Virus record (IMG/VR): IMGVR_UViG_3300030419_007265
Location: 1 to 60,925 of that record
Direction: 5' to 3' (one strand)
Length of the DNA: 60,925 bases
From: a virus
Taxonomy: Duplodnaviria > Caudoviricetes
Part shown: positions 1 through 60,925 of the stretch, one piece after another
How the letters are laid out: each line of letters begins with the position of its first letter
How positions within the stretch are numbered: the first letter of the stretch is position 1
The notes under the pieces: generated by a model
The model's database searches: none
Told to the model about the DNA's origin: nothing
The model's input: only the letters and a program-made list of their open reading frames with translations
Translations under genes and position numbers: made by a program

Positions 1-451
1 CACCTGTTCCACCTGTTCCACCTTGAGCGCCTTGAGAACCTTGGCTTCCTGTACCACCAGTACCTCCGGTACCGCCAGTTCCACCTGTGCCACCTGTGCC
101 ACCTTGTGCTCCTTGAGAACCTTGACTACCTTTACTACCTGTTCCTCCAGTACCTCCCGTGCCTCCTGTACCTCCTGTTCCACCTTGAGCGCCTTGAGAA
201 CCTTGACTTCCTGTACCACCAGTACCTCCGGTACCGCCAGTTCCACCAGTACCTCCTGTGCCGCCTTGAGCACCTTGACTTCCTATACCGCCTGTTCCGC
301 CTGTTCCACCTGTGCCTCCTGCGGCACCTTGGGAACCTTGACTCCCTACGCTACCTGTGCCACCAGTACCTCCTGTACCACCAGTACCCCCTGTACCACC
401 AGTACCTCCTGTACCACCGGTGCCACCGGAAGTTCCAGATGTTCCAGAGGT
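1..451 (-). repeat. Coding low-complexity repeat (GGT/GSQ/GAQ triplets)
   Basis: 9-nt periodicity, e.g. gtaccaccagtacctcc; translates to (Gly-Gly-Thr)n and Gly-X-Gln. Confidence 0.9.
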
Positions 452-3400
452 GGCAACCGCCTCTTCGATAAGGTTGCCAGAACTATCGACAGCCAGAGAC
501 TTAGCAGCAGTTCCCGTAAAACTCCCTGTGCCATAGCCTCCTAACTTAATTTCTCCATCAGCCTCGACCGTGAATTTATAAGTACCATTAATATTGACAC
601 CCAGAGCTTTTCCGGTACTCCCCGGCTCATCCATGCGCACGAGCAAGCAACTTGAGTTTCCGCTTGATGCAGTATTGTAAATCCTTGTGAACCAATCACC
701 CGTAACCGACTTAGTAACGTCCAAAGTGTAAGAAGGCCCAGTTGTTCCTATACCAACATTACCGTCACCCAATATAGCCATCTTGCTGCTGGGTCCGGCG
801 TTCCCTACGTCATTATTTGTAGCAAAATATAGATTAGTATTAGTGGCGCTTGTCGGTTGTGCGTAAATCTGTGAGCCTCTATTGTTGCCACTATTGCCAG
901 ACGTACTTGAAGTCCAAATTATACCAGAATATTTAGTAGTACTTTGTCCACCAAAATATAAAGATGCAAAATTAGCATTTTCTGTAGTTATTTCTAAACC
1001 TCTATGCCAACCACCATCTCTAACTACGTCGCCTTCAAAATACCCACCGCCATCGACGTGCAAAAGTTCAGAAGGAGCATCTGTTCCTATTCCAACTTTG
1101 CCATCAGATTTTATCGTCATCCTCGCAGCAGATGCTTGCGCTGTTGGAACGTGACTTGTTAAAAATGTTAGATCTGCCGAGCCATCATTCTCAGAGTTTC
1201 TTGTTCCTCTTATTTTTGCGTTAAAATTAGTTAAATCACCAGCACTAGCGGAAGTATTAAATATTAATTCTCCTCCGCCGCCAACAGTATTACTTCCATC
1301 TACGTCTAGATAAATTTGAGAAGTAGGCGACGATGCCATAGTAGATGCTACTGTAAGCAAAGCTAATGGAGCATTTGTACCTATTCCAACACTACTCTTT
1401 GCATAAACCTCACCTACATCCGACACCGTAAAGTTTTCTGTTGCTCCGTCCGTACTAATTGCAAGTGCCGTCTCTCCCGTATCAGCTTGCTGGATGTGAA
1501 CTACAGGTGTTGAGCCTCCAGTGGCGGAGAGCTGGGTAAAGCTAACCAGTTGTCTTGTTGCTGAAGCAACCGTCCTTGAAACATGAAGCCCTCTTCCTGT
1601 CCCTGACTGAAAAAATTGTCCCAAAGTATTTCCATCATTCGTTGTTCCACTGACATGTAATAGTGAGCTTGGAGCCGTTACTCCTATACCAACATTACCG
1701 TCGGTTTGAAGTGACATTATGTGAACTGGTGAGGCAGTAGGATTGGTAGAAGATAAATCACAAGTAAATGCCAATCTATCTCCTGTCGCACTAGTATCTG
1801 CTAGAGCTTGTATGCCCCACCACTGTCTATGGTTAGTTGAGCTGTTATACGAGTTAGAGCTTAAATATAAAATGGGAGAATTATAAGCACCTCCTGTGAA
1901 ATGATTATAAAGCTGCACATATCCATGATGAAATAAATCAGCATTAGACATCCCGACATTAACATCTAAAGCTGCAACACGGTTGTTGCCTTGATCTGGA
2001 TTATTTCTATGATAAATTTTTACAGTAGGCTTATCATCAGTAAAAGTATTTTCTGCTGAAACATATAAACGAGAGCCATCTGCACTTTGGACGCCAATCC
2101 CCACATTATCCGTAATCGTGCTAGGATGAATAGTGGTGCTAGTTCGCGTCCAAAATGAATCACCCGTATCTCCCTGAGGACCGATGACTCCTTGAACGCC
2201 TTGTGGACCTATAACCCCCTGAACCCCAACATCACCCTGAGGGCCTATGACACCTTGAACACCTTGAGCCCCGACATCCCCCTGAGGGCCTATGACACCT
2301 TGAACACCTTGAGCACCCGTATCACCTTGCGGGCCTATGACTCCTTGAACACCTTGAGGCCCAAGGGGACCGGCACCTCCTTGTGGTCCCTGAGGGCCAG
2401 CAGGACCTTGACTACCAGCGGTTCCTACTTGTGTAAAAACTTTGTTATTGCTATCGACAACAAGGTATCCAGTTTCAGCGGTTTTCGCTGTTAAAGTTTC
2501 AACTGTCAGACTGCCAGAAATTAAAGTGTTCTGTTTAAAAAAGGCATCTCCATCATTTTCAAAAATGAACAATGGATTAGCCGCCGATCCTTGTTGATTA
2601 ATATGAAAAGCATCTCCCGGCCCATAATACTCCAGAGACATGCCTCCTTCGTCGCTGCCAATTTCACTAAATTGAATTGCTGGACGTTTACTTGTGGTAG
2701 ATTTTAATAATAATAAATCTGTAGGAGAGCCGGCGGTTCCCGGTTTTTCGATTTGAACAGGAATGCCAGCATCATCCAAAGTAACATACTGACTAATAAC
2801 TAAATTATCCTGATCCGCATTGTAAGCAGCAACACCACTGTTAGTATTTCCATTGAAAAGTCCTGTCGGATAACCTGCTCCCGTAATAGAAGCTATTATA
2901 TCTCCCGATCCAAATTTTAAGGGATCCGAAAAAGGAGATGCGTCTCCATTACCAATAGTCCTTATTCTAAATTCATAATCAGCATAAGTATTTACAGGGT
3001 AAATAAAATGAGGCTCATATTCAGGCACCATAAAGCCTGAATAGTTTGTGGCAACAAGAACCCCTGTCTGGCCTGTAATTTGCGCTCCTATCCCTATATT
3101 GCTCTCTTCTGAACTCGCATTACCCTCAGAACTTCCCCATTCGCCCCCTTCATAAGCTGTTAAATACGTACCGGAATAAACATTACCTGAAATGAGGCCT
3201 CCTCCTCCGGGAAATTCAAATTCACTAGAGCCGGTATTAAATTCTCCTCCCCAAAATATTTTAGGCTTAGTAGTGTTTCCAGCAGCAATAGCTACTTCAT
3301 ATACGCTGGCCTGCCCGGTGGCAAAACCCGCTGGCATATTTGCATCGTTATCAAGTATAAGAGTATGATCTAACCATTGTATACCCGTAGTCTGATATGG

Positions 3401-4582
3401 TGAAAAAATTGGCGTAGCCGCCTCTCCACTGTATGCGTAATCCTGTAAAGTTCTATTTAACGTAAAAAATCTTTTGTCCAAACGGCCGCTACCGGTACCA
3501 TGCACAAAAGTACTTACCCCTCCTACTTGCGGATTTGAAACATTAAAGTAATCATTTTTATCAAAATCAGTTCCACTTTCTACAACTCTAACTTCATAAA
3601 GAGCATTGTTTGCCCCTACATCTCTGTTTATTTTGGCTATAACATTAGTGTCAATATATTTATTAAATGAATCTCTAATAGCCAAAACCCTACCGTCTAA
3701 ACCGCTAGCTTCAATATTAAAAAGCAACGGATCCATATTATAAGGTTTTACCGACGAAGGATAATAGTAGGCAGCTCCTGTTCCAAAATTATCTTCAATA
3801 ACTGCAGCATAATAAAAACCTGAATCTGCAGGAGGTAAAAAAGAAACATCTAATGAATTTTGAGAATATTCCCCTAAATTAAATCTAACTTCAACGTCTG
3901 GAGGCTCTACGCCAGATTCTAAATCAATATTAAAACCCTCAATTGTAGCCCCAAATATACTAACATTTTTTAAGCCTGATACTTTAGTCGACTTTATATT
4001 AAACCCTATTTCTTGGCCTATAGACAGGTCAATTCCTGTTACATCAGGACTAGGGCATTGTAAAAAATAAATACCAGTGTCGGTTCGATCATAATAATCC
4101 GTAGAAATAACTTCGAGTTGAAATCTTCTTTTATTAACAGCTAAGGGGTCATCATTAGAAGTAGGAAGATCATGTAAATCAAATCTTTCCGTAATATCAG
4201 CAGTGCTTAATTGTATTTGATTCTGTTTATATCCGGTTTCTAAGTTACCGATATAAAATCCAGTCTCACTTCTTAAATTAATTTCAAATCCCTTAAAAGC
4301 ACTTAAGGCATATAGATCCTCCGGGTCAAATACTAAGTCATTCGATGGGTTTACTAAATTCCATTTTACGAGAGGGTCTTGCACATAAAACTCACCGCTT
4401 GCTACGCGCACATCAGGAGCAATACCTGAACCTCCGCTAAAAAGGGCCAATGACCCATCATACGGTACTGGTTCACGACCGGGGGATCCCTCTTGCTGGT
4501 TCGCGACATAAAAACCAGAAACCTTAAGAGCTCCTCCAAAATCTTGAGGAGTTTGCGAAATGAGTTTATTAAAAACAGGCAT
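1..4582 (-). CDS. Long tail fibre/adhesin with Gly-X-Y and (GGT)n repeats, 3'-truncated at window edge (>1500 aa)
   Basis: Not in the ORF track, consistent with running off the edge. ATG at 4582 ([17 protein letters not shown]...). The same frame reads [13 protein letters not shown] at ~2170 and [17 protein letters not shown] at 1-451, and has DGNVGIG-type fibre motifs. I spot-checked the frame but not every codon. Confidence 0.8.
2162..2430 (-). repeat. Collagen-like Gly-X-Y coding repeat
   Basis: [12 protein letters not shown] triplets; DNA repeat cctgagggcctatgacaccttgaacaccttgagc occurs twice. Confidence 0.9.
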
Positions 4583-4594
4583 TTATTTTTTATT

Positions 4595-7500
4595 CTAGCT
4601 ACCGTCCACACCGAGACCCAGATCTTCAGGAGTGTAATTTGTGTTATATCTATAAATAGTCACATTTATATCATTCTGGCTCGTATTAGCACCTAAAAAC
4701 ACATTACACGTAGTTTGATCATACCCTTCAAGGGCAAACCTCACCCTCTCACCGCTATTTTTTGTCACTTCTACAATGTATCCGCCAGTATTCTCCGGGG
4801 TAACATCATTTTGAATTCTTAAATTATCAAAATTTATCTTTAAATATTGATCTTCAAGCCCTCCATCTAGATGTTGTTTTTGATGAGGAAATGAAGCATT
4901 AAAAGATGGCAATCGTTTTTCTTTCTTCATCTCCTCTGTTATTGTTACAATATCGTTATTCAAAACAACACCTGTAGAGCTTAAAGCTGCGGGCAAATTA
5001 GCTGTAGTAAATTCAGTTGTCAGAGACTTAGATTGTTGTGTCCTATCAAGATCTTTAGTTCTATCAACGGAGGCAAACTTGCTCTCATTATACATCATGC
5101 CTGTAACCTGATATTCATTAGAACTATTTTCAACTACGGAAAGCACTCTATATTCTATTTCTTCTATTTTATATTCAGTCGCCGTATTTTGCATTGACCA
5201 AATATATCCATTCTTCAGCAAATTAAAATCTTCATCAGTTGTTTCTGAAATGGTAACTACATTTGTTTCCGAGACACTAGCCACTGTAAATTGTTTTATT
5301 TGAGGCTGCCTAAATTCGTCTATTTCGGTAGATGTTAAACCTTCAGGTTCAACGGCATCCTCAACGGCAATTTTTATCTTTCCTTCCGCTTTTTTATTTA
5401 ACTCTCTTACCGATAAACTAGACTTAGGAATCACTACAGTAATTTTTTGTCCTACTACACCCTCTTCAATTCCTTCATCTAAGGTAATTTCCCTCGCTGC
5501 ATAATTTACATTCTTTACGCGCCCGCCATATCTCTTCTTAGTCCTCAATTTGTCTTGAATTTTTATTACATCAGATGGGCGCAAATAACTACCTTCTTGC
5601 CCCGTTGAGAATTGAACTGTATCAGTTTCAGTTTGCGTAGTATAAAGCAACCATTTTGCTAACCTATTGGCTTGAGCTCTAGAGGTTATACCTAATCCTA
5701 TTATTTCTTTTTCAGAATAGCCATATTCTCTAATACCTGCTGCATCTTCAATATATTCTACTTTAGGCTTGTAACTATCAGAAGCGTCATTATACCTTAC
5801 CTGAACAGCGGTAGATCTTGAGGTGGAAGAACTCCCACTATAAACAAAATTTCCATCTTTAACGTTGGCATTTGTAAACAACATTACAGCAGATTTTTTT
5901 TGGTCATTGGCTACAAACATATAGCCTGTTGACCAGTAAATCATTCCTCGGAATATAGACGCAATATCATTTAAAGCATCGAAGGCATTTTTTTTGGCAT
6001 CTAAATATAAATTACAACTAAACCTCGGCTCTAATAACGGCAAATAACCCATAAACTCAACAGCGCATGAACCTTGCGTAATTAAAGGGTCTAGCGGCTC
6101 ACCTTGTAAATAATCTACAACGTAGGGTTTATCACTGTCCTGCTGATCCAGCAAACGACGTATTAAATATTCTTGCGCACTAAAAAAAGTTTTCTTTTTC
6201 TCCCTAATGAACTCTTCCTCTACTTCGCTATATTCTCTAAACACAGCATCTGTGGTAGGTATTTTAACTATTTTAAAAGTAAATTTTCCATTCGTACCTG
6301 CGGTTCCAGTATAAGACTGATCCACAATGAGACGCCTATAAGCTTTGTCCATCTCTGTACCAGCTCCATTTTTGGTATCATATAGGCAAACAGCCGCACC
6401 CTTGGGAAAACGTTGTTTAAATATCTCCTCTCCCAGAGATGTTGAACTGTCGTCGATTGTAACGATAACCCCTCCCTCATCGATAGTAAAGCTTGACTCT
6501 TTATAGGCGGGAGAAAAACCAGTAGGCACTAGCTCATCACAGTATTTAGCAATACTATATAAATTCCACCTATCTAAAAGATCCGATCTAAAACCAAATT
6601 TAGAAACTCCATATCTAGTATTGGTAGCCAAGTCATAAAAGCACCAAGCAGGATTGTCGGTCCATTTTTTTTCAAGAGAGAACTGGCCGTCCCAATTTCC
6701 ATTATATGTTCTCTGATCAGGATCATAATTATTAGGAACTTTAACTTTTGTTAGCTTGCAGTCAAACCTTCTGGTAGGTGGAGATGAAAATGCTCTACCA
6801 TCAAAGATCATCCCCATTAAGGCGCTATGGGGATAGGTTAATTTAGTATTTACAATCTCGCTGATTGTGCCCACAGCTAAACCTTTTTGAACTTTAACAT
6901 TTTCAACTCCTAGCTCTTGATCCGTTCGGATAATTTTAACAAACCTATCCCTATTGGTGTCAGTACTAACGGGTAATTGGATGTTATAGCTCCTAGTATA
7001 GCCGCTATTAGTTTTACCAAAAATTCCACAAAAGCGATAAGCAACCGAACCACCTTCAGCTATGGTTAATTCATCTCCAACATAACCTGTTTTTATCAAA
7101 AAGTTTACAGCAGAAGGAGAAATTTTACCATCACTATGATTATACATCAGGCCTCCGGGAATCTTCATATCTATTTGCACGTCAGTACAACTATCATTAG
7201 TGATAGTGTGGATAATAGAAACAACTTGAGCCCTCTCGGCTTTTCTGACTTTCCTTATAAAATCTGCGTCCAATATAGGATAAACACAATTTCTACCATA
7301 AGCTCCAACTGAATGTCCCCACTCATTTAAAAATCCTTTGTTATTTATATTAATTTTATTTTTACGCTTTAAATCTTCACCAAACGGCCCTTTTGGAACA
7401 AAAACATTTAAAGCCTCTCCATAATCAATTAATTTATTGCTAGAATTTAGCCCCGGAAGCATTGTTTCTATATTCAAAGTTTGCACACTGTTCGTAAAAG

Positions 7501-7918
7501 ATAGAGAAGGGTTTGTAAAAGAAGATAAGGCTCGTTGCTTTTCGGTTCCTACTCTGAAATCTGCAAAAACTCTATTATAATTCAAAGTATTAACATGTGT
7601 ATTTTTTACTGCAACATCATTTAAATATATGCCCTGAAACCCATCTTCATTTTTATTAGCATCTGAAGTTAATTGTATTAAATCTCCATTTTGATTACAT
7701 AATCCCGCTATTTCACCTTCGCATAAAACATCAATTGTTTGGTAGAGGCTTACAGTTTCAAGGTAATAATTTTGAGAATATTCTAGAGCATTTGGACAGA
7801 CGCTCCAAAAAGCTTCCTCTTCTACTGGACTTTTGTATATTCCCTTTTGCTCTAATCCCCCCTTGCCTACGCCAACGTTTGTAGAGGGCTTTAAGAGAGT
7901 TCCTGTATCAAAATTCAT
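4595..7918 (-). CDS. Tail tip / host-specificity protein (lambda gpJ-like)
   Basis: YPHSAL...VKVPNNYDP...WDGQF...WTDNPAWCFYDL...RYG and EPRFSCN motifs typical of gpJ; position next to I/K/L. Confidence 0.92.
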   Translation of the reverse strand: MNFDTGTLLKPSTNVGVGKGGLEQKGIYKSPVEEEAFWSVCPNALEYSQNYYLETVSLYQTIDVLCEGEIAGLCNQNGDLIQLTSDANKNEDGFQGIYLNDVAVKNTHVNTLNYNRVFADFRVGTEKQRALSSFTNPSLSFTNSVQTLNIETMLPGLNSSNKLIDYGEALNVFVPKGPFGEDLKRKNKININNKGFLNEWGHSVGAYGRNCVYPILDADFIRKVRKAERAQVVSIIHTITNDSCTDVQIDMKIPGGLMYNHSDGKISPSAVNFLIKTGYVGDELTIAEGGSVAYRFCGIFGKTNSGYTRSYNIQLPVSTDTNRDRFVKIIRTDQELGVENVKVQKGLAVGTISEIVNTKLTYPHSALMGMIFDGRAFSSPPTRRFDCKLTKVKVPNNYDPDQRTYNGNWDGQFSLEKKWTDNPAWCFYDLATNTRYGVSKFGFRSDLLDRWNLYSIAKYCDELVPTGFSPAYKESSFTIDEGGVIVTIDDSSTSLGEEIFKQRFPKGAAVCLYDTKNGAGTEMDKAYRRLIVDQSYTGTAGTNGKFTFKIVKIPTTDAVFREYSEVEEEFIREKKKTFFSAQEYLIRRLLDQQDSDKPYVVDYLQGEPLDPLITQGSCAVEFMGYLPLLEPRFSCNLYLDAKKNAFDALNDIASIFRGMIYWSTGYMFVANDQKKSAVMLFTNANVKDGNFVYSGSSSTSRSTAVQVRYNDASDSYKPKVEYIEDAAGIREYGYSEKEIIGLGITSRAQANRLAKWLLYTTQTETDTVQFSTGQEGSYLRPSDVIKIQDKLRTKKRYGGRVKNVNYAAREITLDEGIEEGVVGQKITVVIPKSSLSVRELNKKAEGKIKIAVEDAVEPEGLTSTEIDEFRQPQIKQFTVASVSETNVVTISETTDEDFNLLKNGYIWSMQNTATEYKIEEIEYRVLSVVENSSNEYQVTGMMYNESKFASVDRTKDLDRTQQSKSLTTEFTTANLPAALSSTGVVLNNDIVTITEEMKKEKRLPSFNASFPHQKQHLDGGLEDQYLKINFDNLRIQNDVTPENTGGYIVEVTKNSGERVRFALEGYDQTTCNVFLGANTSQNDINVTIYRYNTNYTPEDLGLGVDGS

Positions 7919-7919
7919 T

Positions 7920-8594
7920 TTAAGAGCTTCCTCCTGCTATTAATGATGATACTTGTATAACTCCATCTGAAGTTATAACATCACCTTTATTAGATTCATT
8001 TTTTAGCTTGAGAATATCATATAAACCCGCCCCACTTCTATCATATACAGCCCTATCTACACTAAACATATTAACAGAAACTACTCTGCTTCCGATCTGC
8101 ATTCTCCCATAGCCCACAGGAACTACAACGCCCTGCTTGGTAACATTTTCAGCTTGACCAAATAAGAAAGAAGTAGTATTAAGGCTTTCAGGGTCATCGG
8201 GAGCCATAAGTTTTGTAATTAACATATTTAAGCCAAAAGCTAAGGCTCCACTAACCAAAGTCCCTACCACAAAAGTTGCTATCTTGGAACCTGCCAACCC
8301 CATTGCGCCCACAATCGCAGTGGTTAGAGTTGCGGCTACCGCACCAAAAAGCATCGGAATAATTAATATTTCTTTACCTTTTACATTAATATTTAATGAA
8401 AAATCTTTTCCGGTTAATTCTTTGCCATTGATAAAAATAGCAAAAGTGCGCCGCCCATTGCAGCCAAAATAACTTCTCAGCTTTCCTGTGTTTGCTTCTA
8501 CGGCAGCCAAAGTCTCTTTCAGGGTTCTTGTGCTGAAAGAAAAGCTTTTGCCCACTATCTTGCCGAGCCTGCCCTCTAGGAAAACTTTAGTCAT
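7920..8594 (-). CDS. Tail assembly protein (lambda gpI-like)
   Basis: N-terminal ubiquitin-like segment, hydrophobic middle, QGVVVPVGYGRMQIGSRVVS motif. Confidence 0.85.
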   Translation of the reverse strand: MTKVFLEGRLGKIVGKSFSFSTRTLKETLAAVEANTGKLRSYFGCNGRRTFAIFINGKELTGKDFSLNINVKGKEILIIPMLFGAVAATLTTAIVGAMGLAGSKIATFVVGTLVSGALAFGLNMLITKLMAPDDPESLNTTSFLFGQAENVTKQGVVVPVGYGRMQIGSRVVSVNMFSVDRAVYDRSGAGLYDILKLKNESNKGDVITSDGVIQVSSLIAGGSS

Positions 8595-8610
8595 TATCTA
8601 TTATTATACA

Positions 8611-9024
8611 CTATTCTATGGAAAAATAAATCGCCTTCTTTAATTTAAAGTCATATAAACAAAAATTTTTTTCAGGGACAGAATATATTAAGTTATCCAA
8701 ACAAGCCTCTTCTGAGGCGAAAATATCAATTTCACTCGGAACGGCAGCCCCAATGCAATGAGAATGAAATAAAAAAGAAAGTTTTTTAAAATTTTTCACA
8801 TAACTAGAAGGATCAATATCAAATCTTTTTTGAGGCTCTAGTGAAATATTTTTTAAAAAAAACAACTTATTGTAAGATCCTATCCCGCAAATCTCTATAT
8901 TAGAGTGAAGGTTAGAAACTCTTTGTATATTTTTTAAAAAAGAATAAGAAATACACTTAAAATCTGTATCTCTCGATAGACGGAAAACCCCCAAAGGGCA
9001 ATCCTTTTTGATATGCTTGTCCAT
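8611..9024 (-). CDS. JAB/MPN-domain tail assembly protein (gpK N-terminal-like); start uncertain
   Basis: EICG...FHSHC...PSEID JAMM motif; lies between L and I; overlaps the end of L. Confidence 0.75.
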   Translation of the reverse strand: MDKHIKKDCPLGVFRLSRDTDFKCISYSFLKNIQRVSNLHSNIEICGIGSYNKLFFLKNISLEPQKRFDIDPSSYVKNFKKLSFLFHSHCIGAAVPSEIDIFASEEACLDNLIYSVPEKNFCLYDFKLKKAIYFSIE

Positions 9025-9997
9025 ATTTAGCGTAACGGCATCGGCACGCCTCTAAATTTTTCGCGCACTGATCCCTTCTCCAATAAGAAAATTCGAATCG
9101 TGGATCTTTACCAGTAGCCGCAGCAATACAAACAAAAAAAGCATCAGGCCTACTTATAACATCCTCTTGGGAAGTTATTCCTTGTTTAGCTGGATTTTTA
9201 AACAGTGCTTTTATTCTTACGACGTCTCCGACTGAATAAGAAGTTGAAATATTATAATCCCCCCTCCAAGTCAAATTTAAATTATACCCATCTGGGTCAA
9301 CAAATAATTTATTATGCTCATCTGCAATAGGTATTCCTAAATTACCATCAGTGCCAAAAAACTGAGCAGGAGTCACTTCTGTTCCGTTAGGCATTCCGAC
9401 CTTTTGTTCGTCATAATCAGGTCTTCTACCGTAAGCGCAACCATCTCCTCGATACTGCCACGGACAGTAATTAGCTATCATTGTACGAGCTGGAACCTGA
9501 ATATCTTCTAATTCTAAAGGCGAAATTAATTCAAACTCTATATAAAATTTATTTTCTTGAACCTTGCGGTTTACCACAAAATAATCATCATCGAACCTAG
9601 CTGTCGGATCTGGTATACCAAATGGATTAAAATTACTTGGAAAATTAACATTATCTAAATGTTTTAAAAAAATTCTTTTTCTTACCACTTCTCTTCCCGC
9701 GAGATCTGATCTATTTTTAATCAAATCAGTTATTATTCCTTGGGGATTAGCTATCACTAGCTTAGGTCTAGGCAATTGACCATCTCCTCGAACTTCAAAA
9801 TTAGTAGCTTCTATTGGAAGTGCATAATAAGTATGAGGAACGCCTTTATCATCACTTAGGACTATATCTTTAAGATTATTTTTACCCGGATGAAACCGGT
9901 AGTACCCCAACTGTTCCCCTAAATCGAGCTCATAAAGCTCTATTACAGTTTCAGCTTCTAGATTTGCGATTGCGGCGTTGTGTTCTTGCGAGGCCAT
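8957..9997 (-). CDS. Minor tail protein (lambda gpL-like)
   Basis: IELYELD, PIEA..FE..GDGQLPRPKL, CPWQYRGDGC, C-terminal C..C and LPFGGFP. Confidence 0.9.
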   Translation of the reverse strand: MASQEHNAAIANLEAETVIELYELDLGEQLGYYRFHPGKNNLKDIVLSDDKGVPHTYYALPIEATNFEVRGDGQLPRPKLVIANPQGIITDLIKNRSDLAGREVVRKRIFLKHLDNVNFPSNFNPFGIPDPTARFDDDYFVVNRKVQENKFYIEFELISPLELEDIQVPARTMIANYCPWQYRGDGCAYGRRPDYDEQKVGMPNGTEVTPAQFFGTDGNLGIPIADEHNKLFVDPDGYNLNLTWRGDYNISTSYSVGDVVRIKALFKNPAKQGITSQEDVISRPDAFFVCIAAATGKDPRFEFSYWRRDQCAKNLEACRCRYAKYGQAYQKGLPFGGFPSIERYRF

Positions 9998-10004
9998 TAT
10001 TCTG

Positions 10005-13000
10005 TTACCATCCTGTTGCTAAGTTAAATCCAGCATAACCATTATTTGCTGCTAAAGTATTTCGGTCGGCTTCATTATTGCGATTAGCTGAAGTTTTTAC
10101 TTTTAGTTTGCTGGAGGCTATATAGCTATATATAGCTCGGCGCTCTTCTGTGTTTAAATTTTTATTAAGCACTATTATATCACTTATACACCCATAAAAA
10201 CAGTTTAAATAACGAATGTCATTATACATGCTATTAGTTACGCCAATCCGAGGCAAACTTAACCAGCTATAAGAATTACCGGGAAAAACTTCTGACCCTC
10301 TCAACTCTAAATCGTTATATGTACCATAAGCAATTGATCCCCCTGTTCTTGTAGACGAAATACTATACATCCACGCACGCTGCGGGTCTTCTTCATTTGT
10401 AAAATCTCTGAACTGAAGAGGCTCAGTTCCCTTGGGTAATCCTGTGCCTTCATGCGTTTTACCGCTCTTAGTATAAACCCAGCTTGGATTTCTATAACTA
10501 TCTGCAGAATTATCAGCTCCTCCTATATCCGACCACTGGTGAAGAGCGAGAGCAAAATTGGTATTATATTTTTCTCTTAGCCTTAGAATCTCGTCGGCCC
10601 TCCAAGAATACCCCTTAAAAGTTCCTTCTAAATTTCCATCTACATACCAAGGGCTGTATTGCGAAGCAACCGCATTAGCCCCCGCTCCCGGATAGAAAAA
10701 ATAAATTATTTCAAAACTTTGCATGTCCTCTTCTAGTTTTGAGGATCCAACTATATTATTAATCTCAAGCGCAGTGTAAGTGTGTCCAAAAAACACAGTG
10801 TCGTGTCCATTAAAATATTGAGTATAAGAATTAGCTTGGGGCGTAGCAGCTAAAGTGGCCCCAGTTGACTGAGTTCTACTGCTCGAACTCGTTACAAAAA
10901 CCGGAACGTTGGGGGCGCCCCACGACAGCCGTGAATAAGGATCCATATAAATAGAGGCACTATTCATCGATGTCCATTTGGTAATATAATTATACCCGCC
11001 AGATGTGGTGCATGTAAATTTAGTGCTATCTTCAGTAGAAAACCAAGCTATTAATGAAGGGATATTGGACGGTGACACCATATTGTTTAAGCTGACCAAA
11101 TCGCCCAAAGAGCTATAATTACTATTTGTACTCACTACTTCAATAGCGGCTCCAGCAGAGCCTCCTGATTTGGCATCTCGCTGTTCTCCTTCCTTGACAT
11201 TAAATATACCCCCTTCAACCGCACTTAGAGCTCGCTCTCCATCTCCACCAAATATACCTCCAGCTCCTCCCGGAGAAAGCTTTAGCTGTGAGTTTTGAGA
11301 AGATCCCAATCCGGCAGCCTCCCTAGATCCCTTATGGTCATCTACAGTCAGTCCTTGCCCTTGCTTTAAATTTGAACCTCCGGCAGATTCGCTAAAGCCT
11401 TGCCCTCCTCCGCCTAGACCCGCCAGCTGTGTTCCAACTATATCCTGAAGTCCAAGATATAATTTCTGAATTGTTCCACTGGTTGTACCCCCCGGCGTAC
11501 TTCCAGAAGCTGCCCAAGATATTCCCTGTGAAACCTTAAAATCAAACTCAAAACCACTATTAGTTGCAAAATATTGTTCATCATAAGTCCTGTCTTTTCG
11601 GAGCCTAGAATACATAGTATCAAATTTGTAAACAGGAGCAATTTCAAATGCTCTCGGAAAGAAAAATGGATCTCCTCCCCCTCCTCCGCCTCCACCTCCG
11701 AATATGCGACTCGTTATGTCTCTTCTGATTCTAAATTTAGATTGCGAACTCGTAATTTTAATTGCTGAGCTGCCCGCAGAACCTACAGTTGATTCTACTG
11801 TAACGGGTTCTTTTATTTGTATTTTTCCTTCTATAATATTGATGGTATTATCAATATCTAAGACAATATCAGTATAACCTCCGTCTCCCCCTTTACCTCC
11901 ACACCCCATTACCGTAGAGTCTTTTTCTAAATTTAAAACAACATCTATTTCATTAGAACTATGATCAACAATAACATCTCCGGTTTGTATGCCCGGCGTG
12001 TCGCTGCTCTCAGAGCCAACTACAAAACCTTCTGGAACCACAAAATGAACCCCGGTGAAAGCGTACTCTGATTGAGATGGATCAAAATATTTAAGATCTA
12101 TATCTCTTCTGGAGACTTCTTCATCGAAAAGAGTTTTTAAATTAATATTAGATTGATTATTCTCAAAGTAAATATACAGCGCGCGCATGGATCCAGCTGG
12201 GTTTGCTATAACTCCTTTAGGTGAATTTGCTGCGCCCGCCGGTAAGGTGGTGCTTCCGCTTATCAATCCTTGATTAACGTCATTACTACTCACAGGAACA
12301 TTAAAGTTATCAACCGGATAACCATACACATAGTTACTTTCGTATTGAACCCCACTTAAACTAGATTCATCCTGACCCATATTAGAGGGAATTAAATATT
12401 GAGATTTTATTCGGTAATAATAATCCGCATCAAACCCTAATACATTTCCCGATACGGTGTATTCTCCATAATTAGAGTCATATTGCGGGTCTGTGCCTCG
12501 CGTATAACGCTGATTTATTCCGGTGTTAGTGGCAAATTTTCTAAAGTCAATGCTAGCAAAAAAATCAGAATCGGCAATTACTAAATCTTCATAATTGATT
12601 TCAAAAGTATGCAAACCGCTCCAGCTGCCTGTCGTGGCGGTACTGGTATCAATATTTCCAGCATACTCAACAGAATATTGAGTAAGAAAATAGCCGGTTT
12701 CTGGATGATACCAACGTAAAGTTTGCATGGGTTTTCCATCTAAGCCATAATCACTTTCAACCCTAAAACCAGATGGATAAGAAGGCAAAGCTGCAGACAT
12801 AGAACCATGGTAGCCCTGCGATCCCTGAGACCCAAAAATTCCAGTGACTTGACCTGTGACGTGAACTTTAATTCCCCCGCTAGGGTCAGGCTGTCCATTT
12901 TGCATAGAAACATTATTCAAAAGAAAAGTTCCGCTGTATCTTCCGCTGTTATCAGGACCACCCCATCCCTGAGGACCTGTGCCATGCGCAAACGAAGGAA

Positions 13001-13325
13001 GGGTGTTATTTTGGACAGCTACAAAATCAAAAGGAATAAATTTAGTTTGCCCTCCTAATATTTCGAAATTTTTCCCAGAAGGAAATTGAAATATGTCGGG
13101 GTAAGTGCTTTGACTGTATCCTTCAGACCAGATCCCTGATACGCTGTCGGGAGCTTGAGCTGGCTGAGTCGTAATTACAGTACTTATTGGATAGTTGCCA
13201 CTATTCGTAAGATAAAAACCAGTTTGTATCCCAAAGCCAGTTATACCACTGAGCAGCATACCAGTGTGCGCGACAAAATCATTATCTTGAGCTCTTTTTG
13301 TTACATTTGGAGGTAGATCAGGCAT
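10005..13325 (-). CDS. Tail-associated protein with glycine-rich loops and a possible C-terminal lectin-like beta-sandwich
   Basis: GCGGKGGDGG, GGGGGGGGG and GGAGGIFG segments; GCISDIIVLNKNLNTEERRAIYSY LamG-like ending; tail context. Confidence 0.55.
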   Translation of the reverse strand: MPDLPPNVTKRAQDNDFVAHTGMLLSGITGFGIQTGFYLTNSGNYPISTVITTQPAQAPDSVSGIWSEGYSQSTYPDIFQFPSGKNFEILGGQTKFIPFDFVAVQNNTLPSFAHGTGPQGWGGPDNSGRYSGTFLLNNVSMQNGQPDPSGGIKVHVTGQVTGIFGSQGSQGYHGSMSAALPSYPSGFRVESDYGLDGKPMQTLRWYHPETGYFLTQYSVEYAGNIDTSTATTGSWSGLHTFEINYEDLVIADSDFFASIDFRKFATNTGINQRYTRGTDPQYDSNYGEYTVSGNVLGFDADYYYRIKSQYLIPSNMGQDESSLSGVQYESNYVYGYPVDNFNVPVSSNDVNQGLISGSTTLPAGAANSPKGVIANPAGSMRALYIYFENNQSNINLKTLFDEEVSRRDIDLKYFDPSQSEYAFTGVHFVVPEGFVVGSESSDTPGIQTGDVIVDHSSNEIDVVLNLEKDSTVMGCGGKGGDGGYTDIVLDIDNTINIIEGKIQIKEPVTVESTVGSAGSSAIKITSSQSKFRIRRDITSRIFGGGGGGGGGDPFFFPRAFEIAPVYKFDTMYSRLRKDRTYDEQYFATNSGFEFDFKVSQGISWAASGSTPGGTTSGTIQKLYLGLQDIVGTQLAGLGGGGQGFSESAGGSNLKQGQGLTVDDHKGSREAAGLGSSQNSQLKLSPGGAGGIFGGDGERALSAVEGGIFNVKEGEQRDAKSGGSAGAAIEVVSTNSNYSSLGDLVSLNNMVSPSNIPSLIAWFSTEDSTKFTCTTSGGYNYITKWTSMNSASIYMDPYSRLSWGAPNVPVFVTSSSSRTQSTGATLAATPQANSYTQYFNGHDTVFFGHTYTALEINNIVGSSKLEEDMQSFEIIYFFYPGAGANAVASQYSPWYVDGNLEGTFKGYSWRADEILRLREKYNTNFALALHQWSDIGGADNSADSYRNPSWVYTKSGKTHEGTGLPKGTEPLQFRDFTNEEDPQRAWMYSISSTRTGGSIAYGTYNDLELRGSEVFPGNSYSWLSLPRIGVTNSMYNDIRYLNCFYGCISDIIVLNKNLNTEERRAIYSYIASSKLKVKTSANRNNEADRNTLAANNGYAGFNLATGW

Positions 13326-14587
13326 TAATATCTAATTGGTTGATTATCTCCAGTATAATATGGATCAATAGTAATTAAACTCGCAAACGATACTTCTTCC
13401 GACAAAGTATTAACTGGAAATTCTATAAAATTTACACTTACATTATTGTTATCTTTGTAATTCAATTTGTGAGTCCATTTAGGACAAATGAATACTTTTC
13501 CTGTTATATCATACGGGGCGGGAGGCACAAATTCAAACTGATCCTTTCCCTTATGGTGTTCTAGAAAATGAACTATAGCTTTGGCCTCTTCATTATCTCG
13601 AGCATCGAAACTCATTTCCATATTTAGTAGCCCCTTATTAGTACCGTCGTGAGTCCTAATAAAATAATCGCTTTGCATGGGCTGCTTCAAATAGCGAGGG
13701 GATTCTGTTATAGATAATCCAGCGTTAGTATCAAAATAAAAATTATCTTTGGTCCACATGCTTGCAGCGCCCAGCGGCCCGTTTTCATTCGTAGAAACAG
13801 AGCTCTCTTTCCCTGAATAATAATACCACCCTGAAACCTCTAAGCTTGGACACGTAGCCCCACTCATATATACTATATCGTGCTGGCGATAAGTTCTATT
13901 TTGCACCCAGAAACCATTTGTTTGCTTAAAAGGGATGTAATATTGCTGCCAATTTAAAGTTGATTGATCCTCCCTGTGCAAAGTTGTACTAACAGTATTT
14001 ACATTCGGATAATCAAAACTTTGATTTATGCTATCAATATAAAATTCGTGTGATTCATCATAAGGAGGAAAAGGTGTAAATGATATGCCTGTATATGCCC
14101 CGCTTGGCTTTTCTCCTTTATTAAATGAGTCTTGTAATAAATGAAGTAATGCTTTAGCCTCCTTATCACTTCTACGACTAAAACCTAAACTAAAAGAAGT
14201 TTTTAGGGCATTTTCGCTTTTACTAAGAACATTATAATATCCATCCCCAAAAGTTACATCATAACTTTGATTTTCATATCTCACCTCTGAACCATAAGCC
14301 GCCTCCATGAATAACTCTTGGGTCCAAGGATTTGCTGCGTTAGAATCTGTGAGCCTTTTAAGCCCAGTAGGAGAGTTGACCGCAGTAGAAGTAGATGAGC
14401 TGTCTCCACTATAATAATAATGACCCGTGGGAGCATCCGTACCTAAAGCGTAAACCTCAGTGCCGGCATTGGTAAATCCACTAAAAAATACTACATCATA
14501 TTTTTCGTATGTTCTCCCTACCTCAAAAGGGTCAACCCTTGAAATGTTGGTTACACCTGAGCCAAAAATGTAAGATTGTTGCGCCAT
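13325..14587 (-). CDS. Distal tail protein with two gpM-like domains
   Basis: FGDGY...F..RSDKEAKALLHLL...FTPFPPYD repeated as F..RDNEEAKAIVHFLE...FVPPAPYD. Confidence 0.7.
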   Translation of the reverse strand: MAQQSYIFGSGVTNISRVDPFEVGRTYEKYDVVFFSGFTNAGTEVYALGTDAPTGHYYYSGDSSSTSTAVNSPTGLKRLTDSNAANPWTQELFMEAAYGSEVRYENQSYDVTFGDGYYNVLSKSENALKTSFSLGFSRRSDKEAKALLHLLQDSFNKGEKPSGAYTGISFTPFPPYDESHEFYIDSINQSFDYPNVNTVSTTLHREDQSTLNWQQYYIPFKQTNGFWVQNRTYRQHDIVYMSGATCPSLEVSGWYYYSGKESSVSTNENGPLGAASMWTKDNFYFDTNAGLSITESPRYLKQPMQSDYFIRTHDGTNKGLLNMEMSFDARDNEEAKAIVHFLEHHKGKDQFEFVPPAPYDITGKVFICPKWTHKLNYKDNNNVSVNFIEFPVNTLSEEVSFASLITIDPYYTGDNQPIRY

Positions 14588-15384
14588 TATATTAACATTC
14601 TTCCTGTTAAGTAATCTTGAGAAACACTAATGGTTCCGTCAATATAGCCTCCTTCTGTTACGCTTAAATTTTGATTGAATATTTGACCAGTGCAGCCGAA
14701 TTGCGCCATTGCGGAATCTCCATAAGTGTCAAAAACTTGAATATTTAATTCTGCATAATTTCCTGTTACACTCATGACTCCTCCCACGTCTTCTCCCGCA
14801 ATAGAAAGATTAATGCGAACATTTTCTTTCGTGACCCGTGAGGGCATATCCTTACCTGCCATTACAACGGGCTTTCGATCACAAGAAACCGAATAATCAA
14901 AAGAAACTTTTTTGTTTACGCCTATGTCAGTTCCCGCTAAATAAGACCTTAAACTGTGAGATAAATTAGTTTCATTTCTTAAGGAGTTATCAGACATTCC
15001 AGATGAAGGCAACGCCTCTAATTCTCCATATATATCTAATTGAGATTGAAATAAAATAGGAGAATAAGGAGAAACTGAAAAACTAAGGCTTTTAATGTAG
15101 CCGCTACTAAAACTCATTCCAGCTAAACTTCCCGCTAAAGGCTCTCCTGTATTTTCTATCTCCGTTAATGGGTTTAAAAAATTATGAAAAATTCCTGTAC
15201 AATAATGAGAAAACGTTAATGTGCCCTTTACGGGAGAAGTGGGTGCATATCTTATCACAGAGCCGGTAATATTGTTTACCGGCTGTAAAGAAGCCTCGAC
15301 GCCTAGCTCCGCACTTTCCGCAAAAATATTTTGATCTGCGATTCTGAGTAAGGCTTTTTCGTATTTTATAAACTTTGTTGCCAT
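14587..15384 (-). CDS. Putative tail tube-like/baseplate protein
   Basis: Beta-rich, start/stop coupled to its neighbours, resembles 17280-18230. Confidence 0.45.
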   Translation of the reverse strand: MATKFIKYEKALLRIADQNIFAESAELGVEASLQPVNNITGSVIRYAPTSPVKGTLTFSHYCTGIFHNFLNPLTEIENTGEPLAGSLAGMSFSSGYIKSLSFSVSPYSPILFQSQLDIYGELEALPSSGMSDNSLRNETNLSHSLRSYLAGTDIGVNKKVSFDYSVSCDRKPVVMAGKDMPSRVTKENVRINLSIAGEDVGGVMSVTGNYAELNIQVFDTYGDSAMAQFGCTGQIFNQNLSVTEGGYIDGTISVSQDYLTGRMLI

Positions 15385-17276
15385 TAAGCGCCTAAACTAT
15401 CAGGTACATCAAATTCAACTGTGACTGTTACATTACATTTGCCATTTCCAGTGTTAGTGTCCATACCCAACATTAAAAACTCTCCTTGAGAAAAATCTAA
15501 ATTAGTTTGTCCTCCAGTACTCGCACTCGCAGCAAAATCATCAAATCCTAAAGTAAAAGAATTGGAAGCGGCGGAAGACAGGTCAATATTCTCTTTATAC
15601 GCTGAATCTGAAGTGCTCAATTTATTGCTTGATGGCATAGAGGAACCAGTAAAAATGTATGCCTTTACAACATTACTGGGAGTAGACATATTTAAAGAAA
15701 CATCAATTCTTGTTATCCTTCCCCCCATTGGAGCTAAAGAGGCGAATTGTTTATCCGGCGCACTGGAGCCATGATAATTATTAGTTGTGTCATAGGGCGC
15801 AGCGAATAAAGGAGACCACCTTTGATTAACAGTTTCAAAATAATAAGGAAAAGAAAAAGTTTGTGTAAATCTTCCTCTACAATAATTACCAGCACTTGTA
15901 CCTCCTTTATCGTAAAATGCATTTGCCGCAGCATTGCCGTAAACATTAAGATTGCCGCTAGTATCTAAATACAGTTTATTGTCAGCCAACGTAGAATTAA
16001 CAGCGACATTGCCGGGAGTAGCGGGACTTGAAGTACTGTGATGAATACCAAAATAATTATTCCCGCCGTTTCTGAACGCTCCGCACATCCAGTTAGTTTG
16101 GGGGCTGCTAGAAACATAAATAGGAAAAGCAATAACACTAGACATGGCAGCTGCTGCATTATTTGTTCCAGTTGTTAATAATAGTCTCGCTCCAGAGTCT
16201 TGATTAGATTGAAATCTTCCCACAATATTATTAGATGCATCATACGCATTGAATTTGTAGGCATATCCAGTAGCACCAATATCTAAAAACCCTGATGTAT
16301 TAAAATTAATAGTGGCTGCCCCGGGTGTGGTCGTAGGATCTCCGACTCCCACAGCCCCTGTTCCTGCTGTTTTAGTTGTAAGATATAGACTGTTAGTTGT
16401 AGTTGTTCCAGAATCTCTTCTCAACTCTATTACTGAACCATTTGTGGAATCTTGCACTAAGAAATTAGTTCCGGCAGTGGCATCTACTATATGCAATTTA
16501 GCCCTTGCAGTAGTTTGTCCGATAACAATTTTACGATCGGTCTGAATACGCATTCCTGCATTCGCGCCACCCCCATTATACATAAAATCTATATTTGCCC
16601 CTGCGTCATATTGCACGTGCAAACTATTAGTAGTGCCTACTCCTCCCGTGGTTTGAAGCTGCTTTATTTCTCCTCTTGCTGAATCAATAATAACAGGATA
16701 GCTACCTTTTACACAAAAATCTCCTTTGACATCTAAGTCGTATTCTGCTCCAGTAGCAGCTAAAGACCCATTATGCCCAATGCCTACATTTCCATTTTTT
16801 TGCATGAACAACCTAAAAGGTCCACTTCCTCCGCCGGGTCCTTCAATTAAAAAGATATCAGTGCGCACGGCATCAGTATAATTTCCATTACAATAAATGC
16901 TCCATGTGGTAGCGTCATTCTGCAGTTTTAAAGAAGGATAAGAGTTTGCGACTGAAGAGTAAATTCGTATGTTAGCGTTATTAACAGTGCTGCCCTGTAC
17001 ATCTAAAAGATAGGAGGCCGCGTTGGTTCCGATACCAATATTGCTAAGGCCGCTTCCGCCGTTGTCTTTAACAAAAAGGCCATAAGCGCCCGAATCATCA
17101 GTGATTTTTAGACCGTTGTTGTCAGCCGCCCATATTTGATATTTTTTATTCAGGTCGCTTATCAGCACATGCTTGGTGACCGGATTTGCATTATCAGCAC
17201 TATAATCGCCGAGAAATAATAAATCGTCTTGTGCTGGTGCTCCGCCTAAGTTCGGATATTCTAATATTTTGCCCAT
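15384..17276 (-). CDS. Tail fibre-like protein
   Basis: Repeated NIGIGT/GNVGIG/IVIGQT fibre motifs, G/N/T-rich. Confidence 0.65.
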   Translation of the reverse strand: MGKILEYPNLGGAPAQDDLLFLGDYSADNANPVTKHVLISDLNKKYQIWAADNNGLKITDDSGAYGLFVKDNGGSGLSNIGIGTNAASYLLDVQGSTVNNANIRIYSSVANSYPSLKLQNDATTWSIYCNGNYTDAVRTDIFLIEGPGGGSGPFRLFMQKNGNVGIGHNGSLAATGAEYDLDVKGDFCVKGSYPVIIDSARGEIKQLQTTGGVGTTNSLHVQYDAGANIDFMYNGGGANAGMRIQTDRKIVIGQTTARAKLHIVDATAGTNFLVQDSTNGSVIELRRDSGTTTTNSLYLTTKTAGTGAVGVGDPTTTPGAATINFNTSGFLDIGATGYAYKFNAYDASNNIVGRFQSNQDSGARLLLTTGTNNAAAAMSSVIAFPIYVSSSPQTNWMCGAFRNGGNNYFGIHHSTSSPATPGNVAVNSTLADNKLYLDTSGNLNVYGNAAANAFYDKGGTSAGNYCRGRFTQTFSFPYYFETVNQRWSPLFAAPYDTTNNYHGSSAPDKQFASLAPMGGRITRIDVSLNMSTPSNVVKAYIFTGSSMPSSNKLSTSDSAYKENIDLSSAASNSFTLGFDDFAASASTGGQTNLDFSQGEFLMLGMDTNTGNGKCNVTVTVEFDVPDSLGA

Positions 17277-17279
17277 TTT

Positions 17280-18230
17280 TTAGTCCTTATTGTAATAATC
17301 TTTAAATTGTAAATTTACACTTAAAAGTCCATCTATAGTAGTCTCTATGCTTTGCGAAACCAAATGTCCAGTAGTACTCATAAATTCGTATCTTGTTATA
17401 CCGTCGCCATCATCCCCTAGACAAGTACCAGAATTATCATTTAAACATAAATTACCGGTACCTGCAGGTATAATTGTGTTGCCATCTAACGTCTCTCCTT
17501 TTGCTCCTAGTCGAATCTCAACTCCAATTGTTTCATAGTTTCCGCTTCGTACGTTGTCGATCATATTAGCGGTCTCATAATCATCCATTTCAATCGTAAA
17601 GTCTGTTGTTATTTCAATTGGATAATCAGTAAGCACTTCTGAAGGAGCGTAATAATCTTCGCTTGTTTTTTGATCTAGAGTATATATAGGAACGCGATTA
17701 ATGTTGTATGTTTGAGAAGCTGAAACTCCTCGATTGGTACCCGAGCCGTTAAAAGTCAAAAATACCGATTCATGATTAACAAACCCTAAAGTTTGAAGGG
17801 GAGCGGTGCCAGAGTAATCTAATTGGCCTTGGCGCGCACCGCTCCCCATCTGCCCAAAGACCGTAAAAGTAGTGTCAACTGTAGGGACATCTTGAACGTT
17901 ACAGTTGATAGTATAGCTTGTTAAATAGCCCGTGTTAAAACCGTATACTTTTTCATTTCCATCTCCGATCTGTACTCCATATAAAAGAGTCCCTGAGATA
18001 GGAGCTTCTCCTGTAAGATCTAAAAAGGGATCTTGGTAGAGCAAATCTCTTGTCATGGAGACTTCCCCTTGCAAAGGCTCAGCAATAACATCACGCACAA
18101 AACCTGCGCCTAAAACTCTAACCTGCTTTTGCCCTACACTATAGCTAGCTCCTAAATTACGAATCCCGGAGATACCCGTACCTCCGAGATAAAACATTTG
18201 CTCATAGCTAGGTGATGCGTTTTTGGCCAT
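17280..18230 (-). CDS. Putative tail tube-like/baseplate hub protein
   Basis: Directly downstream of the tape measure; FNTGYLTSYTINCNV resembles tail-tube IGNGFISDYTIDASV. Confidence 0.5.
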   Translation of the reverse strand: MAKNASPSYEQMFYLGGTGISGIRNLGASYSVGQKQVRVLGAGFVRDVIAEPLQGEVSMTRDLLYQDPFLDLTGEAPISGTLLYGVQIGDGNEKVYGFNTGYLTSYTINCNVQDVPTVDTTFTVFGQMGSGARQGQLDYSGTAPLQTLGFVNHESVFLTFNGSGTNRGVSASQTYNINRVPIYTLDQKTSEDYYAPSEVLTDYPIEITTDFTIEMDDYETANMIDNVRSGNYETIGVEIRLGAKGETLDGNTIIPAGTGNLCLNDNSGTCLGDDGDGITRYEFMSTTGHLVSQSIETTIDGLLSVNLQFKDYYNKD

Positions 18231-18232
18231 TT

Positions 18233-21200
18233 TTAATGCCTAGCTTTTCTCAGAGATCCCCCCAGTCTCTGCTCTTGAGATATAACCTCTAGCACAGCAC
18301 CTCTAATTCTTTCGCTGAGGTCTTTAGCTTCGGTCGCTTGATCTCGATTTGACTCTTGGTCTGCGTTAACATTTCCAGTTCCTCCTGAACCTGACTGCGC
18401 ACCACCTGAACCTCCTCCTAAATTTACGTTAATAGATATATTGTTAGTATTAGTTGCAGTTGATGTATTCAAAGGTGGTGTTGACGCGCCTCCTACGCCT
18501 CCTCCAGCTTGCATAGTTGGAATAACCCCTCCGTTTAAACGACCCATAAATCCTAAGCCATATTTTCTAACCGCACGATTATTCATAACATACTCCCCTC
18601 CCGCCATGAACGTAGGAACGCTATCCCGATTGAAAAAACCACGGTTAAAATAACCACCTGTTTGCCCGATGCTAGTACCCAATCTGCCTAAAGATTTTGC
18701 ATTGCTTGGGAGCGAAATAATGTTGTCGCCAGTAGCTCCAGTTATTGGATCCGTAAATGTTCCTTCGCCAAACGCGCCTCCCGTAAAATCTTTTGGCCCG
18801 AACATTTTTGATCCTTGAGCAATACCTGCGCTTACCAATGTAGTTAAGAAAGTAGTAAGTAATTGTTTCTTTTCTGCTTTTTTCTGCTGCTTCTTTTCAT
18901 AGGCAGCCCTAGCTGCTTCTCTGGCTTCTTGTAATTCTGGATTGTCTGAGGCAAGAAAGAAGCCACTCATACGTGGACTTCTAACACTTTCATTAAGCAT
19001 CATGCTGCCTCCGTCTTGAAAACGAGGAGCCATTCCAAAATTTAACCTATTAAGAGCCACAGGGCCTCCCATTGCCTTAACCGCGTTTCTATTTAGGACA
19101 TATTCCCCGTCTTCCAATAAAGCTGGGTTTTTATCTCCTGTTCTGCTCCCTGAAATATACATTCCGTTCCGGGCCTTTAAAATACCTCCTTTTTGACCTC
19201 CAAACCAATCAGGCACGTTTAAATGCCCCGGACCGCTCGTTCTAAAGCCGGGGCTAGCTCCCATTCCTATTAAATTTGTAAAGTTGCTCATTGAATACTG
19301 AAGAAAGGATCGCCTTACCATTTTAAGCATATCCACCGCAAAACCTCGCATAGCATCGCCAAGATCTTCAGTTCTATCCATAGCCTCTTCTAACGCCCCC
19401 ACCATTCCATCCCTAAAAGCCATAGGAAGCTCTTTTCCCAATCTTCCAAAGATATAATCAGTATCTCTAAATACTTCCTGAAAGCCTTCTGACATACTCT
19501 TAGTAAAAGAGCGCTTTACTTCTTCATTGTAAATCTCTCGCTCTTGTGTTAGTTTTTGTTGTAAAAAAAGTTCTTGTTCTGAAGCGCTCAAAGTGGCTTT
19601 GCGCGCTGCAAGCTCTTCCCGTATCGTTCTTAACTTTTCTAAAAGTTTAGTGTTCGCATTTTCACCCTTACTTTCCTCTTGTCCTATCAAACGATTAATT
19701 TCTTTTTGAGCTTCGCCTATTGATTTGAATTGCTTTAATCTATCAAAGGTACCCCCTGCTTGAGCGCGTTGCATTTCAAAGTCAACTACAGATCTACGTA
19801 CTTGCGACAAATTAACCGCCCTTCCGGCTCCTACACGAGCGCCTCCGCCACCTCCCGGAGAAGCCAATAAAGCTTTCATTTGTTTCGCTGCATCGCCTCT
19901 AATTTGACCTTCTCGCGCATCAGCCATCATTTTAAAGTAAGCTTCTGCGCCTCCTTCATGAGCTGCGGCTATCTTCGCTATGGGGGAATTCGGATCTTTT
20001 ATTATTGTATTTCTTAGCGCTCGCTGTTGTACCCTCGACTCAACAATTCTAGCTGAAGTGTCAGCTTCCAGTCGTGCGATTGCCACGCTTTTTTGCATTT
20101 CAACAGTGAGGTCATCTACAGCTTCGGTTAAGGAGCTTTGGCTGCTTATTAATAATAAATTACTATCAACTGTGTCTTTCTGAATCTGTGCTTCTCCTAT
20201 TCCACGGACAGTTGCGCTTAGTGCATCTCTTCGAGCCCCCGATATTTGAAGCGCAGTGAGTCCTTGGTTAATTCCTTGTCTTTCTCTAAGTGCTTGAGCG
20301 CCCGTCATGCCTGCAAAAGTTCGCGTGTCTGCTAAACGTGCTTTTAATCTTATTTCCTCTTTTGCCGCATTTGACTTTTCTTCTATCATCAGCATTTTAC
20401 GCTCATGAAGTGTTGTTCTCAATTCACTTTGAAGGGCTTGCTCTCTAATTAGGTTTTGAGCTTTTTGTTCTTCTAGGTCAAATTTGCTATTTAATATAGC
20501 CTGATCCACATTAATGTTTCTTAACTGATCTTCATATAAAACCTTACTGTCCTTAATTGTCTTTTGTAATTGTGTTGTAGCGGCGCTATTTCTACCGGAA
20601 AACTGTTCTAATAATTTAAATCCCTGCGCAACATCTTTAGTAAAAACGTCTGCTGCTTCATTTAAATCTTTTAAAGCTGTGTCGCCGGGAGCAACACCTC
20701 CAGCTGTCTTAACGGCATTTAAGAGCTTCGTGATGTTATCCGCTACAAATTTTTGATCCATGCTTTGTCTTTTTAGATCAAGGGAGGCTTGAGCTTGACT
20801 TCTTTCAAAGTCTATAGCTCCTAATGTATTGCCTTGGGTACGTAAAATTCCAGCAACATTTCCACCTAATGCCCCTCTCGCTTTGGTAAGTGAACCTGCA
20901 AATTTAGCAGCTTTGGCTAACCCAGTCGCTACCATTTGCATAGCGTCTTTTATATCAATAAAGGATCGCGTAGCTATTTCGGTAAGCTTTACTGTGGTAG
21001 CTACAGCAGCATCTTGTTTTTTTCCAAATGCATTAACCCTCTCGATGACCGTAGAAAAATCTTGAACTGTAAATAATTTTCCACTAGTAGCATCTTCTAG
21101 GTTTTGAAAAAATTCTTCTAAATCAGTTTTATACTCATTACTGATTCTATCTCCATATTTGATAACTAATTTTGCTACTGCAGTCTCATCAAATCCCCAA

Positions 21201-24200
21201 CTGTTCGTTTCATCTCTTAATAGTTTAGACAACTCCTCTAATTGGCCTTCGCTCAATTCAGTTGCCAGTAGTTCAAACATATCGCCATAATCTTTTTTAA
21301 GAGCCTTAAGGTTTTTGTCTTCTATCGAGTACTTAAATGTACTTGAAGCAGGCACGTAAGCACGAGAATGCCCCGGTTTTAAAGCTCGAGTTTGTCTCAC
21401 GATCGTCTCCGTAAAATAATCTTCAACCGCTCCGCCAAAAGCTCCAAACATTTTCGTATATTTGGTGTCGTCGGCTGCAGCGGCTGCCGCTCCCGCCTTC
21501 TTAATGGCTCCACCTACATCTCTTTCCTCTTCATAGTCTTTTAGTGCTGCAGTTAAAGCTTTAACGTCTGCCCCAGCAGCAGCAAACGATTCTTCAAGTT
21601 TTGTTCCTTTAATTGCTTCGAAGTTTTTAATAACCGCTTGCTGAGCAGACTCCATGTCTTTTACATTAGTAGCTGACAATAAATCTTCTTGAGCTTGTAT
21701 ATATGCTTGACCAGCAGAGGTCATTTTTTCAGTCTCTTTGCCAAACTCTTCGGCTTCTCTTTTTAATTGTTCGACGCTTTTTCCAGCATCAATGGCAGCA
21801 TTAGTCAAGCCCCCTAACGCCCCAACTGCAGCACCAATCCCAGCTCCCCATGGGCCAAATATCATGCCCAATGAAGCACCTGTTCCAGCGCCTGTTAAAG
21901 CTCCACTGGTTACCTGCCCTGTTGGATCTCCTTCTCCAAATGCCTGCTCTGCGGCTCCTCCTAACATAGGCAAGCCCATGGCCAATCCGATACCAACTCC
22001 CATGCCTCCCCCTTGCTTCATGCTCTCTTTAAGCCTGCCTTTTAACCCTGTTGCGCCACCCGCGGCAGCAGTGGAAGCTGACATGCTGGCAGCGGTTGAT
22101 TTAACTCTTGTTTGTAAAGTAGTTAAGCTTGATCCAGTTTTGCCCGCAGCTCTTCCTAACCTATCAGTCGCTCTCATAGCTTGAGATTCTGTTATCTCTT
22201 TTTTAGATAACTTTAAGGCAACTTTATCGATTATAGTTTGAAATCTAGTAAAACCGTTATTTAAAGCAGCTAGATGTTTATTTGTCTTTCCTACAGTGCC
22301 ACCTAAATCTACTCCTCCTACGTAATTAGGAATGAAACCTCTTGCGGCCCCCACTACATCTTTTAAGCCCCTAGGTTCGTCTCTCGTATTTGTAACACCT
22401 AATCCTACTGGATTATTGGGACTGGCCAACCTATTCGAGCGACCTACCCTGATAGAGCCCAAAGGAACTCCTGCCGCTGCTTCCCTCTCTACCGCATCGC
22501 CTAATGCCGCAAAATTAGGAACGTAACCTCGTGAAGATCTCGATCGCGCAGAAACCCAGCTTCTCCATCCGGGGTCACCAGCAGGACTCATTATCTTTTC
22601 AGCCATGCTTTTAACTGTTCCCTCGCTATCACGAACTTTAAAATCTCCGCCTGTGACCGTAGCTCTAACTTTTTTCCCTCCTGTAGAAAAAAGATCTTTA
22701 AGTTGCTGAGTAAAGAAACCCCTAGGGACATCTAGATTTTTAACTCCCTTTTCAGGGGCTGCGGCCTGTAATCCTAAAGCTTGACTTATACCAACCTCAA
22801 AAGCGGCTCCAGCAGCAGCAGAGATTGCTCCAGCTCCTCCTTGAGCTGTGTTAAGTGCTGTTTTCATTTGAGCAGGACTTAAATCATCTGCAGGAGGATC
22901 GATCGATTGAGCAAAACGTTGTGTCGCAGAAATAATTCCTTTTTCTATGTCTTCTTCAATAGGAGTAATATTCTTTCCTACTTTAGAAGCTGTTTTTGGG
23001 TTATAAGTATACTTTCTAAAAGCCACACTGAACGGCTTACCTTTCATTCCGGGGATTTTATTTCCCGCACCAAAAGTGTGCATAGCACTACCTCCACTTC
23101 CATAACCGGCTGGAGGAGTAAGCATGGCAATTTCTTTTGAAATAAAAGTGTCTCGACGAGCCTGAGATTGAGCGCTTCTCTTGGCATACCCAGCCTTTAA
23201 AGCATCTTTCATCCCTGTAGATAAATTTTTTCTTCCTGTTAACTGGGTGAAACGGCTCATTAACGCAGAGTCCTTTTTAAGGTCAGCCGGTTTCATACCT
23301 TCAAAGTCCTCTAACCTTAACTTTCCTACGTCTACAAAATTTGGAACGTAACCCCCGGATCCTCTTACTGGTTTTGCTCCCGCGGGCATCCCATATTGAG
23401 ATACCATATTAGGATTAAAGATCGCAGAGCCTCCATTTCGATAATTAGGCACAATATATTCCCCAGTATTTGCAATCATTGTTCCCCGAACGCCTCCTCC
23501 AAAAGCAAAATTAGGAATGCTTACAGGTCGAGACGTCGGACTAACCCCTCCTACACCTCTTCTAATATCATTTATTTCTCCCGCCATACCGGGAATAAAT
23601 CCACTTGCACCACGAGGCTTCTTAGTTCCTCCGGTAGCAGCGGCAACTGCCGGCATTGACTTAGGCATCTTCATCATAGCATTGACCATTGCTATCATCG
23701 ATTCCTCTTGCCCTTCCATGGCGGCAGCTGTAGTAACAGCATAGTCCATTAAAAGTTTGGCTTGAGCTGCGGCATTTCCTTCATTTGCAGCAACCGCCTT
23801 AGACAAATCAGCTTCATTTCTTAGAGCTGCTTCAATAAATTTTTCCAAAGTAGCTCGTTTTGAAGTTTCAGTAGTAAGTCCAATTAATTGCGGAAGCGCT
23901 TGAGCCATATAGCCAATGGTATTTTTAAATACAGTAAATAATACTGTTCCAATAGCGACAAGGCCCGGCCCTCCTATAACATTTTTAATACCTTTTAATA
24001 TTCCATTAGCTACTTCGCTGCCAGCCCCCTCTCCATCAATCAAATTATTCAAACCTTCCATAGCAGACTTAAGAGGTTCGAGTATTTGCCTTGCTAAAGG
24101 CTCAAAAGTTTCTTTGCCGATATTTTGTTGAAGTTTTTGAAACTCGGTAGTGGTTTGAGCCATTAAAGCAGATAGACTTTGATTTAATTTAGCTGTAGCT

Positions 24201-25261
24201 AAATCTGCTTCATTAGTAGCGCCTATTGAAACTTGCAATGCTTGACTGTAAGTAGATTGCTGTTTATTTAAATCTCTTAAAATTGCTGATAAAATATTAG
24301 CTTGGAAAACACCTGCCACCTGCTCCCGTAGATAAGCCTGACTTGAGTCGGCCAAACCGGCATAAGATTTTGCAAAATTATTTAAAATCTGTATAGCAGG
24401 TAAAGTATTGCCTTGAACATCCTTAACTGCAACATTATAAGATTCAAGAGCTTCTAATGTACTTTGCCGCTGTAGCCTCGTAAAAATAGTTTTCATGGCG
24501 TTGCCGATAACTGCACCGCCTCGACCAGTGGTTTGCTGAACCGAAGTCACCATAGCATTCAATTCATCAAATCCTACTTTAGCATCTCTAGCAGATGAAC
24601 CTACTCGCCCGATGGCCTCGACCAAATCTCTTGCCCCAACTGCAAATTTAGTTTCTACAGCTACAAATTTATTAAGTGACGAACTTGTAGTAACCATGGC
24701 GCTATCAAAAGCGTTAACAGTAGCCGTTAAAGAACTTACCGCTTTATCAGCATTGATTCCAGTCAATCTAACTAGAGTCATGGCGTCCGCTGTTCTTTTA
24801 AGAGTTTCTTCTGTTTTTAGACCTTGACGAGCAAATTCCAACGCACCTTTAGCTACATCTTGAAAAGCTGTGGCATTCTTTTTTGAAATGTCAAAAAGCT
24901 GATTCCCAAATTCTTCAAAATTTTTATTGCTTAATTGTAAAATACGATTGATATCCGAAAAGGCTTTTCCTACCTCAACTGTAGTTTTAGCTAGCTCACG
25001 AAAAGCTTTAGATACGCCCCCTATAACCGCAGTAGAAGCACCAAATGCAATAACTCGAGCATTCGAAGCTGCCAAGGCAGAATCAAACATATTAAGATCT
25101 CCTGTGATTCTTCCTAGTGGCTGCCTGAAGCCTTTTTCATTAATTTTTAAATTAATGGTTCCGCTTTTGCCGGCGAATTTTCTATTATAAGCTTGGACTC
25201 CTCGATTTACCGAATCAATAAAAGCCTTTTCATTAATAGCTGCGTCTATTTTAAAGGACAT
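18233..25261 (-). CDS. Tail tape measure protein
   Basis: 2342 aa, Ala/Gly-rich helical; TP901-like core (EFARQG...GGAVIGNAMKTIFTRL); C-terminal GEYV.N..AV motifs. Confidence 0.93.
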   Translation of the reverse strand: MSFKIDAAINEKAFIDSVNRGVQAYNRKFAGKSGTINLKINEKGFRQPLGRITGDLNMFDSALAASNARVIAFGASTAVIGGVSKAFRELAKTTVEVGKAFSDINRILQLSNKNFEEFGNQLFDISKKNATAFQDVAKGALEFARQGLKTEETLKRTADAMTLVRLTGINADKAVSSLTATVNAFDSAMVTTSSSLNKFVAVETKFAVGARDLVEAIGRVGSSARDAKVGFDELNAMVTSVQQTTGRGGAVIGNAMKTIFTRLQRQSTLEALESYNVAVKDVQGNTLPAIQILNNFAKSYAGLADSSQAYLREQVAGVFQANILSAILRDLNKQQSTYSQALQVSIGATNEADLATAKLNQSLSALMAQTTTEFQKLQQNIGKETFEPLARQILEPLKSAMEGLNNLIDGEGAGSEVANGILKGIKNVIGGPGLVAIGTVLFTVFKNTIGYMAQALPQLIGLTTETSKRATLEKFIEAALRNEADLSKAVAANEGNAAAQAKLLMDYAVTTAAAMEGQEESMIAMVNAMMKMPKSMPAVAAATGGTKKPRGASGFIPGMAGEINDIRRGVGGVSPTSRPVSIPNFAFGGGVRGTMIANTGEYIVPNYRNGGSAIFNPNMVSQYGMPAGAKPVRGSGGYVPNFVDVGKLRLEDFEGMKPADLKKDSALMSRFTQLTGRKNLSTGMKDALKAGYAKRSAQSQARRDTFISKEIAMLTPPAGYGSGGSAMHTFGAGNKIPGMKGKPFSVAFRKYTYNPKTASKVGKNITPIEEDIEKGIISATQRFAQSIDPPADDLSPAQMKTALNTAQGGAGAISAAAGAAFEVGISQALGLQAAAPEKGVKNLDVPRGFFTQQLKDLFSTGGKKVRATVTGGDFKVRDSEGTVKSMAEKIMSPAGDPGWRSWVSARSRSSRGYVPNFAALGDAVEREAAAGVPLGSIRVGRSNRLASPNNPVGLGVTNTRDEPRGLKDVVGAARGFIPNYVGGVDLGGTVGKTNKHLAALNNGFTRFQTIIDKVALKLSKKEITESQAMRATDRLGRAAGKTGSSLTTLQTRVKSTAASMSASTAAAGGATGLKGRLKESMKQGGGMGVGIGLAMGLPMLGGAAEQAFGEGDPTGQVTSGALTGAGTGASLGMIFGPWGAGIGAAVGALGGLTNAAIDAGKSVEQLKREAEEFGKETEKMTSAGQAYIQAQEDLLSATNVKDMESAQQAVIKNFEAIKGTKLEESFAAAGADVKALTAALKDYEEERDVGGAIKKAGAAAAAADDTKYTKMFGAFGGAVEDYFTETIVRQTRALKPGHSRAYVPASSTFKYSIEDKNLKALKKDYGDMFELLATELSEGQLEELSKLLRDETNSWGFDETAVAKLVIKYGDRISNEYKTDLEEFFQNLEDATSGKLFTVQDFSTVIERVNAFGKKQDAAVATTVKLTEIATRSFIDIKDAMQMVATGLAKAAKFAGSLTKARGALGGNVAGILRTQGNTLGAIDFERSQAQASLDLKRQSMDQKFVADNITKLLNAVKTAGGVAPGDTALKDLNEAADVFTKDVAQGFKLLEQFSGRNSAATTQLQKTIKDSKVLYEDQLRNINVDQAILNSKFDLEEQKAQNLIREQALQSELRTTLHERKMLMIEEKSNAAKEEIRLKARLADTRTFAGMTGAQALRERQGINQGLTALQISGARRDALSATVRGIGEAQIQKDTVDSNLLLISSQSSLTEAVDDLTVEMQKSVAIARLEADTSARIVESRVQQRALRNTIIKDPNSPIAKIAAAHEGGAEAYFKMMADAREGQIRGDAAKQMKALLASPGGGGGARVGAGRAVNLSQVRRSVVDFEMQRAQAGGTFDRLKQFKSIGEAQKEINRLIGQEESKGENANTKLLEKLRTIREELAARKATLSASEQELFLQQKLTQEREIYNEEVKRSFTKSMSEGFQEVFRDTDYIFGRLGKELPMAFRDGMVGALEEAMDRTEDLGDAMRGFAVDMLKMVRRSFLQYSMSNFTNLIGMGASPGFRTSGPGHLNVPDWFGGQKGGILKARNGMYISGSRTGDKNPALLEDGEYVLNRNAVKAMGGPVALNRLNFGMAPRFQDGGSMMLNESVRSPRMSGFFLASDNPELQEAREAARAAYEKKQQKKAEKKQLLTTFLTTLVSAGIAQGSKMFGPKDFTGGAFGEGTFTDPITGATGDNIISLPSNAKSLGRLGTSIGQTGGYFNRGFFNRDSVPTFMAGGEYVMNNRAVRKYGLGFMGRLNGGVIPTMQAGGGVGGASTPPLNTSTATNTNNISINVNLGGGSGGAQSGSGGTGNVNADQESNRDQATEAKDLSERIRGAVLEVISQEQRLGGSLRKARH

Positions 25262-25288
25262 AACTTCAATCTAATTTATACACTTGTT

Positions 25289-26287
25289 TTAGTCTTTTAA
25301 AATGCTCATTAGATCTTTCATGTCCATTTTTCCTCCTTTTTCTTTAAGCTTCTTGCTGAGCGTGTCTCCTCCCGCCTGTTGAACCCCTAAATATTCATAG
25401 TCTTGTTTTTCAGCTCCAAATACTGTAGATGCTCCCTCTTTATCTACATTTTGCAATTTATCTTTAGCTTTTTCCTGAGCATTTACATAATCTACTACTT
25501 TTTGAGGGTCTGTTTTTATGCGTTCTGGAATTTTAGGATAATTTTCAAAAATATTTTTAAACATGCGACTATATATAACAAGCTTCACTTGGTTCATCGA
25601 AAGCTCAAAAAGAGGCTTGGAAAACATATTTGTTACAGTCTCACAAAAAGGTAAGTAAGGCTGATAAAAATCTTGAAGTATAACGCGTTGAATATTATCG
25701 TCAGAAAAAACTGAATAAGTTTTATTGTAAGACTCTACAACTTTAGACATTTCTTCGCGCCTCATATTATCCACATCTTTCTGGCTATAAAAAGATTCCT
25801 TAAGAGCTACATCCTTATGTAAAGATTTTATTATATAATAATCGGAAACGCGGCTTTCGGCATATTTGTCACAAGTTTGGCCAATTAAATCTTCTTTTTG
25901 CAGCTTCAGTTCATATAGCTTTCTTTCACCTTCCTTTATATCCGCATTAACTTGATCAATTTGTTTTTTTAGATATAATTCTTTTTTTGTATTTTGAACT
26001 TGCTCTAAATATTGCTCTTGCTGTTTAATTTTACCTTCGTCATGCGAAGTCCACAGCCCCTCTTCTTCTAAACGTTTAAGGGCGTCTTCTTGAGTTGGAA
26101 GTCCCCTCTTTTTAGCATTTTCATAGAAGCCTTGGCGTATTTCTTCTATGTCTACTTGATCAAAGACAGATAAGTGCTTTAGGTACGCAGGTTTATCGTA
26201 ATCGAAAATATGTGACCACCCAAAAACTAAATCTTTGAATATATGCCTAAGGTTAACATCATTCTTCGCTTGGGTTGTCGATGTCAT
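25289..26287 (-). CDS. Hypothetical protein, possible tail assembly chaperone
   Basis: Long helical ORF immediately upstream of the tape measure. Confidence 0.45.
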   Translation of the reverse strand: MTSTTQAKNDVNLRHIFKDLVFGWSHIFDYDKPAYLKHLSVFDQVDIEEIRQGFYENAKKRGLPTQEDALKRLEEEGLWTSHDEGKIKQQEQYLEQVQNTKKELYLKKQIDQVNADIKEGERKLYELKLQKEDLIGQTCDKYAESRVSDYYIIKSLHKDVALKESFYSQKDVDNMRREEMSKVVESYNKTYSVFSDDNIQRVILQDFYQPYLPFCETVTNMFSKPLFELSMNQVKLVIYSRMFKNIFENYPKIPERIKTDPQKVVDYVNAQEKAKDKLQNVDKEGASTVFGAEKQDYEYLGVQQAGGDTLSKKLKEKGGKMDMKDLMSILKD

Positions 26288-27041
26288 TTATAATTTTATC
26301 GAAGTCTTTTTCTTCAGGCTGATTACTAAAATACCAAAAACTTATTATGGACGCTAGCTTTCCCGCTACTAACTGAAATAAAGAATCCTCAGCTTCGTCT
26401 TTAGAGTAATAATCATCTATTTTCTCTTCGAAAGTCTCCCCTTTAAATAATGGCACAGGTTCTTTTATCTCTAGTTCATCGCATTTATAATGAGTTAAGC
26501 TGGCAATGTACCACAAAATAATTCTATTTTGGGCTTTAGTATCTGCCGTATGGCTAAATAAATTTTGGTAAGAGCCTTCTAGCGTGACAATATCTCTGCG
26601 CGTTATAGCTACCTTAGCTGCTAGTTTATCTATTAGCTCTCTAGTTTGCCGTGGCAGTTTTTTTACATCTCTATGTTTTAAAGTTTTTTGGGTATATTCC
26701 CCCTCCAGCTCCGCTAATTCACCATACAACTCCACTAAACGTTGTGCGTCATTTTCTGAAAGCAACCCTCCTGTATCAGAATATTTCTTCGCAAGCATAG
26801 CTTTAGTTAGAATTCCTTTTTTAACGCAACGGCTCATTTCAATAGAATATTCCATATCAGCCTCTTCAAGTTCGCGTCGAGTAGGGTCTTTTATGATTAT
26901 TTCATATGGAACCTCTTTACTAACTTTCTTGCTTACTTCTACCTCCTCTTCAACTCCGTCTTTATTTTTGCGTTTTTCTTGGGTTTTTTGCTCTATTTTT
27001 TGAGTATCATGAACAGTAAAAGAATATATTTGCTTTAACAT
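26259..27041 (-). CDS. Hypothetical protein, possible tail assembly chaperone
   Basis: Charged helical ORF overlapping the next gene by 29 nt. Confidence 0.45.
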   Translation of the reverse strand: MLKQIYSFTVHDTQKIEQKTQEKRKNKDGVEEEVEVSKKVSKEVPYEIIIKDPTRRELEEADMEYSIEMSRCVKKGILTKAMLAKKYSDTGGLLSENDAQRLVELYGELAELEGEYTQKTLKHRDVKKLPRQTRELIDKLAAKVAITRRDIVTLEGSYQNLFSHTADTKAQNRIILWYIASLTHYKCDELEIKEPVPLFKGETFEEKIDDYYSKDEAEDSLFQLVAGKLASIISFWYFSNQPEEKDFDKIINDIDNPSEE

Positions 27042-27111
27042 AAATATGTAAAAATAATATTAAATAAACACTTTTTTTCCAAAGGTTTTTTAAAAAGTGT
27101 ATAGTATAAGT

Positions 27112-27564
27112 ATGGCAAGTTTAATTTCTGATAGCGAAAAAAGCACCTTGAACAGCGTCATGGACGACCAACATGACACATTTGCTAGATCTGTTACAAT
27201 TGTGAAAGATCCTATTGAAACAATTTCCACCCAAGACAATGAGTTTAACTCAATTTACGGAAACGCCGGTGCCACGAATCCTATTACTTATACAACGCAA
27301 TCCACAACGATAAAAGCGCGAATACAATATGGCCAAGATTTTTCTGAAGATTATTTTACGGCAGCAAAATCTCCCAATCAAATTAAGGTATATATACCTG
27401 AAGGTTTAGTAAGGATGAAGATAAAAGCAGCCGACCTAACAACAGTTTCAGAGGCTAAAAGAGTTGAATTTGATAATCAAAAATTTTCTATTTACAGTGA
27501 TTTTAGAGGGCACGGTCTTTTTGACTCTCAGTTTTACACTGTAATGCTTAAAAAATTAACCTAA
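27112..27564 (+). CDS. Putative head-closure/neck protein
   Basis: Beta-rich 150 aa; ATG 27112 lies 10 nt after GTGTA (the track start at 27097 is the motif itself); first gene of the plus-strand block. Confidence 0.55.
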   Translation: MASLISDSEKSTLNSVMDDQHDTFARSVTIVKDPIETISTQDNEFNSIYGNAGATNPITYTTQSTTIKARIQYGQDFSEDYFTAAKSPNQIKVYIPEGLVRMKIKAADLTTVSEAKRVEFDNQKFSIYSDFRGHGLFDSQFYTVMLKKLT

Positions 27565-28166
27565 TGCCTACTCGTATATCCAACGCACTAACAAAAAGAA
27601 TAAAGGAGCAAGCTGCTAAGCAGCCTGCTTTTCAAAAAGAAGTAAAAAGGACAATTGAAAAAGAGTTTGCTAACATTTATGATCAATTTTTAAAATCCTT
27701 CAACTCTCATCCTGTTACCTTGGAGATTGAAACAGGGCCGTCCGCTAGTAATATAAGCCGAACTTTAGGGGGAATTGGGAATCTTTACACTTACATTGGA
27801 TTTACTGCGGGGTCTAAGCCTATTAGACCTTTGCGAGAATTACTAGAAAAATACCATATTAGGTATCATAATCTTAGAGGTGTTTTCAGAGCCACTATTG
27901 AAGTTCCAACAAAAGATGATGTATTTAATGCAACTCCAATGCCATGGGCTACCGGTCGTAGCTGGGCACGAGGAATTGAAAGAGGCATTTCGGGACTTGG
28001 ACAATATTTATTTTCCAGCGGCTCTATACCTCAATCAAGGTCCGGAAAAGCTATAGAAGTAAAAGGGAAGATAAGAAGTGGAAAATTCTCTAATGTTAGC
28101 TATATGTCGGCATTGCTCAATGATTATTACAAAGCCATAGAAAAACTGCAAAATAAACAATTCTAA
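27564..28166 (+). CDS. Putative neck/tail-completion protein
   Basis: Coupled start/stop; basic; position between head closure and terminator genes. Confidence 0.45.
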   Translation: MPTRISNALTKRIKEQAAKQPAFQKEVKRTIEKEFANIYDQFLKSFNSHPVTLEIETGPSASNISRTLGGIGNLYTYIGFTAGSKPIRPLRELLEKYHIRYHNLRGVFRATIEVPTKDDVFNATPMPWATGRSWARGIERGISGLGQYLFSSGSIPQSRSGKAIEVKGKIRSGKFSNVSYMSALLNDYYKAIEKLQNKQF

Positions 28167-29020
28167 TGAAACCTTTATATCAACATGGACTTTTAAATAG
28201 CTTTTATCTTTGGTTTGATAACTTTCTTCTAAAGAAAGGCGAAGCGTATAAAAATTATACAACTGACTTTTACTATTATGTAGATGAAAGAGTGCAAGAC
28301 AAAGTTGTTTTTGGCTCGCCCTATAAACAATGGGTTTATGATAAGAACATAAGTGCAGCCACAATTAATCCTACTATAAGCGGAGATGGAACTGCCATAA
28401 CCGCGGGCACCAGCGGCTTAACTTATGATTTTGACAATGGTAGATTGCTATTTGATTCTAACTTCAATACAGGCACCAACATAAGTGGCACTTACACGGT
28501 CAAGAATTGTAATATCTATATTGCCAACCAAACCGAAGAAACTTTAATAACAGCTGGTAAATATAAGACAAACAGTAGATATGGACGCACTTTAAGTTAT
28601 GTGGCCCCCTACGACCAAGCGACTCCTGCCGCATTCCTTTCCCTTGGAACTACAACAAATGCACCTTTTGCTTTTGGAGGCCAAGATAATACTATAACAG
28701 ATATCACAGCCGTAGTTTTTGCTGAGAATATGTATCAATTAGATGGAGTTTTATCTATTTTTGCTGATTCTGCTAGAGAGGTTTTTGGCAACATTCCCTT
28801 TTCTGGAGCCCCATTAGACGAATATGGAGGCGTTAAATCCTCTTACCCTGATGGCTACAATTATTCAAATGTTGCTTCAACAAATGATGGGGAAAAATAT
28901 ATGATTAATGAAACCCGAGTTTCTAAAGTCGGCGACACTGCGGATAAACAGTTGCCTGTGGATCTTTTCGTTGGTTTTGTTGATTTCGAAATATACAAAT
29001 ATAGATTCCCAAGAAGTTAA
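28166..29020 (+). CDS. Putative tail terminator/completion protein
   Basis: Directly upstream of the tail tube gene; C-terminal VGFVDFEI strand. Confidence 0.45.
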   Translation: MKPLYQHGLLNSFYLWFDNFLLKKGEAYKNYTTDFYYYVDERVQDKVVFGSPYKQWVYDKNISAATINPTISGDGTAITAGTSGLTYDFDNGRLLFDSNFNTGTNISGTYTVKNCNIYIANQTEETLITAGKYKTNSRYGRTLSYVAPYDQATPAAFLSLGTTTNAPFAFGGQDNTITDITAVVFAENMYQLDGVLSIFADSAREVFGNIPFSGAPLDEYGGVKSSYPDGYNYSNVASTNDGEKYMINETRVSKVGDTADKQLPVDLFVGFVDFEIYKYRFPRS

Positions 29021-29077
29021 AAGTTCTCAAAGTCATAAAAAAGTTGTAAATTATTTTAAATTTAGAACTATACTACT

Positions 29078-30532
29078 ATGGCTAGAAACAGAGTAATTTA
29101 TCAAAGTCAGGCGTTATTTATATCGCCTTCATCCACGGGTTACCATATGCAAACGGGAGATTCGTCATCGAATAACTCGGTTGATACAGTAGGTAATTAT
29201 AACTGGACAGGAGTAACAGGGATAGCTTTCCCTGACGGAGCAGCGCCGGCATCAAACCCAGCGTCCAAAGTGCTCAATCGGAGTCTTATTGAACCCCTTC
29301 GCAGGGTTCAATCGGCTAACTTCAACTTCACTATTAATCGCCAAGATATTAACGAATTCGGCAAACTTGCACGTATTGACTCTATTGTAATGGAGTCTCC
29401 TACGGTAGGTTTGGATTTCAGTTATTATATGACTGATGGTGAAAATGAAAGAAAAATGGGTTTCAATCTTCCCACTAATTGTTCCGGCGTAGCGGGAATA
29501 CCAGCCTCACCTATGTCACGAGCTACTACTGATGTAGCATGGACGGGAGACGGATGTGTATCAGGATTCTCAGCCTTATCCGGCTTAATTGAAGACACTC
29601 AAGGAAACAACTACTTCATCGTAACAACTAAAGAAGGTGAAGACGTTCAAGGTGATACAGTTACAACCACAGCAAATGATTTCGATGTCATTTCTATCGG
29701 AAACGGATTCATTAGTGATTATACCATTGATGCTTCTGTAGGAGCTATTCCTACTGCTAGTGTTACGATAGAAGCATTTAATATTCGAATGGACGATAAG
29801 ATCTCGGGAGCTGTGGCTAACAATGTCACTGGTAACCAAGTTCCGGGTGTTGATGATACCCAAGGTCAACAAGTTGCCATTAATTATAACTTTGAAGGCG
29901 GAACGATTAATACCACAGGCGAAGGTGCAGATCAAATCACTGCATTGCGTCCGGGAGATCTTGTGCTTGAGTTTATTGACGCAGGCGAAGACGAAAGTAT
30001 AAATACTTCTTATGATGGATTTACTACTTTGAGCGGCGATGGCAAAGCTCATATTCAGAGTTTTGGTGTCACAGTTCCAATGAGTCGTACTGTACTCGGA
30101 AGACTGGGCAACACCTTCGGATATGCCCGTGTAATCGATCTTCCTATGAATATCGACGTGAGCGTTTCCGCTATCGTATCTGAGCTGAAAACTTCTAATC
30201 TATTCGAAAAGTTAGCATCTACGAATAAAACAGACTTCCGTCTTACTATGCGTAGATCAGCTGGAACAGGTAAAGCGGGCGCAGAGGCGTTAGTTATCGA
30301 TGTCAAAGGTGCTCGCCTTGAAGGAGAAAGCTATAGCGCTTCTATCGGGGACAATGAAACTGTTGATATCACCTTCTCTACACAAATAGGTGGCTCTCAA
30401 GATCAAAACAATGGTATCTTTATGAGAGGATCTTACGCACGCTGGACAACCCTTCCTTATTGGGTGCTTGGTGATGCTAAGACAAAACAAGGTTCATGGA
30501 CCAGCGATGGATTCGTTACATCCATCCAATAA
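29078..30532 (+). CDS. Major tail tube protein
   Basis: RVQSANFNFTINRQDINEFG, beta-rich acidic 484 aa, followed by a strong terminator. Confidence 0.7.
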   Translation: MARNRVIYQSQALFISPSSTGYHMQTGDSSSNNSVDTVGNYNWTGVTGIAFPDGAAPASNPASKVLNRSLIEPLRRVQSANFNFTINRQDINEFGKLARIDSIVMESPTVGLDFSYYMTDGENERKMGFNLPTNCSGVAGIPASPMSRATTDVAWTGDGCVSGFSALSGLIEDTQGNNYFIVTTKEGEDVQGDTVTTTANDFDVISIGNGFISDYTIDASVGAIPTASVTIEAFNIRMDDKISGAVANNVTGNQVPGVDDTQGQQVAINYNFEGGTINTTGEGADQITALRPGDLVLEFIDAGEDESINTSYDGFTTLSGDGKAHIQSFGVTVPMSRTVLGRLGNTFGYARVIDLPMNIDVSVSAIVSELKTSNLFEKLASTNKTDFRLTMRRSAGTGKAGAEALVIDVKGARLEGESYSASIGDNETVDITFSTQIGGSQDQNNGIFMRGSYARWTTLPYWVLGDAKTKQGSWTSDGFVTSIQ

Positions 30533-30548
30533 ACAAGTTAAATCAAAC

Positions 30549-30580
30549 AAAAACCCCGCTCGAAAGAGCGGGGTTTTTTT
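30549..30580. terminator. Bidirectional intrinsic terminator
   Basis: AAAAACCCCGCTC-GAAA-GAGCGGGGTTTTTTT between convergent genes. Confidence 0.92.
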
Positions 30581-30606
30581 ATGTCAATATATGAAAAATA
30601 AAACCT

Positions 30607-31167
30607 TTAGTACTGGCCCACCCACGCACGTCCATAGATATCGCCGCTAGCGTCCACAGAAGCGTCTGTGCCGGCAACTTGAACTGGAGCCGCCCCGTAG
30701 ATACTATATTTAGCTACAAGTAAATCTAGGGCCTCCTGAGCGTCCTTAGCGAAGCCTCTGTAAGTCTTAGCTATCTCATTCTTATTTGTACGAGTAATCA
30801 TGGAGTCTCCCTCCCGCAAACTAATGAAATCCACCGAACTATCAATGCCTTTTAAAACGGCACGAGCTTTTTTGGTATAATAATTTGTTAAGTAAATTTG
30901 CTTGTATATGTCAGCTTCTTCAAACCTAAAGTTTCCTGAAGGCTGCAAAATAGTATCATCGTTATATCCATTAGTATTATCAGAGGTTGCCTGACCAGAC
31001 CCTGAGAAAGATTGATAGATAAGAGTGTTTAATAATCCTACGTTATTGGCCAACCATCCCGAGATAGAGGAGAGTGTGGCATATCCGGTATCCGAATCGA
31101 ATTCGTCATTGTAGATGCCAGTAGCTATTGTACTGACCAAATAAGGGGTCCTTTGTCTGTCAGGCAT
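30607..31167 (-). CDS. Putative head-tail adaptor
   Basis: Downstream of the capsid gene; helical with SLREGDSMITR hairpin segment. Confidence 0.5.
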   Translation of the reverse strand: MPDRQRTPYLVSTIATGIYNDEFDSDTGYATLSSISGWLANNVGLLNTLIYQSFSGSGQATSDNTNGYNDDTILQPSGNFRFEEADIYKQIYLTNYYTKKARAVLKGIDSSVDFISLREGDSMITRTNKNEIAKTYRGFAKDAQEALDLLVAKYSIYGAAPVQVAGTDASVDASGDIYGRAWVGQY

Positions 31168-31187
31168 ATATAGTATTTACACTAATA

Positions 31188-31622
31188 TTAAAAACCTTCC
31201 CCCATTAATTTTTTAGCTTTTTCATGATCGGGATGAGCTGGATCTGAAATGGAAAGAGGGGTTTCCATTACTATAGAGCGGCTGCCTCTAGTAACGCGCT
31301 TAAATTCTTCACGCAATTTTTGCTTCATGCGAGCCCTAGAACTGTCCGGAAAAATGCCTACTTTGGTGCATAAATTCTGAAGATCGCTCACAGTGGCGTC
31401 ACTCATATTCTTTTCAAATATGTCGGGCTCATTAGTCCCAAAAGGATTAGTAGTTTTAATTCCTAATACTTGCTCCAAGTCAGCTACTTTTTTTAAAGTA
31501 TTATCATCTATTTTACCCGTAGTAAAATTTTGCACATCCTCTAAAGATGCCTTTTTCTTAGAAGCCGTTGCTTCTTTGGTTGTTTTCCCGCTTTTTCTTT
31601 TAGCTTTCTTTTTCGCTGCCAT
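31188..31622 (-). CDS. Hypothetical basic protein (start reassigned to 31622)
   Basis: The track's upstream extension runs through a terminator; MAAKKKAKRK follows an ATGTA variant of the late motif. Confidence 0.6.
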   Translation of the reverse strand: MAAKKKAKRKSGKTTKEATASKKKASLEDVQNFTTGKIDDNTLKKVADLEQVLGIKTTNPFGTNEPDIFEKNMSDATVSDLQNLCTKVGIFPDSSRARMKQKLREEFKRVTRGSRSIVMETPLSISDPAHPDHEKAKKLMGEGF

Positions 31623-31654
31623 ACCTAATATTACATCTAAAAACTCTTTTTTCC

Positions 31655-31690
31655 AAAAAAAAACTCCACCCCGTTGCCGAGGTGGAGTCT
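31655..31690 (-). terminator. Intrinsic terminator after the major capsid gene
   Basis: Minus strand ACTCCACCTCG-GCAA-CGGGGTGGAGT followed by a T tract. Confidence 0.88.
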
Positions 31691-31708
31691 TTAATAACAT
31701 TCAGCCGA

Positions 31709-32863
31709 TTACATGATCAAGCCTACTAAGGCCCTATCATCCAGCACCATGCGTCCCTCTTCTAACGCGCCATAGTAACCAATTCTCTGCTGTCTATTAG
31801 AGAACTGATCATCTGCGACCAAGTTAAACTCGGAACCGGTTTCTGAATCAACAGCGATAGCACGTACCATCGCATCACGTGTACGGTCAAGACCGACGAT
31901 GATTTCTTCACTAGCACCGTTAAATGCGCTAGAAGCAGTTGTGGAACCATGATCAAGATAATCGGTAGTTCCAGCTACTGTATCGAAAACGTCGTTGAAT
32001 CTCTTACCAACACCAAGCTCAAGAATTTCCATGATAGAAATACCATAGAACTCAGTCAAGCCAGCTTGACCAAATATTTTCTCGCGCTCAGGGTCAACCA
32101 ATGTGACAGGCTGAGAAGTTGCACCTACAGCTGCACCATTAGGAGCAAGTGTATTGATTGGCTGATAAGCCATGGCACGAATCTTCTCGACCACCTCAGG
32201 AGAAACCAAAAGGTCAGTTAGACCCTTACGAGCTCCAGTCGGAGTGCCGCCGTCCCATGAAGCGTTAACCCTCTTGATCTTAGTGAATAACTTATTCAAG
32301 TCATCCAATAATAAACGATCAGCTTGAGCCGTACGGAACACGTGACGATTGGTTGCTTCTAATGCAGCTGTACCAGTCTTAGCGTTAGCAAGAGCTGTCA
32401 TAAGCAGATTAGAAGATGTTCTCTCCTGCTTAATTAAAACTTCCTGCGCTACGCGAGTGAATGTTTTACCAATCACATCCAATCTTGAACGAGACGCGTA
32501 TTTCTTATCAAAAGAAACGGCGCTGTCTAGGTTGTAAGTGGCGAACTTCAATTCAGAAGCGGTGGGTTGCACGTAGTTGGTAGGAAGACCTCCAGCTACG
32601 GATTGACTGTAAACACGGATATAATCTTCATCGAAGATATTATAATATAAATCTAAGGGAATAGAAGGATTATCATCAGCGTTGTACTGTAATGGAGTGA
32701 AAAGGTTACTCACAGTTGGAGCGTTATTGATAACTTCAGCTAAGACAGGGCCAATAAACTCTGCCAAAGCGACCTGAGCCGCATAGGCAGTATCACGATT
32801 ACGTGAAGCCATAGCCTTAACTAACTCAATCTGCTCATCGGTTCTTTTTAATGTAATTTTCAT
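31709..32863 (-). CDS. Major capsid protein
   Basis: 384 aa; order portal-protease-decoration-MCP; followed by a terminator. Confidence 0.8.
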   Translation of the reverse strand: MKITLKRTDEQIELVKAMASRNRDTAYAAQVALAEFIGPVLAEVINNAPTVSNLFTPLQYNADDNPSIPLDLYYNIFDEDYIRVYSQSVAGGLPTNYVQPTASELKFATYNLDSAVSFDKKYASRSRLDVIGKTFTRVAQEVLIKQERTSSNLLMTALANAKTGTAALEATNRHVFRTAQADRLLLDDLNKLFTKIKRVNASWDGGTPTGARKGLTDLLVSPEVVEKIRAMAYQPINTLAPNGAAVGATSQPVTLVDPEREKIFGQAGLTEFYGISIMEILELGVGKRFNDVFDTVAGTTDYLDHGSTTASSAFNGASEEIIVGLDRTRDAMVRAIAVDSETGSEFNLVADDQFSNRQQRIGYYGALEEGRMVLDDRALVGLIM

Positions 32864-32891
32864 GTTCTAAATAATTCCTTTCTGTTAATTA

Positions 32892-33554
32892 TTATGCAAC
32901 GTCCCATGAAGCACATACGTCCAAATGAACCAACGCATACTGGGCAGTACCTGTACCAGCAAACTCATCAGATTTACCCATCTGAGAAGTTCTATTACCG
33001 GTACCGATAATATGACCCACTAGCGTTCCTACTACGTCAGCCAGACTTTCGCGTGTGACACCAGTTAACTTGCCGTCATTTGCAGAAATAGCGGCGATGT
33101 TACCCGGAACGAAATTCGAGTCTTTTTCGTAAGCAGTTTCATCGAAGGTGAACAAACCTTTCGTAGCGACAGGCACAGCCTGACCACTAAGAACAGCTTG
33201 AAGTTCATCTTTTTTGACTGGGTTATAAAGGAGTTTTTCTCCGTTCTCGTCATTCTTTAATGTTTGATTAAGAGTGACGCCTAATACTGGGCTTCCGGTG
33301 GTGGCAGCTACAACGCGTAAAGGTACGACAGGATACTTATCTGCACCCAAGAAGGGGTAGTCAGTTTTTCCTAGATAGGTACTTCCGATTAAATCGAAAG
33401 TATCTTTCTGCATATTGCCGCTTAGTACCTTTACCATCACACCTGCACTACCGTTACCGTTAGTTGTGGGGTTATCATCAACCACCTGATTAGCGTACAT
33501 GTTGATAACATCATGATCGCTATATTGCCTAAATGGATATAATCTTAATGCCAT
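32892..33554 (-). CDS. Capsid decoration/cement protein
   Basis: Between scaffold and MCP; VLSGQAVPVATKGLF beta-rich motif. Confidence 0.6.
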   Translation of the reverse strand: MALRLYPFRQYSDHDVINMYANQVVDDNPTTNGNGSAGVMVKVLSGNMQKDTFDLIGSTYLGKTDYPFLGADKYPVVPLRVVAATTGSPVLGVTLNQTLKNDENGEKLLYNPVKKDELQAVLSGQAVPVATKGLFTFDETAYEKDSNFVPGNIAAISANDGKLTGVTRESLADVVGTLVGHIIGTGNRTSQMGKSDEFAGTGTAQYALVHLDVCASWDVA

Positions 33555-33568
33555 AATGGTTTATAGGT

Positions 33569-35149
33569 TTAATAGGTTATGGAAATGTTTTGCGAGCTGA
33601 AGGCTTTCTTGAATCGATCTTCAAGAGGTTCCTCAGCAGAAGATGCCTCATTGTTATTCGCCATACTAGAATGGGGAACTTCAACGTTTTCCACTACATC
33701 TTCAACGGTTTCGCTAGTTTCTTCTGTCGCTGGTGCGGTAGCATTAGCGGTAGTTTCCTGCGCCAAACGCTGTTCAACAGCTTCCTGTATTCGTGCCTCG
33801 AACTGTTGTTCTTGCTCCGCCTTAAAAGCTTTACTTTTATGTTGTAACAAAGATGACAGTCGTGACTGATAATCCTCAAAAGCAGCATCAGAACTATCTA
33901 AAGCTTTAATTTCACTAACCAAAACCCCTCGGTCTTGATCAGTAAGATCATAAAGCTCGTCAATAGATTCCATTCTGCTATTGAATAACTCTTCTGCCGC
34001 AGCAGTGTTGATAGAGGTCTCCAGAGAATTAATCTTCTCGGTAGCTTCCTCTAATTTACTCTGAAGCTCTTCGATTGAAGCTTTGGCTTCCTCGGCGTCT
34101 TTTTGAGCCTGAACTTTTTCAGCCTCAATGCCCTCTCTTTCAGCCCTAAATTGCTCATCTTTCTCACGAATCTTGTCGATCACATGAGAAGCGACGTTAG
34201 CAACGGCCTCTTCAGAGAACTCTGCCTTGTCAGACAACTTCGAATCGAGGATCTTCTCGAACTCTGTTTTGAATTCTGTGATATCCATAGTCTTAGTAGT
34301 TTTTACAGTATTTAATTCACTTTGTGAAATTTTAAAAATATTTTTTTCCGCGTCTATATGAGTCTCCTCAGGGGAAGAGGCATCCCTTTTGTCATTGATA
34401 CTTAAATCAATATTTTTTTCAACAACAAGCCCACTTACATCTGCTGCCGGATTAGTAGTAAATCCAATCCCTAAAGGAAAAACTTCTCCTACTACCAAAC
34501 GGTAAATAGGAGTCCCATCATCTAAAGCCCCTGAACCCTCAAAAGTTTTCAGGTATTTTTTCATCTCTTCGATCTGATTGGGATTAGAGATTATTTCCGC
34601 GTCCTTTAAATTTTGTGAGCCTACGGCAATGACATAATCATTAAATCCTAATTCCCAGCTTGCAGAAATCTTTTTAAAGTAAGGATCATTTTCGTCGCTT
34701 GACCTTAGAAGAACATCCGCAAAATCTTTATTAACTGTTTTATATATAACAGAAGCCAAAGAAATGTAGTAAGGATCTTTGCTAGCTAACGCGGCTCCAT
34801 TCCCTATAATTTTTTCATTGTTTAAATCGGTAAAGCCGGCATTAACAATATGGCCTACAACTTTTTGTTTCTTATGTTCAATATTAGTAGGCTTATGTAT
34901 GAAATAATCAATTAAATCGACTGCCGTCTCAGAGTCGATACCGTCACCATTCCTATTGAACTTATTAACTATAGCAGCATTAAAAGCCACTCCAATTAAA
35001 TCTACATTTCTATCTAAATCTATAGCTTTAGGAATCAGAGGTTTAAGATTATCTAATGATGCTTGACTAATATTCAGATCATCATGCAGATCTGTTGTCG
35101 CATAGATATCAAAAAGATACTCGGTTTTATACTTAAAATTATCTGACAT
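33569..35149 (-). CDS. Prohead protease-scaffold fusion
   Basis: NRNGDG, NIEH...VGHI, SASWE and GIGFTTNPAA protease motifs, then a long acidic coiled coil. Confidence 0.8.
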   Translation of the reverse strand: MSDNFKYKTEYLFDIYATTDLHDDLNISQASLDNLKPLIPKAIDLDRNVDLIGVAFNAAIVNKFNRNGDGIDSETAVDLIDYFIHKPTNIEHKKQKVVGHIVNAGFTDLNNEKIIGNGAALASKDPYYISLASVIYKTVNKDFADVLLRSSDENDPYFKKISASWELGFNDYVIAVGSQNLKDAEIISNPNQIEEMKKYLKTFEGSGALDDGTPIYRLVVGEVFPLGIGFTTNPAADVSGLVVEKNIDLSINDKRDASSPEETHIDAEKNIFKISQSELNTVKTTKTMDITEFKTEFEKILDSKLSDKAEFSEEAVANVASHVIDKIREKDEQFRAEREGIEAEKVQAQKDAEEAKASIEELQSKLEEATEKINSLETSINTAAAEELFNSRMESIDELYDLTDQDRGVLVSEIKALDSSDAAFEDYQSRLSSLLQHKSKAFKAEQEQQFEARIQEAVEQRLAQETTANATAPATEETSETVEDVVENVEVPHSSMANNNEASSAEEPLEDRFKKAFSSQNISITY

Positions 35150-35171
35150 TACATAAAAATGTTACACATTT

Positions 35172-37220
35172 TTATTTCTCTAGAGAATTTTTTCTGCTAT
35201 GGTGCAAGATAGCAGCGGCATAATCATCTAACTCATGCTCGGCGCTTATGTCTACTATTTCTTTAAGAGGTTGCAAATCACTAAGCTTAGCAGAGTTTTC
35301 TATACATGATTTTGCGGTAGGTAGCCAATCTTTCGGGTCTTTAGCTATAACTACAGATTCACATACTTTTTCGAGAATAGATTTTTGATTCTTATTTAGC
35401 CTTTTCTTTTTAAATACTTTTTTAGCTTCACTCAATAAAGCGTTGTAAAGGTCATTTGTACTATCTACTGTTTGTTTGATAGCGTGCACTGAATATCTTG
35501 TTTCAGCTAACGTTTTAGAGCCTACAGGCCTTCCCGGTCTTCCGGGGCTCTTACCGCGGTTATTTTTTCGCTCTTCGTAGCGACGTCGTTGCTCAAGTAA
35601 TTTTGCTCCCTCTGGATGCCGGATCTCTTCAATTTCTTCCTCTTGATCAAAATCCATCGGCATGGGATTTCCCCCCACTAATGGATTATAAAATCCTTTT
35701 TGCCTATCGTCTACAAACTTTTCTTGAGCTTTTTCTAAAGTTTGAGAGTCGGGGAAAACCCCTGTGTCAATTACCTGCATCCCTTGCTCCGGAGGCAGAA
35801 TCCCTAATTCCATCATACGAGTAATGACCCGCTGCATTTGAGCCTGATCTTTTAAATCAATGGTTTCAAATTTAGCTGTAGGAATATCTCTGAAACCAAA
35901 GTTTTTACATAATTGCCTGATTTCATCTTGCAAAAATTCATTTAAAAAAGTATCGCGAGCTTCTTTTAAGCGCTGAAGAAACATCTGAGCTTTTACTTCT
36001 GTACTGGCAAACTTTTCTTGACTTAAAATAATATTCTGAAGGCCCTCTTTAATATCTTGGTTTACTACATCATACTTTGCGGGACCGATCACCTTATTGA
36101 TGTCAGGTATAACAAATTCTGCTTTTGTTGTATAATCACTTACTAAAATTCTGCCAACGCTTTGATTTTGAAACAATGCTTGCATGGCCCTGATATTACG
36201 GGGATTTATCCCTCCATTATCAGGAGTTGTTCCCATTGTAATAAGGAGGACTACATTCTCAATGGTGCGACAAATAGATTGGTCAATCTTCTTCATCTCC
36301 ATTTTGAAGTTGACATCATCTAAAACCGGAAAAGCAAAAGGAATTGCAAAAGGTTCGTAGTCCTGTTTTTTATAAAAAGAATACCGTAATTTTTCCGGAT
36401 CTAATCGGACTTTAATTCCGTCAACCGCCCAGCTATCACTTTTAATACGTTTTTTAATATTTTCTGGCAGAGCATCGTAAAGCTCTCGGTCTTCCTCAGT
36501 TTTTGGGTCTCGTAATCTTTCTACTTCGTATTCGCTTAATACTTTCGCGTATAAGCCGAACTTGTCAAAAGACGTAGCTCTTTGAGCAACAACATCATAA
36601 GGATTTAATAAAATATAACGAACAGGAATTTTATTGCTCATCATATTTATCCCAAGATTTCTTACTTTTGAAAAATCATCCGCCTTAATCTTGCTTTGTA
36701 AAGTATATAAAAATATATTACCGCTTCGATAGAATTCTCTAAAAAACTGATCCTTTAAGTTCCATATTTTAATTTTCTTAAACCAAGCATTTATAAAATC
36801 CCTAGACTTAGCGCTTCCTCCCTCTAAATAAAGTTTAGAGTTCGCAAAATCAGCCATCGTATCCACCGCATTCCTAACGACAGCAATATTCGCATAAGCT
36901 TTTTGGCACAACTCTATAGCGTCACGAACATTAACTCCATCAATAGAATACTGATAGGGCAACATCCCAGCTCTAATATTAGAGTATCTGTAAAGCATCG
37001 GAGCGACGGCAATATTATTACGCCTTAGCTCGGTGTTAGCTCCCCCTACTGGGGAACGAGAATAAGCTTGTGATTCATAATTATAAAAAGAATCTCCGAT
37101 TAATTGCGGCTCATACTCGCCTTTCGATGACGCCTGCATAATATTTTCTATGGGCTGATTCTTCTTTTGAATTTTTTCCCAATAATCAGACCGTTTCGTA
37201 TATTTTCTTTTTGCTGCCAT
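35172..37220 (-). CDS. Portal protein
   Basis: 682 aa after terL; VRNAVDTMADFA, FFREFYRSGNIF; C-terminal GRPVGS tail. Confidence 0.8.
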   Translation of the reverse strand: MAAKRKYTKRSDYWEKIQKKNQPIENIMQASSKGEYEPQLIGDSFYNYESQAYSRSPVGGANTELRRNNIAVAPMLYRYSNIRAGMLPYQYSIDGVNVRDAIELCQKAYANIAVVRNAVDTMADFANSKLYLEGGSAKSRDFINAWFKKIKIWNLKDQFFREFYRSGNIFLYTLQSKIKADDFSKVRNLGINMMSNKIPVRYILLNPYDVVAQRATSFDKFGLYAKVLSEYEVERLRDPKTEEDRELYDALPENIKKRIKSDSWAVDGIKVRLDPEKLRYSFYKKQDYEPFAIPFAFPVLDDVNFKMEMKKIDQSICRTIENVVLLITMGTTPDNGGINPRNIRAMQALFQNQSVGRILVSDYTTKAEFVIPDINKVIGPAKYDVVNQDIKEGLQNIILSQEKFASTEVKAQMFLQRLKEARDTFLNEFLQDEIRQLCKNFGFRDIPTAKFETIDLKDQAQMQRVITRMMELGILPPEQGMQVIDTGVFPDSQTLEKAQEKFVDDRQKGFYNPLVGGNPMPMDFDQEEEIEEIRHPEGAKLLEQRRRYEERKNNRGKSPGRPGRPVGSKTLAETRYSVHAIKQTVDSTNDLYNALLSEAKKVFKKKRLNKNQKSILEKVCESVVIAKDPKDWLPTAKSCIENSAKLSDLQPLKEIVDISAEHELDDYAAAILHHSRKNSLEK

Positions 37221-37269
37221 GTTAAAATAGTTTACACCTAAAGTTATTAAAGTGACTTTTAAAGTTACT

Positions 37270-39135
37270 TTACATTATAAAAAGCGGTTCGAAAGTTTCT
37301 ACAACATCTTCTGCGGTTTGTGATTGTGAATCTAAATACACTTTTGCCATCCAATTTGCCAAAACTAATGCTGAATAAGAATCCTTTCGTGCCTTGTCCG
37401 GTCCTGTTTGCCGTCTAAGATTAGGCGGCAAATCAAATGTTTGCGTACCTTGAGCTGTAGTGGTTATTTGCACTAAAGCGCATTCATTTTTGGTTAATTC
37501 GATCATATCTGACTGATGCTCAATAAAATCAATCATTTTGGCCGCAGCCGTTTGCTTTGACTCCTCTGTGGTACGGAGAAACTTAAGGCTATCTATAGGA
37601 ATGCTTTGGCGCTTCTGTTTTGTGTAAAAATCATCAATTGCTCTACTGGCAAAATATATTCGGCGATGATCAAAATTCGCTTGAAGCAACTCGTTGGCCT
37701 GCCTGATCCAATTGCTAGTTGGTTTCCTTAATATAACATGATGATAGTTTTCTCTGTTATATTGTCTTTTGTAAGATTTTAAATCTTTTTGATATTCCTC
37801 AGGTTTATCGAGGCCTACCTCAATGGTTTGTAATTTAATTTTTTTCTGTTTAAAAATTTCGCTTTCATTACAGGCTTGCATAAATTGCACTCCTCCATTG
37901 TAGTCTCCGCATATAGCTACTATGTTAAAATTCTCTAAACAAAAAAGAAAATAATTAATATGATGTTTAAGGGAAGTTCCCGATAATGCATAACTATGAA
38001 CTAATGTTACAGTATGGTTTTCTGGGTTTAATTTAAGTATTTGAATAGCAAAATCATCAGAACTTTCAGTTTGCGACCATGAAGGGTCAAAAGCTAAAAT
38101 GTATTCGGCATCCGGATCTCCTTTCACCTCAACGCAAGGAAGGTCTCCATCGGGGATAGTGCATAAAGCCATCTTGCTAGTCTTAAAATAACCAGAACTA
38201 TCATCAGTAAAAATAGCCCCAAACTCTCTTTCAAATTGAGATTGACTCATTGTTGCTTTAGCTTGATTAATTAAATTTTCATCATAAAGCTGTTTAGGCG
38301 CACAATCATAACTATACTGCATGATACATCTAGAAGCGTTGTCTTTTTCAGCGTCTAAAGTAATTAAATGCTCGAATTGGGTATACAATTTATACAAGTA
38401 TTCAAATTTATAAGAAGCTGAAGAAAGGGCTATTAGTTTATTATTAGGCCATACATAACGCTCTTCTTCGCTCATTTTATTTTCTTCAATAAGCCGTGTC
38501 TCCAATTTAAATAAATCGTCCCGTTGAGTAGGGTTTTCTACTACCGACAAAAATGGCACTATAACTTCGTTATAAATTCTCTCCGGCATTAACAAGAACT
38601 CATCAATAATAATTCTATGAAAACGAAAACCACGCAGCTTCTCTCCATCACCTAAAGGCAAAGCCCTAATTCTACTTGCGCCAATCTCCATTAACCATTC
38701 ATCATTGCTTTTTGAAGTTTTTGTAATGCATTGTCGAAAAAATGCTGCATCAGGTTTATTAGCTATATCTTCAATTTTCTTAAAGATCATTTTTGCTTGT
38801 CTAAAAGATTTAGATAATATTCCAATCTCGACCCCTTGGTTAAGCACCGCATCTAGAGCAGCAAACACACCTGTTGTGAATGACTTGGACATACCACGAG
38901 ACCATACTCCTAAAAAATAATCAGTTTCAAACATCGACTTAATTGCCATATGCTGAAAAGGAAATAACTTCACTCCTAAAATTAGATCAGTAGTAAAAGT
39001 TATATTGTTCCTAAGAAACTCATACAAAGCTAATTTGGCTTCTTTCTCTTCAAGAAAACCGTCAAGCTTTAAAAGCTCTTCGTTATTTCTTAAATAAGGG
39101 GCGCGCCTATGTTGTCTGCCTTTATTCCAGCTCAT
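37270..39135 (-). CDS. terL: Terminase large subunit
   Basis: LFPFQ, SRGMSKS (Walker A), LRGFRF, IIIDEF (Walker B), LAFDP and KDSYSAL nuclease residues. Confidence 0.93.
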   Translation of the reverse strand: MSWNKGRQHRRAPYLRNNEELLKLDGFLEEKEAKLALYEFLRNNITFTTDLILGVKLFPFQHMAIKSMFETDYFLGVWSRGMSKSFTTGVFAALDAVLNQGVEIGILSKSFRQAKMIFKKIEDIANKPDAAFFRQCITKTSKSNDEWLMEIGASRIRALPLGDGEKLRGFRFHRIIIDEFLLMPERIYNEVIVPFLSVVENPTQRDDLFKLETRLIEENKMSEEERYVWPNNKLIALSSASYKFEYLYKLYTQFEHLITLDAEKDNASRCIMQYSYDCAPKQLYDENLINQAKATMSQSQFEREFGAIFTDDSSGYFKTSKMALCTIPDGDLPCVEVKGDPDAEYILAFDPSWSQTESSDDFAIQILKLNPENHTVTLVHSYALSGTSLKHHINYFLFCLENFNIVAICGDYNGGVQFMQACNESEIFKQKKIKLQTIEVGLDKPEEYQKDLKSYKRQYNRENYHHVILRKPTSNWIRQANELLQANFDHRRIYFASRAIDDFYTKQKRQSIPIDSLKFLRTTEESKQTAAAKMIDFIEHQSDMIELTKNECALVQITTTAQGTQTFDLPPNLRRQTGPDKARKDSYSALVLANWMAKVYLDSQSQTAEDVVETFEPLFIM

Positions 39136-40069
39136 TTCGTTCTAAAAAATATTGAATGTCTGTTTGCCAAATTTCCTTACCATAGATTAATAATCTAGGT
39201 ATTATGGCAGATGCTTTTTCCCTAGTTTCTACAAATATAAATTGACAGCATCGAGCATACTCATGAGAAATTTCTTTGATTTGTTTTAATACAAAATCAA
39301 TATTAGTGCGCCGATTGAATATTTTATTTTCTTTAATTATTTTTTGTATACTCGACTCCACAACAACAAAAAGATAAGAATCCATTTCTTTAGCTCGTTC
39401 AATCTCTCGTTTAAATCTATCTACATTATGCTTATTTAAGGTTCCCTGCAGGTCACTTCCAGATTTACGGTCTACAAAAGTATAACTATAATGATCGCCT
39501 AAAGTAGTATAGTCTCCTATATCTAATTTCAGGATTTCTGTATCGCAATCAAACTTTAATGGTTTTTGCTCCCTTGTGTCTATGGCAATACATAAATCTT
39601 CAGGAATTTTCTTCGTAAAAAAATCTTTAGATAAATTTTTGTTATACAAAGGTTCGCAACCAATTTCTGCACACGCTGCATTATAGCTGCCAAAAAGTTT
39701 TCTATAAATTTCAATAGAAGGAATGAAAGAGTTCGCTGTCTCTAAATGGAAAGGGCCATATTTTCTTTTTTTCTTAGAGTGCCGCTTTTGAAGTAAAGAA
39801 GTGATATATTCTTTTACCTCTTCTTGCGGGTTTTCTTTGCACCATTTGATTAACTGTTGCTTTGTCGAAAAGTCTCTTTCAAAATATTCGTCATATCTTT
39901 TAAACGGGAGCGGATCGCCAGTTAACTTATTTGTGCGTGGAAAGTATTTTGTATAATAGCCTGCTAAATTTAAACCATGTTGTTTAATGTGCTTATGTAA
40001 AGAAGCCCTGCTTGTAAATTCTTTTTTACACTCCGCGCATGAAAAAACCTTGGAGTTTGTGACCTCCAC
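39122..40069 (-). CDS. C2H2 zinc finger + ERCC4/XPF-type nuclease
   Basis: CAEC...HKHIKQH; IDTREQKP...IGDY...VDRKSGSDL...VVVES. Confidence 0.8.
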   Translation of the reverse strand: MEVTNSKVFSCAECKKEFTSRASLHKHIKQHGLNLAGYYTKYFPRTNKLTGDPLPFKRYDEYFERDFSTKQQLIKWCKENPQEEVKEYITSLLQKRHSKKKRKYGPFHLETANSFIPSIEIYRKLFGSYNAACAEIGCEPLYNKNLSKDFFTKKIPEDLCIAIDTREQKPLKFDCDTEILKLDIGDYTTLGDHYSYTFVDRKSGSDLQGTLNKHNVDRFKREIERAKEMDSYLFVVVESSIQKIIKENKIFNRRTNIDFVLKQIKEISHEYARCCQFIFVETREKASAIIPRLLIYGKEIWQTDIQYFLERNELE

Positions 40070-41139
40070 TAGATGGCGTCCTCCTTACTAATGCCTAATA
40101 CACGGGCTTTCCAGTCAGGCATTTTTTCTATTTCATCCGCCTCCTGTTGAACTGCTTGCTTTTGCATATCGGCCATTTTTATCATTAGTTTTCGCTCTTC
40201 TTCATCTTGAAATAGTTGAACTAAAGAAATAACAGAGGCGTTTCTTTGCTGTTGATTAGCTATGCGTTTCGCCCGCTCTCCATTGAGCTTTGCTAGCATT
40301 TTATCAATTCTATTTATACATTGATTATACTCCTCAGCTTTGGTTTTAAGCATTTCTGTTAACCTCATAGTTAAATCATTTTGCCCCTCCGTGTCATCAA
40401 ACATCAAATTTAGTTTTTGTTTTTGCTGTTCTATTTCTTTAAGATTAACATAGTCCATGCATACATTCACATATAAATTTAATTCATCTGAAGTCAGGTC
40501 AGGTTTATCCCATGTGCTTCGAATATATTCAGATTCAAAAAGATCCCTGCTTTGCCGGGTTAGGTAAGAACTAATAACTTGCACAAACCGTGGGGCGTTT
40601 AAATAAGTAATAAGCTTTTCAATACATTTTTTATCTTGTAAATTTATTTTTTTTAGGTCAAACTCTTTTGAAGTAACTTTGTTCAACCTTTTCATTGCAG
40701 TAGATAAAATGTGAGGAGGAGTATATTTTTCTCCAACCGCATCATCACGCAAATTCACAGTTGAAGGAAATTCTTTAGTAATATAATCGCAGAGAGAAAT
40801 AAACTTGTCGCTTTCCGTAAAGCCTTTACTTTCGGAATCTTTAGGCCACAGTAGTTGACCTATTTCCTTTTTGGTCATTTCGCCGCAATAATGCTGCTTT
40901 ACAAAAGACTTCTCTTCGTCTTGTAAAAAATATTTAGTAGCTCTTTTTTTAACCTTTGTTCGATAACTCAATCCTTTCTCTACCCAAAATTTTCTTAGCG
41001 CACGCCCTCTTACCGTACTGCCTTTTTCATTGGTGTCTTTAAATAATTGCTTTGTAGCTTCATTAAGATCACCGTCCAGCTCATCAAATAGCTTTAAGCT
41101 AGCCCCTTTTTCTTCTGCGGTTAGTACGTACTCTTTCAT
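40069..41139 (-). CDS. Coiled-coil protein, candidate terminase small subunit
   Basis: Helical with HTH-like N-terminal half, two genes upstream of terL; function inferred from position only. Confidence 0.4.
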   Translation of the reverse strand: MKEYVLTAEEKGASLKLFDELDGDLNEATKQLFKDTNEKGSTVRGRALRKFWVEKGLSYRTKVKKRATKYFLQDEEKSFVKQHYCGEMTKKEIGQLLWPKDSESKGFTESDKFISLCDYITKEFPSTVNLRDDAVGEKYTPPHILSTAMKRLNKVTSKEFDLKKINLQDKKCIEKLITYLNAPRFVQVISSYLTRQSRDLFESEYIRSTWDKPDLTSDELNLYVNVCMDYVNLKEIEQQKQKLNLMFDDTEGQNDLTMRLTEMLKTKAEEYNQCINRIDKMLAKLNGERAKRIANQQQRNASVISLVQLFQDEEERKLMIKMADMQKQAVQQEADEIEKMPDWKARVLGISKEDAI

Positions 41140-41858
41140 TCGAAAAATATATCAGTTTCATCACAAATCTTTTTAGCAATTTTTTTGTAGAAATTCTTTA
41201 AATTTTTTATCTGCTTATAGCCGGCTTTTCGCCCTTTTTCATTACTTTTGTAACCTAACACTCTAGCGACCGTTTCTTCATCGATGTGATCTATAAATAG
41301 CATTTTATATATAATATAATGCCTATCGTTTAAATATTGACGCATTGATAGATGCATCGAAACTACAGCCTCTCCAATATTATAATGATCTTCTGGGACG
41401 GTAAATCTATCAAATTCATTTGTTTCCAGAGAAACCGGTATTTTTATGTCATATGCTTGTTTACGTGTTTTTTCCCATTTAGCGTAGTCGGGACACTCGT
41501 TAGACTGAAGTCCTGTCTTAGTAAAAGAACACAAATTAGAAACTTGGCCGCTCCCTTGTTCTTTCGATTGATTGTGCTTGCAACTTATGCAGGGCCTTGC
41601 AAAATTAGAATAATTATTGCGTAGAATATTCTTAAGTTGATTGGAGATAATTTTATTGACCCACGGTTCAATAGGTCGAACTTGATCCCATTGCTCCCAT
41701 TTTTTATAAATATGAGCCCTAATAATCTGGGATACATCATCAAAGTCAAGCCATGCGATTGCATGAAGGTGCCACTTATAATAGCGCTTCCTTATTTCAT
41801 TATCGATAGTTTCTGACTTGTCCTCGTAGGTATGTTTGTTATTCTCCTCCACCACCAA
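41136..41858 (-). CDS. Phage RNA polymerase sigma factor (sigma70/ECF-like) with Cys-rich insert
   Basis: Region-2-like DFDDVSQIIRAHIYKK...PWVNKIISNQLKNILR; region-4-like IYKMLFIDHIDEETVARVLG; CISC...C...C between them. Confidence 0.75.
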   Translation of the reverse strand: MVVEENNKHTYEDKSETIDNEIRKRYYKWHLHAIAWLDFDDVSQIIRAHIYKKWEQWDQVRPIEPWVNKIISNQLKNILRNNYSNFARPCISCKHNQSKEQGSGQVSNLCSFTKTGLQSNECPDYAKWEKTRKQAYDIKIPVSLETNEFDRFTVPEDHYNIGEAVVSMHLSMRQYLNDRHYIIYKMLFIDHIDEETVARVLGYKSNEKGRKAGYKQIKNLKNFYKKIAKKICDETDIFFE

Positions 41859-42246
41859 TGTCTTTTGAGTCCCCCCTAGAACTGCGACATTCAGCTTGAG
41901 AAACTTTCAAGAAATCCTCTCGACTTAACTTTGAATGGCCTTTTAATTTTTTAGTGCCATAAGCTACTTCTTCAGGATTGAGCGGATTGTTAACTAGCGT
42001 TTCAAAGGTGACTTTGTTATTGCCAGCTTGAGATATGTTTTCTATATCGTATTCAAACTTAGAAATATCCGGTATTCGTTCGGTTTCGTTTTGAGCTGGT
42101 TGAGCAGCGGAATAGCTACTACGCTGAGCTGATGCATTAGCCATGCCAAATGCAGCGAAGGTTTCTCCGCACCCTTGACAGAAGTTGGGCTTCTTCAAGG
42201 TATAAACATTTTTTGCTCCGCACTGAGGACAAAATATACTAGCCAT
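41839..42246 (-). CDS. Zinc-ribbon protein
   Basis: FCPQCG...NFCQGCG. Confidence 0.7.
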   Translation of the reverse strand: MASIFCPQCGAKNVYTLKKPNFCQGCGETFAAFGMANASAQRSSYSAAQPAQNETERIPDISKFEYDIENISQAGNNKVTFETLVNNPLNPEEVAYGTKKLKGHSKLSREDFLKVSQAECRSSRGDSKDIGGGGE

Positions 42247-42256
42247 TTTTTATATT

Positions 42257-42979
42257 TTACTTTAAAGGGTTATTTTCTAGTTTATTCACAATAAATTTTA
42301 AAATTTCACTCCGCATGATATCTTCGTGTGTGAACTTAAAGGTATACACTCCTTTTTCCCTAGATTCCTCATCATTAAACAAATTTACTATAGGAGCAAA
42401 GCCGGTTTTACCATTTATGTCTGATTGCATGGGATCTCCACAAATAAAATATTTAGAATTATTTCCTATTCGTGTGATCAGCGTGACAAGTTCTTTATGT
42501 GTAAAATTTTGAGATTCATCAGCAATAATTAACTTATTATCCCAACTTGCTCCCCTTAGATAATTAATCGGAGCACATTGTATGATTTTTTCTTCCATTA
42601 GCATTTTTATTTGATCTGCAGATAAAAGCTCTGTCAATTTATCTTGCAAGGGCATCATAAAGGGATGAAACTTCTCGTCTAGATCTCCCGGAAGGCTCCC
42701 TAAGTTTCTATCCCCACTTTCCGCTATAGTTCGGACATAGAATAAATCCTGATTCATGTTCATGTTAAATAGCTGTAAGGCAGCATAAATAGAAATAAAT
42801 GTTTTAGAGGATCCTGCTGGACCCGAAACAAAAACAATTTTAGTGTTTTTGTCAAAAGCTATTTTTAAAAACTCTTTTTGTTTTTCAGTTAATTCAAAGT
42901 TTTTTAAATAAAGTTTATACTTATTCTCAAAAGATATTATTTTCTCCGACGCCGAGGACTTTTTCCGTCTACTCATCAT
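42257..42979 (-). CDS. phoH: PhoH-like ATPase
   Basis: GPAGSSKT, LGSLPGDL.EK, YLRGASW, DESQN, ITRIG, GDPMQSD, DIMRS. Confidence 0.93.
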   Translation of the reverse strand: MMSRRKKSSASEKIISFENKYKLYLKNFELTEKQKEFLKIAFDKNTKIVFVSGPAGSSKTFISIYAALQLFNMNMNQDLFYVRTIAESGDRNLGSLPGDLDEKFHPFMMPLQDKLTELLSADQIKMLMEEKIIQCAPINYLRGASWDNKLIIADESQNFTHKELVTLITRIGNNSKYFICGDPMQSDINGKTGFAPIVNLFNDEESREKGVYTFKFTHEDIMRSEILKFIVNKLENNPLK

Positions 42980-43072
42980 TAAATATTACACTAGAGTTGC
43001 CCCTTTTTTCCTCTAAAAAAATTTAATGATTGTCCTTTTTTTAAAAAAGCGTGTAAAGTATTTTAATAACTT

Positions 43073-43396
43073 ATGGCAGATAATAAAAAAATTAGCTTCA
43101 CAGATTTGGATACATTTTTGAAGATAGCTCCGATGATTGGTTTAGCGGTACTAGCGTATTTACAAACACTTTTTCCCAGTAAAGTAGAATTCGACAAGCT
43201 GGAACAGCATTTAATTCAAATGGATAAAAAAATTACTGAGATGACTGTTCTTCAAAAAGCTATCACATCCAACACTTCTGATATCAAACAAATGGACAAT
43301 AGAGTTAGAATTTTAGAATTAGACATGGCTAAACATAAAGCTGAAAATTCACGACGTCATGCTAACAAAAAAGAAAGTCTGCCTGAAAATATCTAG
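43073..43396 (+). CDS. Small membrane-anchored coiled-coil protein
   Basis: One hydrophobic segment then a coiled coil; GTGTA upstream. Confidence 0.6.
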   Translation: MADNKKISFTDLDTFLKIAPMIGLAVLAYLQTLFPSKVEFDKLEQHLIQMDKKITEMTVLQKAITSNTSDIKQMDNRVRILELDMAKHKAENSRRHANKKESLPENI

Positions 43397-43434
43397 ACAA
43401 AAAGATCACTGCACATACTATAAGATAAACCAAA

Positions 43435-43890
43435 ATGGCGCATTTATCAGGAAATTTTACTTACACTTTTACACGGCTAGAGCCGATGTATAATAATGCC
43501 TTAAAAACGGGATGCCAATCCATGGTAGTAGGGATGACATGTCAGTTTAGCGGTGTTGATGATTACGGACTAGAAGCCGAAGAAGCTGCCTATATAGACG
43601 GCACAACTGGGTTTACTAACTGGACTGATCCAATTCCTGATTATCCAATATCTGGCGTCACTGGTGCTTCCGGATATGCTGTTAACTATACTCCTGATTA
43701 TGTTTCTGGAAACATTAGCGGTCTAGCCAATGAATTCGCCTCAGGCTCTAGTTGGATCTCACTTTTAAGCGGGCAAATTGATGCTAAGTTACATACTCCT
43801 GTAAGATGGGACTCATTTCCTTTCCCTTATCTTTCTGGTTCAGGCGACGCTCAAGAAACTGTACCGGGGGTTAACCCTGCAGACGCATAA
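43435..43890 (+). CDS. Hypothetical protein
   Basis: 151-aa ORF, S/G/T-rich. Confidence 0.55.
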   Translation: MAHLSGNFTYTFTRLEPMYNNALKTGCQSMVVGMTCQFSGVDDYGLEAEEAAYIDGTTGFTNWTDPIPDYPISGVTGASGYAVNYTPDYVSGNISGLANEFASGSSWISLLSGQIDAKLHTPVRWDSFPFPYLSGSGDAQETVPGVNPADA

Positions 43891-44198
43891 TTAGATATAT
43901 CTTCAATTATTTGAGTTTGATTCTCTAAGCGAATATACTTAGCGACAATAGTTACTTGGTTTCCTCGTTTCTTTGTGTCAAGCCTTAAACCTTTCTCTTC
44001 AAAAGGATATGTAATATCTGAAATAAAATCAAACATTCCGCGCGGAGAAAGAAACTTCCAGTACAAGTCTCTAGTATTTCTCTCGCACTCTAGTAAAATA
44101 TCCATTTCACAATCTACCTTAGCGCAAGATAAGACATACCTAAAACATAAAGATTCTGTTGGAGGTTCCGAGAGAGGGGCGTGAACAATCAAGTTCAT
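43851..44198 (-). CDS. Hypothetical protein
   Basis: GTGTA motif 9 nt upstream of the ATG. Confidence 0.55.
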   Translation of the reverse strand: MNLIVHAPLSEPPTESLCFRYVLSCAKVDCEMDILLECERNTRDLYWKFLSPRGMFDFISDITYPFEEKGLRLDTKKRGNQVTIVAKYIRLENQTQIIEDISNYASAGLTPGTVS

Positions 44199-44226
44199 AA
44201 AATATATTACACCTTTTTCGTAAAGT

Positions 44227-44254
44227 AAAAGCCCCGCATAAAGCGGGGCTTTTT
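44227..44254. terminator. Intrinsic terminator
   Basis: AAAAGCCCCGC-ATAAA-GCGGGGCTTTTT. Confidence 0.88.
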
Positions 44255-44276
44255 CCTTTGGGCTCTCAGTGTTTTT

Positions 44277-44714
44277 TTATTTGCGCGTAGGCCTCTTTCT
44301 TTTATCTCCTCCACGGCGAGGTCGCTCCCCTCGCTCACGACGCGGCTTACCGCCCCTTTTAGCATCTTTGTTTTTTCGTTCCGCTAATGCTTTTTTCATA
44401 GCGGCTTGTTCTTTTTCACAAAGCTTACCATCTTTATTTTTATCGAATCGCTGAAGCGCCATTCTTTTACGAAGCGCTGTTTGCTTTTCTTTAGCTTGCT
44501 GAGGGGTAAGCTTTCCAGCTTTTACTGCATCTCTAATTTTTTTTGCTGCAGCCGCATATCTTTTTCTCGCATCGTTTGGATTAACCTTTTTAGCAGTGGG
44601 CTTTTTACCCTTAGCTATTGCTGCTTTATTTGTTTTAGAATGATGATCAGCTTGAACTACGCTGGTACCTAGTAACAATGCTGCCGTAATAATGAATGTG
44701 ATGTATTTCTTCAT
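44277..44714 (-). CDS. Secreted basic EF-hand protein
   Basis: Signal peptide MKKYITFIITAALLLGTSVVQA; EF-hand DKNKDGKLCEKE. Confidence 0.7.
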   Translation of the reverse strand: MKKYITFIITAALLLGTSVVQADHHSKTNKAAIAKGKKPTAKKVNPNDARKRYAAAAKKIRDAVKAGKLTPQQAKEKQTALRKRMALQRFDKNKDGKLCEKEQAAMKKALAERKNKDAKRGGKPRRERGERPRRGGDKRKRPTRK

Positions 44715-44718
44715 AAAA

Positions 44719-45240
44719 TTATTCTCCCGGATTGTTTCCGTCAATTACCTCGTCTCTTTTGTTTTTAAATTCATTGCGAATTTCTTTGATTCGATTTCTA
44801 ACCTCTTCCCTATTGCCTTTCATGCTTTCAAACCAATCTTTACGAAGTCCTTTTAATTGCTCCCTTAAGCCTTCTTTATCTTCATCAGAGACATCTTTAA
44901 GTTGCTTATGAAGATCTTTTACTTGTGAATGATGCTCCTTAGCGGCAGCAGTAAAAGCGTCTCTGAGTTCTTTAACTTTTTCATCATCTCTAACCAGCTT
45001 GCCAAAAGCTCGTCCTTTATGATTTATTTTGTGACCCTTCTTTTTAGAATCCTTATGATGTTTTTTACGCTTTTCAAACGCAGCCTTTAAACGCTCTTTG
45101 ATTTTTTCTCTATCAATTTTTTTCTCAGGACGTGGCCTCTCCGGCTTTTCCTTATCTTTTTTAGGGTGAGCTTCTACAGTTGTTAATGAAGCTGCCAAAA
45201 CAGCTATCAAGCCAATTTTAGTTAAATATTTCATAATCAT
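44719..45240 (-). CDS. Secreted highly charged helical protein
   Basis: Signal peptide ending VEA; K/E/R-rich helices; GTGTA upstream. Confidence 0.65.
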   Translation of the reverse strand: MIMKYLTKIGLIAVLAASLTTVEAHPKKDKEKPERPRPEKKIDREKIKERLKAAFEKRKKHHKDSKKKGHKINHKGRAFGKLVRDDEKVKELRDAFTAAAKEHHSQVKDLHKQLKDVSDEDKEGLREQLKGLRKDWFESMKGNREEVRNRIKEIRNEFKNKRDEVIDGNNPGE

Positions 45241-45384
45241 ATAATATATACACTGCAAGATTTATGCCAGAAGTTTTTTTTGTTTTTTCTTTAGTTTTAT
45301 CTAGTTACTTTAAGTTGAGAGAGGAATATTCCCCAACACAAAATAATTTCAGGTAAATAATCCCCGATAAGTGTAAAACATATT

Positions 45385-45588
45385 GTGAAACAATTTTTAA
45401 AATATTTAATTTTGATAACTCTGTTTACAGGCTGTGCTAACTTAAAAGAAGTAGATATAAGCCTTACTGGAATCGAAATGGAATATTATCCTGCCCACCC
45501 TTCACAAGAAGAACCTAGCATTTTTGGAGGTGCCCTGCCTAAAGTTGGAGACACACTTCCTGAATTAATGCCAATGACAAAAAAATAA
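45385..45588 (+). CDS. Small lipoprotein
   Basis: Lipobox LFTG-C; GTG start 9 nt after GTGTA. Confidence 0.65.
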   Translation: MKQFLKYLILITLFTGCANLKEVDISLTGIEMEYYPAHPSQEEPSIFGGALPKVGDTLPELMPMTKK

Positions 45589-45590
45589 AA

Positions 45591-46022
45591 ATGGAAGAAT
45601 TAGCCTCTTTAACAAATTTAATCAATAGCTCTAATATAGTGCAAGAGTTATCCAGCATGGGCACTGATGACGCAGAAGCAATCGCAAAAAATTTATTTTC
45701 TCAATACGGATGGATATTTGCAGCAGGAGTAGCAGTGATTTTAGCTAAAGACGTAATGATGAATTTTGCCAAAGGTATTTTGATTTTTTATGGCTCTCAT
45801 TTTAATAATGATGATATTATTTACATTAGTGGACGACAAGCCAGAATAGTAAGGGTTGGCTTGACCAGCACCACCTTTTATATGACAGACCGGAAAAGTA
45901 AGATGGTTGTACCCAACGAACAACTAAAAGAGTTAACAATAGAAAAAACGTTACCTCAAAATGGACAAGAACCTTATCTACCTAAAGGTAACGATCCAGA
46001 GTTCACGAAAAATAAAAAGTGA
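45591..46022 (+). CDS. Minimal MscS-family (mechanosensitive channel) protein
   Basis: TM helix, AKDVMMNFAKGILIF, FNNDDIIYISG...IVRVGLTSTTF...VVPNEQL, matching MscS TM3 plus beta-domain. Confidence 0.7.
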   Translation: MEELASLTNLINSSNIVQELSSMGTDDAEAIAKNLFSQYGWIFAAGVAVILAKDVMMNFAKGILIFYGSHFNNDDIIYISGRQARIVRVGLTSTTFYMTDRKSKMVVPNEQLKELTIEKTLPQNGQEPYLPKGNDPEFTKNKK

Positions 46023-46318
46023 GCAAATCACAATTTAAAATAAAAATGAAAAGACAAAAGTTATTGCAAAAGCAACAAAGGCAAGCTGAGCAAAAAAAAC
46101 AAGAAAAAAGAAAGTTTAGAAATAAAATTATTTTAGCAATAATTATTATTGCATCTTCAGTGGCCCTCGCTTTCTTATTCGGAGAGAAAAAAGAAGCGAT
46201 CAAAGAAAAAATTGTAGAAAATATTGTGGAAAAAACTGTGGACTCTACTATAGATAAAGCTACTGAAAATATAAAAGAAAAAACAGTTGAAAAACTTACC
46301 GACTTAATTAATAATTAA
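46019..46318 (+). CDS. Single-TM membrane protein
   Basis: Basic N-terminus, IILAIIIIASSVALAFLF, helical C-terminus. Confidence 0.6.
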   Translation: MSKSQFKIKMKRQKLLQKQQRQAEQKKQEKRKFRNKIILAIIIIASSVALAFLFGEKKEAIKEKIVENIVEKTVDSTIDKATENIKEKTVEKLTDLINN

Positions 46319-46322
46319 AAAA

Positions 46323-46514
46323 ATGTATAATTACTCATTTCATCGTCAAGAAGAAGACGAACCTACTGGCGCTACTGTAAGCGAAGACCTCCAAACTAAC
46401 TTGAGAGGACTCGACCCTACGTTGGATCAAGTATTAAGTGGCTTTGAAGTTTTTGTTCCTGCGTGCGGTTTTGACTTACAAGGCAGTGGCATAGGTTTAG
46501 TTCCTAAAGATTAA
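46323..46514 (+). CDS. Hypothetical protein
   Basis: 63-aa ORF continuing the operon. Confidence 0.45.
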   Translation: MYNYSFHRQEEDEPTGATVSEDLQTNLRGLDPTLDQVLSGFEVFVPACGFDLQGSGIGLVPKD

Positions 46515-46675
46515 ACCTGTAGCTTCTTAATCCTTTTATTATATTTTTCTGTGAGATGTAATATCTCTGTTACAATTTGATTGAAATCTTCATATTGCAA
46601 ACGGCTACTGCAATACATTAATTGAGATACTAGTTGAGCAGTTAACGCGGAAGTATCAGATTGTTTTCTATTCAT
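46511..46675 (-). CDS. Hypothetical 54-aa protein (below track cutoff)
   Basis: MNRKQSDTSALTAQLVSQLMYC...; ATG shares a base with the upstream stop. Confidence 0.45.
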   Translation of the reverse strand: MNRKQSDTSALTAQLVSQLMYCSSRLQYEDFNQIVTEILHLTEKYNKRIKKLQV

Positions 46676-47388
46676 TAAGCTGACGGGTATTCAGGAGGAT
46701 CTTCGTGGATCTCAGTGTCTTTTGTCTCTTGTTTGGAAGTGTCTTCTTCGGGGTAATGATTATAAAAAAAGTAAGGGCTATTTCCAAAAGATCTATCGAT
46801 ATCTTCTGAAGTCATCTCTGTATCATATATCTTCACTTTAGGCGGGTTATCCATAGAATAAGGAACAATGAAATCAGGGTTATGCCAGCGAAGTAAATTA
46901 TTAGGAGGTATGGCGTAATTTCCATCGTCCATTTCAAGAAAGTGATAACACTTTGAATCTTGATCATTAGCGTATCCAATATTGAGCTCATTAAGGTCCC
47001 CCTCATAATCATCAATAGTAAATACATACTTACCAGAACGCCATACTCTGTCGCGGCAGAATACGTCCACCCGACGATTTTGCAGAAAGCCGAATGTCGT
47101 AACTGCGATATCATTATCCTGACAATCCCACGTCTGTAATAAAGATAATCTTCTTTGTTCATCGTTACTCAACGGATCAAAGTCCTCTTTATGGCAAAAA
47201 GCGGATATAGGCATCTGCCAAAAAACAGCCCCAAAGCACGATTGAAAATGAAAGTGCATTGGCCGATTAATCATAGATTTTACACCAAAAATATATCCTT
47301 CGGTTAATCCTTCATCATTATTCCCAAAAATATATTTATTCCGAATAAAACACCCAATATAAGGTGTGTTAGCATTTAGTTGAGCCAT
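46675..47388 (-). CDS. Hypothetical phage protein
   Basis: 237-aa ORF co-oriented with the carbamoyltransferase. Confidence 0.65.
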   Translation of the reverse strand: MAQLNANTPYIGCFIRNKYIFGNNDEGLTEGYIFGVKSMINRPMHFHFQSCFGAVFWQMPISAFCHKEDFDPLSNDEQRRLSLLQTWDCQDNDIAVTTFGFLQNRRVDVFCRDRVWRSGKYVFTIDDYEGDLNELNIGYANDQDSKCYHFLEMDDGNYAIPPNNLLRWHNPDFIVPYSMDNPPKVKIYDTEMTSEDIDRSFGNSPYFFYNHYPEEDTSKQETKDTEIHEDPPEYPSA

Positions 47389-47397
47389 CTTCTTATA

Positions 47398-49098
47398 CTA
47401 TTTCCAAACCAGAATATCTTCTAATATTAAATAATCTAAATTAGATCGCAAAAATGTTTTAATGGCATCTTCAGCGCTATCTACCAACGGTTCCCCTTTT
47501 AAATTAAAGCTTGTGTTCAAAAAGACAGGGGTACCAGACAATTGCTCAAAATGACCTAAAGCATTATAAATTATTTTATTTTGTTCAGCATTAACAGATT
47601 GAGGTCTACATGTCCCATCAATATGAGTAACCGCAGGTATTCTCTTTTTCCATTCGTCCCTAACAGGCGCGGCTATTAGCATATATGGAGAAGGGTGCTT
47701 TAAATCCACTATTGTATTAAAATTATCTTCCTTTATAACAGGTGCTAATGGACGCCACAATTCTCTGTCTTTAATTTTGTTTACTTTATCTAAATTCGAT
47801 GCAATGGTAGGATTAGCTAAAATACTCCGGTGGCAAAGTGCCCGCGGCCCTATTTCGGCTTTACCTGCACAATAGCCTACAATTTTATTATTATGAATTA
47901 AAGTTGCTAACGTGCTCGCTACATCTACTTGTTTGTAACGAAGCTGAGAATATTGTTTGATAACCTCAACAGCACTCTTGCTCACAAAACTCGACCCCCA
48001 ATAAGCTGAGGGAAAATTTATTGCAGGGATATGCTTTTTCCATCCAGACTGCTCACTTGAACATAAAATAGCTGCACCTAAAGCCGTACCGCTATCATGA
48101 GCCGCAGGAGGTATAAATAAGTTATTTACAAAAGGCTCTTTGATTAATTGTCCATTTGCTGAACAATTTAAAGCTGTACCTCCTGACAAAGCAAAATCGC
48201 CACATCCGGTTTTTGAATAAAGAAGTGTAGCTGCTTCTAGCAATACCTCTTCTAAATACTGCTGTGCGGTTTTGGCTAAGTTAACGCTTTCCGTACATAG
48301 AATGTTTTCATGAATTTTTTGCTTGACTCCTTGCAGTTCTAACTTTGTAAGAAATGTTTCGACTTTGTTTTGATCAATTTGCCATAATCCACCTCGATTA
48401 ACAAAAATTATATCTCTAGGTAATAGGCTTTCATCGCATTGGCCGTAACACGCCAGACCCATTGTTTTCCCTTCTTGCTCATGAGGCTTAAAACCTAAAA
48501 ACTTAGTAATGTCTTCATAGAAACGACCTATCGAGCCTAAGTAAGTAAAGTACGCTTCTTCTCGCATCTTTCCATTTGAAAAATATCCTGCGCGTCCAGC
48601 GGTTGCCCCTCCATTCCCATCCATGGTAATATAATTACATTCTTTAAAAGGCGAACAACTTATGGAGCTAACGGCGTGACATTCGTGGTGATCATACCAA
48701 TGTAAATTTTGTATGGGAAATCCATATCTTATTGCCTCTTTAATAAGTTGAGCTTCGAGGTCGATATCCGCTAATTCGTAAAGTGCTGCGCCGAACTCGT
48801 CCGACTCCCATTCTAACTTATCCCACTCAAGATCTATGTTCTGCGCATAATCAGCGCCATGACATTTTTCCCATGTGTTTCGCGCTGTATCCCATCCAAT
48901 CGCTATCCTTCCAACGTCTTCTTTTTTAATTCCCGCAGCTTCTAAACAATAGTCAATTGAATGACGCGGAAAAGTTTTAAACGATTGCTTTATTCGGCTA
49001 AACCTCTCTTCTTCTGCAAAAGCAATGATTTCGTTATTTTTAAATAAGCATGCGGCTTGATTATAAGCCCCTAAAGTAGTTATCCCTAATATGTACAT
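47398..49098 (-). CDS. Carbamoyltransferase (NodU/CmcH/TobZ family)
   Basis: EEERFSRIK, HHECHA, EGKTMGLA.YG, SGGTALNC, GPRALCHRSILA, WRPLAP, THIDGT.R.Q, LNTSFN.KGEP. Confidence 0.95.
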   Translation of the reverse strand: MYILGITTLGAYNQAACLFKNNEIIAFAEEERFSRIKQSFKTFPRHSIDYCLEAAGIKKEDVGRIAIGWDTARNTWEKCHGADYAQNIDLEWDKLEWESDEFGAALYELADIDLEAQLIKEAIRYGFPIQNLHWYDHHECHAVSSISCSPFKECNYITMDGNGGATAGRAGYFSNGKMREEAYFTYLGSIGRFYEDITKFLGFKPHEQEGKTMGLACYGQCDESLLPRDIIFVNRGGLWQIDQNKVETFLTKLELQGVKQKIHENILCTESVNLAKTAQQYLEEVLLEAATLLYSKTGCGDFALSGGTALNCSANGQLIKEPFVNNLFIPPAAHDSGTALGAAILCSSEQSGWKKHIPAINFPSAYWGSSFVSKSAVEVIKQYSQLRYKQVDVASTLATLIHNNKIVGYCAGKAEIGPRALCHRSILANPTIASNLDKVNKIKDRELWRPLAPVIKEDNFNTIVDLKHPSPYMLIAAPVRDEWKKRIPAVTHIDGTCRPQSVNAEQNKIIYNALGHFEQLSGTPVFLNTSFNLKGEPLVDSAEDAIKTFLRSNLDYLILEDILVWK

Positions 49099-49166
49099 AT
49101 TTTGCCGTCGAACAAAAATAGTAATTTACCAGTTTAAAAAGTCTACCTTTTTATGACTATCTTTAC

Positions 49167-49985
49167 ATGGATTTTAGATGGGAAAATGGACGCATACGTT
49201 TTGGAGAACGCCCTAAAGCTTTTATTTTCTATACCGGGCTTTCTTATTTTCCTAATTTTTTTCATTGCGAAACAGGATGGAACTTTGACCTTGACATGGA
49301 ATTTGGTTATCAAAATCACATGCAATACCTTCATCAACCTTTATCTAATATGGGTTATGATGTCGGATGTGCCATTATTACCAATAAAGAAAATAATCCT
49401 AAATATAAAAGATACCTTCAACTATACAATGCTTTTGACATGAATTACAATGGGGATGTCAATGATTTTGAGATTGAGAGTATGGTTAATTACTTCAAGG
49501 TTCGCTATGAACGATTCGGTGCTTTTTCTTTTGGTTACCCTATTCAGGGGTTCCGCTTTTTAACTATTCAAGATCCAATCCCAATGGCCGACATTTATGT
49601 ATTTATTAGATGTGACCTAATTTTAAAAAAACCTCTTAATGAAATTAATATTGACTACGATAAAATAAATTACCTATGGAAAGAAGAAGGAATACATCGT
49701 CGATCACAAGAAGGAATAGCTAGCCCCAACCATCCTAATTCAGGCTGGAGCCAACACCATCGGGTATGTGGAAATATGTTACATGTAGTTAATAAAAAAT
49801 ATATCAAATCTTTCTTAACTCATTTTTGGCTTGAACACTGCTCTATGCACGCTATGCTAAAAGACTGCGACTCAGTTACTTTGCAAGATTTTCATATTGT
49901 ATGCGGTGACGAAATGTATGATTCTTGCACCGAAAGGGAATCAAATCCCATTTTTACTCACTCAAGAAAAAAGGTAGAAAACTAA
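49167..49985 (+). CDS. Hypothetical protein, possibly glycosyltransferase-like
   Basis: DIYVFIRCDLIL resembles a GT-A DxD-region strand; neighbours glycan genes. Confidence 0.4.
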   Translation: MDFRWENGRIRFGERPKAFIFYTGLSYFPNFFHCETGWNFDLDMEFGYQNHMQYLHQPLSNMGYDVGCAIITNKENNPKYKRYLQLYNAFDMNYNGDVNDFEIESMVNYFKVRYERFGAFSFGYPIQGFRFLTIQDPIPMADIYVFIRCDLILKKPLNEINIDYDKINYLWKEEGIHRRSQEGIASPNHPNSGWSQHHRVCGNMLHVVNKKYIKSFLTHFWLEHCSMHAMLKDCDSVTLQDFHIVCGDEMYDSCTERESNPIFTHSRKKVEN

Positions 49986-50005
49986 AAAAAAGAGTGTAAT
50001 TTTAC

Positions 50006-50034
50006 TTGACATAACGTCTTTCACCTCACATAAT
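50006..50034 (+). promoter_or_regulatory. sigma70-type promoter
   Basis: TTGACA-17 nt-CATAAT upstream of 50050. Confidence 0.6.
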
Positions 50035-50049
50035 CTTTTTTTACATTAT

Positions 50050-50772
50050 ATGAAGAAATTGTTTCTTACTATGTTAATTGTTGGTTCTTGTGCGTTAACT
50101 AACGCTCAAGAAGTGGCTTCTCCGGAGCCCTCTGTAACGGCTGTCGCAGGATATGCTGACGAAATTTATATTCGCGGTTTATCATACGGTGGCGACGGTA
50201 TCCTTGCTGGAGCAAATATCAAGATCCCTACTAAGTGGGCCGATCTTCATGCTGGAGGCTACCATCTTCTTGCTTCGGAAGAAGACACTCAATCTCATTT
50301 TTCAGCAGCAGCCAAAAGAAGCTGGACTGTTGGTGGGATCGGGCTCTCCACTTCCGCTGGTATTAGTAGTCATCAAATTAACAATCCTGCGGTTGATAGT
50401 ACTGCAGCAGTTAGTTTAACCCTTGGTCTCGAAGATGATCCAACTGGCATTTCTACATGGCTTAATCCTACGCTTTCCTTATGGAAGGATGTTGATTATG
50501 GATTTACAGGTACCACGTGGGGCGTAAGTCACACATGGGAAACCACAGCTTTAGGTAAAGACTGGAGCTTAACTCCTGCTGCCAAGTTAGGTATTGGTGA
50601 CGATTACGATTATGAGCAAGTTTCACTTAAAGTTTCTACTGATGTAGATGTATTCGGACTCTCTCTTGAGCCGACCCTTAAGTTGACTTGGCTAGATAAC
50701 GATATTGACATTCCTGCCCTGCAGGCAGATAGTCAAACCGCCGTTTGGTTTGGTTTTACTTACAAGTTGTAA
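50050..50772 (+). CDS. Outer-membrane beta-barrel (porin-like)
   Basis: Signal peptide, YIRGLS near N-terminus, alternating beta strands, C-terminal WFGFTYKL beta-signal. Confidence 0.75.
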   Translation: MKKLFLTMLIVGSCALTNAQEVASPEPSVTAVAGYADEIYIRGLSYGGDGILAGANIKIPTKWADLHAGGYHLLASEEDTQSHFSAAAKRSWTVGGIGLSTSAGISSHQINNPAVDSTAAVSLTLGLEDDPTGISTWLNPTLSLWKDVDYGFTGTTWGVSHTWETTALGKDWSLTPAAKLGIGDDYDYEQVSLKVSTDVDVFGLSLEPTLKLTWLDNDIDIPALQADSQTAVWFGFTYKL

Positions 50773-50795
50773 AGTTCATTCTAACAAGCACTTCA

Positions 50796-50829
50796 AATCC
50801 TCAGGTAATAAAACCTGAGGATTTTTTTT
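50796..50829 (+). terminator. Intrinsic terminator
   Basis: AAATCCTCAGGT-AATAAA-ACCTGAGGATTTTTTTT. Confidence 0.88.
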
Positions 50830-50868
50830 GTAAATAGAATTTTTGCTAACTTAATCTATTATTTTACT

Positions 50869-51234
50869 ATGTCTTTAAGTGAATGTCGTTTTTGTGATCT
50901 AAGTCTCCACTCTATTCTGGAAACAAATGAACACGCAGCTTCTTTTTTAGACGCTTATCCTGTAACTAAATATCACAGTTTATTTATTCCTCGTCGACAC
51001 GTTTTGACTTATTTTGATTTAAATGATAAAGAACGTGAAAGTATTCATGAGCTTCTAATCATTCAGCGTGAAAATATTCTAAAGCAAGACCCAACTGTTA
51101 AAGGTTTTAATATTGGATGGAACTGTGGTAAGGAAGCTGGGCAAACAGTTTTTCATGCTCATTGTCATTTAATTCCACGGAGAGATGGTGATGATTATAA
51201 TGATAAAAGACGAAAAAATCAGCCATGGGTATAG
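50869..51234 (+). CDS. HIT-family nucleotide hydrolase
   Basis: CRFC, DAYPVT..H, GFNIG.N.G..AGQTVFHAHCHLIPR. Confidence 0.92.
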   Translation: MSLSECRFCDLSLHSILETNEHAASFLDAYPVTKYHSLFIPRRHVLTYFDLNDKERESIHELLIIQRENILKQDPTVKGFNIGWNCGKEAGQTVFHAHCHLIPRRDGDDYNDKRRKNQPWV

Positions 51235-51270
51235 TGGAAAATTCATTAATCATGTGTATATATAATTAAT

Positions 51271-52083
51271 ATGGAAGTAGATTTCACTCACCGAATAATT
51301 CAAGCAAAAGAAGGTAAAACCTTGAATAAACCTTTCCGCACCCCAAAAGGTCCTAAAAAGTTTTCAGTATATGTTAAAAACGAAAAGGGGAATGTGGTAA
51401 AGGTTAATTTCGGCGATCCTAATATGGAAATCAAACGAGATGACCCTGATCGTCGCAAAAACTTTCGTGCTCGTCACAACTGCGCAAATCCGGGTCCTAA
51501 AACCAAAGCTCGCTATTGGAGTTGTAAAATGTGGGAGGCGGGAAAATCGGTAAGTGATTATACTAAAGGTTCGCATCCCGCAGATGAGTGGGACGGCGAA
51601 ACTGTTTTTGACTTAGACGAACTCATATCTATCAATCCTTCTCTTGCCTTTGTGGATGATCCTGACGAAGAAGAGGAAGAGGATTGCGGGTGTGGTAGTG
51701 GATGCGGCTGCGAAGCAGTTGCTTCTAGGCCCGGCCCCAAGTCGTCAGCACAAACTCCTGCCAAGCCAAGTGAAAGAAAAAAAGGCTCTAGTAAAAATAA
51801 ACCCGGCAGCGCCGGAAGCGGGGGAGGTAAAATCACCTTCTCTGAAAGCACAGTTAAATCTTTAAAAGAAAAAGTTAAAGAGCATAACGCTAAACATTCT
51901 AAAAAAGTTACTTTGGGGCAACTTAAAAAAGTATACAGAAGAGGGGCGGGAGCTTTTTCTTCTTCTCACAGACCGGGCATGAGTCGTGGAGGATGGGCTA
52001 TGGCAAGAGTTAATATGTTTTTAAAAATGAAAAGGGGCGGAAAAGTTAAAGATTCTTATCGAAAAGCTGATGGCGATATTTAG
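51271..52083 (+). CDS. Basic two-domain viral protein, possibly virion/DNA associated
   Basis: VNFGD...RRKNFRARHNC...YWSC..W domain and VYRRGAGAF..SHRPG...WAMARVN domain; GTGTA upstream. Confidence 0.7.
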   Translation: MEVDFTHRIIQAKEGKTLNKPFRTPKGPKKFSVYVKNEKGNVVKVNFGDPNMEIKRDDPDRRKNFRARHNCANPGPKTKARYWSCKMWEAGKSVSDYTKGSHPADEWDGETVFDLDELISINPSLAFVDDPDEEEEEDCGCGSGCGCEAVASRPGPKSSAQTPAKPSERKKGSSKNKPGSAGSGGGKITFSESTVKSLKEKVKEHNAKHSKKVTLGQLKKVYRRGAGAFSSSHRPGMSRGGWAMARVNMFLKMKRGGKVKDSYRKADGDI

Positions 52084-52762
52084 ATTATTTATTTTTTTAT
52101 TTTTAGCTTCTAGTATTTATGCTGAAAATCGTTATGAAATAATTCATAAAAGAAATGCTTTTGGGTTAGCTTCCAGCACACCTGCCCCTGCTTTACCTCC
52201 CGTAACTATTGTAATGCCACCTGTTGAAATTTATCTAACAGGAATTACAAAACATAGAAAGCCTAAAGCTCATTTAGTTATAAAAGGAAAAGGAATAGTA
52301 AAAAATAAATTTTTATCCTTGACTGAAGGGGAACAGAAAGATAATATCTCTGTTATCAAAATTTTAAAAAATTCTGTTATTATTAATAATGGAAGCAGCC
52401 AGCAGCAACTTAGCTTTAAGACTCATGGGCTGCCAACGGTAATAACCAAGGTACCTACTGTCAAAATAGCGGAGAAGGGCTCTAAAAGCTCTTCTAAGAG
52501 CGTTAAAGCTTCGCCCCCTACTCCACCTACCCCTAGGCCTCAAATCGTCCCTGTACCCTCTCGTAAGCCTCGTATAGACCCCCGCATACTTGAAAGAGGT
52601 TTAGAGTACATCAGTAAAATAGAAGATAAAGAAAAAAAAGAGTATATTCTTCAAAGATTAGAAAAACTTCAAAACGGACAAGAAAAGATAGATAATAAGA
52701 TTGATTCAAACGAAAGAAGAAGAAGATACGATGAATATAAAAGATCTCGTTCGCAAAAATAA
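52070..52762 (+). CDS. Secreted/membrane Pro-rich protein with GspC/PilP-like beta domain
   Basis: Signal peptide; RNAFGL; IYLTGIT...LSLTEGEQKDNISVIKI. Confidence 0.5.
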   Translation: MAIFRLFIFLFLASSIYAENRYEIIHKRNAFGLASSTPAPALPPVTIVMPPVEIYLTGITKHRKPKAHLVIKGKGIVKNKFLSLTEGEQKDNISVIKILKNSVIINNGSSQQQLSFKTHGLPTVITKVPTVKIAEKGSKSSSKSVKASPPTPPTPRPQIVPVPSRKPRIDPRILERGLEYISKIEDKEKKEYILQRLEKLQNGQEKIDNKIDSNERRRRYDEYKRSRSQK

Positions 52763-52802
52763 AGAATTGACTTTTTGGCCAAATTTCCTAGTATAGCTAA
52801 TT

Positions 52803-53024
52803 ATGTCAGTTCATCTTAAAACAATGTTAGAATCCGCTAAGCGCGCGGCTTCCGCAGCTCAGGATGCAGCCAATGATTGCCAGAAGGCCGTAGAAGCAAG
52901 TCGCCGTGAAGCTGAAGAAATTTCCTCTTTAGCTAATGAAGCCTCCACCCAAGTAGTTCAAGCTCAAGAACGAGTAAAAACAATTGAAGCAAAAATAACG
53001 GCTACTTCAAACTCAGACGGTTGA
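52803..53024 (+). CDS. Ala-rich coiled-coil protein
   Basis: 73 aa; TTGACT-16-TAGTAT upstream. Confidence 0.55.
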   Translation: MSVHLKTMLESAKRAASAAQDAANDCQKAVEASRREAEEISSLANEASTQVVQAQERVKTIEAKITATSNSDG

Positions 53025-54059
53025 AAGAACAGTATCCTTAAAGAATTTAAGGATAGCGTCAGGCTTAACCGATTCGGGAATAGTATTGTCAACAAAAAGA
53101 GGTTCATTTATATAGGATTGGTATCTCTCTTCATTCTGGTCAATTTGTTTTATATCTTCGATCATTTCGTCGATCGATTCATAATCAATTAGATTGATAA
53201 ATGCTTTTGTGTTGAAGTCGTTTGACACACTGGAGTGCCCCCAGTAAATAGGTACTGCTCCCGCGATTTTAGCATGAAAAAGTTTTTCGGTATGGTAGCC
53301 TTCCCGAATTTTATTTTCAAAACAAAAAATAAACCTATAGTCTTTAGAGATTTCTAATTTTCTTTTTTCCCACGGATAGAACCCGTTACCAAAATAATCT
53401 CCATATCCATCTACAGTTTTATAAGCGTTTAATTTTTCATACGCTTCTATACGATTACCTGTTGAATTATTAAAAAAACTTACACAAAATTTAGTTTTAG
53501 TAGTGTTTTTGTATTGATTATCATTTATATCAGATTCGCCTATCAAAAGAGCTGGCTCACCATAAGAAACATCATACCCTTGATATTGAGCATTATATGT
53601 AGCCTTGTTAAACCAATCAATCTGATACGCCCAATAGGGAAGCCTTTTGTGACGGGTATCGCTGGTTACATCATGAGTTAAAGCAAAGTCGCACTTTGAG
53701 TAATAATATTTTACTCTATCGCTATCTTCACTATCTCCAGTTAAATCACTTAGAGGATCACTAACATATGTTGTTTGGGACCCTGCAGTTGTACGAATGG
53801 AAACAGAAGGAGGATAAGAAGTCTCTTGATCTAACTTAGCAGGGATACCTTCCATTGTATAAAAAACTCTTTTTGTGATTTTGTCTTTATACTTAAGTCT
53901 TTCTTGATTTTGATAAGGGTCGCATGATAAAAATAATATATCCGGATTTTCTTCGTCCAGTTCTACATCGTAAGCAGTTTTCAGTAGATGATAAAAGTAA
54001 TTGTTATCATAATAAAACTGAGGCCAAAAATCTGCAAACCATAATTTTAATTTTGACAT
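53013..54059 (-). CDS. Glycosyltransferase family 10 (alpha-1,3/4-fucosyltransferase-like)
   Basis: F.DFW, YRFIFCFEN...GYHTEKLFHA..AGAVPIYWG...FN.KAFIN. Confidence 0.92.
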   Translation of the reverse strand: MSKLKLWFADFWPQFYYDNNYFYHLLKTAYDVELDEENPDILFLSCDPYQNQERLKYKDKITKRVFYTMEGIPAKLDQETSYPPSVSIRTTAGSQTTYVSDPLSDLTGDSEDSDRVKYYYSKCDFALTHDVTSDTRHKRLPYWAYQIDWFNKATYNAQYQGYDVSYGEPALLIGESDINDNQYKNTTKTKFCVSFFNNSTGNRIEAYEKLNAYKTVDGYGDYFGNGFYPWEKRKLEISKDYRFIFCFENKIREGYHTEKLFHAKIAGAVPIYWGHSSVSNDFNTKAFINLIDYESIDEMIEDIKQIDQNEERYQSYINEPLFVDNTIPESVKPDAILKFFKDTVLSTV

Positions 54060-54060
54060 T

Positions 54061-54306
54061 TTATTCTTTTTCTAGTTTGTTTATATATCTATTTAAATCG
54101 CAGCACTCTTCAAGTAAATGTATAGCGGTAGCCCTCCAAAATTTACCAACGTCACGCAAAGCTTCATTTTGGTCTCTGAGCTGTTCTAAATTAACTTCAA
54201 TGCCAGTAACATGCTTAAGAGTATTGTCTATGAGAGGACAGGTGTCAGCCGGTATTTCAGGGCAATCCTCTTTTAGTTCTTTGTATCCTTTAGCTGGAAA
54301 ATTCAT
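54061..54306 (-). CDS. Hypothetical coiled-coil protein
   Basis: ATGA overlap with the upstream gene; TCPLID...LEQLRDQNEALR. Confidence 0.6.
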   Translation of the reverse strand: MNFPAKGYKELKEDCPEIPADTCPLIDNTLKHVTGIEVNLEQLRDQNEALRDVGKFWRATAIHLLEECCDLNRYINKLEKE

Positions 54307-54650
54307 TCTCTTCGTTTCCAATACTTATGTTCGTAATCAGGTGTGTTTTCTTGAGCAATTGCTTCCTTCCATACTGCAGATGAATTTTTATCAATTAACC
54401 CATGATTACACGAATGAGTATTAGGTGATGGTTCCCATCGTCTAGCTAACGCATACATTTGCTGCTCTTCATAATGTAGCATGTGACACAAAAAAGAAAA
54501 CTTCCTCAAGATGCTTCTTTTTGGGGGAGGATTAATTCCTTTTTCTATTTTACGCCACATTGATTTTGGAATTCCCAGTAGTTTGCACAGCTTGTCAGTA
54601 TTCTTAAAATATTTTTGCCTATATTCTTTTATATAGGTATGAAACTTCAT
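54303..54650 (-). CDS. XRE-type HTH protein
   Basis: LCKLLGIPKSMWRKIEKGINPPP. Confidence 0.7.
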   Translation of the reverse strand: MKFHTYIKEYRQKYFKNTDKLCKLLGIPKSMWRKIEKGINPPPKRSILRKFSFLCHMLHYEEQQMYALARRWEPSPNTHSCNHGLIDKNSSAVWKEAIAQENTPDYEHKYWKRRE

Positions 54651-54665
54651 TTCAAGTAAATTACA

Positions 54666-54905
54666 CTACTTTTTAATTTTCACTGGTTCGTGCTGTCTGG
54701 TTGTGTAAATATGGTGCAATTCATCATATGCTTCATTATAATTCCATCTTGGGCATTTAAAAGACATAGTTCTGTGCTTGGGATAATCTTCTTGCCATAC
54801 CCATGTTCCAGAACAGCCACAAAAGGCTATCGCTAAAGAAACGTACAATAAAGTATGAATAAGCCTATGAATGGCGCTGTTGCTATGATTAAATATTCTT
54901 TCCAT
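54666..54905 (-). CDS. Small lipoprotein-like protein
   Basis: Hydrophobic stretch then FCGC. Confidence 0.5.
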   Translation of the reverse strand: MERIFNHSNSAIHRLIHTLLYVSLAIAFCGCSGTWVWQEDYPKHRTMSFKCPRWNYNEAYDELHHIYTTRQHEPVKIKK

Positions 54906-54987
54906 TGGGATTTAAATTCATATCGTGCGATATTATACAGGCATGCAAGGTTTTCCTTAAAAGTAAGTTTTTTAACGAGTCTTGCCA

Positions 54988-55290
54988 CTATTCCCTCTCT
55001 CTTCTGGATGGTTGCCTACTTGGGACACCTTTACTTATAGAACGGCTTGTAGGGGGCGTCTCAGGCCTACTAGGAGGCATAATCTGACGAGGGGAGGGTA
55101 AAGGTTTTGATTCATGTTTACGGGATCGCTTTTTATGATGGCGATGATGGTGATGATCGTAATAATGATGATCGTAATGTATATACCGTACTTCGTGCGT
55201 ATGATAGTGTCTAGTGTCTACAGATTCCCAACCACACGACTCACATCCTGTATTTAAAATTATAATTAAGGTTAATATTAAAATTCTCAT
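54988..55290 (-). CDS. His-rich lipoprotein
   Basis: LNTG-C lipobox; HYDHHYYDHHHHRHH; Pro/Ser-rich tail. Confidence 0.6.
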   Translation of the reverse strand: MRILILTLIIILNTGCESCGWESVDTRHYHTHEVRYIHYDHHYYDHHHHRHHKKRSRKHESKPLPSPRQIMPPSRPETPPTSRSISKGVPSRQPSRRERE

Positions 55291-55454
55291 CTTACTCCTG
55301 ATCCTTGTCGATAAATAGGCGCATCGGAACTATTTTTTTTGATAACTTTTTTTGAAGGTTGACTTAACAGAGAAAAACCAAGTATAACGAGCGCAGCAAT
55401 TAAAATAGAAGCAATACCCCACTTATCATTGAATATAGAATTTTGTAACTTCAC
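55287..55454 (-). CDS. Small membrane protein, 55 aa (below track cutoff)
   Basis: GTG overlaps the upstream TGA and its TGA overlaps the next ATG; WGIASILIAALVILGFSLL. Confidence 0.55.
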   Translation of the reverse strand: MKLQNSIFNDKWGIASILIAALVILGFSLLSQPSKKVIKKNSSDAPIYRQGSGVR

Positions 55455-55672
55455 TTTTTAATTTTCTTTCTTATTTTTTTAAAACCTTGTATTATTAAAT
55501 CTTTAATAATAAATGGCGATAAAGCAATGCACCCTAACACATAAAAAGCTTTGTCTCCAATTCCTAGAGTTTTCACTTTTTTTTCCTTCTTAATCATTTC
55601 ATTTATAGCTTTTAGTGTTTCTTTATCTGCATTCCATCTTTTATCTTCCCAAGACCACACGGTAATCTTCAT
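55451..55672 (-). CDS. Hypothetical small membrane-associated protein
   Basis: 73 aa with one hydrophobic segment. Confidence 0.5.
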   Translation of the reverse strand: MKITVWSWEDKRWNADKETLKAINEMIKKEKKVKTLGIGDKAFYVLGCIALSPFIIKDLIIQGFKKIRKKIKK

Positions 55673-55853
55673 TATTAAATTTAAGTAGCTGTTTAGTCTA
55701 TATGAAAATATTACACTTGTTTAACGTAAAGCAACATCGCTTTGTGCTCAGTACGGTGCATTATGCACCTTTGAGCTCAAAAGTTTTGGTGCAAAATAAA
55801 AAACTTTAAATAATATTATTTTTTTCTTGGAAAGGCAAAATAATTTAAAAAAA

Positions 55854-56618
55854 TTATTCTTTCCTTGGTTTCCCATTTAAAATCCAATGAGAAGGCAATG
55901 ATCCTTCAAAATGAAGGGAAATATTTTTATTACTCTTATTTAATACCCAAATTGGGGTTCCAGCTGAAATAACATGATTTGGAATCATCCACTCTTCAAA
56001 CTCATCATCATAAGAATTAATTAACCATCCATCATGATAATCATAATCATAAACAACAATATCAGAATTAGATCCAAATAATGATCCTATTGTATTTGTT
56101 TTGTAAGAAAAAGGAACTGTAATCATCGAAAATCCAACGGGTACCACTTGCGAATAATAATAAATGGATTTTTCATTTGATAGCCGCGGTGTTGTAATTT
56201 TATCGCTTTTTTCAAGAATATATCCTTTTACATATCTTGGAAAATTTTCCTTTACATCTCCCCATGTGTAATTCTTTGTTGCTTTTATAATAAGATAATC
56301 TTCGTTTCCTGCATTGTCAGGAAATCCTGTGTCCCAATTTGAATAAGAAAATGACTCTTCAGTTACCCAGCGCCAATTCCCTTCTTCTTTTTCATCTGTA
56401 GCTCCAAGCCAATAATAAGTAGATTCAATATTAGGCATTAATTCATTTATTTGTTTTTGTTCTACTTCATTAGTTATTGTCGCCAAGTGACCTCCTTGTG
56501 CTTCAGCGTGTGCTTTTGCTTCGTGCCAAGTAAAAGCTCCCTCAACGATTTCGTAGGATGTTGCGTTGAGTGAAAACAGACTCATAAAAAGAGCCCCAAA
56601 AATAAATAACCTGTTCAT
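55854..56618 (-). CDS. Secreted C-type lectin-domain protein
   Basis: Signal peptide; TWHEAK...GGHLATI...WLGATD...EG.WRW...YSNW..G.PDN...W.D. Confidence 0.88.
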   Translation of the reverse strand: MNRLFIFGALFMSLFSLNATSYEIVEGAFTWHEAKAHAEAQGGHLATITNEVEQKQINELMPNIESTYYWLGATDEKEEGNWRWVTEESFSYSNWDTGFPDNAGNEDYLIIKATKNYTWGDVKENFPRYVKGYILEKSDKITTPRLSNEKSIYYYSQVVPVGFSMITVPFSYKTNTIGSLFGSNSDIVVYDYDYHDGWLINSYDDEFEEWMIPNHVISAGTPIWVLNKSNKNISLHFEGSLPSHWILNGKPRKE

Positions 56619-56625
56619 GGAAGAA

Positions 56626-56653
56626 AAAATATCATGTCTGAATTTTATGTCAA
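56626..56653 (-). promoter_or_regulatory. sigma70-type promoter, probably leaderless
   Basis: Minus strand TTGACA-16-TATTTT with TG extension, 7 nt before the ATG at 56618. Confidence 0.5.
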
Positions 56654-56820
56654 TCTTTTTTTATCTATCGTCCACTTATTTTTGCATGTGCTCTTATTTT
56701 TTTTAAATTGGAATAATGTTATATTGTATAATTTTGAAGTCGATATTGAAAAATACCACCCCCGGCCACGCAGAGCGAAAAGAAGACCCTCCAAATCGAC
56801 GTAATAGGGTGCGCCGGTTG

Positions 56821-56853
56821 CCCCCTCCCCCCTATTAAAGCCCCTTTTCCCCC
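56821..56853 (-). other. G-quadruplex-forming motif
   Basis: Minus strand GGGGG-AAAA-GGGG-CTTTAATA-GGGGGG-A-GGGGG. Confidence 0.6.
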
Positions 56854-56899
56854 TAACTTTCACCCTAGAAAAAAAAATGAAAAAAAGTGAAAATAATGC

Positions 56900-56927
56900 T
56901 TGCGTTTTTTGAGATCTGTGATATACT
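56900..56927 (+). promoter_or_regulatory. Early promoter P1
   Basis: A-tract, TTGCGT-16-TATACT with TG extension, 10 nt to ATG. Confidence 0.8.
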
Positions 56928-56937
56928 GTTTTGCGTT

Positions 56938-57108
56938 ATGAGGGAAACCTTGAAAGAAAACAAAAAGTTGGTCTGCCAAGAGTGTGGCAGAGAGGACGGA
57001 GCCAAGAGCGATTGGGAAGGCTTCATCAGCGTGTCGGAGTGGGGCAATGAGCATGACTTCGGAACAATCTGCGACGAGTGCCAAGAGGATCAAATCGACA
57101 GCCTCTAA
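56938..57108 (+). CDS. 56-aa zinc-ribbon protein (MRETLK...)
   Basis: CQEC...CDEC; start set by the promoter pattern. Confidence 0.7.
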   Translation: MRETLKENKKLVCQECGREDGAKSDWEGFISVSEWGNEHDFGTICDECQEDQIDSL

Positions 57109-57136
57109 AAAAAATAAAAAAAGTTGAAATAAACTG

Positions 57137-57164
57137 TTGACTTTCAAAAAAATTGTGATATACT
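57137..57164 (+). promoter_or_regulatory. Early promoter P2
   Basis: TTGACT-16-TATACT with TG extension, 10 nt to ATG. Confidence 0.85.
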
Positions 57165-57174
57165 GACTTCCGTT

Positions 57175-57456
57175 ATGAGAGATAAGAAAACATTCCTAAA
57201 CGCCACCTTCAAAGTGGAGAAGAACCCAACCTACACCGGCAATCACTACATGGCCCGTGTCCACCGAGTGTTAAACAACACTTACCCGCTTGGCACAACC
57301 GAGCAGGAGATGATTGACCAGTACCACAACAGCGTGGTGTTGGAGAAAGACATCGACGGAAACAAGGTGCTGGCTGGCGACATTCACCGCGTGGTTGAAG
57401 TATCCTTTTATGAGGATTCGATTGCCGACAATGACTTGAGAATCACACACGATTAA
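57175..57456 (+). CDS. Hypothetical early protein (MRDKK...)
   Basis: 93 aa with its own promoter. Confidence 0.75.
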   Translation: MRDKKTFLNATFKVEKNPTYTGNHYMARVHRVLNNTYPLGTTEQEMIDQYHNSVVLEKDIDGNKVLAGDIHRVVEVSFYEDSIADNDLRITHD

Positions 57457-57469
57457 TTAAAATTTTCTG

Positions 57470-57498
57470 TTGACTTTAACATCTGAATAGATAATAAT
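57470..57498 (+). promoter_or_regulatory. Early promoter P3
   Basis: TTGACT-17-AATAAT, 10 nt to ATG. Confidence 0.65.
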
Positions 57499-57508
57499 TT
57501 TTCCAGTT

Positions 57509-57688
57509 ATGACATATTGCACACAGACACAAGCTTACAGATTCCACAGTTTAACTGATAACACAGACAGATATATAAAAGGATCAAACAACTTTCCATA
57601 TGGCGCACCTGCCCCAATCGAAGGGGATGAAATCCCCTTCGAATGGGATGACAAAAAAGATGTTGACGCCGACAACAAAACCAATTAA
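57509..57688 (+). CDS. 59-aa hypothetical protein (below track cutoff)
   Basis: MTYCTQTQAYRFHSL...DVDADNKTN; GTTATG start. Confidence 0.65.
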   Translation: MTYCTQTQAYRFHSLTDNTDRYIKGSNNFPYGAPAPIEGDEIPFEWDDKKDVDADNKTN

Positions 57689-57691
57689 GAT
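57663..57691 (+). promoter_or_regulatory. Early promoter P4, embedded in the 3' end of the upstream ORF
   Basis: TTGACG-17-TAAGAT, 10 nt to ATGAGAGAT. Confidence 0.7.
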
Positions 57692-57701
57692 TTTTGAAGT
57701 G

Positions 57702-57995
57702 ATGAGAGATACAAACACAAACAACAACGGGGCCTTTGAGCCACACCAACGCAATCTTGGAGAAGAAGAATCCAAGCAGGACAACAGCACGCGCAGCGAA
57801 TCATTCGAAGGGATGGGCAGCCTGAGTGCTGAAGATATGCACGGCCTGAAAGATGCTATCGACAAAGGGTACAAACACTTTGCTCGGCAGACACACAACA
57901 CCAAAGGCCAGAAGGTTGACCGTCGGCATATGCTCAGCCCAGCCGACCAAGCCAACTTCAGCTACGGCAAGAAGGATGAAAGGGGGGACGCATGA
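57702..57995 (+). CDS. 97-aa hypothetical protein (MRDTNT...)
   Basis: Start reassigned from 57600 by promoter spacing and the MRD start. Confidence 0.7.
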   Translation: MRDTNTNNNGAFEPHQRNLGEEESKQDNSTRSESFEGMGSLSAEDMHGLKDAIDKGYKHFARQTHNTKGQKVDRRHMLSPADQANFSYGKKDERGDA

Positions 57996-58117
57996 GCCGA
58001 GATCGAATTGATGTGAAGCCCGATCTGAAAGCAGCAGATCAAATAATAAGAAAACATCTTCGACGACTCGACCCACCCCGCGAAGAAAAAAAAGTTGAAA
58101 AAAAGTTGCGAAAGGGG

Positions 58118-58146
58118 TTGACCTTGAGAAGATTACTTGGTAAGAT
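58118..58146 (+). promoter_or_regulatory. Early promoter P5 with hairpin leader
   Basis: TTGACC-17-TAAGAT with TG extension; leader contains GGTTC-GAAA-GGGCC. Confidence 0.75.
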
Positions 58147-58186
58147 ATTTTCACCGGTTCGAAAGGGCCACAATAAAAATAAAGTT

Positions 58187-58402
58187 ATGATGACCACAGA
58201 AGAAATACTAAAGCAGATCGAGAGCGTACCACGCCACCAGATCACCTACACTCGGCAGGATGGCCGCACCAACGAATACACGGTAGCCATCACCGAGCGT
58301 CACGCCGACCACATTATCGGCTACAAGTTCCAGAACGGCGAAAGCTGCGGAATACGTCGATTCAACATCGACCAAATAGGCATCCTCGAGCCGGTCACTT
58401 GA
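58187..58402 (+). CDS. Stand-alone WYL-like (Sm/SH3-fold) protein, 71 aa; in-frame longer form from 57992 possible
   Basis: ITYTRQDGRTNEYTV...IIGY...GIRRFNIDQI resembles the WYL pattern Y...G..R ... R.F..DRI. Confidence 0.6.
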   Translation: MMTTEEILKQIESVPRHQITYTRQDGRTNEYTVAITERHADHIIGYKFQNGESCGIRRFNIDQIGILEPVT

Positions 58403-58984
58403 CCGGCCCGAGTTTGAATGGAATCTTTGGCGGTGGTCGCCAGATTTTTTACCCTTTACCATAAAGTAAACGACCACGCATCTGACAGGGCAGATATAAA
58501 ATAACCCTGACGCTTTTTGAAAATTTGAGTTGGCGAGTAAAGGTCTAGCGGCCTGACGCCTCCTTTGCCCACGGTTTGCCAGATATACCTACGGGTCGGT
58601 GCACGTTGAAAGGCAATGTTAAAACACCTCTCCTTTTGCAAGTGTTTTGATTAGACGGCCTAAGAAGGGACAAGGATGGTAAGACATCTTACGCTTGATT
58701 ACTGGTGGCGCGGTAACAACTCAATTAATTTTCTCTCTCGACGGAGGGAGATCGGTGTGGCTGAATAAATCTTCGCCTAGAGGATTAAGGCACGCTCGAT
58801 GAGACTAACGGCCAAGTGGCAGAGGAATTATCGGGTGGTTTGAGTAGGGATCACTGAAACTTGATCTAGGACTCGAAAGATGTAGGTACTCAAGAAATCC
58901 TACCACCAAATTTTTTTTGTAGGCCCGTGTGTGCGCTGTCTACCTCATAACACTAAACACCCCGCGAAAGCGGGGTGTTTTTTT
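58385..58984 (+). ncRNA. Putative large structured ncRNA (~600 nt)
   Basis: No plus-strand ORF of 60 aa or more; more than 12 stems, UNCG/GNRA loops, several pseudoknot pairings, ends in a terminator. Confidence 0.7.
58955..58984 (+). terminator. Intrinsic terminator
   Basis: AAACACCCCGC-GAAA-GCGGGGTGTTTTTTT. Confidence 0.92.
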
Positions 58985-58985
58985 G

Positions 58986-59032
58986 TTGACATCTAACGGC
59001 CGGCGGGCCTGCGCCCAACCGTTAGAGTCAAG
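58986..59032. repeat. Fixed-spacing inverted repeat, copy 1
   Basis: TTGACATCTAAC-N23-GTTAGAGTCAAG. Confidence 0.85.
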
Positions 59033-59075
59033 CAAAATCGCTTAAAAAAAAATAAAAAAAAAATTAAAAAAAGGG

Positions 59076-59103
59076 TTGCAATTTTCCAGAACTGTGATAT
59101 ACT
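59076..59103 (+). promoter_or_regulatory. Early promoter P6
   Basis: Long A-tract, TTGCAA-16-TATACT with TG extension, 10 nt to ATG. Confidence 0.85.
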
Positions 59104-59113
59104 TTTTTCTGTT

Positions 59114-59269
59114 ATGAGAGATACGATTCAAGTTGAAGAGGTTTTTGAGGCTAGCACTGAAATGGTTTCCTGCACTTGTTGCGGGTGTGGTGAGCAGCAC
59201 CACATCGACCACGATGAGGCTGCCGAGTGGTCTAATCTAGATCGGTTCATGTGCTGGGAGTGTGAATAA
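59114..59269 (+). CDS. 51-aa zinc-ribbon protein (below track cutoff)
   Basis: MRDTIQVEEVFEASTEMVSCTCCGCGE...MCWECE. Confidence 0.75.
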   Translation: MRDTIQVEEVFEASTEMVSCTCCGCGEQHHIDHDEAAEWSNLDRFMCWECE

Positions 59270-59272
59270 ATC

Positions 59273-59413
59273 ATGAGCGATAATATAAAATCTTTTGGTG
59301 GGATGCTGCTGCGCCAAGCGCAGATGAAAGAATGGAAAGCAATCCCCGAAGCTGAACGTCCCACATGGGAGCAGTTTAAGCGCGGATTAAAAAGGAAAAA
59401 AAATTCAAATTAA
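59273..59413 (+). CDS. 46-aa hypothetical protein (below track cutoff)
   Basis: MSDNIKSFGGMLLRQAQMKEWK..., 3 nt after the upstream stop. Confidence 0.55.
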   Translation: MSDNIKSFGGMLLRQAQMKEWKAIPEAERPTWEQFKRGLKRKKNSN

Positions 59414-59416
59414 TGC

Positions 59417-59444
59417 TTGCTTTTTTCTGAGAGTCTGATATACT
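59417..59444 (+). promoter_or_regulatory. Early promoter P7
   Basis: TTGCTT-16-TATACT with TG extension, 10 nt to ATG. Confidence 0.85.
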
Positions 59445-59454
59445 AATTTTTGTT

Positions 59455-59640
59455 ATGAGAGATATGTTTGACAATATGTACACGGTTCGGATCGCCAACT
59501 CTGGCGATGTTGCTGGTTTCCCGCGTTCGCACGATGGTCTTGAAAAGGCCATTATCTTGGCCGATCGCGAGGGTACTGAGGTCGCCCTTGATGGTGAGGT
59601 TGTCTGGTCTCCAGAATGCGGCAAAAGAAGATTAGATTGA
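59455..59640 (+). CDS. 61-aa hypothetical protein (MRDMF...)
   Basis: Own promoter; MRD start. Confidence 0.75.
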   Translation: MRDMFDNMYTVRIANSGDVAGFPRSHDGLEKAIILADREGTEVALDGEVVWSPECGKRRLD

Positions 59641-59647
59641 TTTAATG

Positions 59648-59696
59648 CTTGACACCTAACGGCCGGCGGCCTGCCCGGCCGGCGTTAGAATGCAAG
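59648..59696. repeat. Fixed-spacing inverted repeat, copy 2
   Basis: CTTGACACCTAAC-N23-GTTAGAATGCAAG. Confidence 0.85.
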
Positions 59697-59739
59697 CGAA
59701 ATGCGAAGAAATAAAAATAAAAAAAAAGATATTTTAGCG

Positions 59740-59767
59740 TTGACTTTTTCTGAGTTTGTGGTACACT
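59740..59767 (+). promoter_or_regulatory. Early promoter P8
   Basis: TTGACT-16-TACACT with TG extension, 9 nt to ATG. Confidence 0.85.
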
Positions 59768-59776
59768 GTTTTCGTT

Positions 59777-59977
59777 ATGAGAGATAATATTAGTTGTGAA
59801 GAGGTTTTTGAGTTGGACGCGGCCGCACGTGCGGAGTTTCATGCGGTGTGCGATGAGTGGAATGATGAGGCTGTCCGTGCGCAGGACGCCGAGATGGTCA
59901 AGGCCGAGGAGGAGGAGGAGGAGCTGTGCTGGTGCAAGTTCTTTGAGTCGTGCCCCACTTGCTTCGGCAAGAAGTAA
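59777..59977 (+). CDS. 66-aa acidic Cys-rich protein (MRDNISCEEVFE...)
   Basis: Own promoter; EEEEEE run; CWC...CPTC. Confidence 0.75.
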   Translation: MRDNISCEEVFELDAAARAEFHAVCDEWNDEAVRAQDAEMVKAEEEEEELCWCKFFESCPTCFGKK

Positions 59978-59988
59978 GACCTAAAAGG

Positions 59989-60036
59989 CTTGACATCTAA
60001 CGGGCCGCGGCCCCCCGCCGAGGCGTTAGAGTCAAG
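59989..60036. repeat. Fixed-spacing inverted repeat, copy 3
   Basis: CTTGACATCTAAC-N23-GTTAGAGTCAAG. Confidence 0.85.
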
Positions 60037-60079
60037 TAAAAAATAAAAAAAAGTTTTTTTATTTTTTTTAAAAAATGTC

Positions 60080-60107
60080 TTGTATTATTCGGAGAGTCTG
60101 GTAAAAT
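60080..60107 (+). promoter_or_regulatory. Early promoter P9
   Basis: TTGTAT-16-TAAAAT with TG extension, 10 nt to ATG. Confidence 0.8.
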
Positions 60108-60117
60108 GATTTCTGTT

Positions 60118-60240
60118 ATGAGGGATAAGAAACAAGAAGTCGAGACGATTACCTTGAATGGGCGCGTCTACGTTGTGAACAATGATCCGAAGCACCAACG
60201 CCGCCAACGGGCTGGCTACTATGGGAGGAACCCGAAATGA
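60118..60240 (+). CDS. 40-aa hypothetical protein (below track cutoff)
   Basis: MRDKKQEVETITLNGRVYVVNNDPKHQRRQRAGYYGRNPK. Confidence 0.7.
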   Translation: MRDKKQEVETITLNGRVYVVNNDPKHQRRQRAGYYGRNPK

Positions 60241-60455
60241 GTAGTCCGTTTGATGGAATCGATTGGGATCACTACATGGCCACCTTCCCAAAGGCCACCG
60301 CACCTGCGCCAAAAAAAGTTGATCCGCTATTAAAGAAGGCAATCGCTCGAGCTTCTATGTTGCTTTTCTTGAATGAACTGAAGCCGACCAAGAGCGCAAA
60401 AAAATTGGCTGAACTGGAAAAAAGTGCTTTACTTGTAAAAAAATTTGTGAAATAA
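60237..60455 (+). CDS. 72-aa hypothetical protein
   Basis: ATGA overlap with the upstream ORF. Confidence 0.55.
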   Translation: MSSPFDGIDWDHYMATFPKATAPAPKKVDPLLKKAIARASMLLFLNELKPTKSAKKLAELEKSALLVKKFVK

Positions 60456-60456
60456 T
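60428..60456 (+). promoter_or_regulatory. Early promoter P10
   Basis: TTTACT-17-AATAAT with TG extension, 10 nt to ATG. Confidence 0.65.
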
Positions 60457-60466
60457 CTTTTCTGTT

Positions 60467-60691
60467 ATGAGGACATATACATTGTATTGGAAGGACGAAG
60501 ACACCAACAGGGTGCGCAGCGAAGAATTCTCCAACAAGACCGGTTGGGATCACTCCGCGATGAACGCGGCACTGGAGATGGCCGAAGAGGCCAACGACAA
60601 TGGGTTTCCGTGGCTGCTGGAAGAGGACGGTTGCCAAGTCGCCCACGGCAACAACGGCGACCTGCTCGGAGTCTATCGCTACCAAGGATAA
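60467..60691 (+). CDS. 74-aa hypothetical protein (MRTY...)
   Basis: Own promoter; GTTATGAGGA start. Confidence 0.7.
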   Translation: MRTYTLYWKDEDTNRVRSEEFSNKTGWDHSAMNAALEMAEEANDNGFPWLLEEDGCQVAHGNNGDLLGVYRYQG

Positions 60692-60695
60692 AATT

Positions 60696-60925
60696 ATGAG
60701 TGGAATGGAAGCAACGTTAAAAATGATGGGCATCAACGAACGCGGCCACGAATGCTTACCCATCAAAGTGGAGTTTGGTCTTGAAAGAGCTGACAAGTCT
60801 GCAATCGATTGGCGGACGCTTGAAAAGATTGAATCGCCTTGGACGTTTAGCGCGTCCGGTGAAATCTCAAATTATTCATTCGGACAAAATCTCGATGAAA
60901 TTTACAAATTGAATAGTGGTAACCA
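60696..60925 (+). CDS. Hypothetical protein, truncated at window end
   Basis: MSGMEATLKMMGINERGHECLPIKV... open to the edge. Confidence 0.6.
   Translation, partial: MSGMEATLKMMGINERGHECLPIKVEFGLERADKSAIDWRTLEKIESPWTFSASGEISNYSFGQNLDEIYKLNSGN

Follow-up and report, generated by a model that had tools for sequence, protein, structure and literature searches.

Directly behind a 71-aa open reading frame (ORF), the 60,925-nt stretch of phage DNA analysed here (IMG/VR record IMGVR_UViG_3300030419_007265; hereafter the window) carries an array of conserved RNA modules, which we read, with roughly even confidence, as a free-standing structured RNA acting through its fold within one early transcription unit of an uncultured marine tailed phage. 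On this reading a sigma-70-type promoter would give an mRNA with a 5′ hairpin and the message for an Sm-fold/WYL-like barrel protein, and the same mRNA would continue through approximately 450 nt of structured RNA to a strong terminator. We favour a free-standing RNA because nothing but a terminator follows the array here, and the window array would then not be a cis-regulator of a downstream gene. The window represents ~42% of a genome, looks siphovirus-like in its tape measure, tail J and terminase matches, and contains no detected tRNA. Searches with blastn and tblastn against 50,697 phage records returned nothing for the region, the protein or a core RNA, and P0022 had no relative in viral contigs.

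The promoter, the 40-nt leader with its hairpin, the ORF, the hairpin at its stop codon and the terminator proposed in the first-pass annotation were all recovered. The promoter-like site found by consensus scan (58,118–58,146, + strand; TTGACC-17-TAAGAT, with a TG before the −10) retains its −35 and extended −10, with a variable spacer, in three relatives (L002, L003 and L004), and equivalent sites lie 5′ of the mini-protein gene in several gene-linked loci. The ATG at 58,187 lies 40 nt past the −10, compared with ~10 nt for the other early genes, which bears out the unusually long leader reported earlier. The sequence TTATGAGRGA occurs exactly at six sites, all on the + strand, from 56,936 to 60,125. 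Close to where the transcript is predicted to start, the leader forms a hairpin (GGUUC-GAAA-GGGCC, 58,156–58,169, + strand; 5 bp, GAAA loop) that is weak when taken alone (−6.0 kcal/mol, z −1.6, with 12 of 200 shuffles folding equally well) but recurs in L002, L003 and L004, where the loop is GGAA and U-G has changed to U-A; it may act as a 5′ stabiliser. At the other end, a G+C-rich hairpin followed by a U run, as in intrinsic terminators, occupies 58,955–58,980 on the + strand (11-bp stem, GAAA loop, U7 to 58,987; −20.9 kcal/mol, z −5.4), and this terminator and the sequence just 5′ of it are kept in L002, L004 and L006.

Between these ends, the ORF and the RNA are likely to form one transcription unit in the window, as judged from the arrangement of signals. 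In agreement with the earlier statement that no separate promoter precedes the terminator, the consensus scan found no + strand promoter-like site from 58,124 to 59,076, the latter being the promoter of the gene downstream of the terminator. The same holds in relatives: a promoter site (at least 10 of 12 hexamer matches) separates gene and RNA in none of 27 gene-linked loci, where the spacers are as short as 18–28 nt. RNA-library contigs cover 58,164–58,311, 58,361–58,511, 58,556–58,723, 58,666–58,885 and 58,749–58,949, but these are short contigs from which transcription cannot be proved, and the lack of such contigs at 57,900–58,151 and 58,950–59,150 carries no weight either way.

Two hairpins lie between the ORF and the RNA. 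The first encloses the stop codon of the ORF (58,385–58,412, + strand) and is strong (−20.5 kcal/mol, z −6.0, 0 of 200 shuffles), while the second is a weak terminator-like hairpin (58,426–58,444, + strand; z −3.2, −9.2 to −10.3 kcal/mol) followed by U6 to 58,450. Apart from the window, only L129 was seen to have them, its 122-nt spacer being identical, and both are absent from L002, L003 and L004. The second falls within the interval (58,412–58,450) at which, according to the first-pass annotation, transcription might instead end, so the claim of a single unit stands as regards the missing internal promoter, here and in all 27 gene-linked relatives, and is qualified by this hairpin. It is very unlikely, in our estimate, that transcription from the 58,118 promoter simply stops at 58,445–58,450 and leaves the RNA silent or dependent on an unrecognised promoter. 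The hairpin with its U6, preserved unchanged in L129, is what such a stop would require, but it has 7 pairs and is weak beside the terminator at 58,955 (−9 to −10 against −20.9 kcal/mol), most relatives are without it, no promoter-like site lies 3′ of it, and the structure described below would decay in a silent RNA. In addition, one 151-nt RNA-library contig (58,361–58,511) runs across it, which hints only weakly at read-through, as RNA libraries can contain DNA. The hairpin may instead attenuate the unit, in which case it would probably determine how much short mRNA is made relative to the full-length transcript; it might even end most transcripts before the RNA, which would speak against a free-standing RNA function.

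The structured RNA reported 3′ of the ORF is confirmed by an Rfam match and by covariation, and comprises a hairpin-pseudoknot, a core and a manA motif. The hairpin-pseudoknot (58,480–58,509, + strand) has a stem formed by 58,480–58,484 and 58,491–58,495, and its loop ACAGGG pairs with CCCTG at 58,505–58,509. It lies 5′ of 32 of the 53 cores compared, and in each of its 22 distinct versions the loop base that varies can pair with the varying base of the first CCCNGA on its 3′ side (A-T in 10, G-C in 6, T-A in 6), with seven different pairings in the stem. The core (58,525–58,724, + strand) is a three-way junction with a closing helix, inner helices and a hairpin with a conserved 10-nt loop; it has no Rfam match at E up to 10. 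Cores fall into two subtypes, and the window copy, which carries two large insertions, belongs to type 2. The type 1 consensus has 24 pairs, 8 with compensatory change and 100% of cells paired, and none of 500 shuffles reached its covariation score, while the type 2 consensus has 23 pairs, 4 with compensatory change.

The manA motif (RF01745; 58,734–58,913, + strand) matches the Rfam covariance model over its full length (model positions 1–192 of 192), scoring 56.3 bits, above the gathering score of 55.2, with an E value of 1e-11 (2e-13 in a narrower search). Its long-range pairing, marked by square brackets in Rfam, joins CGGUG with CACCA with one non-standard pair, and the alignment of the middle helices is of low posterior probability and includes several non-standard pairs. 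The window manA is followed 42 nt further 3′ by a terminator and is thus not in a 5′ UTR; that position is a contextual rather than a structural feature of manA and is seen in most relatives, where a lysine-rich gene comes next. Another conserved RNA always lies 8–10 nt 5′ of manA. We found no Rfam match here to wcaG or abiF at E up to 10. Covariation between the loop of the second manA hairpin and the 3′ side of the fourth gave no support for a contact between them: there were three complementary classes, and the mean match was 4.4 nt against 4.1 nt in cross-paired controls. Folding of 58,445–58,984 gave z −2.36 on the + strand and −2.45 on the − strand; these energies do not distinguish the strands, and it is the Rfam match and the covariation that argue for structure.

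The 71-aa ORF (58,187–58,402, + strand) encodes a member of a family (A2) whose members are mostly 66–72 aa long; longer public gene calls cross the promoter, and their extra part is not conserved. A search of representative proteins gave 22 matches, ten of them small-protein relatives. The other 12 are large repeat proteins, set aside as non-homologous because they matched through a short Y-T-V-T-x-x-D-G strand motif; the five that were scanned contain DUF5018, cadherin-like or similar repeats. The AF2 model of the protein (pLDDT 87.3) has one helix and five strands, and Foldseek ranks 1–11 are all WYL-domain proteins (E 2.4e-3 to 1.4e-2). By VIA-align, WYL matches are tied with Sm/Lsm/Hfq matches (Z 6.2–7.2 overall; 6.2–6.8 against CapW, PafBC and BrxR, and 6.2–6.9 against Sm/Lsm/Hfq chains, with 6.3–6.9 and rmsd 1.1–3.3 over 47–57 residues for Lsm, SmAP and Hfq chains), although Z values <8 are below the distinctive level of the tool and may reflect only a common small-barrel arrangement. 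In the ESM Atlas, 22 of 30 matches were in a set whose listed cluster holds 23% PF13280 members. A four-copy complex prediction scored 0.00 and counts neither for nor against. The relatives and the model together support a real, conserved small protein with a predicted Sm/WYL-type barrel.

The WYL consensus comprises Y-L and R-x-F-R-x-D-R-I. The conserved Y and G-[IV]-R-R-F-N-x-x-x-I of the mini-protein sit at these positions, and its model shares with the WYL domains of BrxR, CapW, PafBC, DriD and WYL1 (PF13280) the Sm-like five-stranded barrel following an N-terminal helix. By contrast, the WYL domains of characterised regulators are fused to an HTH or RHH DNA-binding domain and have a C-terminal extension, whereas the mini-protein stands alone at 71 aa with neither HTH nor WCX domain, and the W and L of W-Y-L are replaced (G-Y-K). 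Against the Pfam WYL model the window protein gave no row at E up to 1 or up to 10, and one of nine family members matched (E 0.17), while searches of Pfam, PHROGs and PDB sequences with the mini-protein, the last by profile, gave sub-threshold chance rows alone. The earlier description of the protein as WYL-like is therefore upheld by fold and not by the Pfam model. The monomer model has the same predicted fold as the Sm/Lsm/Hfq RNA chaperones and a size like that of Hfq cores; no sequence relation to them was found.

Comparison with relatives shows that the array is the conserved entity. At least 53 distinct core versions were found in marine viral and metagenome contigs, and the closing helix is present in 70 of 120 metagenome pattern matches compared with 0 of 43 prokaryote-genome matches (in prokaryote genomes about 70 matches would be expected by chance in our own estimate). 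A manA-like RNA lies 3′ of the core in 23 of the 28 core loci tested with Rfam, mostly below the gathering score (40–55 bits). Module content varies between close relatives, with no module in L006, the hairpin-pseudoknot and core alone in L002, all three in L004 and the window, and extra modules in L013, L014, L016 and L027. The most constant neighbour of the RNA is a gene for a small lysine-rich protein, found 3′ of 30 of the 39 cores with at least 450 nt of downstream sequence and starting about 15–20 nt after the array end. No homologue of this protein was found in the window; as the window is less than half of the genome, the gene may lie elsewhere. Upstream, the mini-protein gene is the commonest neighbour (27 of 53 cores; the next family has 3), and it occurs with both subtypes (9 of 24 type 1 and 18 of 29 type 2 cores). 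These two small protein families flank the array in 32 of 35 well-covered cases, with a third upstream family in two more. Among the 35 cores with both flanks adequate, 8 end in a terminator with no lysine-rich gene, and all 8 lie behind the mini-protein gene; counted over terminator-capped arrays with both flanks adequate, the figure is 8 of 9. The terminator-capped copies show compensatory changes among themselves and account for three of the four top manA scores among the tested loci (56.3, 58.4 and 55.1 bits).

This neighbourhood bears on whether the protein and the RNA form a dedicated ribonucleoprotein, in which the mini-protein would bind, chaperone or be loaded onto the RNA of its own transcript. 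We consider this unlikely. The predicted barrel, the frequency of the gene upstream of both subtypes and the 8 of 9 capped arrays behind it would all be consistent with such a pairing, as would the analogy with WYL1 of type VI-D CRISPR, a protein with an Sm-like WYL domain for which ssRNA binding is described (PMC6547453). Moreover, a second small-ORF family (L013 type), found upstream of the core at three further loci, ends in a WYL-like motif, R-x-F-R-x-D-R-[IV]. However, hhalign gave a probability of 0.3%, with no detectable relation, between this family and the mini-protein family, its AF2 model is poor (pLDDT 53.6), and its Atlas scores (0.80–0.83) are leads only. For 26 of the 53 cores there is no mini-protein gene within 240 nt (4 of the 26 have <300 nt of upstream sequence), and in five of these a promoter-like site lies 100–165 nt 5′ of the core. 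Conversely, three distant homologues of the gene (L006, L177 and L178) are directly followed by a terminator with no RNA, and no homologue was found in two other virus records searched whole (78% and 25% complete). The gene-linked loci may also all belong to one phage lineage, in which case the linkage counts are not independent. The adjacency of gene and RNA claimed in the first-pass annotation is thus recurrent, in 27 of 53 cores, but not obligate, and as protein and RNA also occur apart, a fixed protein–RNA machine is not established; its interpretation as a whole is partly supported.

The opposite extreme, that the two are unrelated neighbours, appears distinctly improbable. Here the mini-protein would act on the host alone, for example as a sink for single-stranded nucleic acid or nucleotide signals sensed by host WYL regulators, and the RNA modules would be mobile inserts in its 3′ UTR. 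The modules do come and go between L006, L002, L004 and the window, and the distant homologues of the gene stand alone; by analogy, CapW binds ssDNA (PMC11662680), and ssDNA binding to PafBC is reported to trigger the mycobacterial DNA damage response (PMC11804915). Against this stand the 27 of 53 arrays behind the mini-protein gene, where no other upstream family exceeds 3, and the recurrence of the association in both core subtypes.

The position of the array in relatives raises a further alternative, that of a cis-regulatory leader or riboswitch. The array would sense a metabolite or protein and control read-through at 58,955 into the next early genes, or else be a relic of a lost lysine-rich gene. 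We regard this as doubtful for the window. Tandem conserved RNA domains resemble tandem riboswitch arrangements, and in 30 of 39 cores the array lies just before the lysine-rich gene, where a cis-regulatory leader is classically found, which speaks against a free-standing RNA. In seven loci (L017, L024, L067, L093, L099, L013 and L027), the array has its own promoter directly upstream. The manA motif was itself put forward as a possible riboswitch located in 5′ UTRs (PMC2864571), although we found no paper giving a manA ligand or in vivo function. Against regulation at 58,955, the same terminator cassette occurs directly after the gene in L006 and after the core alone in L002 and therefore does not resemble an expression platform that arose together with manA, a separate promoter at 59,076 serves the next gene, and structure is maintained in eight terminator-capped copies. 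The window copy could, for its part, have been orphaned too recently for decay to show.

We return to the free-standing structured RNA as the favoured reading, under which the conserved array, usually leading into a lysine-rich gene in relatives and sometimes served by its own promoter, could act in vivo by self-assembly, as other manA RNAs do in vitro, or by binding small phage proteins. This is favoured, by analogy, by a preprint describing manA RNAs that form pentamer-based octamers, decamers and a 60-mer cage in vitro through kissing loops (bioRxiv 10.64898/2026.07.01.735769). The window RNA belongs to the same Rfam family but is not among the constructs used there, and it differs from the RNAs described there in having ~250 nt of extra 5′ modules and in being part of an mRNA; the assemblies were, in addition, made at high RNA concentration. 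The family was first described in 5′ UTRs of marine viral sequence (Weinberg et al. 2010, PMC2864571), where the named gene classes were mannose/fructose, nucleotide synthesis, ibpA and photosynthesis, and T4-like cyanophages were named. The window shares with that description a full-model match above the gathering score and a marine viral origin. It differs from what that account presents in its siphovirus-like contig, in its neighbouring genes and in the placing of the motif, which comes after a gene and before a terminator rather than at the head of a gene. A comparable arrangement occurs in cyanophage S-CREM1, whose wcaG, manA and abiF RNAs form a cluster (PMC9964418, Table 4); there too, manA and further structured RNAs share about 800 nt of a marine phage genome, but with other partner RNAs (wcaG and abiF) and in a T4-like myovirus.

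The function of manA has been unknown since 2010, and this locus and the 52 other distinct cores supply missing natural context, in which a larger modular RNA ends with manA as its final domain. Two of its other domains, the pseudoknot and the core, show clear covariation, have no Rfam family and are motifs to curate. The array exists in three forms, as the leader of a lysine-rich gene, with its own promoter, and capped by a terminator without a gene to regulate, and one of the two flanking protein families has the predicted fold of nucleic-acid-binding WYL/Sm domains. A more speculative extension, to which we assign a low probability, is that the unit encodes a phage RNA–protein particle, in which manA would form a pentamer-based shell like those of related RNAs in vitro, the core and pseudoknot would decorate or gate it, and the Sm/WYL mini-protein (in relatives, the lysine-rich protein) would be partner or cargo. 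If this were true, the particle would be produced within minutes of the onset of infection and could tie up a defence signal or some factor of the host.

The 60,925-base record, whose completeness is estimated at 42% (IMG/VR virus record), has genes for a tape-measure-like protein of 2342 aa, a tail J-like protein and a large terminase (PHROGs matches), so its source is a long-tailed phage; most runs holding the stretch, from 15 studies, are labelled as marine or seawater metagenomes. From ~56.9 kb to the right end of the window lies a series of small plus-strand genes, each preceded by a sigma-70-type promoter-like site, the ATG following ~10 nt past the -10. TTATGAGRGA occurs there in six exact plus-strand copies within 56936-60125 (e.g. 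57173, 59112, 59453 and 59775); because each copy is ~10 nt past a -10 hexamer, early mRNA leaders of only a few bases are predicted. The proteins starting there begin M-R-D or M-R-E, and the arrangement also occurs in relatives. ORF 57600-57995, which has a homologue upstream of the mini-protein gene in the relative loci L003 and L010, probably starts at ATG 57703 (M-R-D-T...), behind a promoter-like site at 57663-57691, rather than at 57600. The minus strand carries a Nol-like carbamoyltransferase gene (47398-49098; phrog_1601, E 1.5e-106) and a 254-aa ORF (55854-56618) with a hydrophobic N-terminus and no PHROG match, whose translation looks like a C-type lectin.

The RNA downstream of the mini-protein gene (58187-58402, +) was resolved into three modules. 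Rfam identified a full-length manA RNA (RF01745) at 58734-58913 (+; 56.3 bits, gathering score 55.2), the only family in a whole-window scan; within 58000-59150, only terminator look-alikes otherwise reached E 0.01. Comparison with relatives split the other 280 nt into a hairpin-pseudoknot (58480-58509, +), in which the loop ACAGGG of a 5-bp hairpin pairs with a downstream CCCTG, and a core (58525-58724, +), which is closed by a helix of 7-8 bp and contains inner helices plus a hairpin whose 10-nt loop is conserved. An exact 16-base pattern (core loop plus closing strand) matched 7 viral loci (6 contigs), at least 120 metagenome contigs and 43 prokaryote genome contigs; divergent cores were missed because exact identity was required. 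Of the 120 metagenome matches listed, 70 have a matching closing helix, versus 0/43 prokaryote genome matches, and the latter were therefore rejected as chance, ~70 such matches being expected by our estimate. At least 53 distinct core sequences form two subtypes, type 1 (24 sequences, 75-134 nt) and type 2 (29 sequences, 112-205 nt, the window being among the longest at 200 nt), as counted among the matches listed.

Covariation supports each of the two additional modules. The hairpin-pseudoknot lies no more than 260 nt upstream of the core in 32/53 cases (among the matches listed); its stem shows seven different pairings, and in 22/22 distinct versions the base that varies within the loop complements the one that varies in the first CCCNGA downstream (A-T 10, G-C 6, T-A 6). 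For type 1 cores (18/24 sequences, the six longest omitted), RNAalifold gives a predicted four-helix structure of 24 pairs, 8 of them with compensatory changes and with 100% of cells paired, a covariation score reached by 0/500 shuffles; slid controls were only 28-46% paired. Type 2 cores (23/29 sequences) yielded 23 predicted pairs, 4 with compensatory changes, from an alignment in which MAFFT misplaced two insertion-bearing sequences. The minimal type 1 core had no match in Rfam, the sole row being on the opposite strand at E 2.5.

Core and manA belong together: a full-length manA-like match (40.2-58.4 bits, E <=7e-7) begins 8-10 nt after the core in 23 of 28 Rfam-tested core loci, 20 of which were chosen by size out of ~70 listed metagenome loci. 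Only the window and L004 scored above the manA gathering score, and Rfam found no manA beside the cores of L002, L012, L028, L037 and L081. Further modules were observed in some relatives. A conserved element of ~55-75 nt, closed by GGTCGC...GCGACC (GGGTCGC...GCGGCC in L013) and containing two inner hairpins, lies between pseudoknot and core in L081, L014, L037, L064, L108, L018 and L013 and is absent from the window. Another, of 100-170 nt, lies between core and manA in L016, L027 and L093; in L016 and L027 it contains a CTAYTAAGA-like stretch resembling the GCTATTAAGATGC elements (L012:7230-7330 and 7440-7540) that flank the stand-alone core of L012, itself located behind an SSB-like gene.

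The conserved, widespread entity is the RNA array; the upstream neighbour that it has most often, though dispensably, is the mini-protein gene. A homologue of this gene lies no more than 240 nt upstream of 27/53 distinct cores, or 26/49 of those with at least 300 nt upstream (both among the matches listed), with a 47-51-aa ORF intervening in 4 of these 27. A different upstream ORF, of 80-86 aa, occurs at three cores (L013:2259-2498 (-), L027:6795-7052 (-) and L089), separated from the array by a promoter-like site; this family ends in a WYL-like motif, R-x-F-R-A-D-R-[IV], and its secondary structure is predicted to consist of one helix and five strands, although the model is poor. Downstream, a gene for a 71-94-aa lysine-rich protein follows 31/53 cores (30/39 with at least 450 nt downstream; among the matches listed), starting ~15-20 nt after the manA-like RNA. 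This lysine/arginine-rich family (e.g. L003:3128-3409, L013:1420-1680 (-), L067:5682-5894 (-), and 28 further loci) matched no family in Pfam or PHROG. Among the 35 listed cores with adequate flanks on both sides, the lysine-rich gene is paired with the mini-protein gene in 12, with the second small ORF in 2 and with another upstream gene in 12, while 8 have the mini-protein gene only and 1 has neither; a terminator ends 8/8 of those with the mini-protein gene only, as in the window. Neighbouring ORFs were called by a simple script using ATG starts only, and these counts are not independent events because the 53 cores include many that are closely related and stem from one or a few phage lineages. 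Six other viral contigs encode a mini-protein homologue: the RNA is present in three (L002, L003 and L004; 64-94% identity) and absent from L006 (59% identical to the query), L177 and L178 (relatives of the protein-search match P0014, itself 41% identical), where a terminator directly follows the gene. Adjacency of gene and RNA is therefore common across relatives without being obligate. Contigs with the gene alone would suit a reading of the two as unrelated neighbours, which we consider quite unlikely beside the 27 linked cores.

Public gene calls for the protein-search relatives P0001-P0003 (116-136 aa) begin the mini-protein gene far upstream, spanning its own promoter; the window's long frame (57992-58402) starts at an ATG overlapping the preceding ORF's stop. 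The short ORF is taken as the gene, since conservation is confined to the last 71 residues and does not reach the upstream extension, and since differences from L002 within the 71-aa part fall mainly at third codon positions. A search of 1.84 billion representatives returned 22 matches at E <=1e-3, of which 10 are small proteins aligning over all 71 residues, with Y46, G55, R58 and F59 invariant. The other 12, large proteins aligned over 15-45 residues in several stretches, were set aside; the five scanned with Pfam contain DUF5018, cadherin-like or similar repeats. Pfam gave no WYL row for the mini-protein at E <=10 and a WYL match in 1/9 family members (E 0.17), and neither PHROGs nor a profile search of PDB sequences returned anything significant. 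The AlphaFold2 model (nine sequences), confident at pLDDT 87.3, comprises one N-terminal helix and five strands, and Foldseek against the PDB ranked WYL-domain proteins (BrxR, CapW, PafBC, DriD) 1-11 (E 2.4e-3 to 1.4e-2), with Sm, Lsm and Hfq chains next in rank. VIA-align Z values were tied between WYL proteins (6.2-6.8) and Sm/Hfq (6.3-6.9), all below the value of 8 treated as distinctive. In the ESM Atlas, 22/30 feature neighbours belonged to a set (score 0.90) in whose listed cluster 23% of members are PF13280. We conclude that the mini-protein, as modelled, is a stand-alone Sm-fold barrel closest to WYL domains and no demonstrable member of the Pfam WYL family; the WYL-like label of the first-pass annotation holds for the fold and not for family membership. 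The same annotation proposed a ribonucleoprotein system, and WYL1 has been reported both to bind ssRNA and to have an Sm-like barrel in its WYL domain (PMC6547453). A dedicated complex of mini-protein and array nevertheless seems unlikely, the array often occurring without the gene.

The unit itself is real: the promoter (promoter-like site 58118-58146), leader, ORF, hairpins and terminator (58955-58980) described in the first-pass annotation were each found in the window. A hairpin followed by U6 at 58426-58444 (+), flagged as terminator-like by the terminator scan (-9.2 to -10.3 kcal/mol), had been given too little weight; it lies in the interval where, by the annotation's own criterion, an end of transcription would count against one transcription unit. 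This hairpin and the stop-codon hairpin occur in the window and L129 only, with an identical 122-nt spacer, and neither was present in L002, L003 or L004 on close inspection. Directly 3' of the terminator is a long hairpin (58986-59031, +) with arms of ~14 nt, the 5' arm starting TTGACA, and a G+C-rich loop; equivalents occur in L002, L004, L018 and L081, and L014, L037, L064 and L108 have one of different sequence. By a rule of at least 10/12 consensus hexamer matches, no promoter-like site separates mini-protein gene and RNA in any of 27 linked loci, such sites being found 5' of the gene; in five unlinked loci, and in each of the three with the second small ORF, one occurs 100-305 nt upstream of the core. 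Six runs holding part of the stretch are recorded as RNA, and metatranscriptome contigs (95-99% alike) from four runs in three studies cover the unit: X15 (58164-58311 and 58361-58511, the second spanning the terminator-like hairpin), X16 (58666-58885, spanning the core-manA junction), X17 (58556-58723 and 58764-58949) and X18 (58749-58948). Because the contigs are short and such libraries can contain DNA, they hint at expression only. The unit is most likely a single transcript, possibly attenuated after the mini-protein ORF; two separate units, to which the terminator-like hairpin would point and the promoter survey would not, are very unlikely.

The 2010 description of manA presented it as a riboswitch candidate, commonly located in 5' UTRs and nearly confined to marine metagenomes and T4-like cyanophages (PMC2864571), and in a cyanophage a stretch of 800 nt holds wcaG, manA and abiF RNAs (PMC9964418); full-text literature searches found no report of a manA ligand or in vivo function. 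A leader or riboswitch would fit the copies followed closely by the lysine-rich protein gene. No homologue of that protein was found in the window (E <=10), the array in this phage has nothing downstream to regulate, and we hold this role to be improbable; the five readings overlap in part. For several manA RNAs, cryo-EM has shown assembly via kissing loops into pentamer-based octamers and decamers, and for one into a 60-subunit icosahedral cage (July 2026 preprint, 10.64898/2026.07.01.735769). Terminator-capped copies retain their pairings via compensatory changes and account for three of the four top manA scores among tested loci. With nothing downstream to regulate, these features favour, at roughly even odds and from sequence comparison, the reading of the array as a free-standing structural RNA.

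Follow-up and report, generated by a model that had tools for sequence, protein, structure and literature searches.

The window, by which we mean the whole stretch of 60,925 nucleotides analyzed here, is a partial (42% complete) contig of an uncultured marine phage with a G+C content of 36–46%. It encodes lambda-J-like tail proteins, which mark the phage as siphovirus-like. A blastn search with positions 58000–60925 found no match among GenBank phages, and a tblastn search with its TerL gave only distant matches, below 31% identity, in Bacillus and Microcystis phages, so no cultured relative was found. A tRNA search of the window found none. Rfam searches yielded manA in the window and tRNA in relatives, the other matches being at chance level.

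A palindrome between small gene units

The manA RNA (RF01745; 56.3 bits against a gathering score of 55.2 for its covariance model) lies at 58734–58913 on the plus strand, as do all features described below. The 3′ end of its unit is a canonical intrinsic terminator at 58955–58984 with an 11-bp stem, seven G–C pairs and a T7 run. Palindrome copy 1 (58985–59032) abuts this terminator and reads GTTGACAT-CTAAC-core-GTTAG-AGTCAAG, with the core at 58998–59020; the 3′ arm is one base short, which leaves an A of the 5′ arm without a partner. An A-rich spacer (59033–59075) leads to the −35 hexamer of a sigma-70-type promoter (59076–59103; TTGCAA, 16 nt, TATACT, with TG before the −10), and the ATG at 59114 follows the end of the −10 by 10 nt. 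The cassette between copies 1 and 2 (59114–59640) holds the small ORFs 59114–59269, 59273–59413 and 59455–59640, the last of which has its own promoter without a palindrome.

Copy 2 (59648–59696) reads CTTGACAC-CTAAC-core-GTTAG-AATGCAAG, with the core at 59661–59683 and the outer 3′ arm AATGCAAG poorly paired with the 5′ arm. Behind it come an A-rich spacer (59697–59739), a second promoter (59740–59767; TTGACT, 16 nt, TACACT) and, from the ATG at 59777, a single 66-aa ORF (MRDNISCEEVFE...; 59777–59977). Copy 3 (59989–60036), CTTGACAT-CTAAC-core-GTTAG-AGTCAAG with the core at 60002–60024, is followed by an A/T-tract spacer with A8-G-T7 (60037–60079) and a promoter recognized by eye (60080–60107; TTGTAT, 16 nt, TAAAAT). 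The unit that starts at its ATG (60118–60691) comprises ORFs 60118–60240, 60237–60455 and 60467–60691, the last again with its own promoter.

All three copies were seen by direct reading, by pattern search and by folding. The preliminary description had placed copies of TTGACAYCTAAC-N23-GTTAGA at 58986, 59649 and 59990, and this was confirmed: the full pattern with up to two mismatches has three matches in the window, with none expected and none in any of 100 shuffles. A looser pattern, CTAAC-N15–35-GTTAG, returned the same three matches and no others, a number reached by 7 of 100 shuffles. The surroundings proposed for the repeats were also borne out. Copy 1 follows a hairpin with T7, and copies 2 and 3 begin 8 and 12 nt after stop codons, the stretch from there to the following promoter holding no other terminator; a 43-nt A/T tract and a sigma-70-like promoter follow each copy; and no T-run lies 3′ of the hairpin in any of them. 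The ATG stands 121 nt from each copy, although the spacers are unrelated. The three repeats are real copies of one palindrome that heads each small early-gene unit, and the order of a cassette is a stop codon or intrinsic terminator, the palindrome, an A/T tract of 43–63 bp, a sigma-70-type promoter and an ATG 10 nt past the −10.

Conservation, folding and placement among relatives

Beyond the three of the window, about 100 distinct copies come from relatives and metagenomes. The whole element is an imperfect palindrome of 47–49 bp. Its exact core length proved general: among 105 distinct G+C-rich copies, the core measures 23 nt in 102 and 22 nt in the other three. The window cores are 23 nt long with 22–23 G/C letters, in keeping with the earlier view that they are nearly all G/C. 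That view had also called the core variable, and the cores do differ, but across 108 distinct copies the core is semi-conserved rather than a free spacer. Conserved positions are G at c1, GCGG at c6–c9, CCGC at c15–c18 and C at c23, and G/C occupies all 23 positions, putative loops included. The 5′ outer arm TTGAC is present in 104 of 110 copies, whereas its 3′ partner GTCAA is present in 85 and absent from 18; these figures are inflated, because a metagenome locus was collected only if at least one of its copies matched a pattern that included both arms. The arm contains a perfect TTGACA hexamer with a T-rich upstream flank. Two more distant copies, CTTGACATCTAAC-N23-GTTAGAT, lack any outer partner. 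Core asymmetry tracks the side of the promoter in 54 of 60 copies (five against, one tie).

RNA folds of the window copies have energies of −26.5 to −30.5 kcal/mol (z −3.1 to −5.1) and are stable on either strand. Paired cells amount to 85.5%, compared with 30–42% in slid controls. Covariation was not detected among 48 promoter-oriented copies (score 0.065 versus 0.077 for shuffled alignments, with 479 of 500 shuffles as high). Mutual information revealed no nested pairs inside the core; the top pair, c2/c22, is G..G or C..C and hence not complementary. At the arms, C before CTAAC always stands opposite A (13 cases) and never forms C–G, and G after GTTAG always stands opposite T (20 cases). 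On the sense strand, G·T and A·C cells numbered 24 and 3 in the 33 of 48 rows that were kept, the dropping of out-of-register rows having removed the C·A class; the G·T versus C·A comparison at one position over all 108 copies gave 20 versus 13. A T-run of at least five within 14 nt after GTTAG occurs in 1 of 110 copies, and the 10 nt beyond the 3′ arm are A-rich. In two variants (L070 at 7725 and L154), T7–T9 directly behind the hairpin gives the look of a true terminator, and one of the two has a compensated CTAAT/ATTAG pair.

The element is locked in orientation to the genes and confined to the early region of small ORFs (40–150 aa, without strong Pfam matches), where 8–9 copies per genome occupy about 8.5 kb: 2888–11085 in genome G001 and 31364–39805 in genome G002, compared with only 58985–60036 in the window. 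Among 20 copies in four viral contigs, 13 lie directly behind a hairpin and T-run, as judged by eye, and one more directly behind tRNA-Cys and a T-run; three are flanked by terminators on both sides. In a wider set, 73 of 111 copies have a T-run of at least five within 30 nt upstream. Usually the palindrome lies 43–63 bp upstream of the sigma-70-type promoter of a near-leaderless gene, but for 6 of the 20 copies the next 120 nt or so downstream contain no promoter, and two lie against A/T-rich arrays in which TTATTTAC-like units repeat with a period of 15. Sixty copies are flanked by a promoter on one side, and in 54 of them the distance from CTAAC to the −10 falls into the classes 95–98, 104–108 and 114–116. 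Once copies are merged into 19 spacer clusters, these classes are only weakly significant (the best Rayleigh R, 0.54, is reached by 135 of 5000 uniform simulations), and the best period is 8.3 rather than 10.5; helical periodicity of the palindrome–promoter distance is only suggestive.

In sister lineages the same design recurs with different arms, again complementary, and with different fixed lengths of the core, so that lengths of 23, 27 and 28 occur overall: N is 27 in all six copies of G004 and 28 in all three of G005. Arms are CTAAC/GTTAG here, GTAAC/GTTAC in G006, ACTTA/TAAGT in G004 and G005, and AGTTA/TAACT in L285 and L287. They are uniform inside a lineage and switched between lineages with complementarity kept, which is how a site that co-evolves with its own specific reader behaves. 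The distance to the −10 is 165–185 nt in the sister family, where a further conserved block intervenes, and the elements of G004 and G005 likewise abut A/T-rich arrays.

The palindrome itself matches no curated family among the Rfam covariance models. A scan of a genome collection gave three matches: a Lactobacillus contig with an A/T core, attributable to chance, and two contigs of 1.9–2.1 kb in a Flavobacteriaceae MAG, too small for naming a host. A literature search with a 12-mer of the 5′ arm found no paper, and the titles of papers on manA contained nothing on the element. In two RNA sets (X17 and X20, contigs only), the palindrome was next to uncovered; one X17 contig spans the upstream block, A-tract, promoter and gene start of a relative, which may reflect read-through or DNA carry-over.

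Cassette turnover and the search for a recombinase

Comparison of the relatives shows that cassette genes have been gained, lost and reordered, with junctions scattered across the conserved parts of the cassettes, the outcome expected of homologous recombination. The repeats had been proposed to delimit shuffled cassettes. They do stand at the borders of small gene units shuffled between relatives, but the ends of homology blocks lie mostly elsewhere: of 76 such ends in three genomes, 2 are within 25 nt of the palindrome, 26 are at promoter or leader modules, and 28 are within 25 nt of any part of the motif. Window positions 58985–59647, a palindrome together with its cassette, are absent from G001, where the manA terminator adjoins a copy-2-like element. 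Joints in the population are mostly promoter-to-promoter, and one contig joint connects 58984 to 59709. Joints that lead backwards (60693 to 59095 in X1 and X2, 59404 to 59096, 60127 to 59134 and 59726 to 59092) each contain 10–38 other letters. These inserted letters are alternative promoter sequence, and we read such joints as other gene orders in relatives and not as excised circles.

The preliminary description also raised the idea of an attC-like recombinase site. The CTAAC...GTTAG arms resemble the R″ (RYYYAAC) and R′ (GTTRRRY) boxes of attC, an imperfect palindrome at cassette borders, and some copies have a single unpaired base. RYYYAAC is present in 96 of 110 copies, but GTTRRRY in only 59 and both in 45; window copies 1–3 miss GTTRRRY at its final base. 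Integron attC sites are 57–141 nt long and have an L″/L′ pair with extrahelical bases. The element, by contrast, has 47–49 nt, no second box pair and only the GCGG/CCGC block at its center. Its 23-bp spacer is much longer than the 6–8 bp cores of tyrosine recombinases, and its cassettes bear their own promoters. Pfam searches for Phage_integrase, Resolvase and Y1_Tnp each gave nothing in the four partial element-carrying contigs; the first two were also missing from three related records that carry the sister element and include two with a completeness of 90% and 100%. An IntI-type tyrosine recombinase (Phage_integrase) was thus found in none of seven records, four of which, those of the CTAAC/GTTAG lineage, are 15–42% complete. 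A site-specific recombination site of attC, lox or REP type, at which a recombinase moves cassettes, is largely refuted and very improbable, despite its 13-bp inverted arms, its asymmetric core, the clean palindrome-plus-cassette indel relative to G001 and the 58984–59709 joint. REP/BIME elements are G/C-rich imperfect palindromes after genes, uniform per genome, which are bound by protein and stabilize upstream mRNA. The element is likewise short, G/C-rich, intergenic, located behind genes and uniform in a genome, but differs from the REP/RAYT system in its coupling to promoters, its fixed 23-nt core, its restriction to one 8.5-kb region and the lack of a Y1 transposase in the four partial contigs.

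A candidate boundary element of early cassettes

The closest parallel is with the promoter-early stem-loop (PeSL) cassettes of T4-type phages (Arbiol et al. 2010, PMC2839356; Comeau et al. 2014, PMC4122927). According to these papers, PeSLs are recurring composite motifs between genes, each made up of a sigma-70-like early promoter, A/T-rich DNA upstream and a G/C-rich sequence able to form a stem-loop; small orphan ORFs fill the hyperplastic region in which they cluster, and motifs bound the indels and replacements between relatives, which are attributed to homologous recombination. The lineage studied here likewise has promoters with A/T tracts, a stable stem-loop, a cluster of orphan ORFs and motif-bounded indels, but in a siphovirus-like phage instead of a T4-like myovirus. 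Furthermore, the PeSL stem-loop is described as defined by structure and variously placed, most often overlapping the −35 and −10 or lying between them, and the PeSL 3′ end as carrying a Shine-Dalgarno sequence. Our element, in contrast, is conserved in sequence, fixed in geometry, set 43–63 bp upstream of the −35 and usually accompanied by a separate terminator, and no Shine-Dalgarno sequence is seen before the ATG 10 nt past the −10. A DNA-ejection or nucleoid signal had been a further initial suggestion. The injection-stop region of T5 (iss), described in bioRxiv 10.1101/866236, shares non-coding repeats and palindromes in early-injected DNA, but it is a single 1.2–1.6-kb repeat region with DnaA boxes, unlike the 8–9 dispersed 48-bp units found here, each beside a promoter.

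Taken together, the element is probably a place where a protein docks; a role as terminator or recombinase site is less likely. We tentatively favor the view that the palindrome is the upstream boundary element of a PeSL-like cassette and a putative duplex-DNA site for a lineage-specific factor. Several properties favor this DNA-level reading: the placement of the palindrome behind terminators, in DNA that should be little transcribed; a core length that is strict despite slippage-prone C or G runs; the retention of the 5′ arm where its 3′ partner is often lost, without compensatory variation; and the all-G/C core including putative loops, the set spacing and an asymmetry that follows the promoter side. 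Against it count the very stable fold that a single-stranded palindrome would adopt, the fact that a conserved stem also predicts complementary arm switching between lineages, the two T-run variants that look like true terminators, the lack of any other terminator before the next promoter at window copies 2 and 3, the spacing, since the classes are weak, the sister distance differs and 6 of 20 copies lack a promoter close downstream, and the inflated arm conservation.

If the docking view holds, the palindrome would act on double-stranded DNA as a geometry-sensitive site. Its reader would be a lineage-specific, probably dimeric protein, encoded by phage or host, that recognizes the arms together with the symmetric GCGG/CCGC blocks over a fixed-length spacer; the TTGACA arm may provide a further contact for RNA polymerase itself. 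Lying in set register upstream of the promoter, with its center at about −95, −103 or −113, the occupied site would flag or insulate the point where each early transcription unit begins, and might activate transcription, shut it off or act as a roadblock. Such an arrangement recalls phi29 p4-type operators, in which dimer-bound inverted repeats with a fixed spacer lie upstream of phage early promoters. Inverted half-sites, fixed spacing, position and neighboring bent A/T DNA are alike, whereas the present element is centered near −100, is longer (47–49 bp) and has a conserved G/C core. A dimeric-protein site had been suggested at the outset, and it ranked first here, although the Pfam search yielded no binding protein: none of the 14 window and 25 G002 early-region ORFs has an HTH or other DNA-binding domain in Pfam.

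The serious rival, which we consider somewhat unlikely, is a hairpin formed in sense-strand RNA by read-through, after the manner of PeSL stem-loops. It would terminate or attenuate transcription, offer a site for RNase III-type processing, or halt 3′-exonucleases so as to isolate each cassette, and might be read by a lineage-specific RNA-binding protein. Like an intrinsic terminator, the element is a G/C-rich hairpin after genes, but the U-tract is absent in 109 of 110 copies, the sequence beyond the arm being A-rich instead, and a strong canonical terminator stands just upstream of most copies. The stable folds and high pairing speak for RNA, as do the orientation lock, the location of window copies 2 and 3 right behind stop codons and the arms that switch complementarily; the two T-run variants, one with a compensated pair, point the same way. 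The lack of covariation, the uncompensated outer-arm mismatches, a 3′ arm that is dispensable while the 5′ arm is kept, G/C-only loops of a length fixed to the base and the lack of an Rfam match all argue against it. For PeSLs, termination by the stem-loop was demonstrated with a reporter in RB49/phi1, the reduction in expression being about as large as that caused by rrnB T1 (PMC2839356).

Two further readings are improbable. In one, the palindrome is a replication signal in single-stranded or structural DNA, either a displaced- or lagging-strand hairpin for priming or loading or a G+C clamp bounding A/T-rich iteron-like arrays and A/T tracts. This would suit the uniform orientation over each co-directional block, the G/C core and the arrays that adjoin 2 of 20 copies and the G004 and G005 elements, but 8–9 copies in about 8.5 kb, mostly beside promoters, are unlike an origin or priming site, and no replication protein is linked to the element. 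In the other, of similarly low probability, each cassette has a second, later promoter of non-host specificity, used by a phage sigma-like protein or of the hairpin type. No −10-like element lies 16–18 bp past the perfect TTGACA, where the G/C core is found, conservation continues symmetrically over 23 nt as far as GTTAG, more than a promoter requires, and a terminator immediately follows 3 of 20 copies; in favor of this reading are the hexamer with its T-rich upstream flank, the co-orientation with genes and a 240–257-aa protein in all four contigs with a weak Sigma70_r2 match (20.7–23.1 bits, cut-off 24). A search with PF00940 (T7-type polymerase) gave no match, but it gave none in any control genome either. 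A CRISPR-repeat mimic was dropped, as there is no array and the spacing is irregular (340–2500 bp). So was a Chi-like site, since the palindromic GCGG block is not directional. A restriction-site decoy and a gyrase site were also considered and dropped.

Should the palindrome be merely a second hairpin behind a terminator, it would be a modest annotation point. Otherwise the finding reaches further. It carries the PeSL idea, in which portable promoter-plus-stem-loop cassettes drive orphan-gene turnover, beyond T4-type coliphages to unrelated abundant marine phages, with a part absent from PeSLs: an exact-geometry, sequence-specific palindrome whose arms change by lineage while the G+C core and the length rule stay. 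This combination suggests a trans-acting reader, and a 48-bp probe offers a handle for finding candidates. The cassettes also supply compact natural parts, namely a terminator, a boundary element, a bent A/T tract, a strong promoter and a leaderless start, that are candidate insulated expression units. At its broadest, and doubtful though this is, a large clade of abundant uncultured marine phages with genomes of about 145–170 kb would possess an undescribed boundary element with lineage-specific arms and a G+C-only core of fixed length (23, 27 or 28), at which a dedicated co-evolving phage factor insulates or switches early orphan-gene units and bounds iteron-like arrays, the element doubling as a portable cassette linker. 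If true, prokaryotic viruses would have their own counterpart of an insulator.

Three palindromes and a core of fixed length

The three inverted repeats of the preliminary description are present as first described: a search of the window for the full pattern, allowing up to two mismatches, returned three matches (0/100 shuffles), and a looser search for CTAAC-N15–35-GTTAG found the same three copies only. Read directly from the sequence, they are GTTGACAT-CTAAC-core-GTTAG-AGTCAAG at 58985–59032, CTTGACAC-CTAAC-core-GTTAG-AATGCAAG at 59648–59696 and CTTGACAT-CTAAC-core-GTTAG-AGTCAAG at 59989–60036. Either strand of each copy gives a stable fold (−26.5 to −30.5 kcal/mol; z from −3.1 to −5.1). 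Their reported surroundings also held: copy 1 adjoins a canonical terminator (58955–58984), copies 2 and 3 lie behind stop codons, and all three lack a T-run and have an A/T tract and then a sigma-70-type promoter downstream. The distance from palindrome to ATG is 121 nt in all three, with unrelated spacers. An A7–8-G-T7 word recurs in the A/T spacers, at 60037–60079 in the window and in many spacers of the related contigs G001 and G002, and probably gives the DNA from palindrome to promoter a strong intrinsic bend.

An IMG/VR scan allowing cores of 13–40 nt detected the element in three further contigs (G001–G003), with a 23-nt core in every copy. A fixed-length IMG/VR scan revealed no further G+C-cored copies; in it, core G+C was 13–57% in chance matches versus 78–96% in the family. 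Scanning metagenomes with cores of 16–30 nt allowed yielded at least 155 marine loci. Among the matches listed, 58 of 87 distinct metagenome matches had a G+C-rich core, of 23 nt in 57 and 22 nt in one; over all loci, 102 of the 105 distinct G+C-rich copies listed had 23 nt and three had 22 nt. A search anchored only on the 5′ arm placed GTTAG at +23 in 159 readings and at +22 in four, with ATTAG in one. The fixed length noticed in the window thus holds generally. Contrary to what had been thought, the core does not vary freely: it is G or C at all positions, with conserved blocks (c1 G, c6–9 GCGG, c15–18 CCGC, c23 C) symmetric around c12. Tandem palindrome pairs 26 nt apart occur at two metagenome loci (L129, 283–390, and L138). 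In several copies another small palindrome, GTTGATAATCAAC, takes the place of the 3′ outer arm; it is similar to the interior of the sister family's 27-nt flanking units.

The early region and the direction of the element

The window spans the whole of a linear IMG/VR record with a completeness estimate of 42%, encoding lambda-J-like tail genes, large terminase, PhoH, a carbamoyltransferase and ferredoxin. No close cultured relative was found by blastn of 58000–60925 against GenBank phages or by tblastn with TerL. Very small ORFs follow in a row from ~56.9 kb to the window end. A conserved GTTATGAGRGA stands downstream of each early promoter (starting at 56935, 57172, 59111, 59452, 59774, 60115 and 60464), with the ATG 10 nt past the −10 and no Shine-Dalgarno sequence; the early mRNAs would be leaderless or almost so. 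Since the motif spans the start codon, the early small proteins begin with MRD or MRE. The first ORFs of two cassettes (59114–59269 and 59777–59977) share the N-terminus MRD.I..EEVFE and CxxC pairs, and are small paralogous zinc-ribbon-like proteins. This promoter/leader module is also present in ~25 further contigs in IMG/VR, with lengths up to 170 kb. A 240-aa ORF on the minus strand (41136–41858), with a weak Sigma70_r2 match (20–23 bits, cut-off 24), may encode a phage sigma factor, and a weakly sigma-70-like protein of this kind is conserved across the four related contigs.

The element is confined to the early small-ORF region of the four viral contigs, with 8–9 copies per genome. By eye, a hairpin with T-run lies directly upstream of 13 of the 20 copies and tRNA-Cys with a T-run upstream of one; downstream, a promoter and start codon lie within ~120 nt in 14, and the remaining six have a second terminator (three), A/T-rich iteron-like arrays (two) or an unclear context (one). 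Of the strong terminators detected in the early regions, all but that at 58445 have a palindrome within the next 37 nt; promoters following a stop codon within a unit have none. A manA RNA (RF01745, 56.3 bits) occupies window 58734–58913 and has a terminator of its own; G001 carries a copy (L069 11199–11379). A conserved tail, CCTCATAAC followed by a hairpin and T-run, occurs three times in G002 and twice in G001, each immediately upstream of a palindrome. The early-region tRNA-Cys, then a T-run and directly a palindrome, is found at L069 9768–9841 (minus strand) in G001 and L070 7080–7153 (plus strand) in G002.

The element is directional. Core asymmetry agrees with the orientation given by an independent promoter scan in 54 of 60 cases (five against, one tie), and fully with leader-motif orientation for leaders at 102–129 nt. 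A/T-rich arrays of TTATTTAC/TTATTTGT units with period 15 lie directly beside the palindrome in G001 (below 2888 and at ~7040–7100), G002 (L070 11826–11983) and the sister-element records G004 and G005 (L322 and L323). They look iteron-like, and are perhaps an origin or else a binding array.

Sister lineages

In the contigs that share the promoter/leader module, the elements upstream of it are built to one plan but differ in their complementary arms. G006 carries TTGACATGTAAC-N23-GTTAC, a C-G to G-C switch; ACTTA-N27-TAAGT occurs in 6/6 copies of G004 (90% complete) and ACTTA-N28-TAAGT in 3/3 copies of G005 (100% complete), and AGTTA/TAACT arms occur at L285 and L287. Sister cores are G+C-only, with a sense-strand C-run that flips with gene direction; stops or terminators lie upstream, promoters or A/T-rich arrays downstream. 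The sister lineage has an extra conserved block, GGATGGGTTTCCGTGCCAAC, between palindrome unit and A/T tract (L322, L323, L273, L295, L296, L303). At L271, L272, L291 and L299 a related word, GTGCCAA, comes after the G+C core, and the arms there show hardly any complementarity. Other metagenomes contain a second palindrome family with the same arm words, a perfect 40-nt TTGACGCCTAAC-GACCCCTATAGGGGTC-GTTAGGCGTCAA whose 16-nt centre has compensated changes, e.g. GACCACTATAGTGGTC (L119, L137, L147, L149, L150, L159, L194, L197, L210, L215). It looks unrelated to the G+C-cored element.

Possible roles and cassette shuffling

We rank first, at slightly short of even probability, the prediction that the palindrome serves as a docking site on duplex DNA, recognised by a lineage-specific factor. 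A core length that is exact despite C/G runs, the constant window spacing and the distance classes point to a geometric constraint on duplex DNA; 54 of 60 palindrome-to-promoter distances fall into three classes ~9–10 bp apart, a pattern weakly significant after collapse to 19 spacer clusters (reached by 135/5000 simulations). Moreover, the arms are uniform in any one lineage and change from one lineage to the next, and the exact length is lineage-specific too; this fits a site with a co-evolving specific reader, although a protein-recognised hairpin is compatible with it as well. A sense-strand RNA hairpin, ranked second, is rather unlikely. It would account for the stability of the fold, for two variants with a T-run, one of which has a compensated CTAAT/ATTAG pair, and for window copies 2 and 3, which have no other terminator before them. 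However, a plain terminator is hard to reconcile with a run of five or more T in the 14 nt after GTTAG in only 1/110 copies among the matches listed, and with the real terminator already upstream of most copies. In 48 promoter-oriented copies (one of 49 rows was left out), 85.5% of cells in the arms are paired versus 30–42% in slid controls, yet covariation measures below those of shuffles (479–500 of 500 as high) and uncompensated outer-arm mismatches speak against selection for pairing as such. So does the unequal keeping of the outer arms: among the matches listed, 5′ TTGAC is kept in 104/110 but 3′ GTCAA in 85/110, being absent in 18, and two more distant copies have GTTAGAT after the 5′ arm and a core of 23 nt but lack an outer partner. 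A role in replication or DNA structure and one as an alternative promoter seem equally improbable.

The suggestion that the repeats are recombinase sites delimiting shuffled cassettes fared poorly, and we regard such a site as very improbable. Searches for integrase, resolvase and Y1 transposase were negative in all four records, as were those for integrase and resolvase in three further ones. One indel is indeed bounded by the palindrome: window 58985–59647 (copy 1 and three genes) is missing from G001, where the manA terminator is followed by a copy-2-like element. Junctions nonetheless lie mostly elsewhere. Only 2/76 homology-block ends fall within 25 nt of a palindrome (7–9% expected at random), against 26/76 at promoter/leader modules (10–18% expected), and the contig joints seen in two DNA runs mainly link promoter to promoter, with a single palindrome-to-palindrome case. 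Block ends are often just past the N-terminal start common to ORFs 59114–59269 and 59777–59977. By our analysis, homologous exchange anywhere along the conserved cassette best accounts for the shuffling. The same has been proposed for the promoter-early stem-loop (PeSL) cassettes of T4-type phages (PMC2839356; PMC4122927). The element is the boundary part of a PeSL-like cassette, which occurs here in a new phage group.
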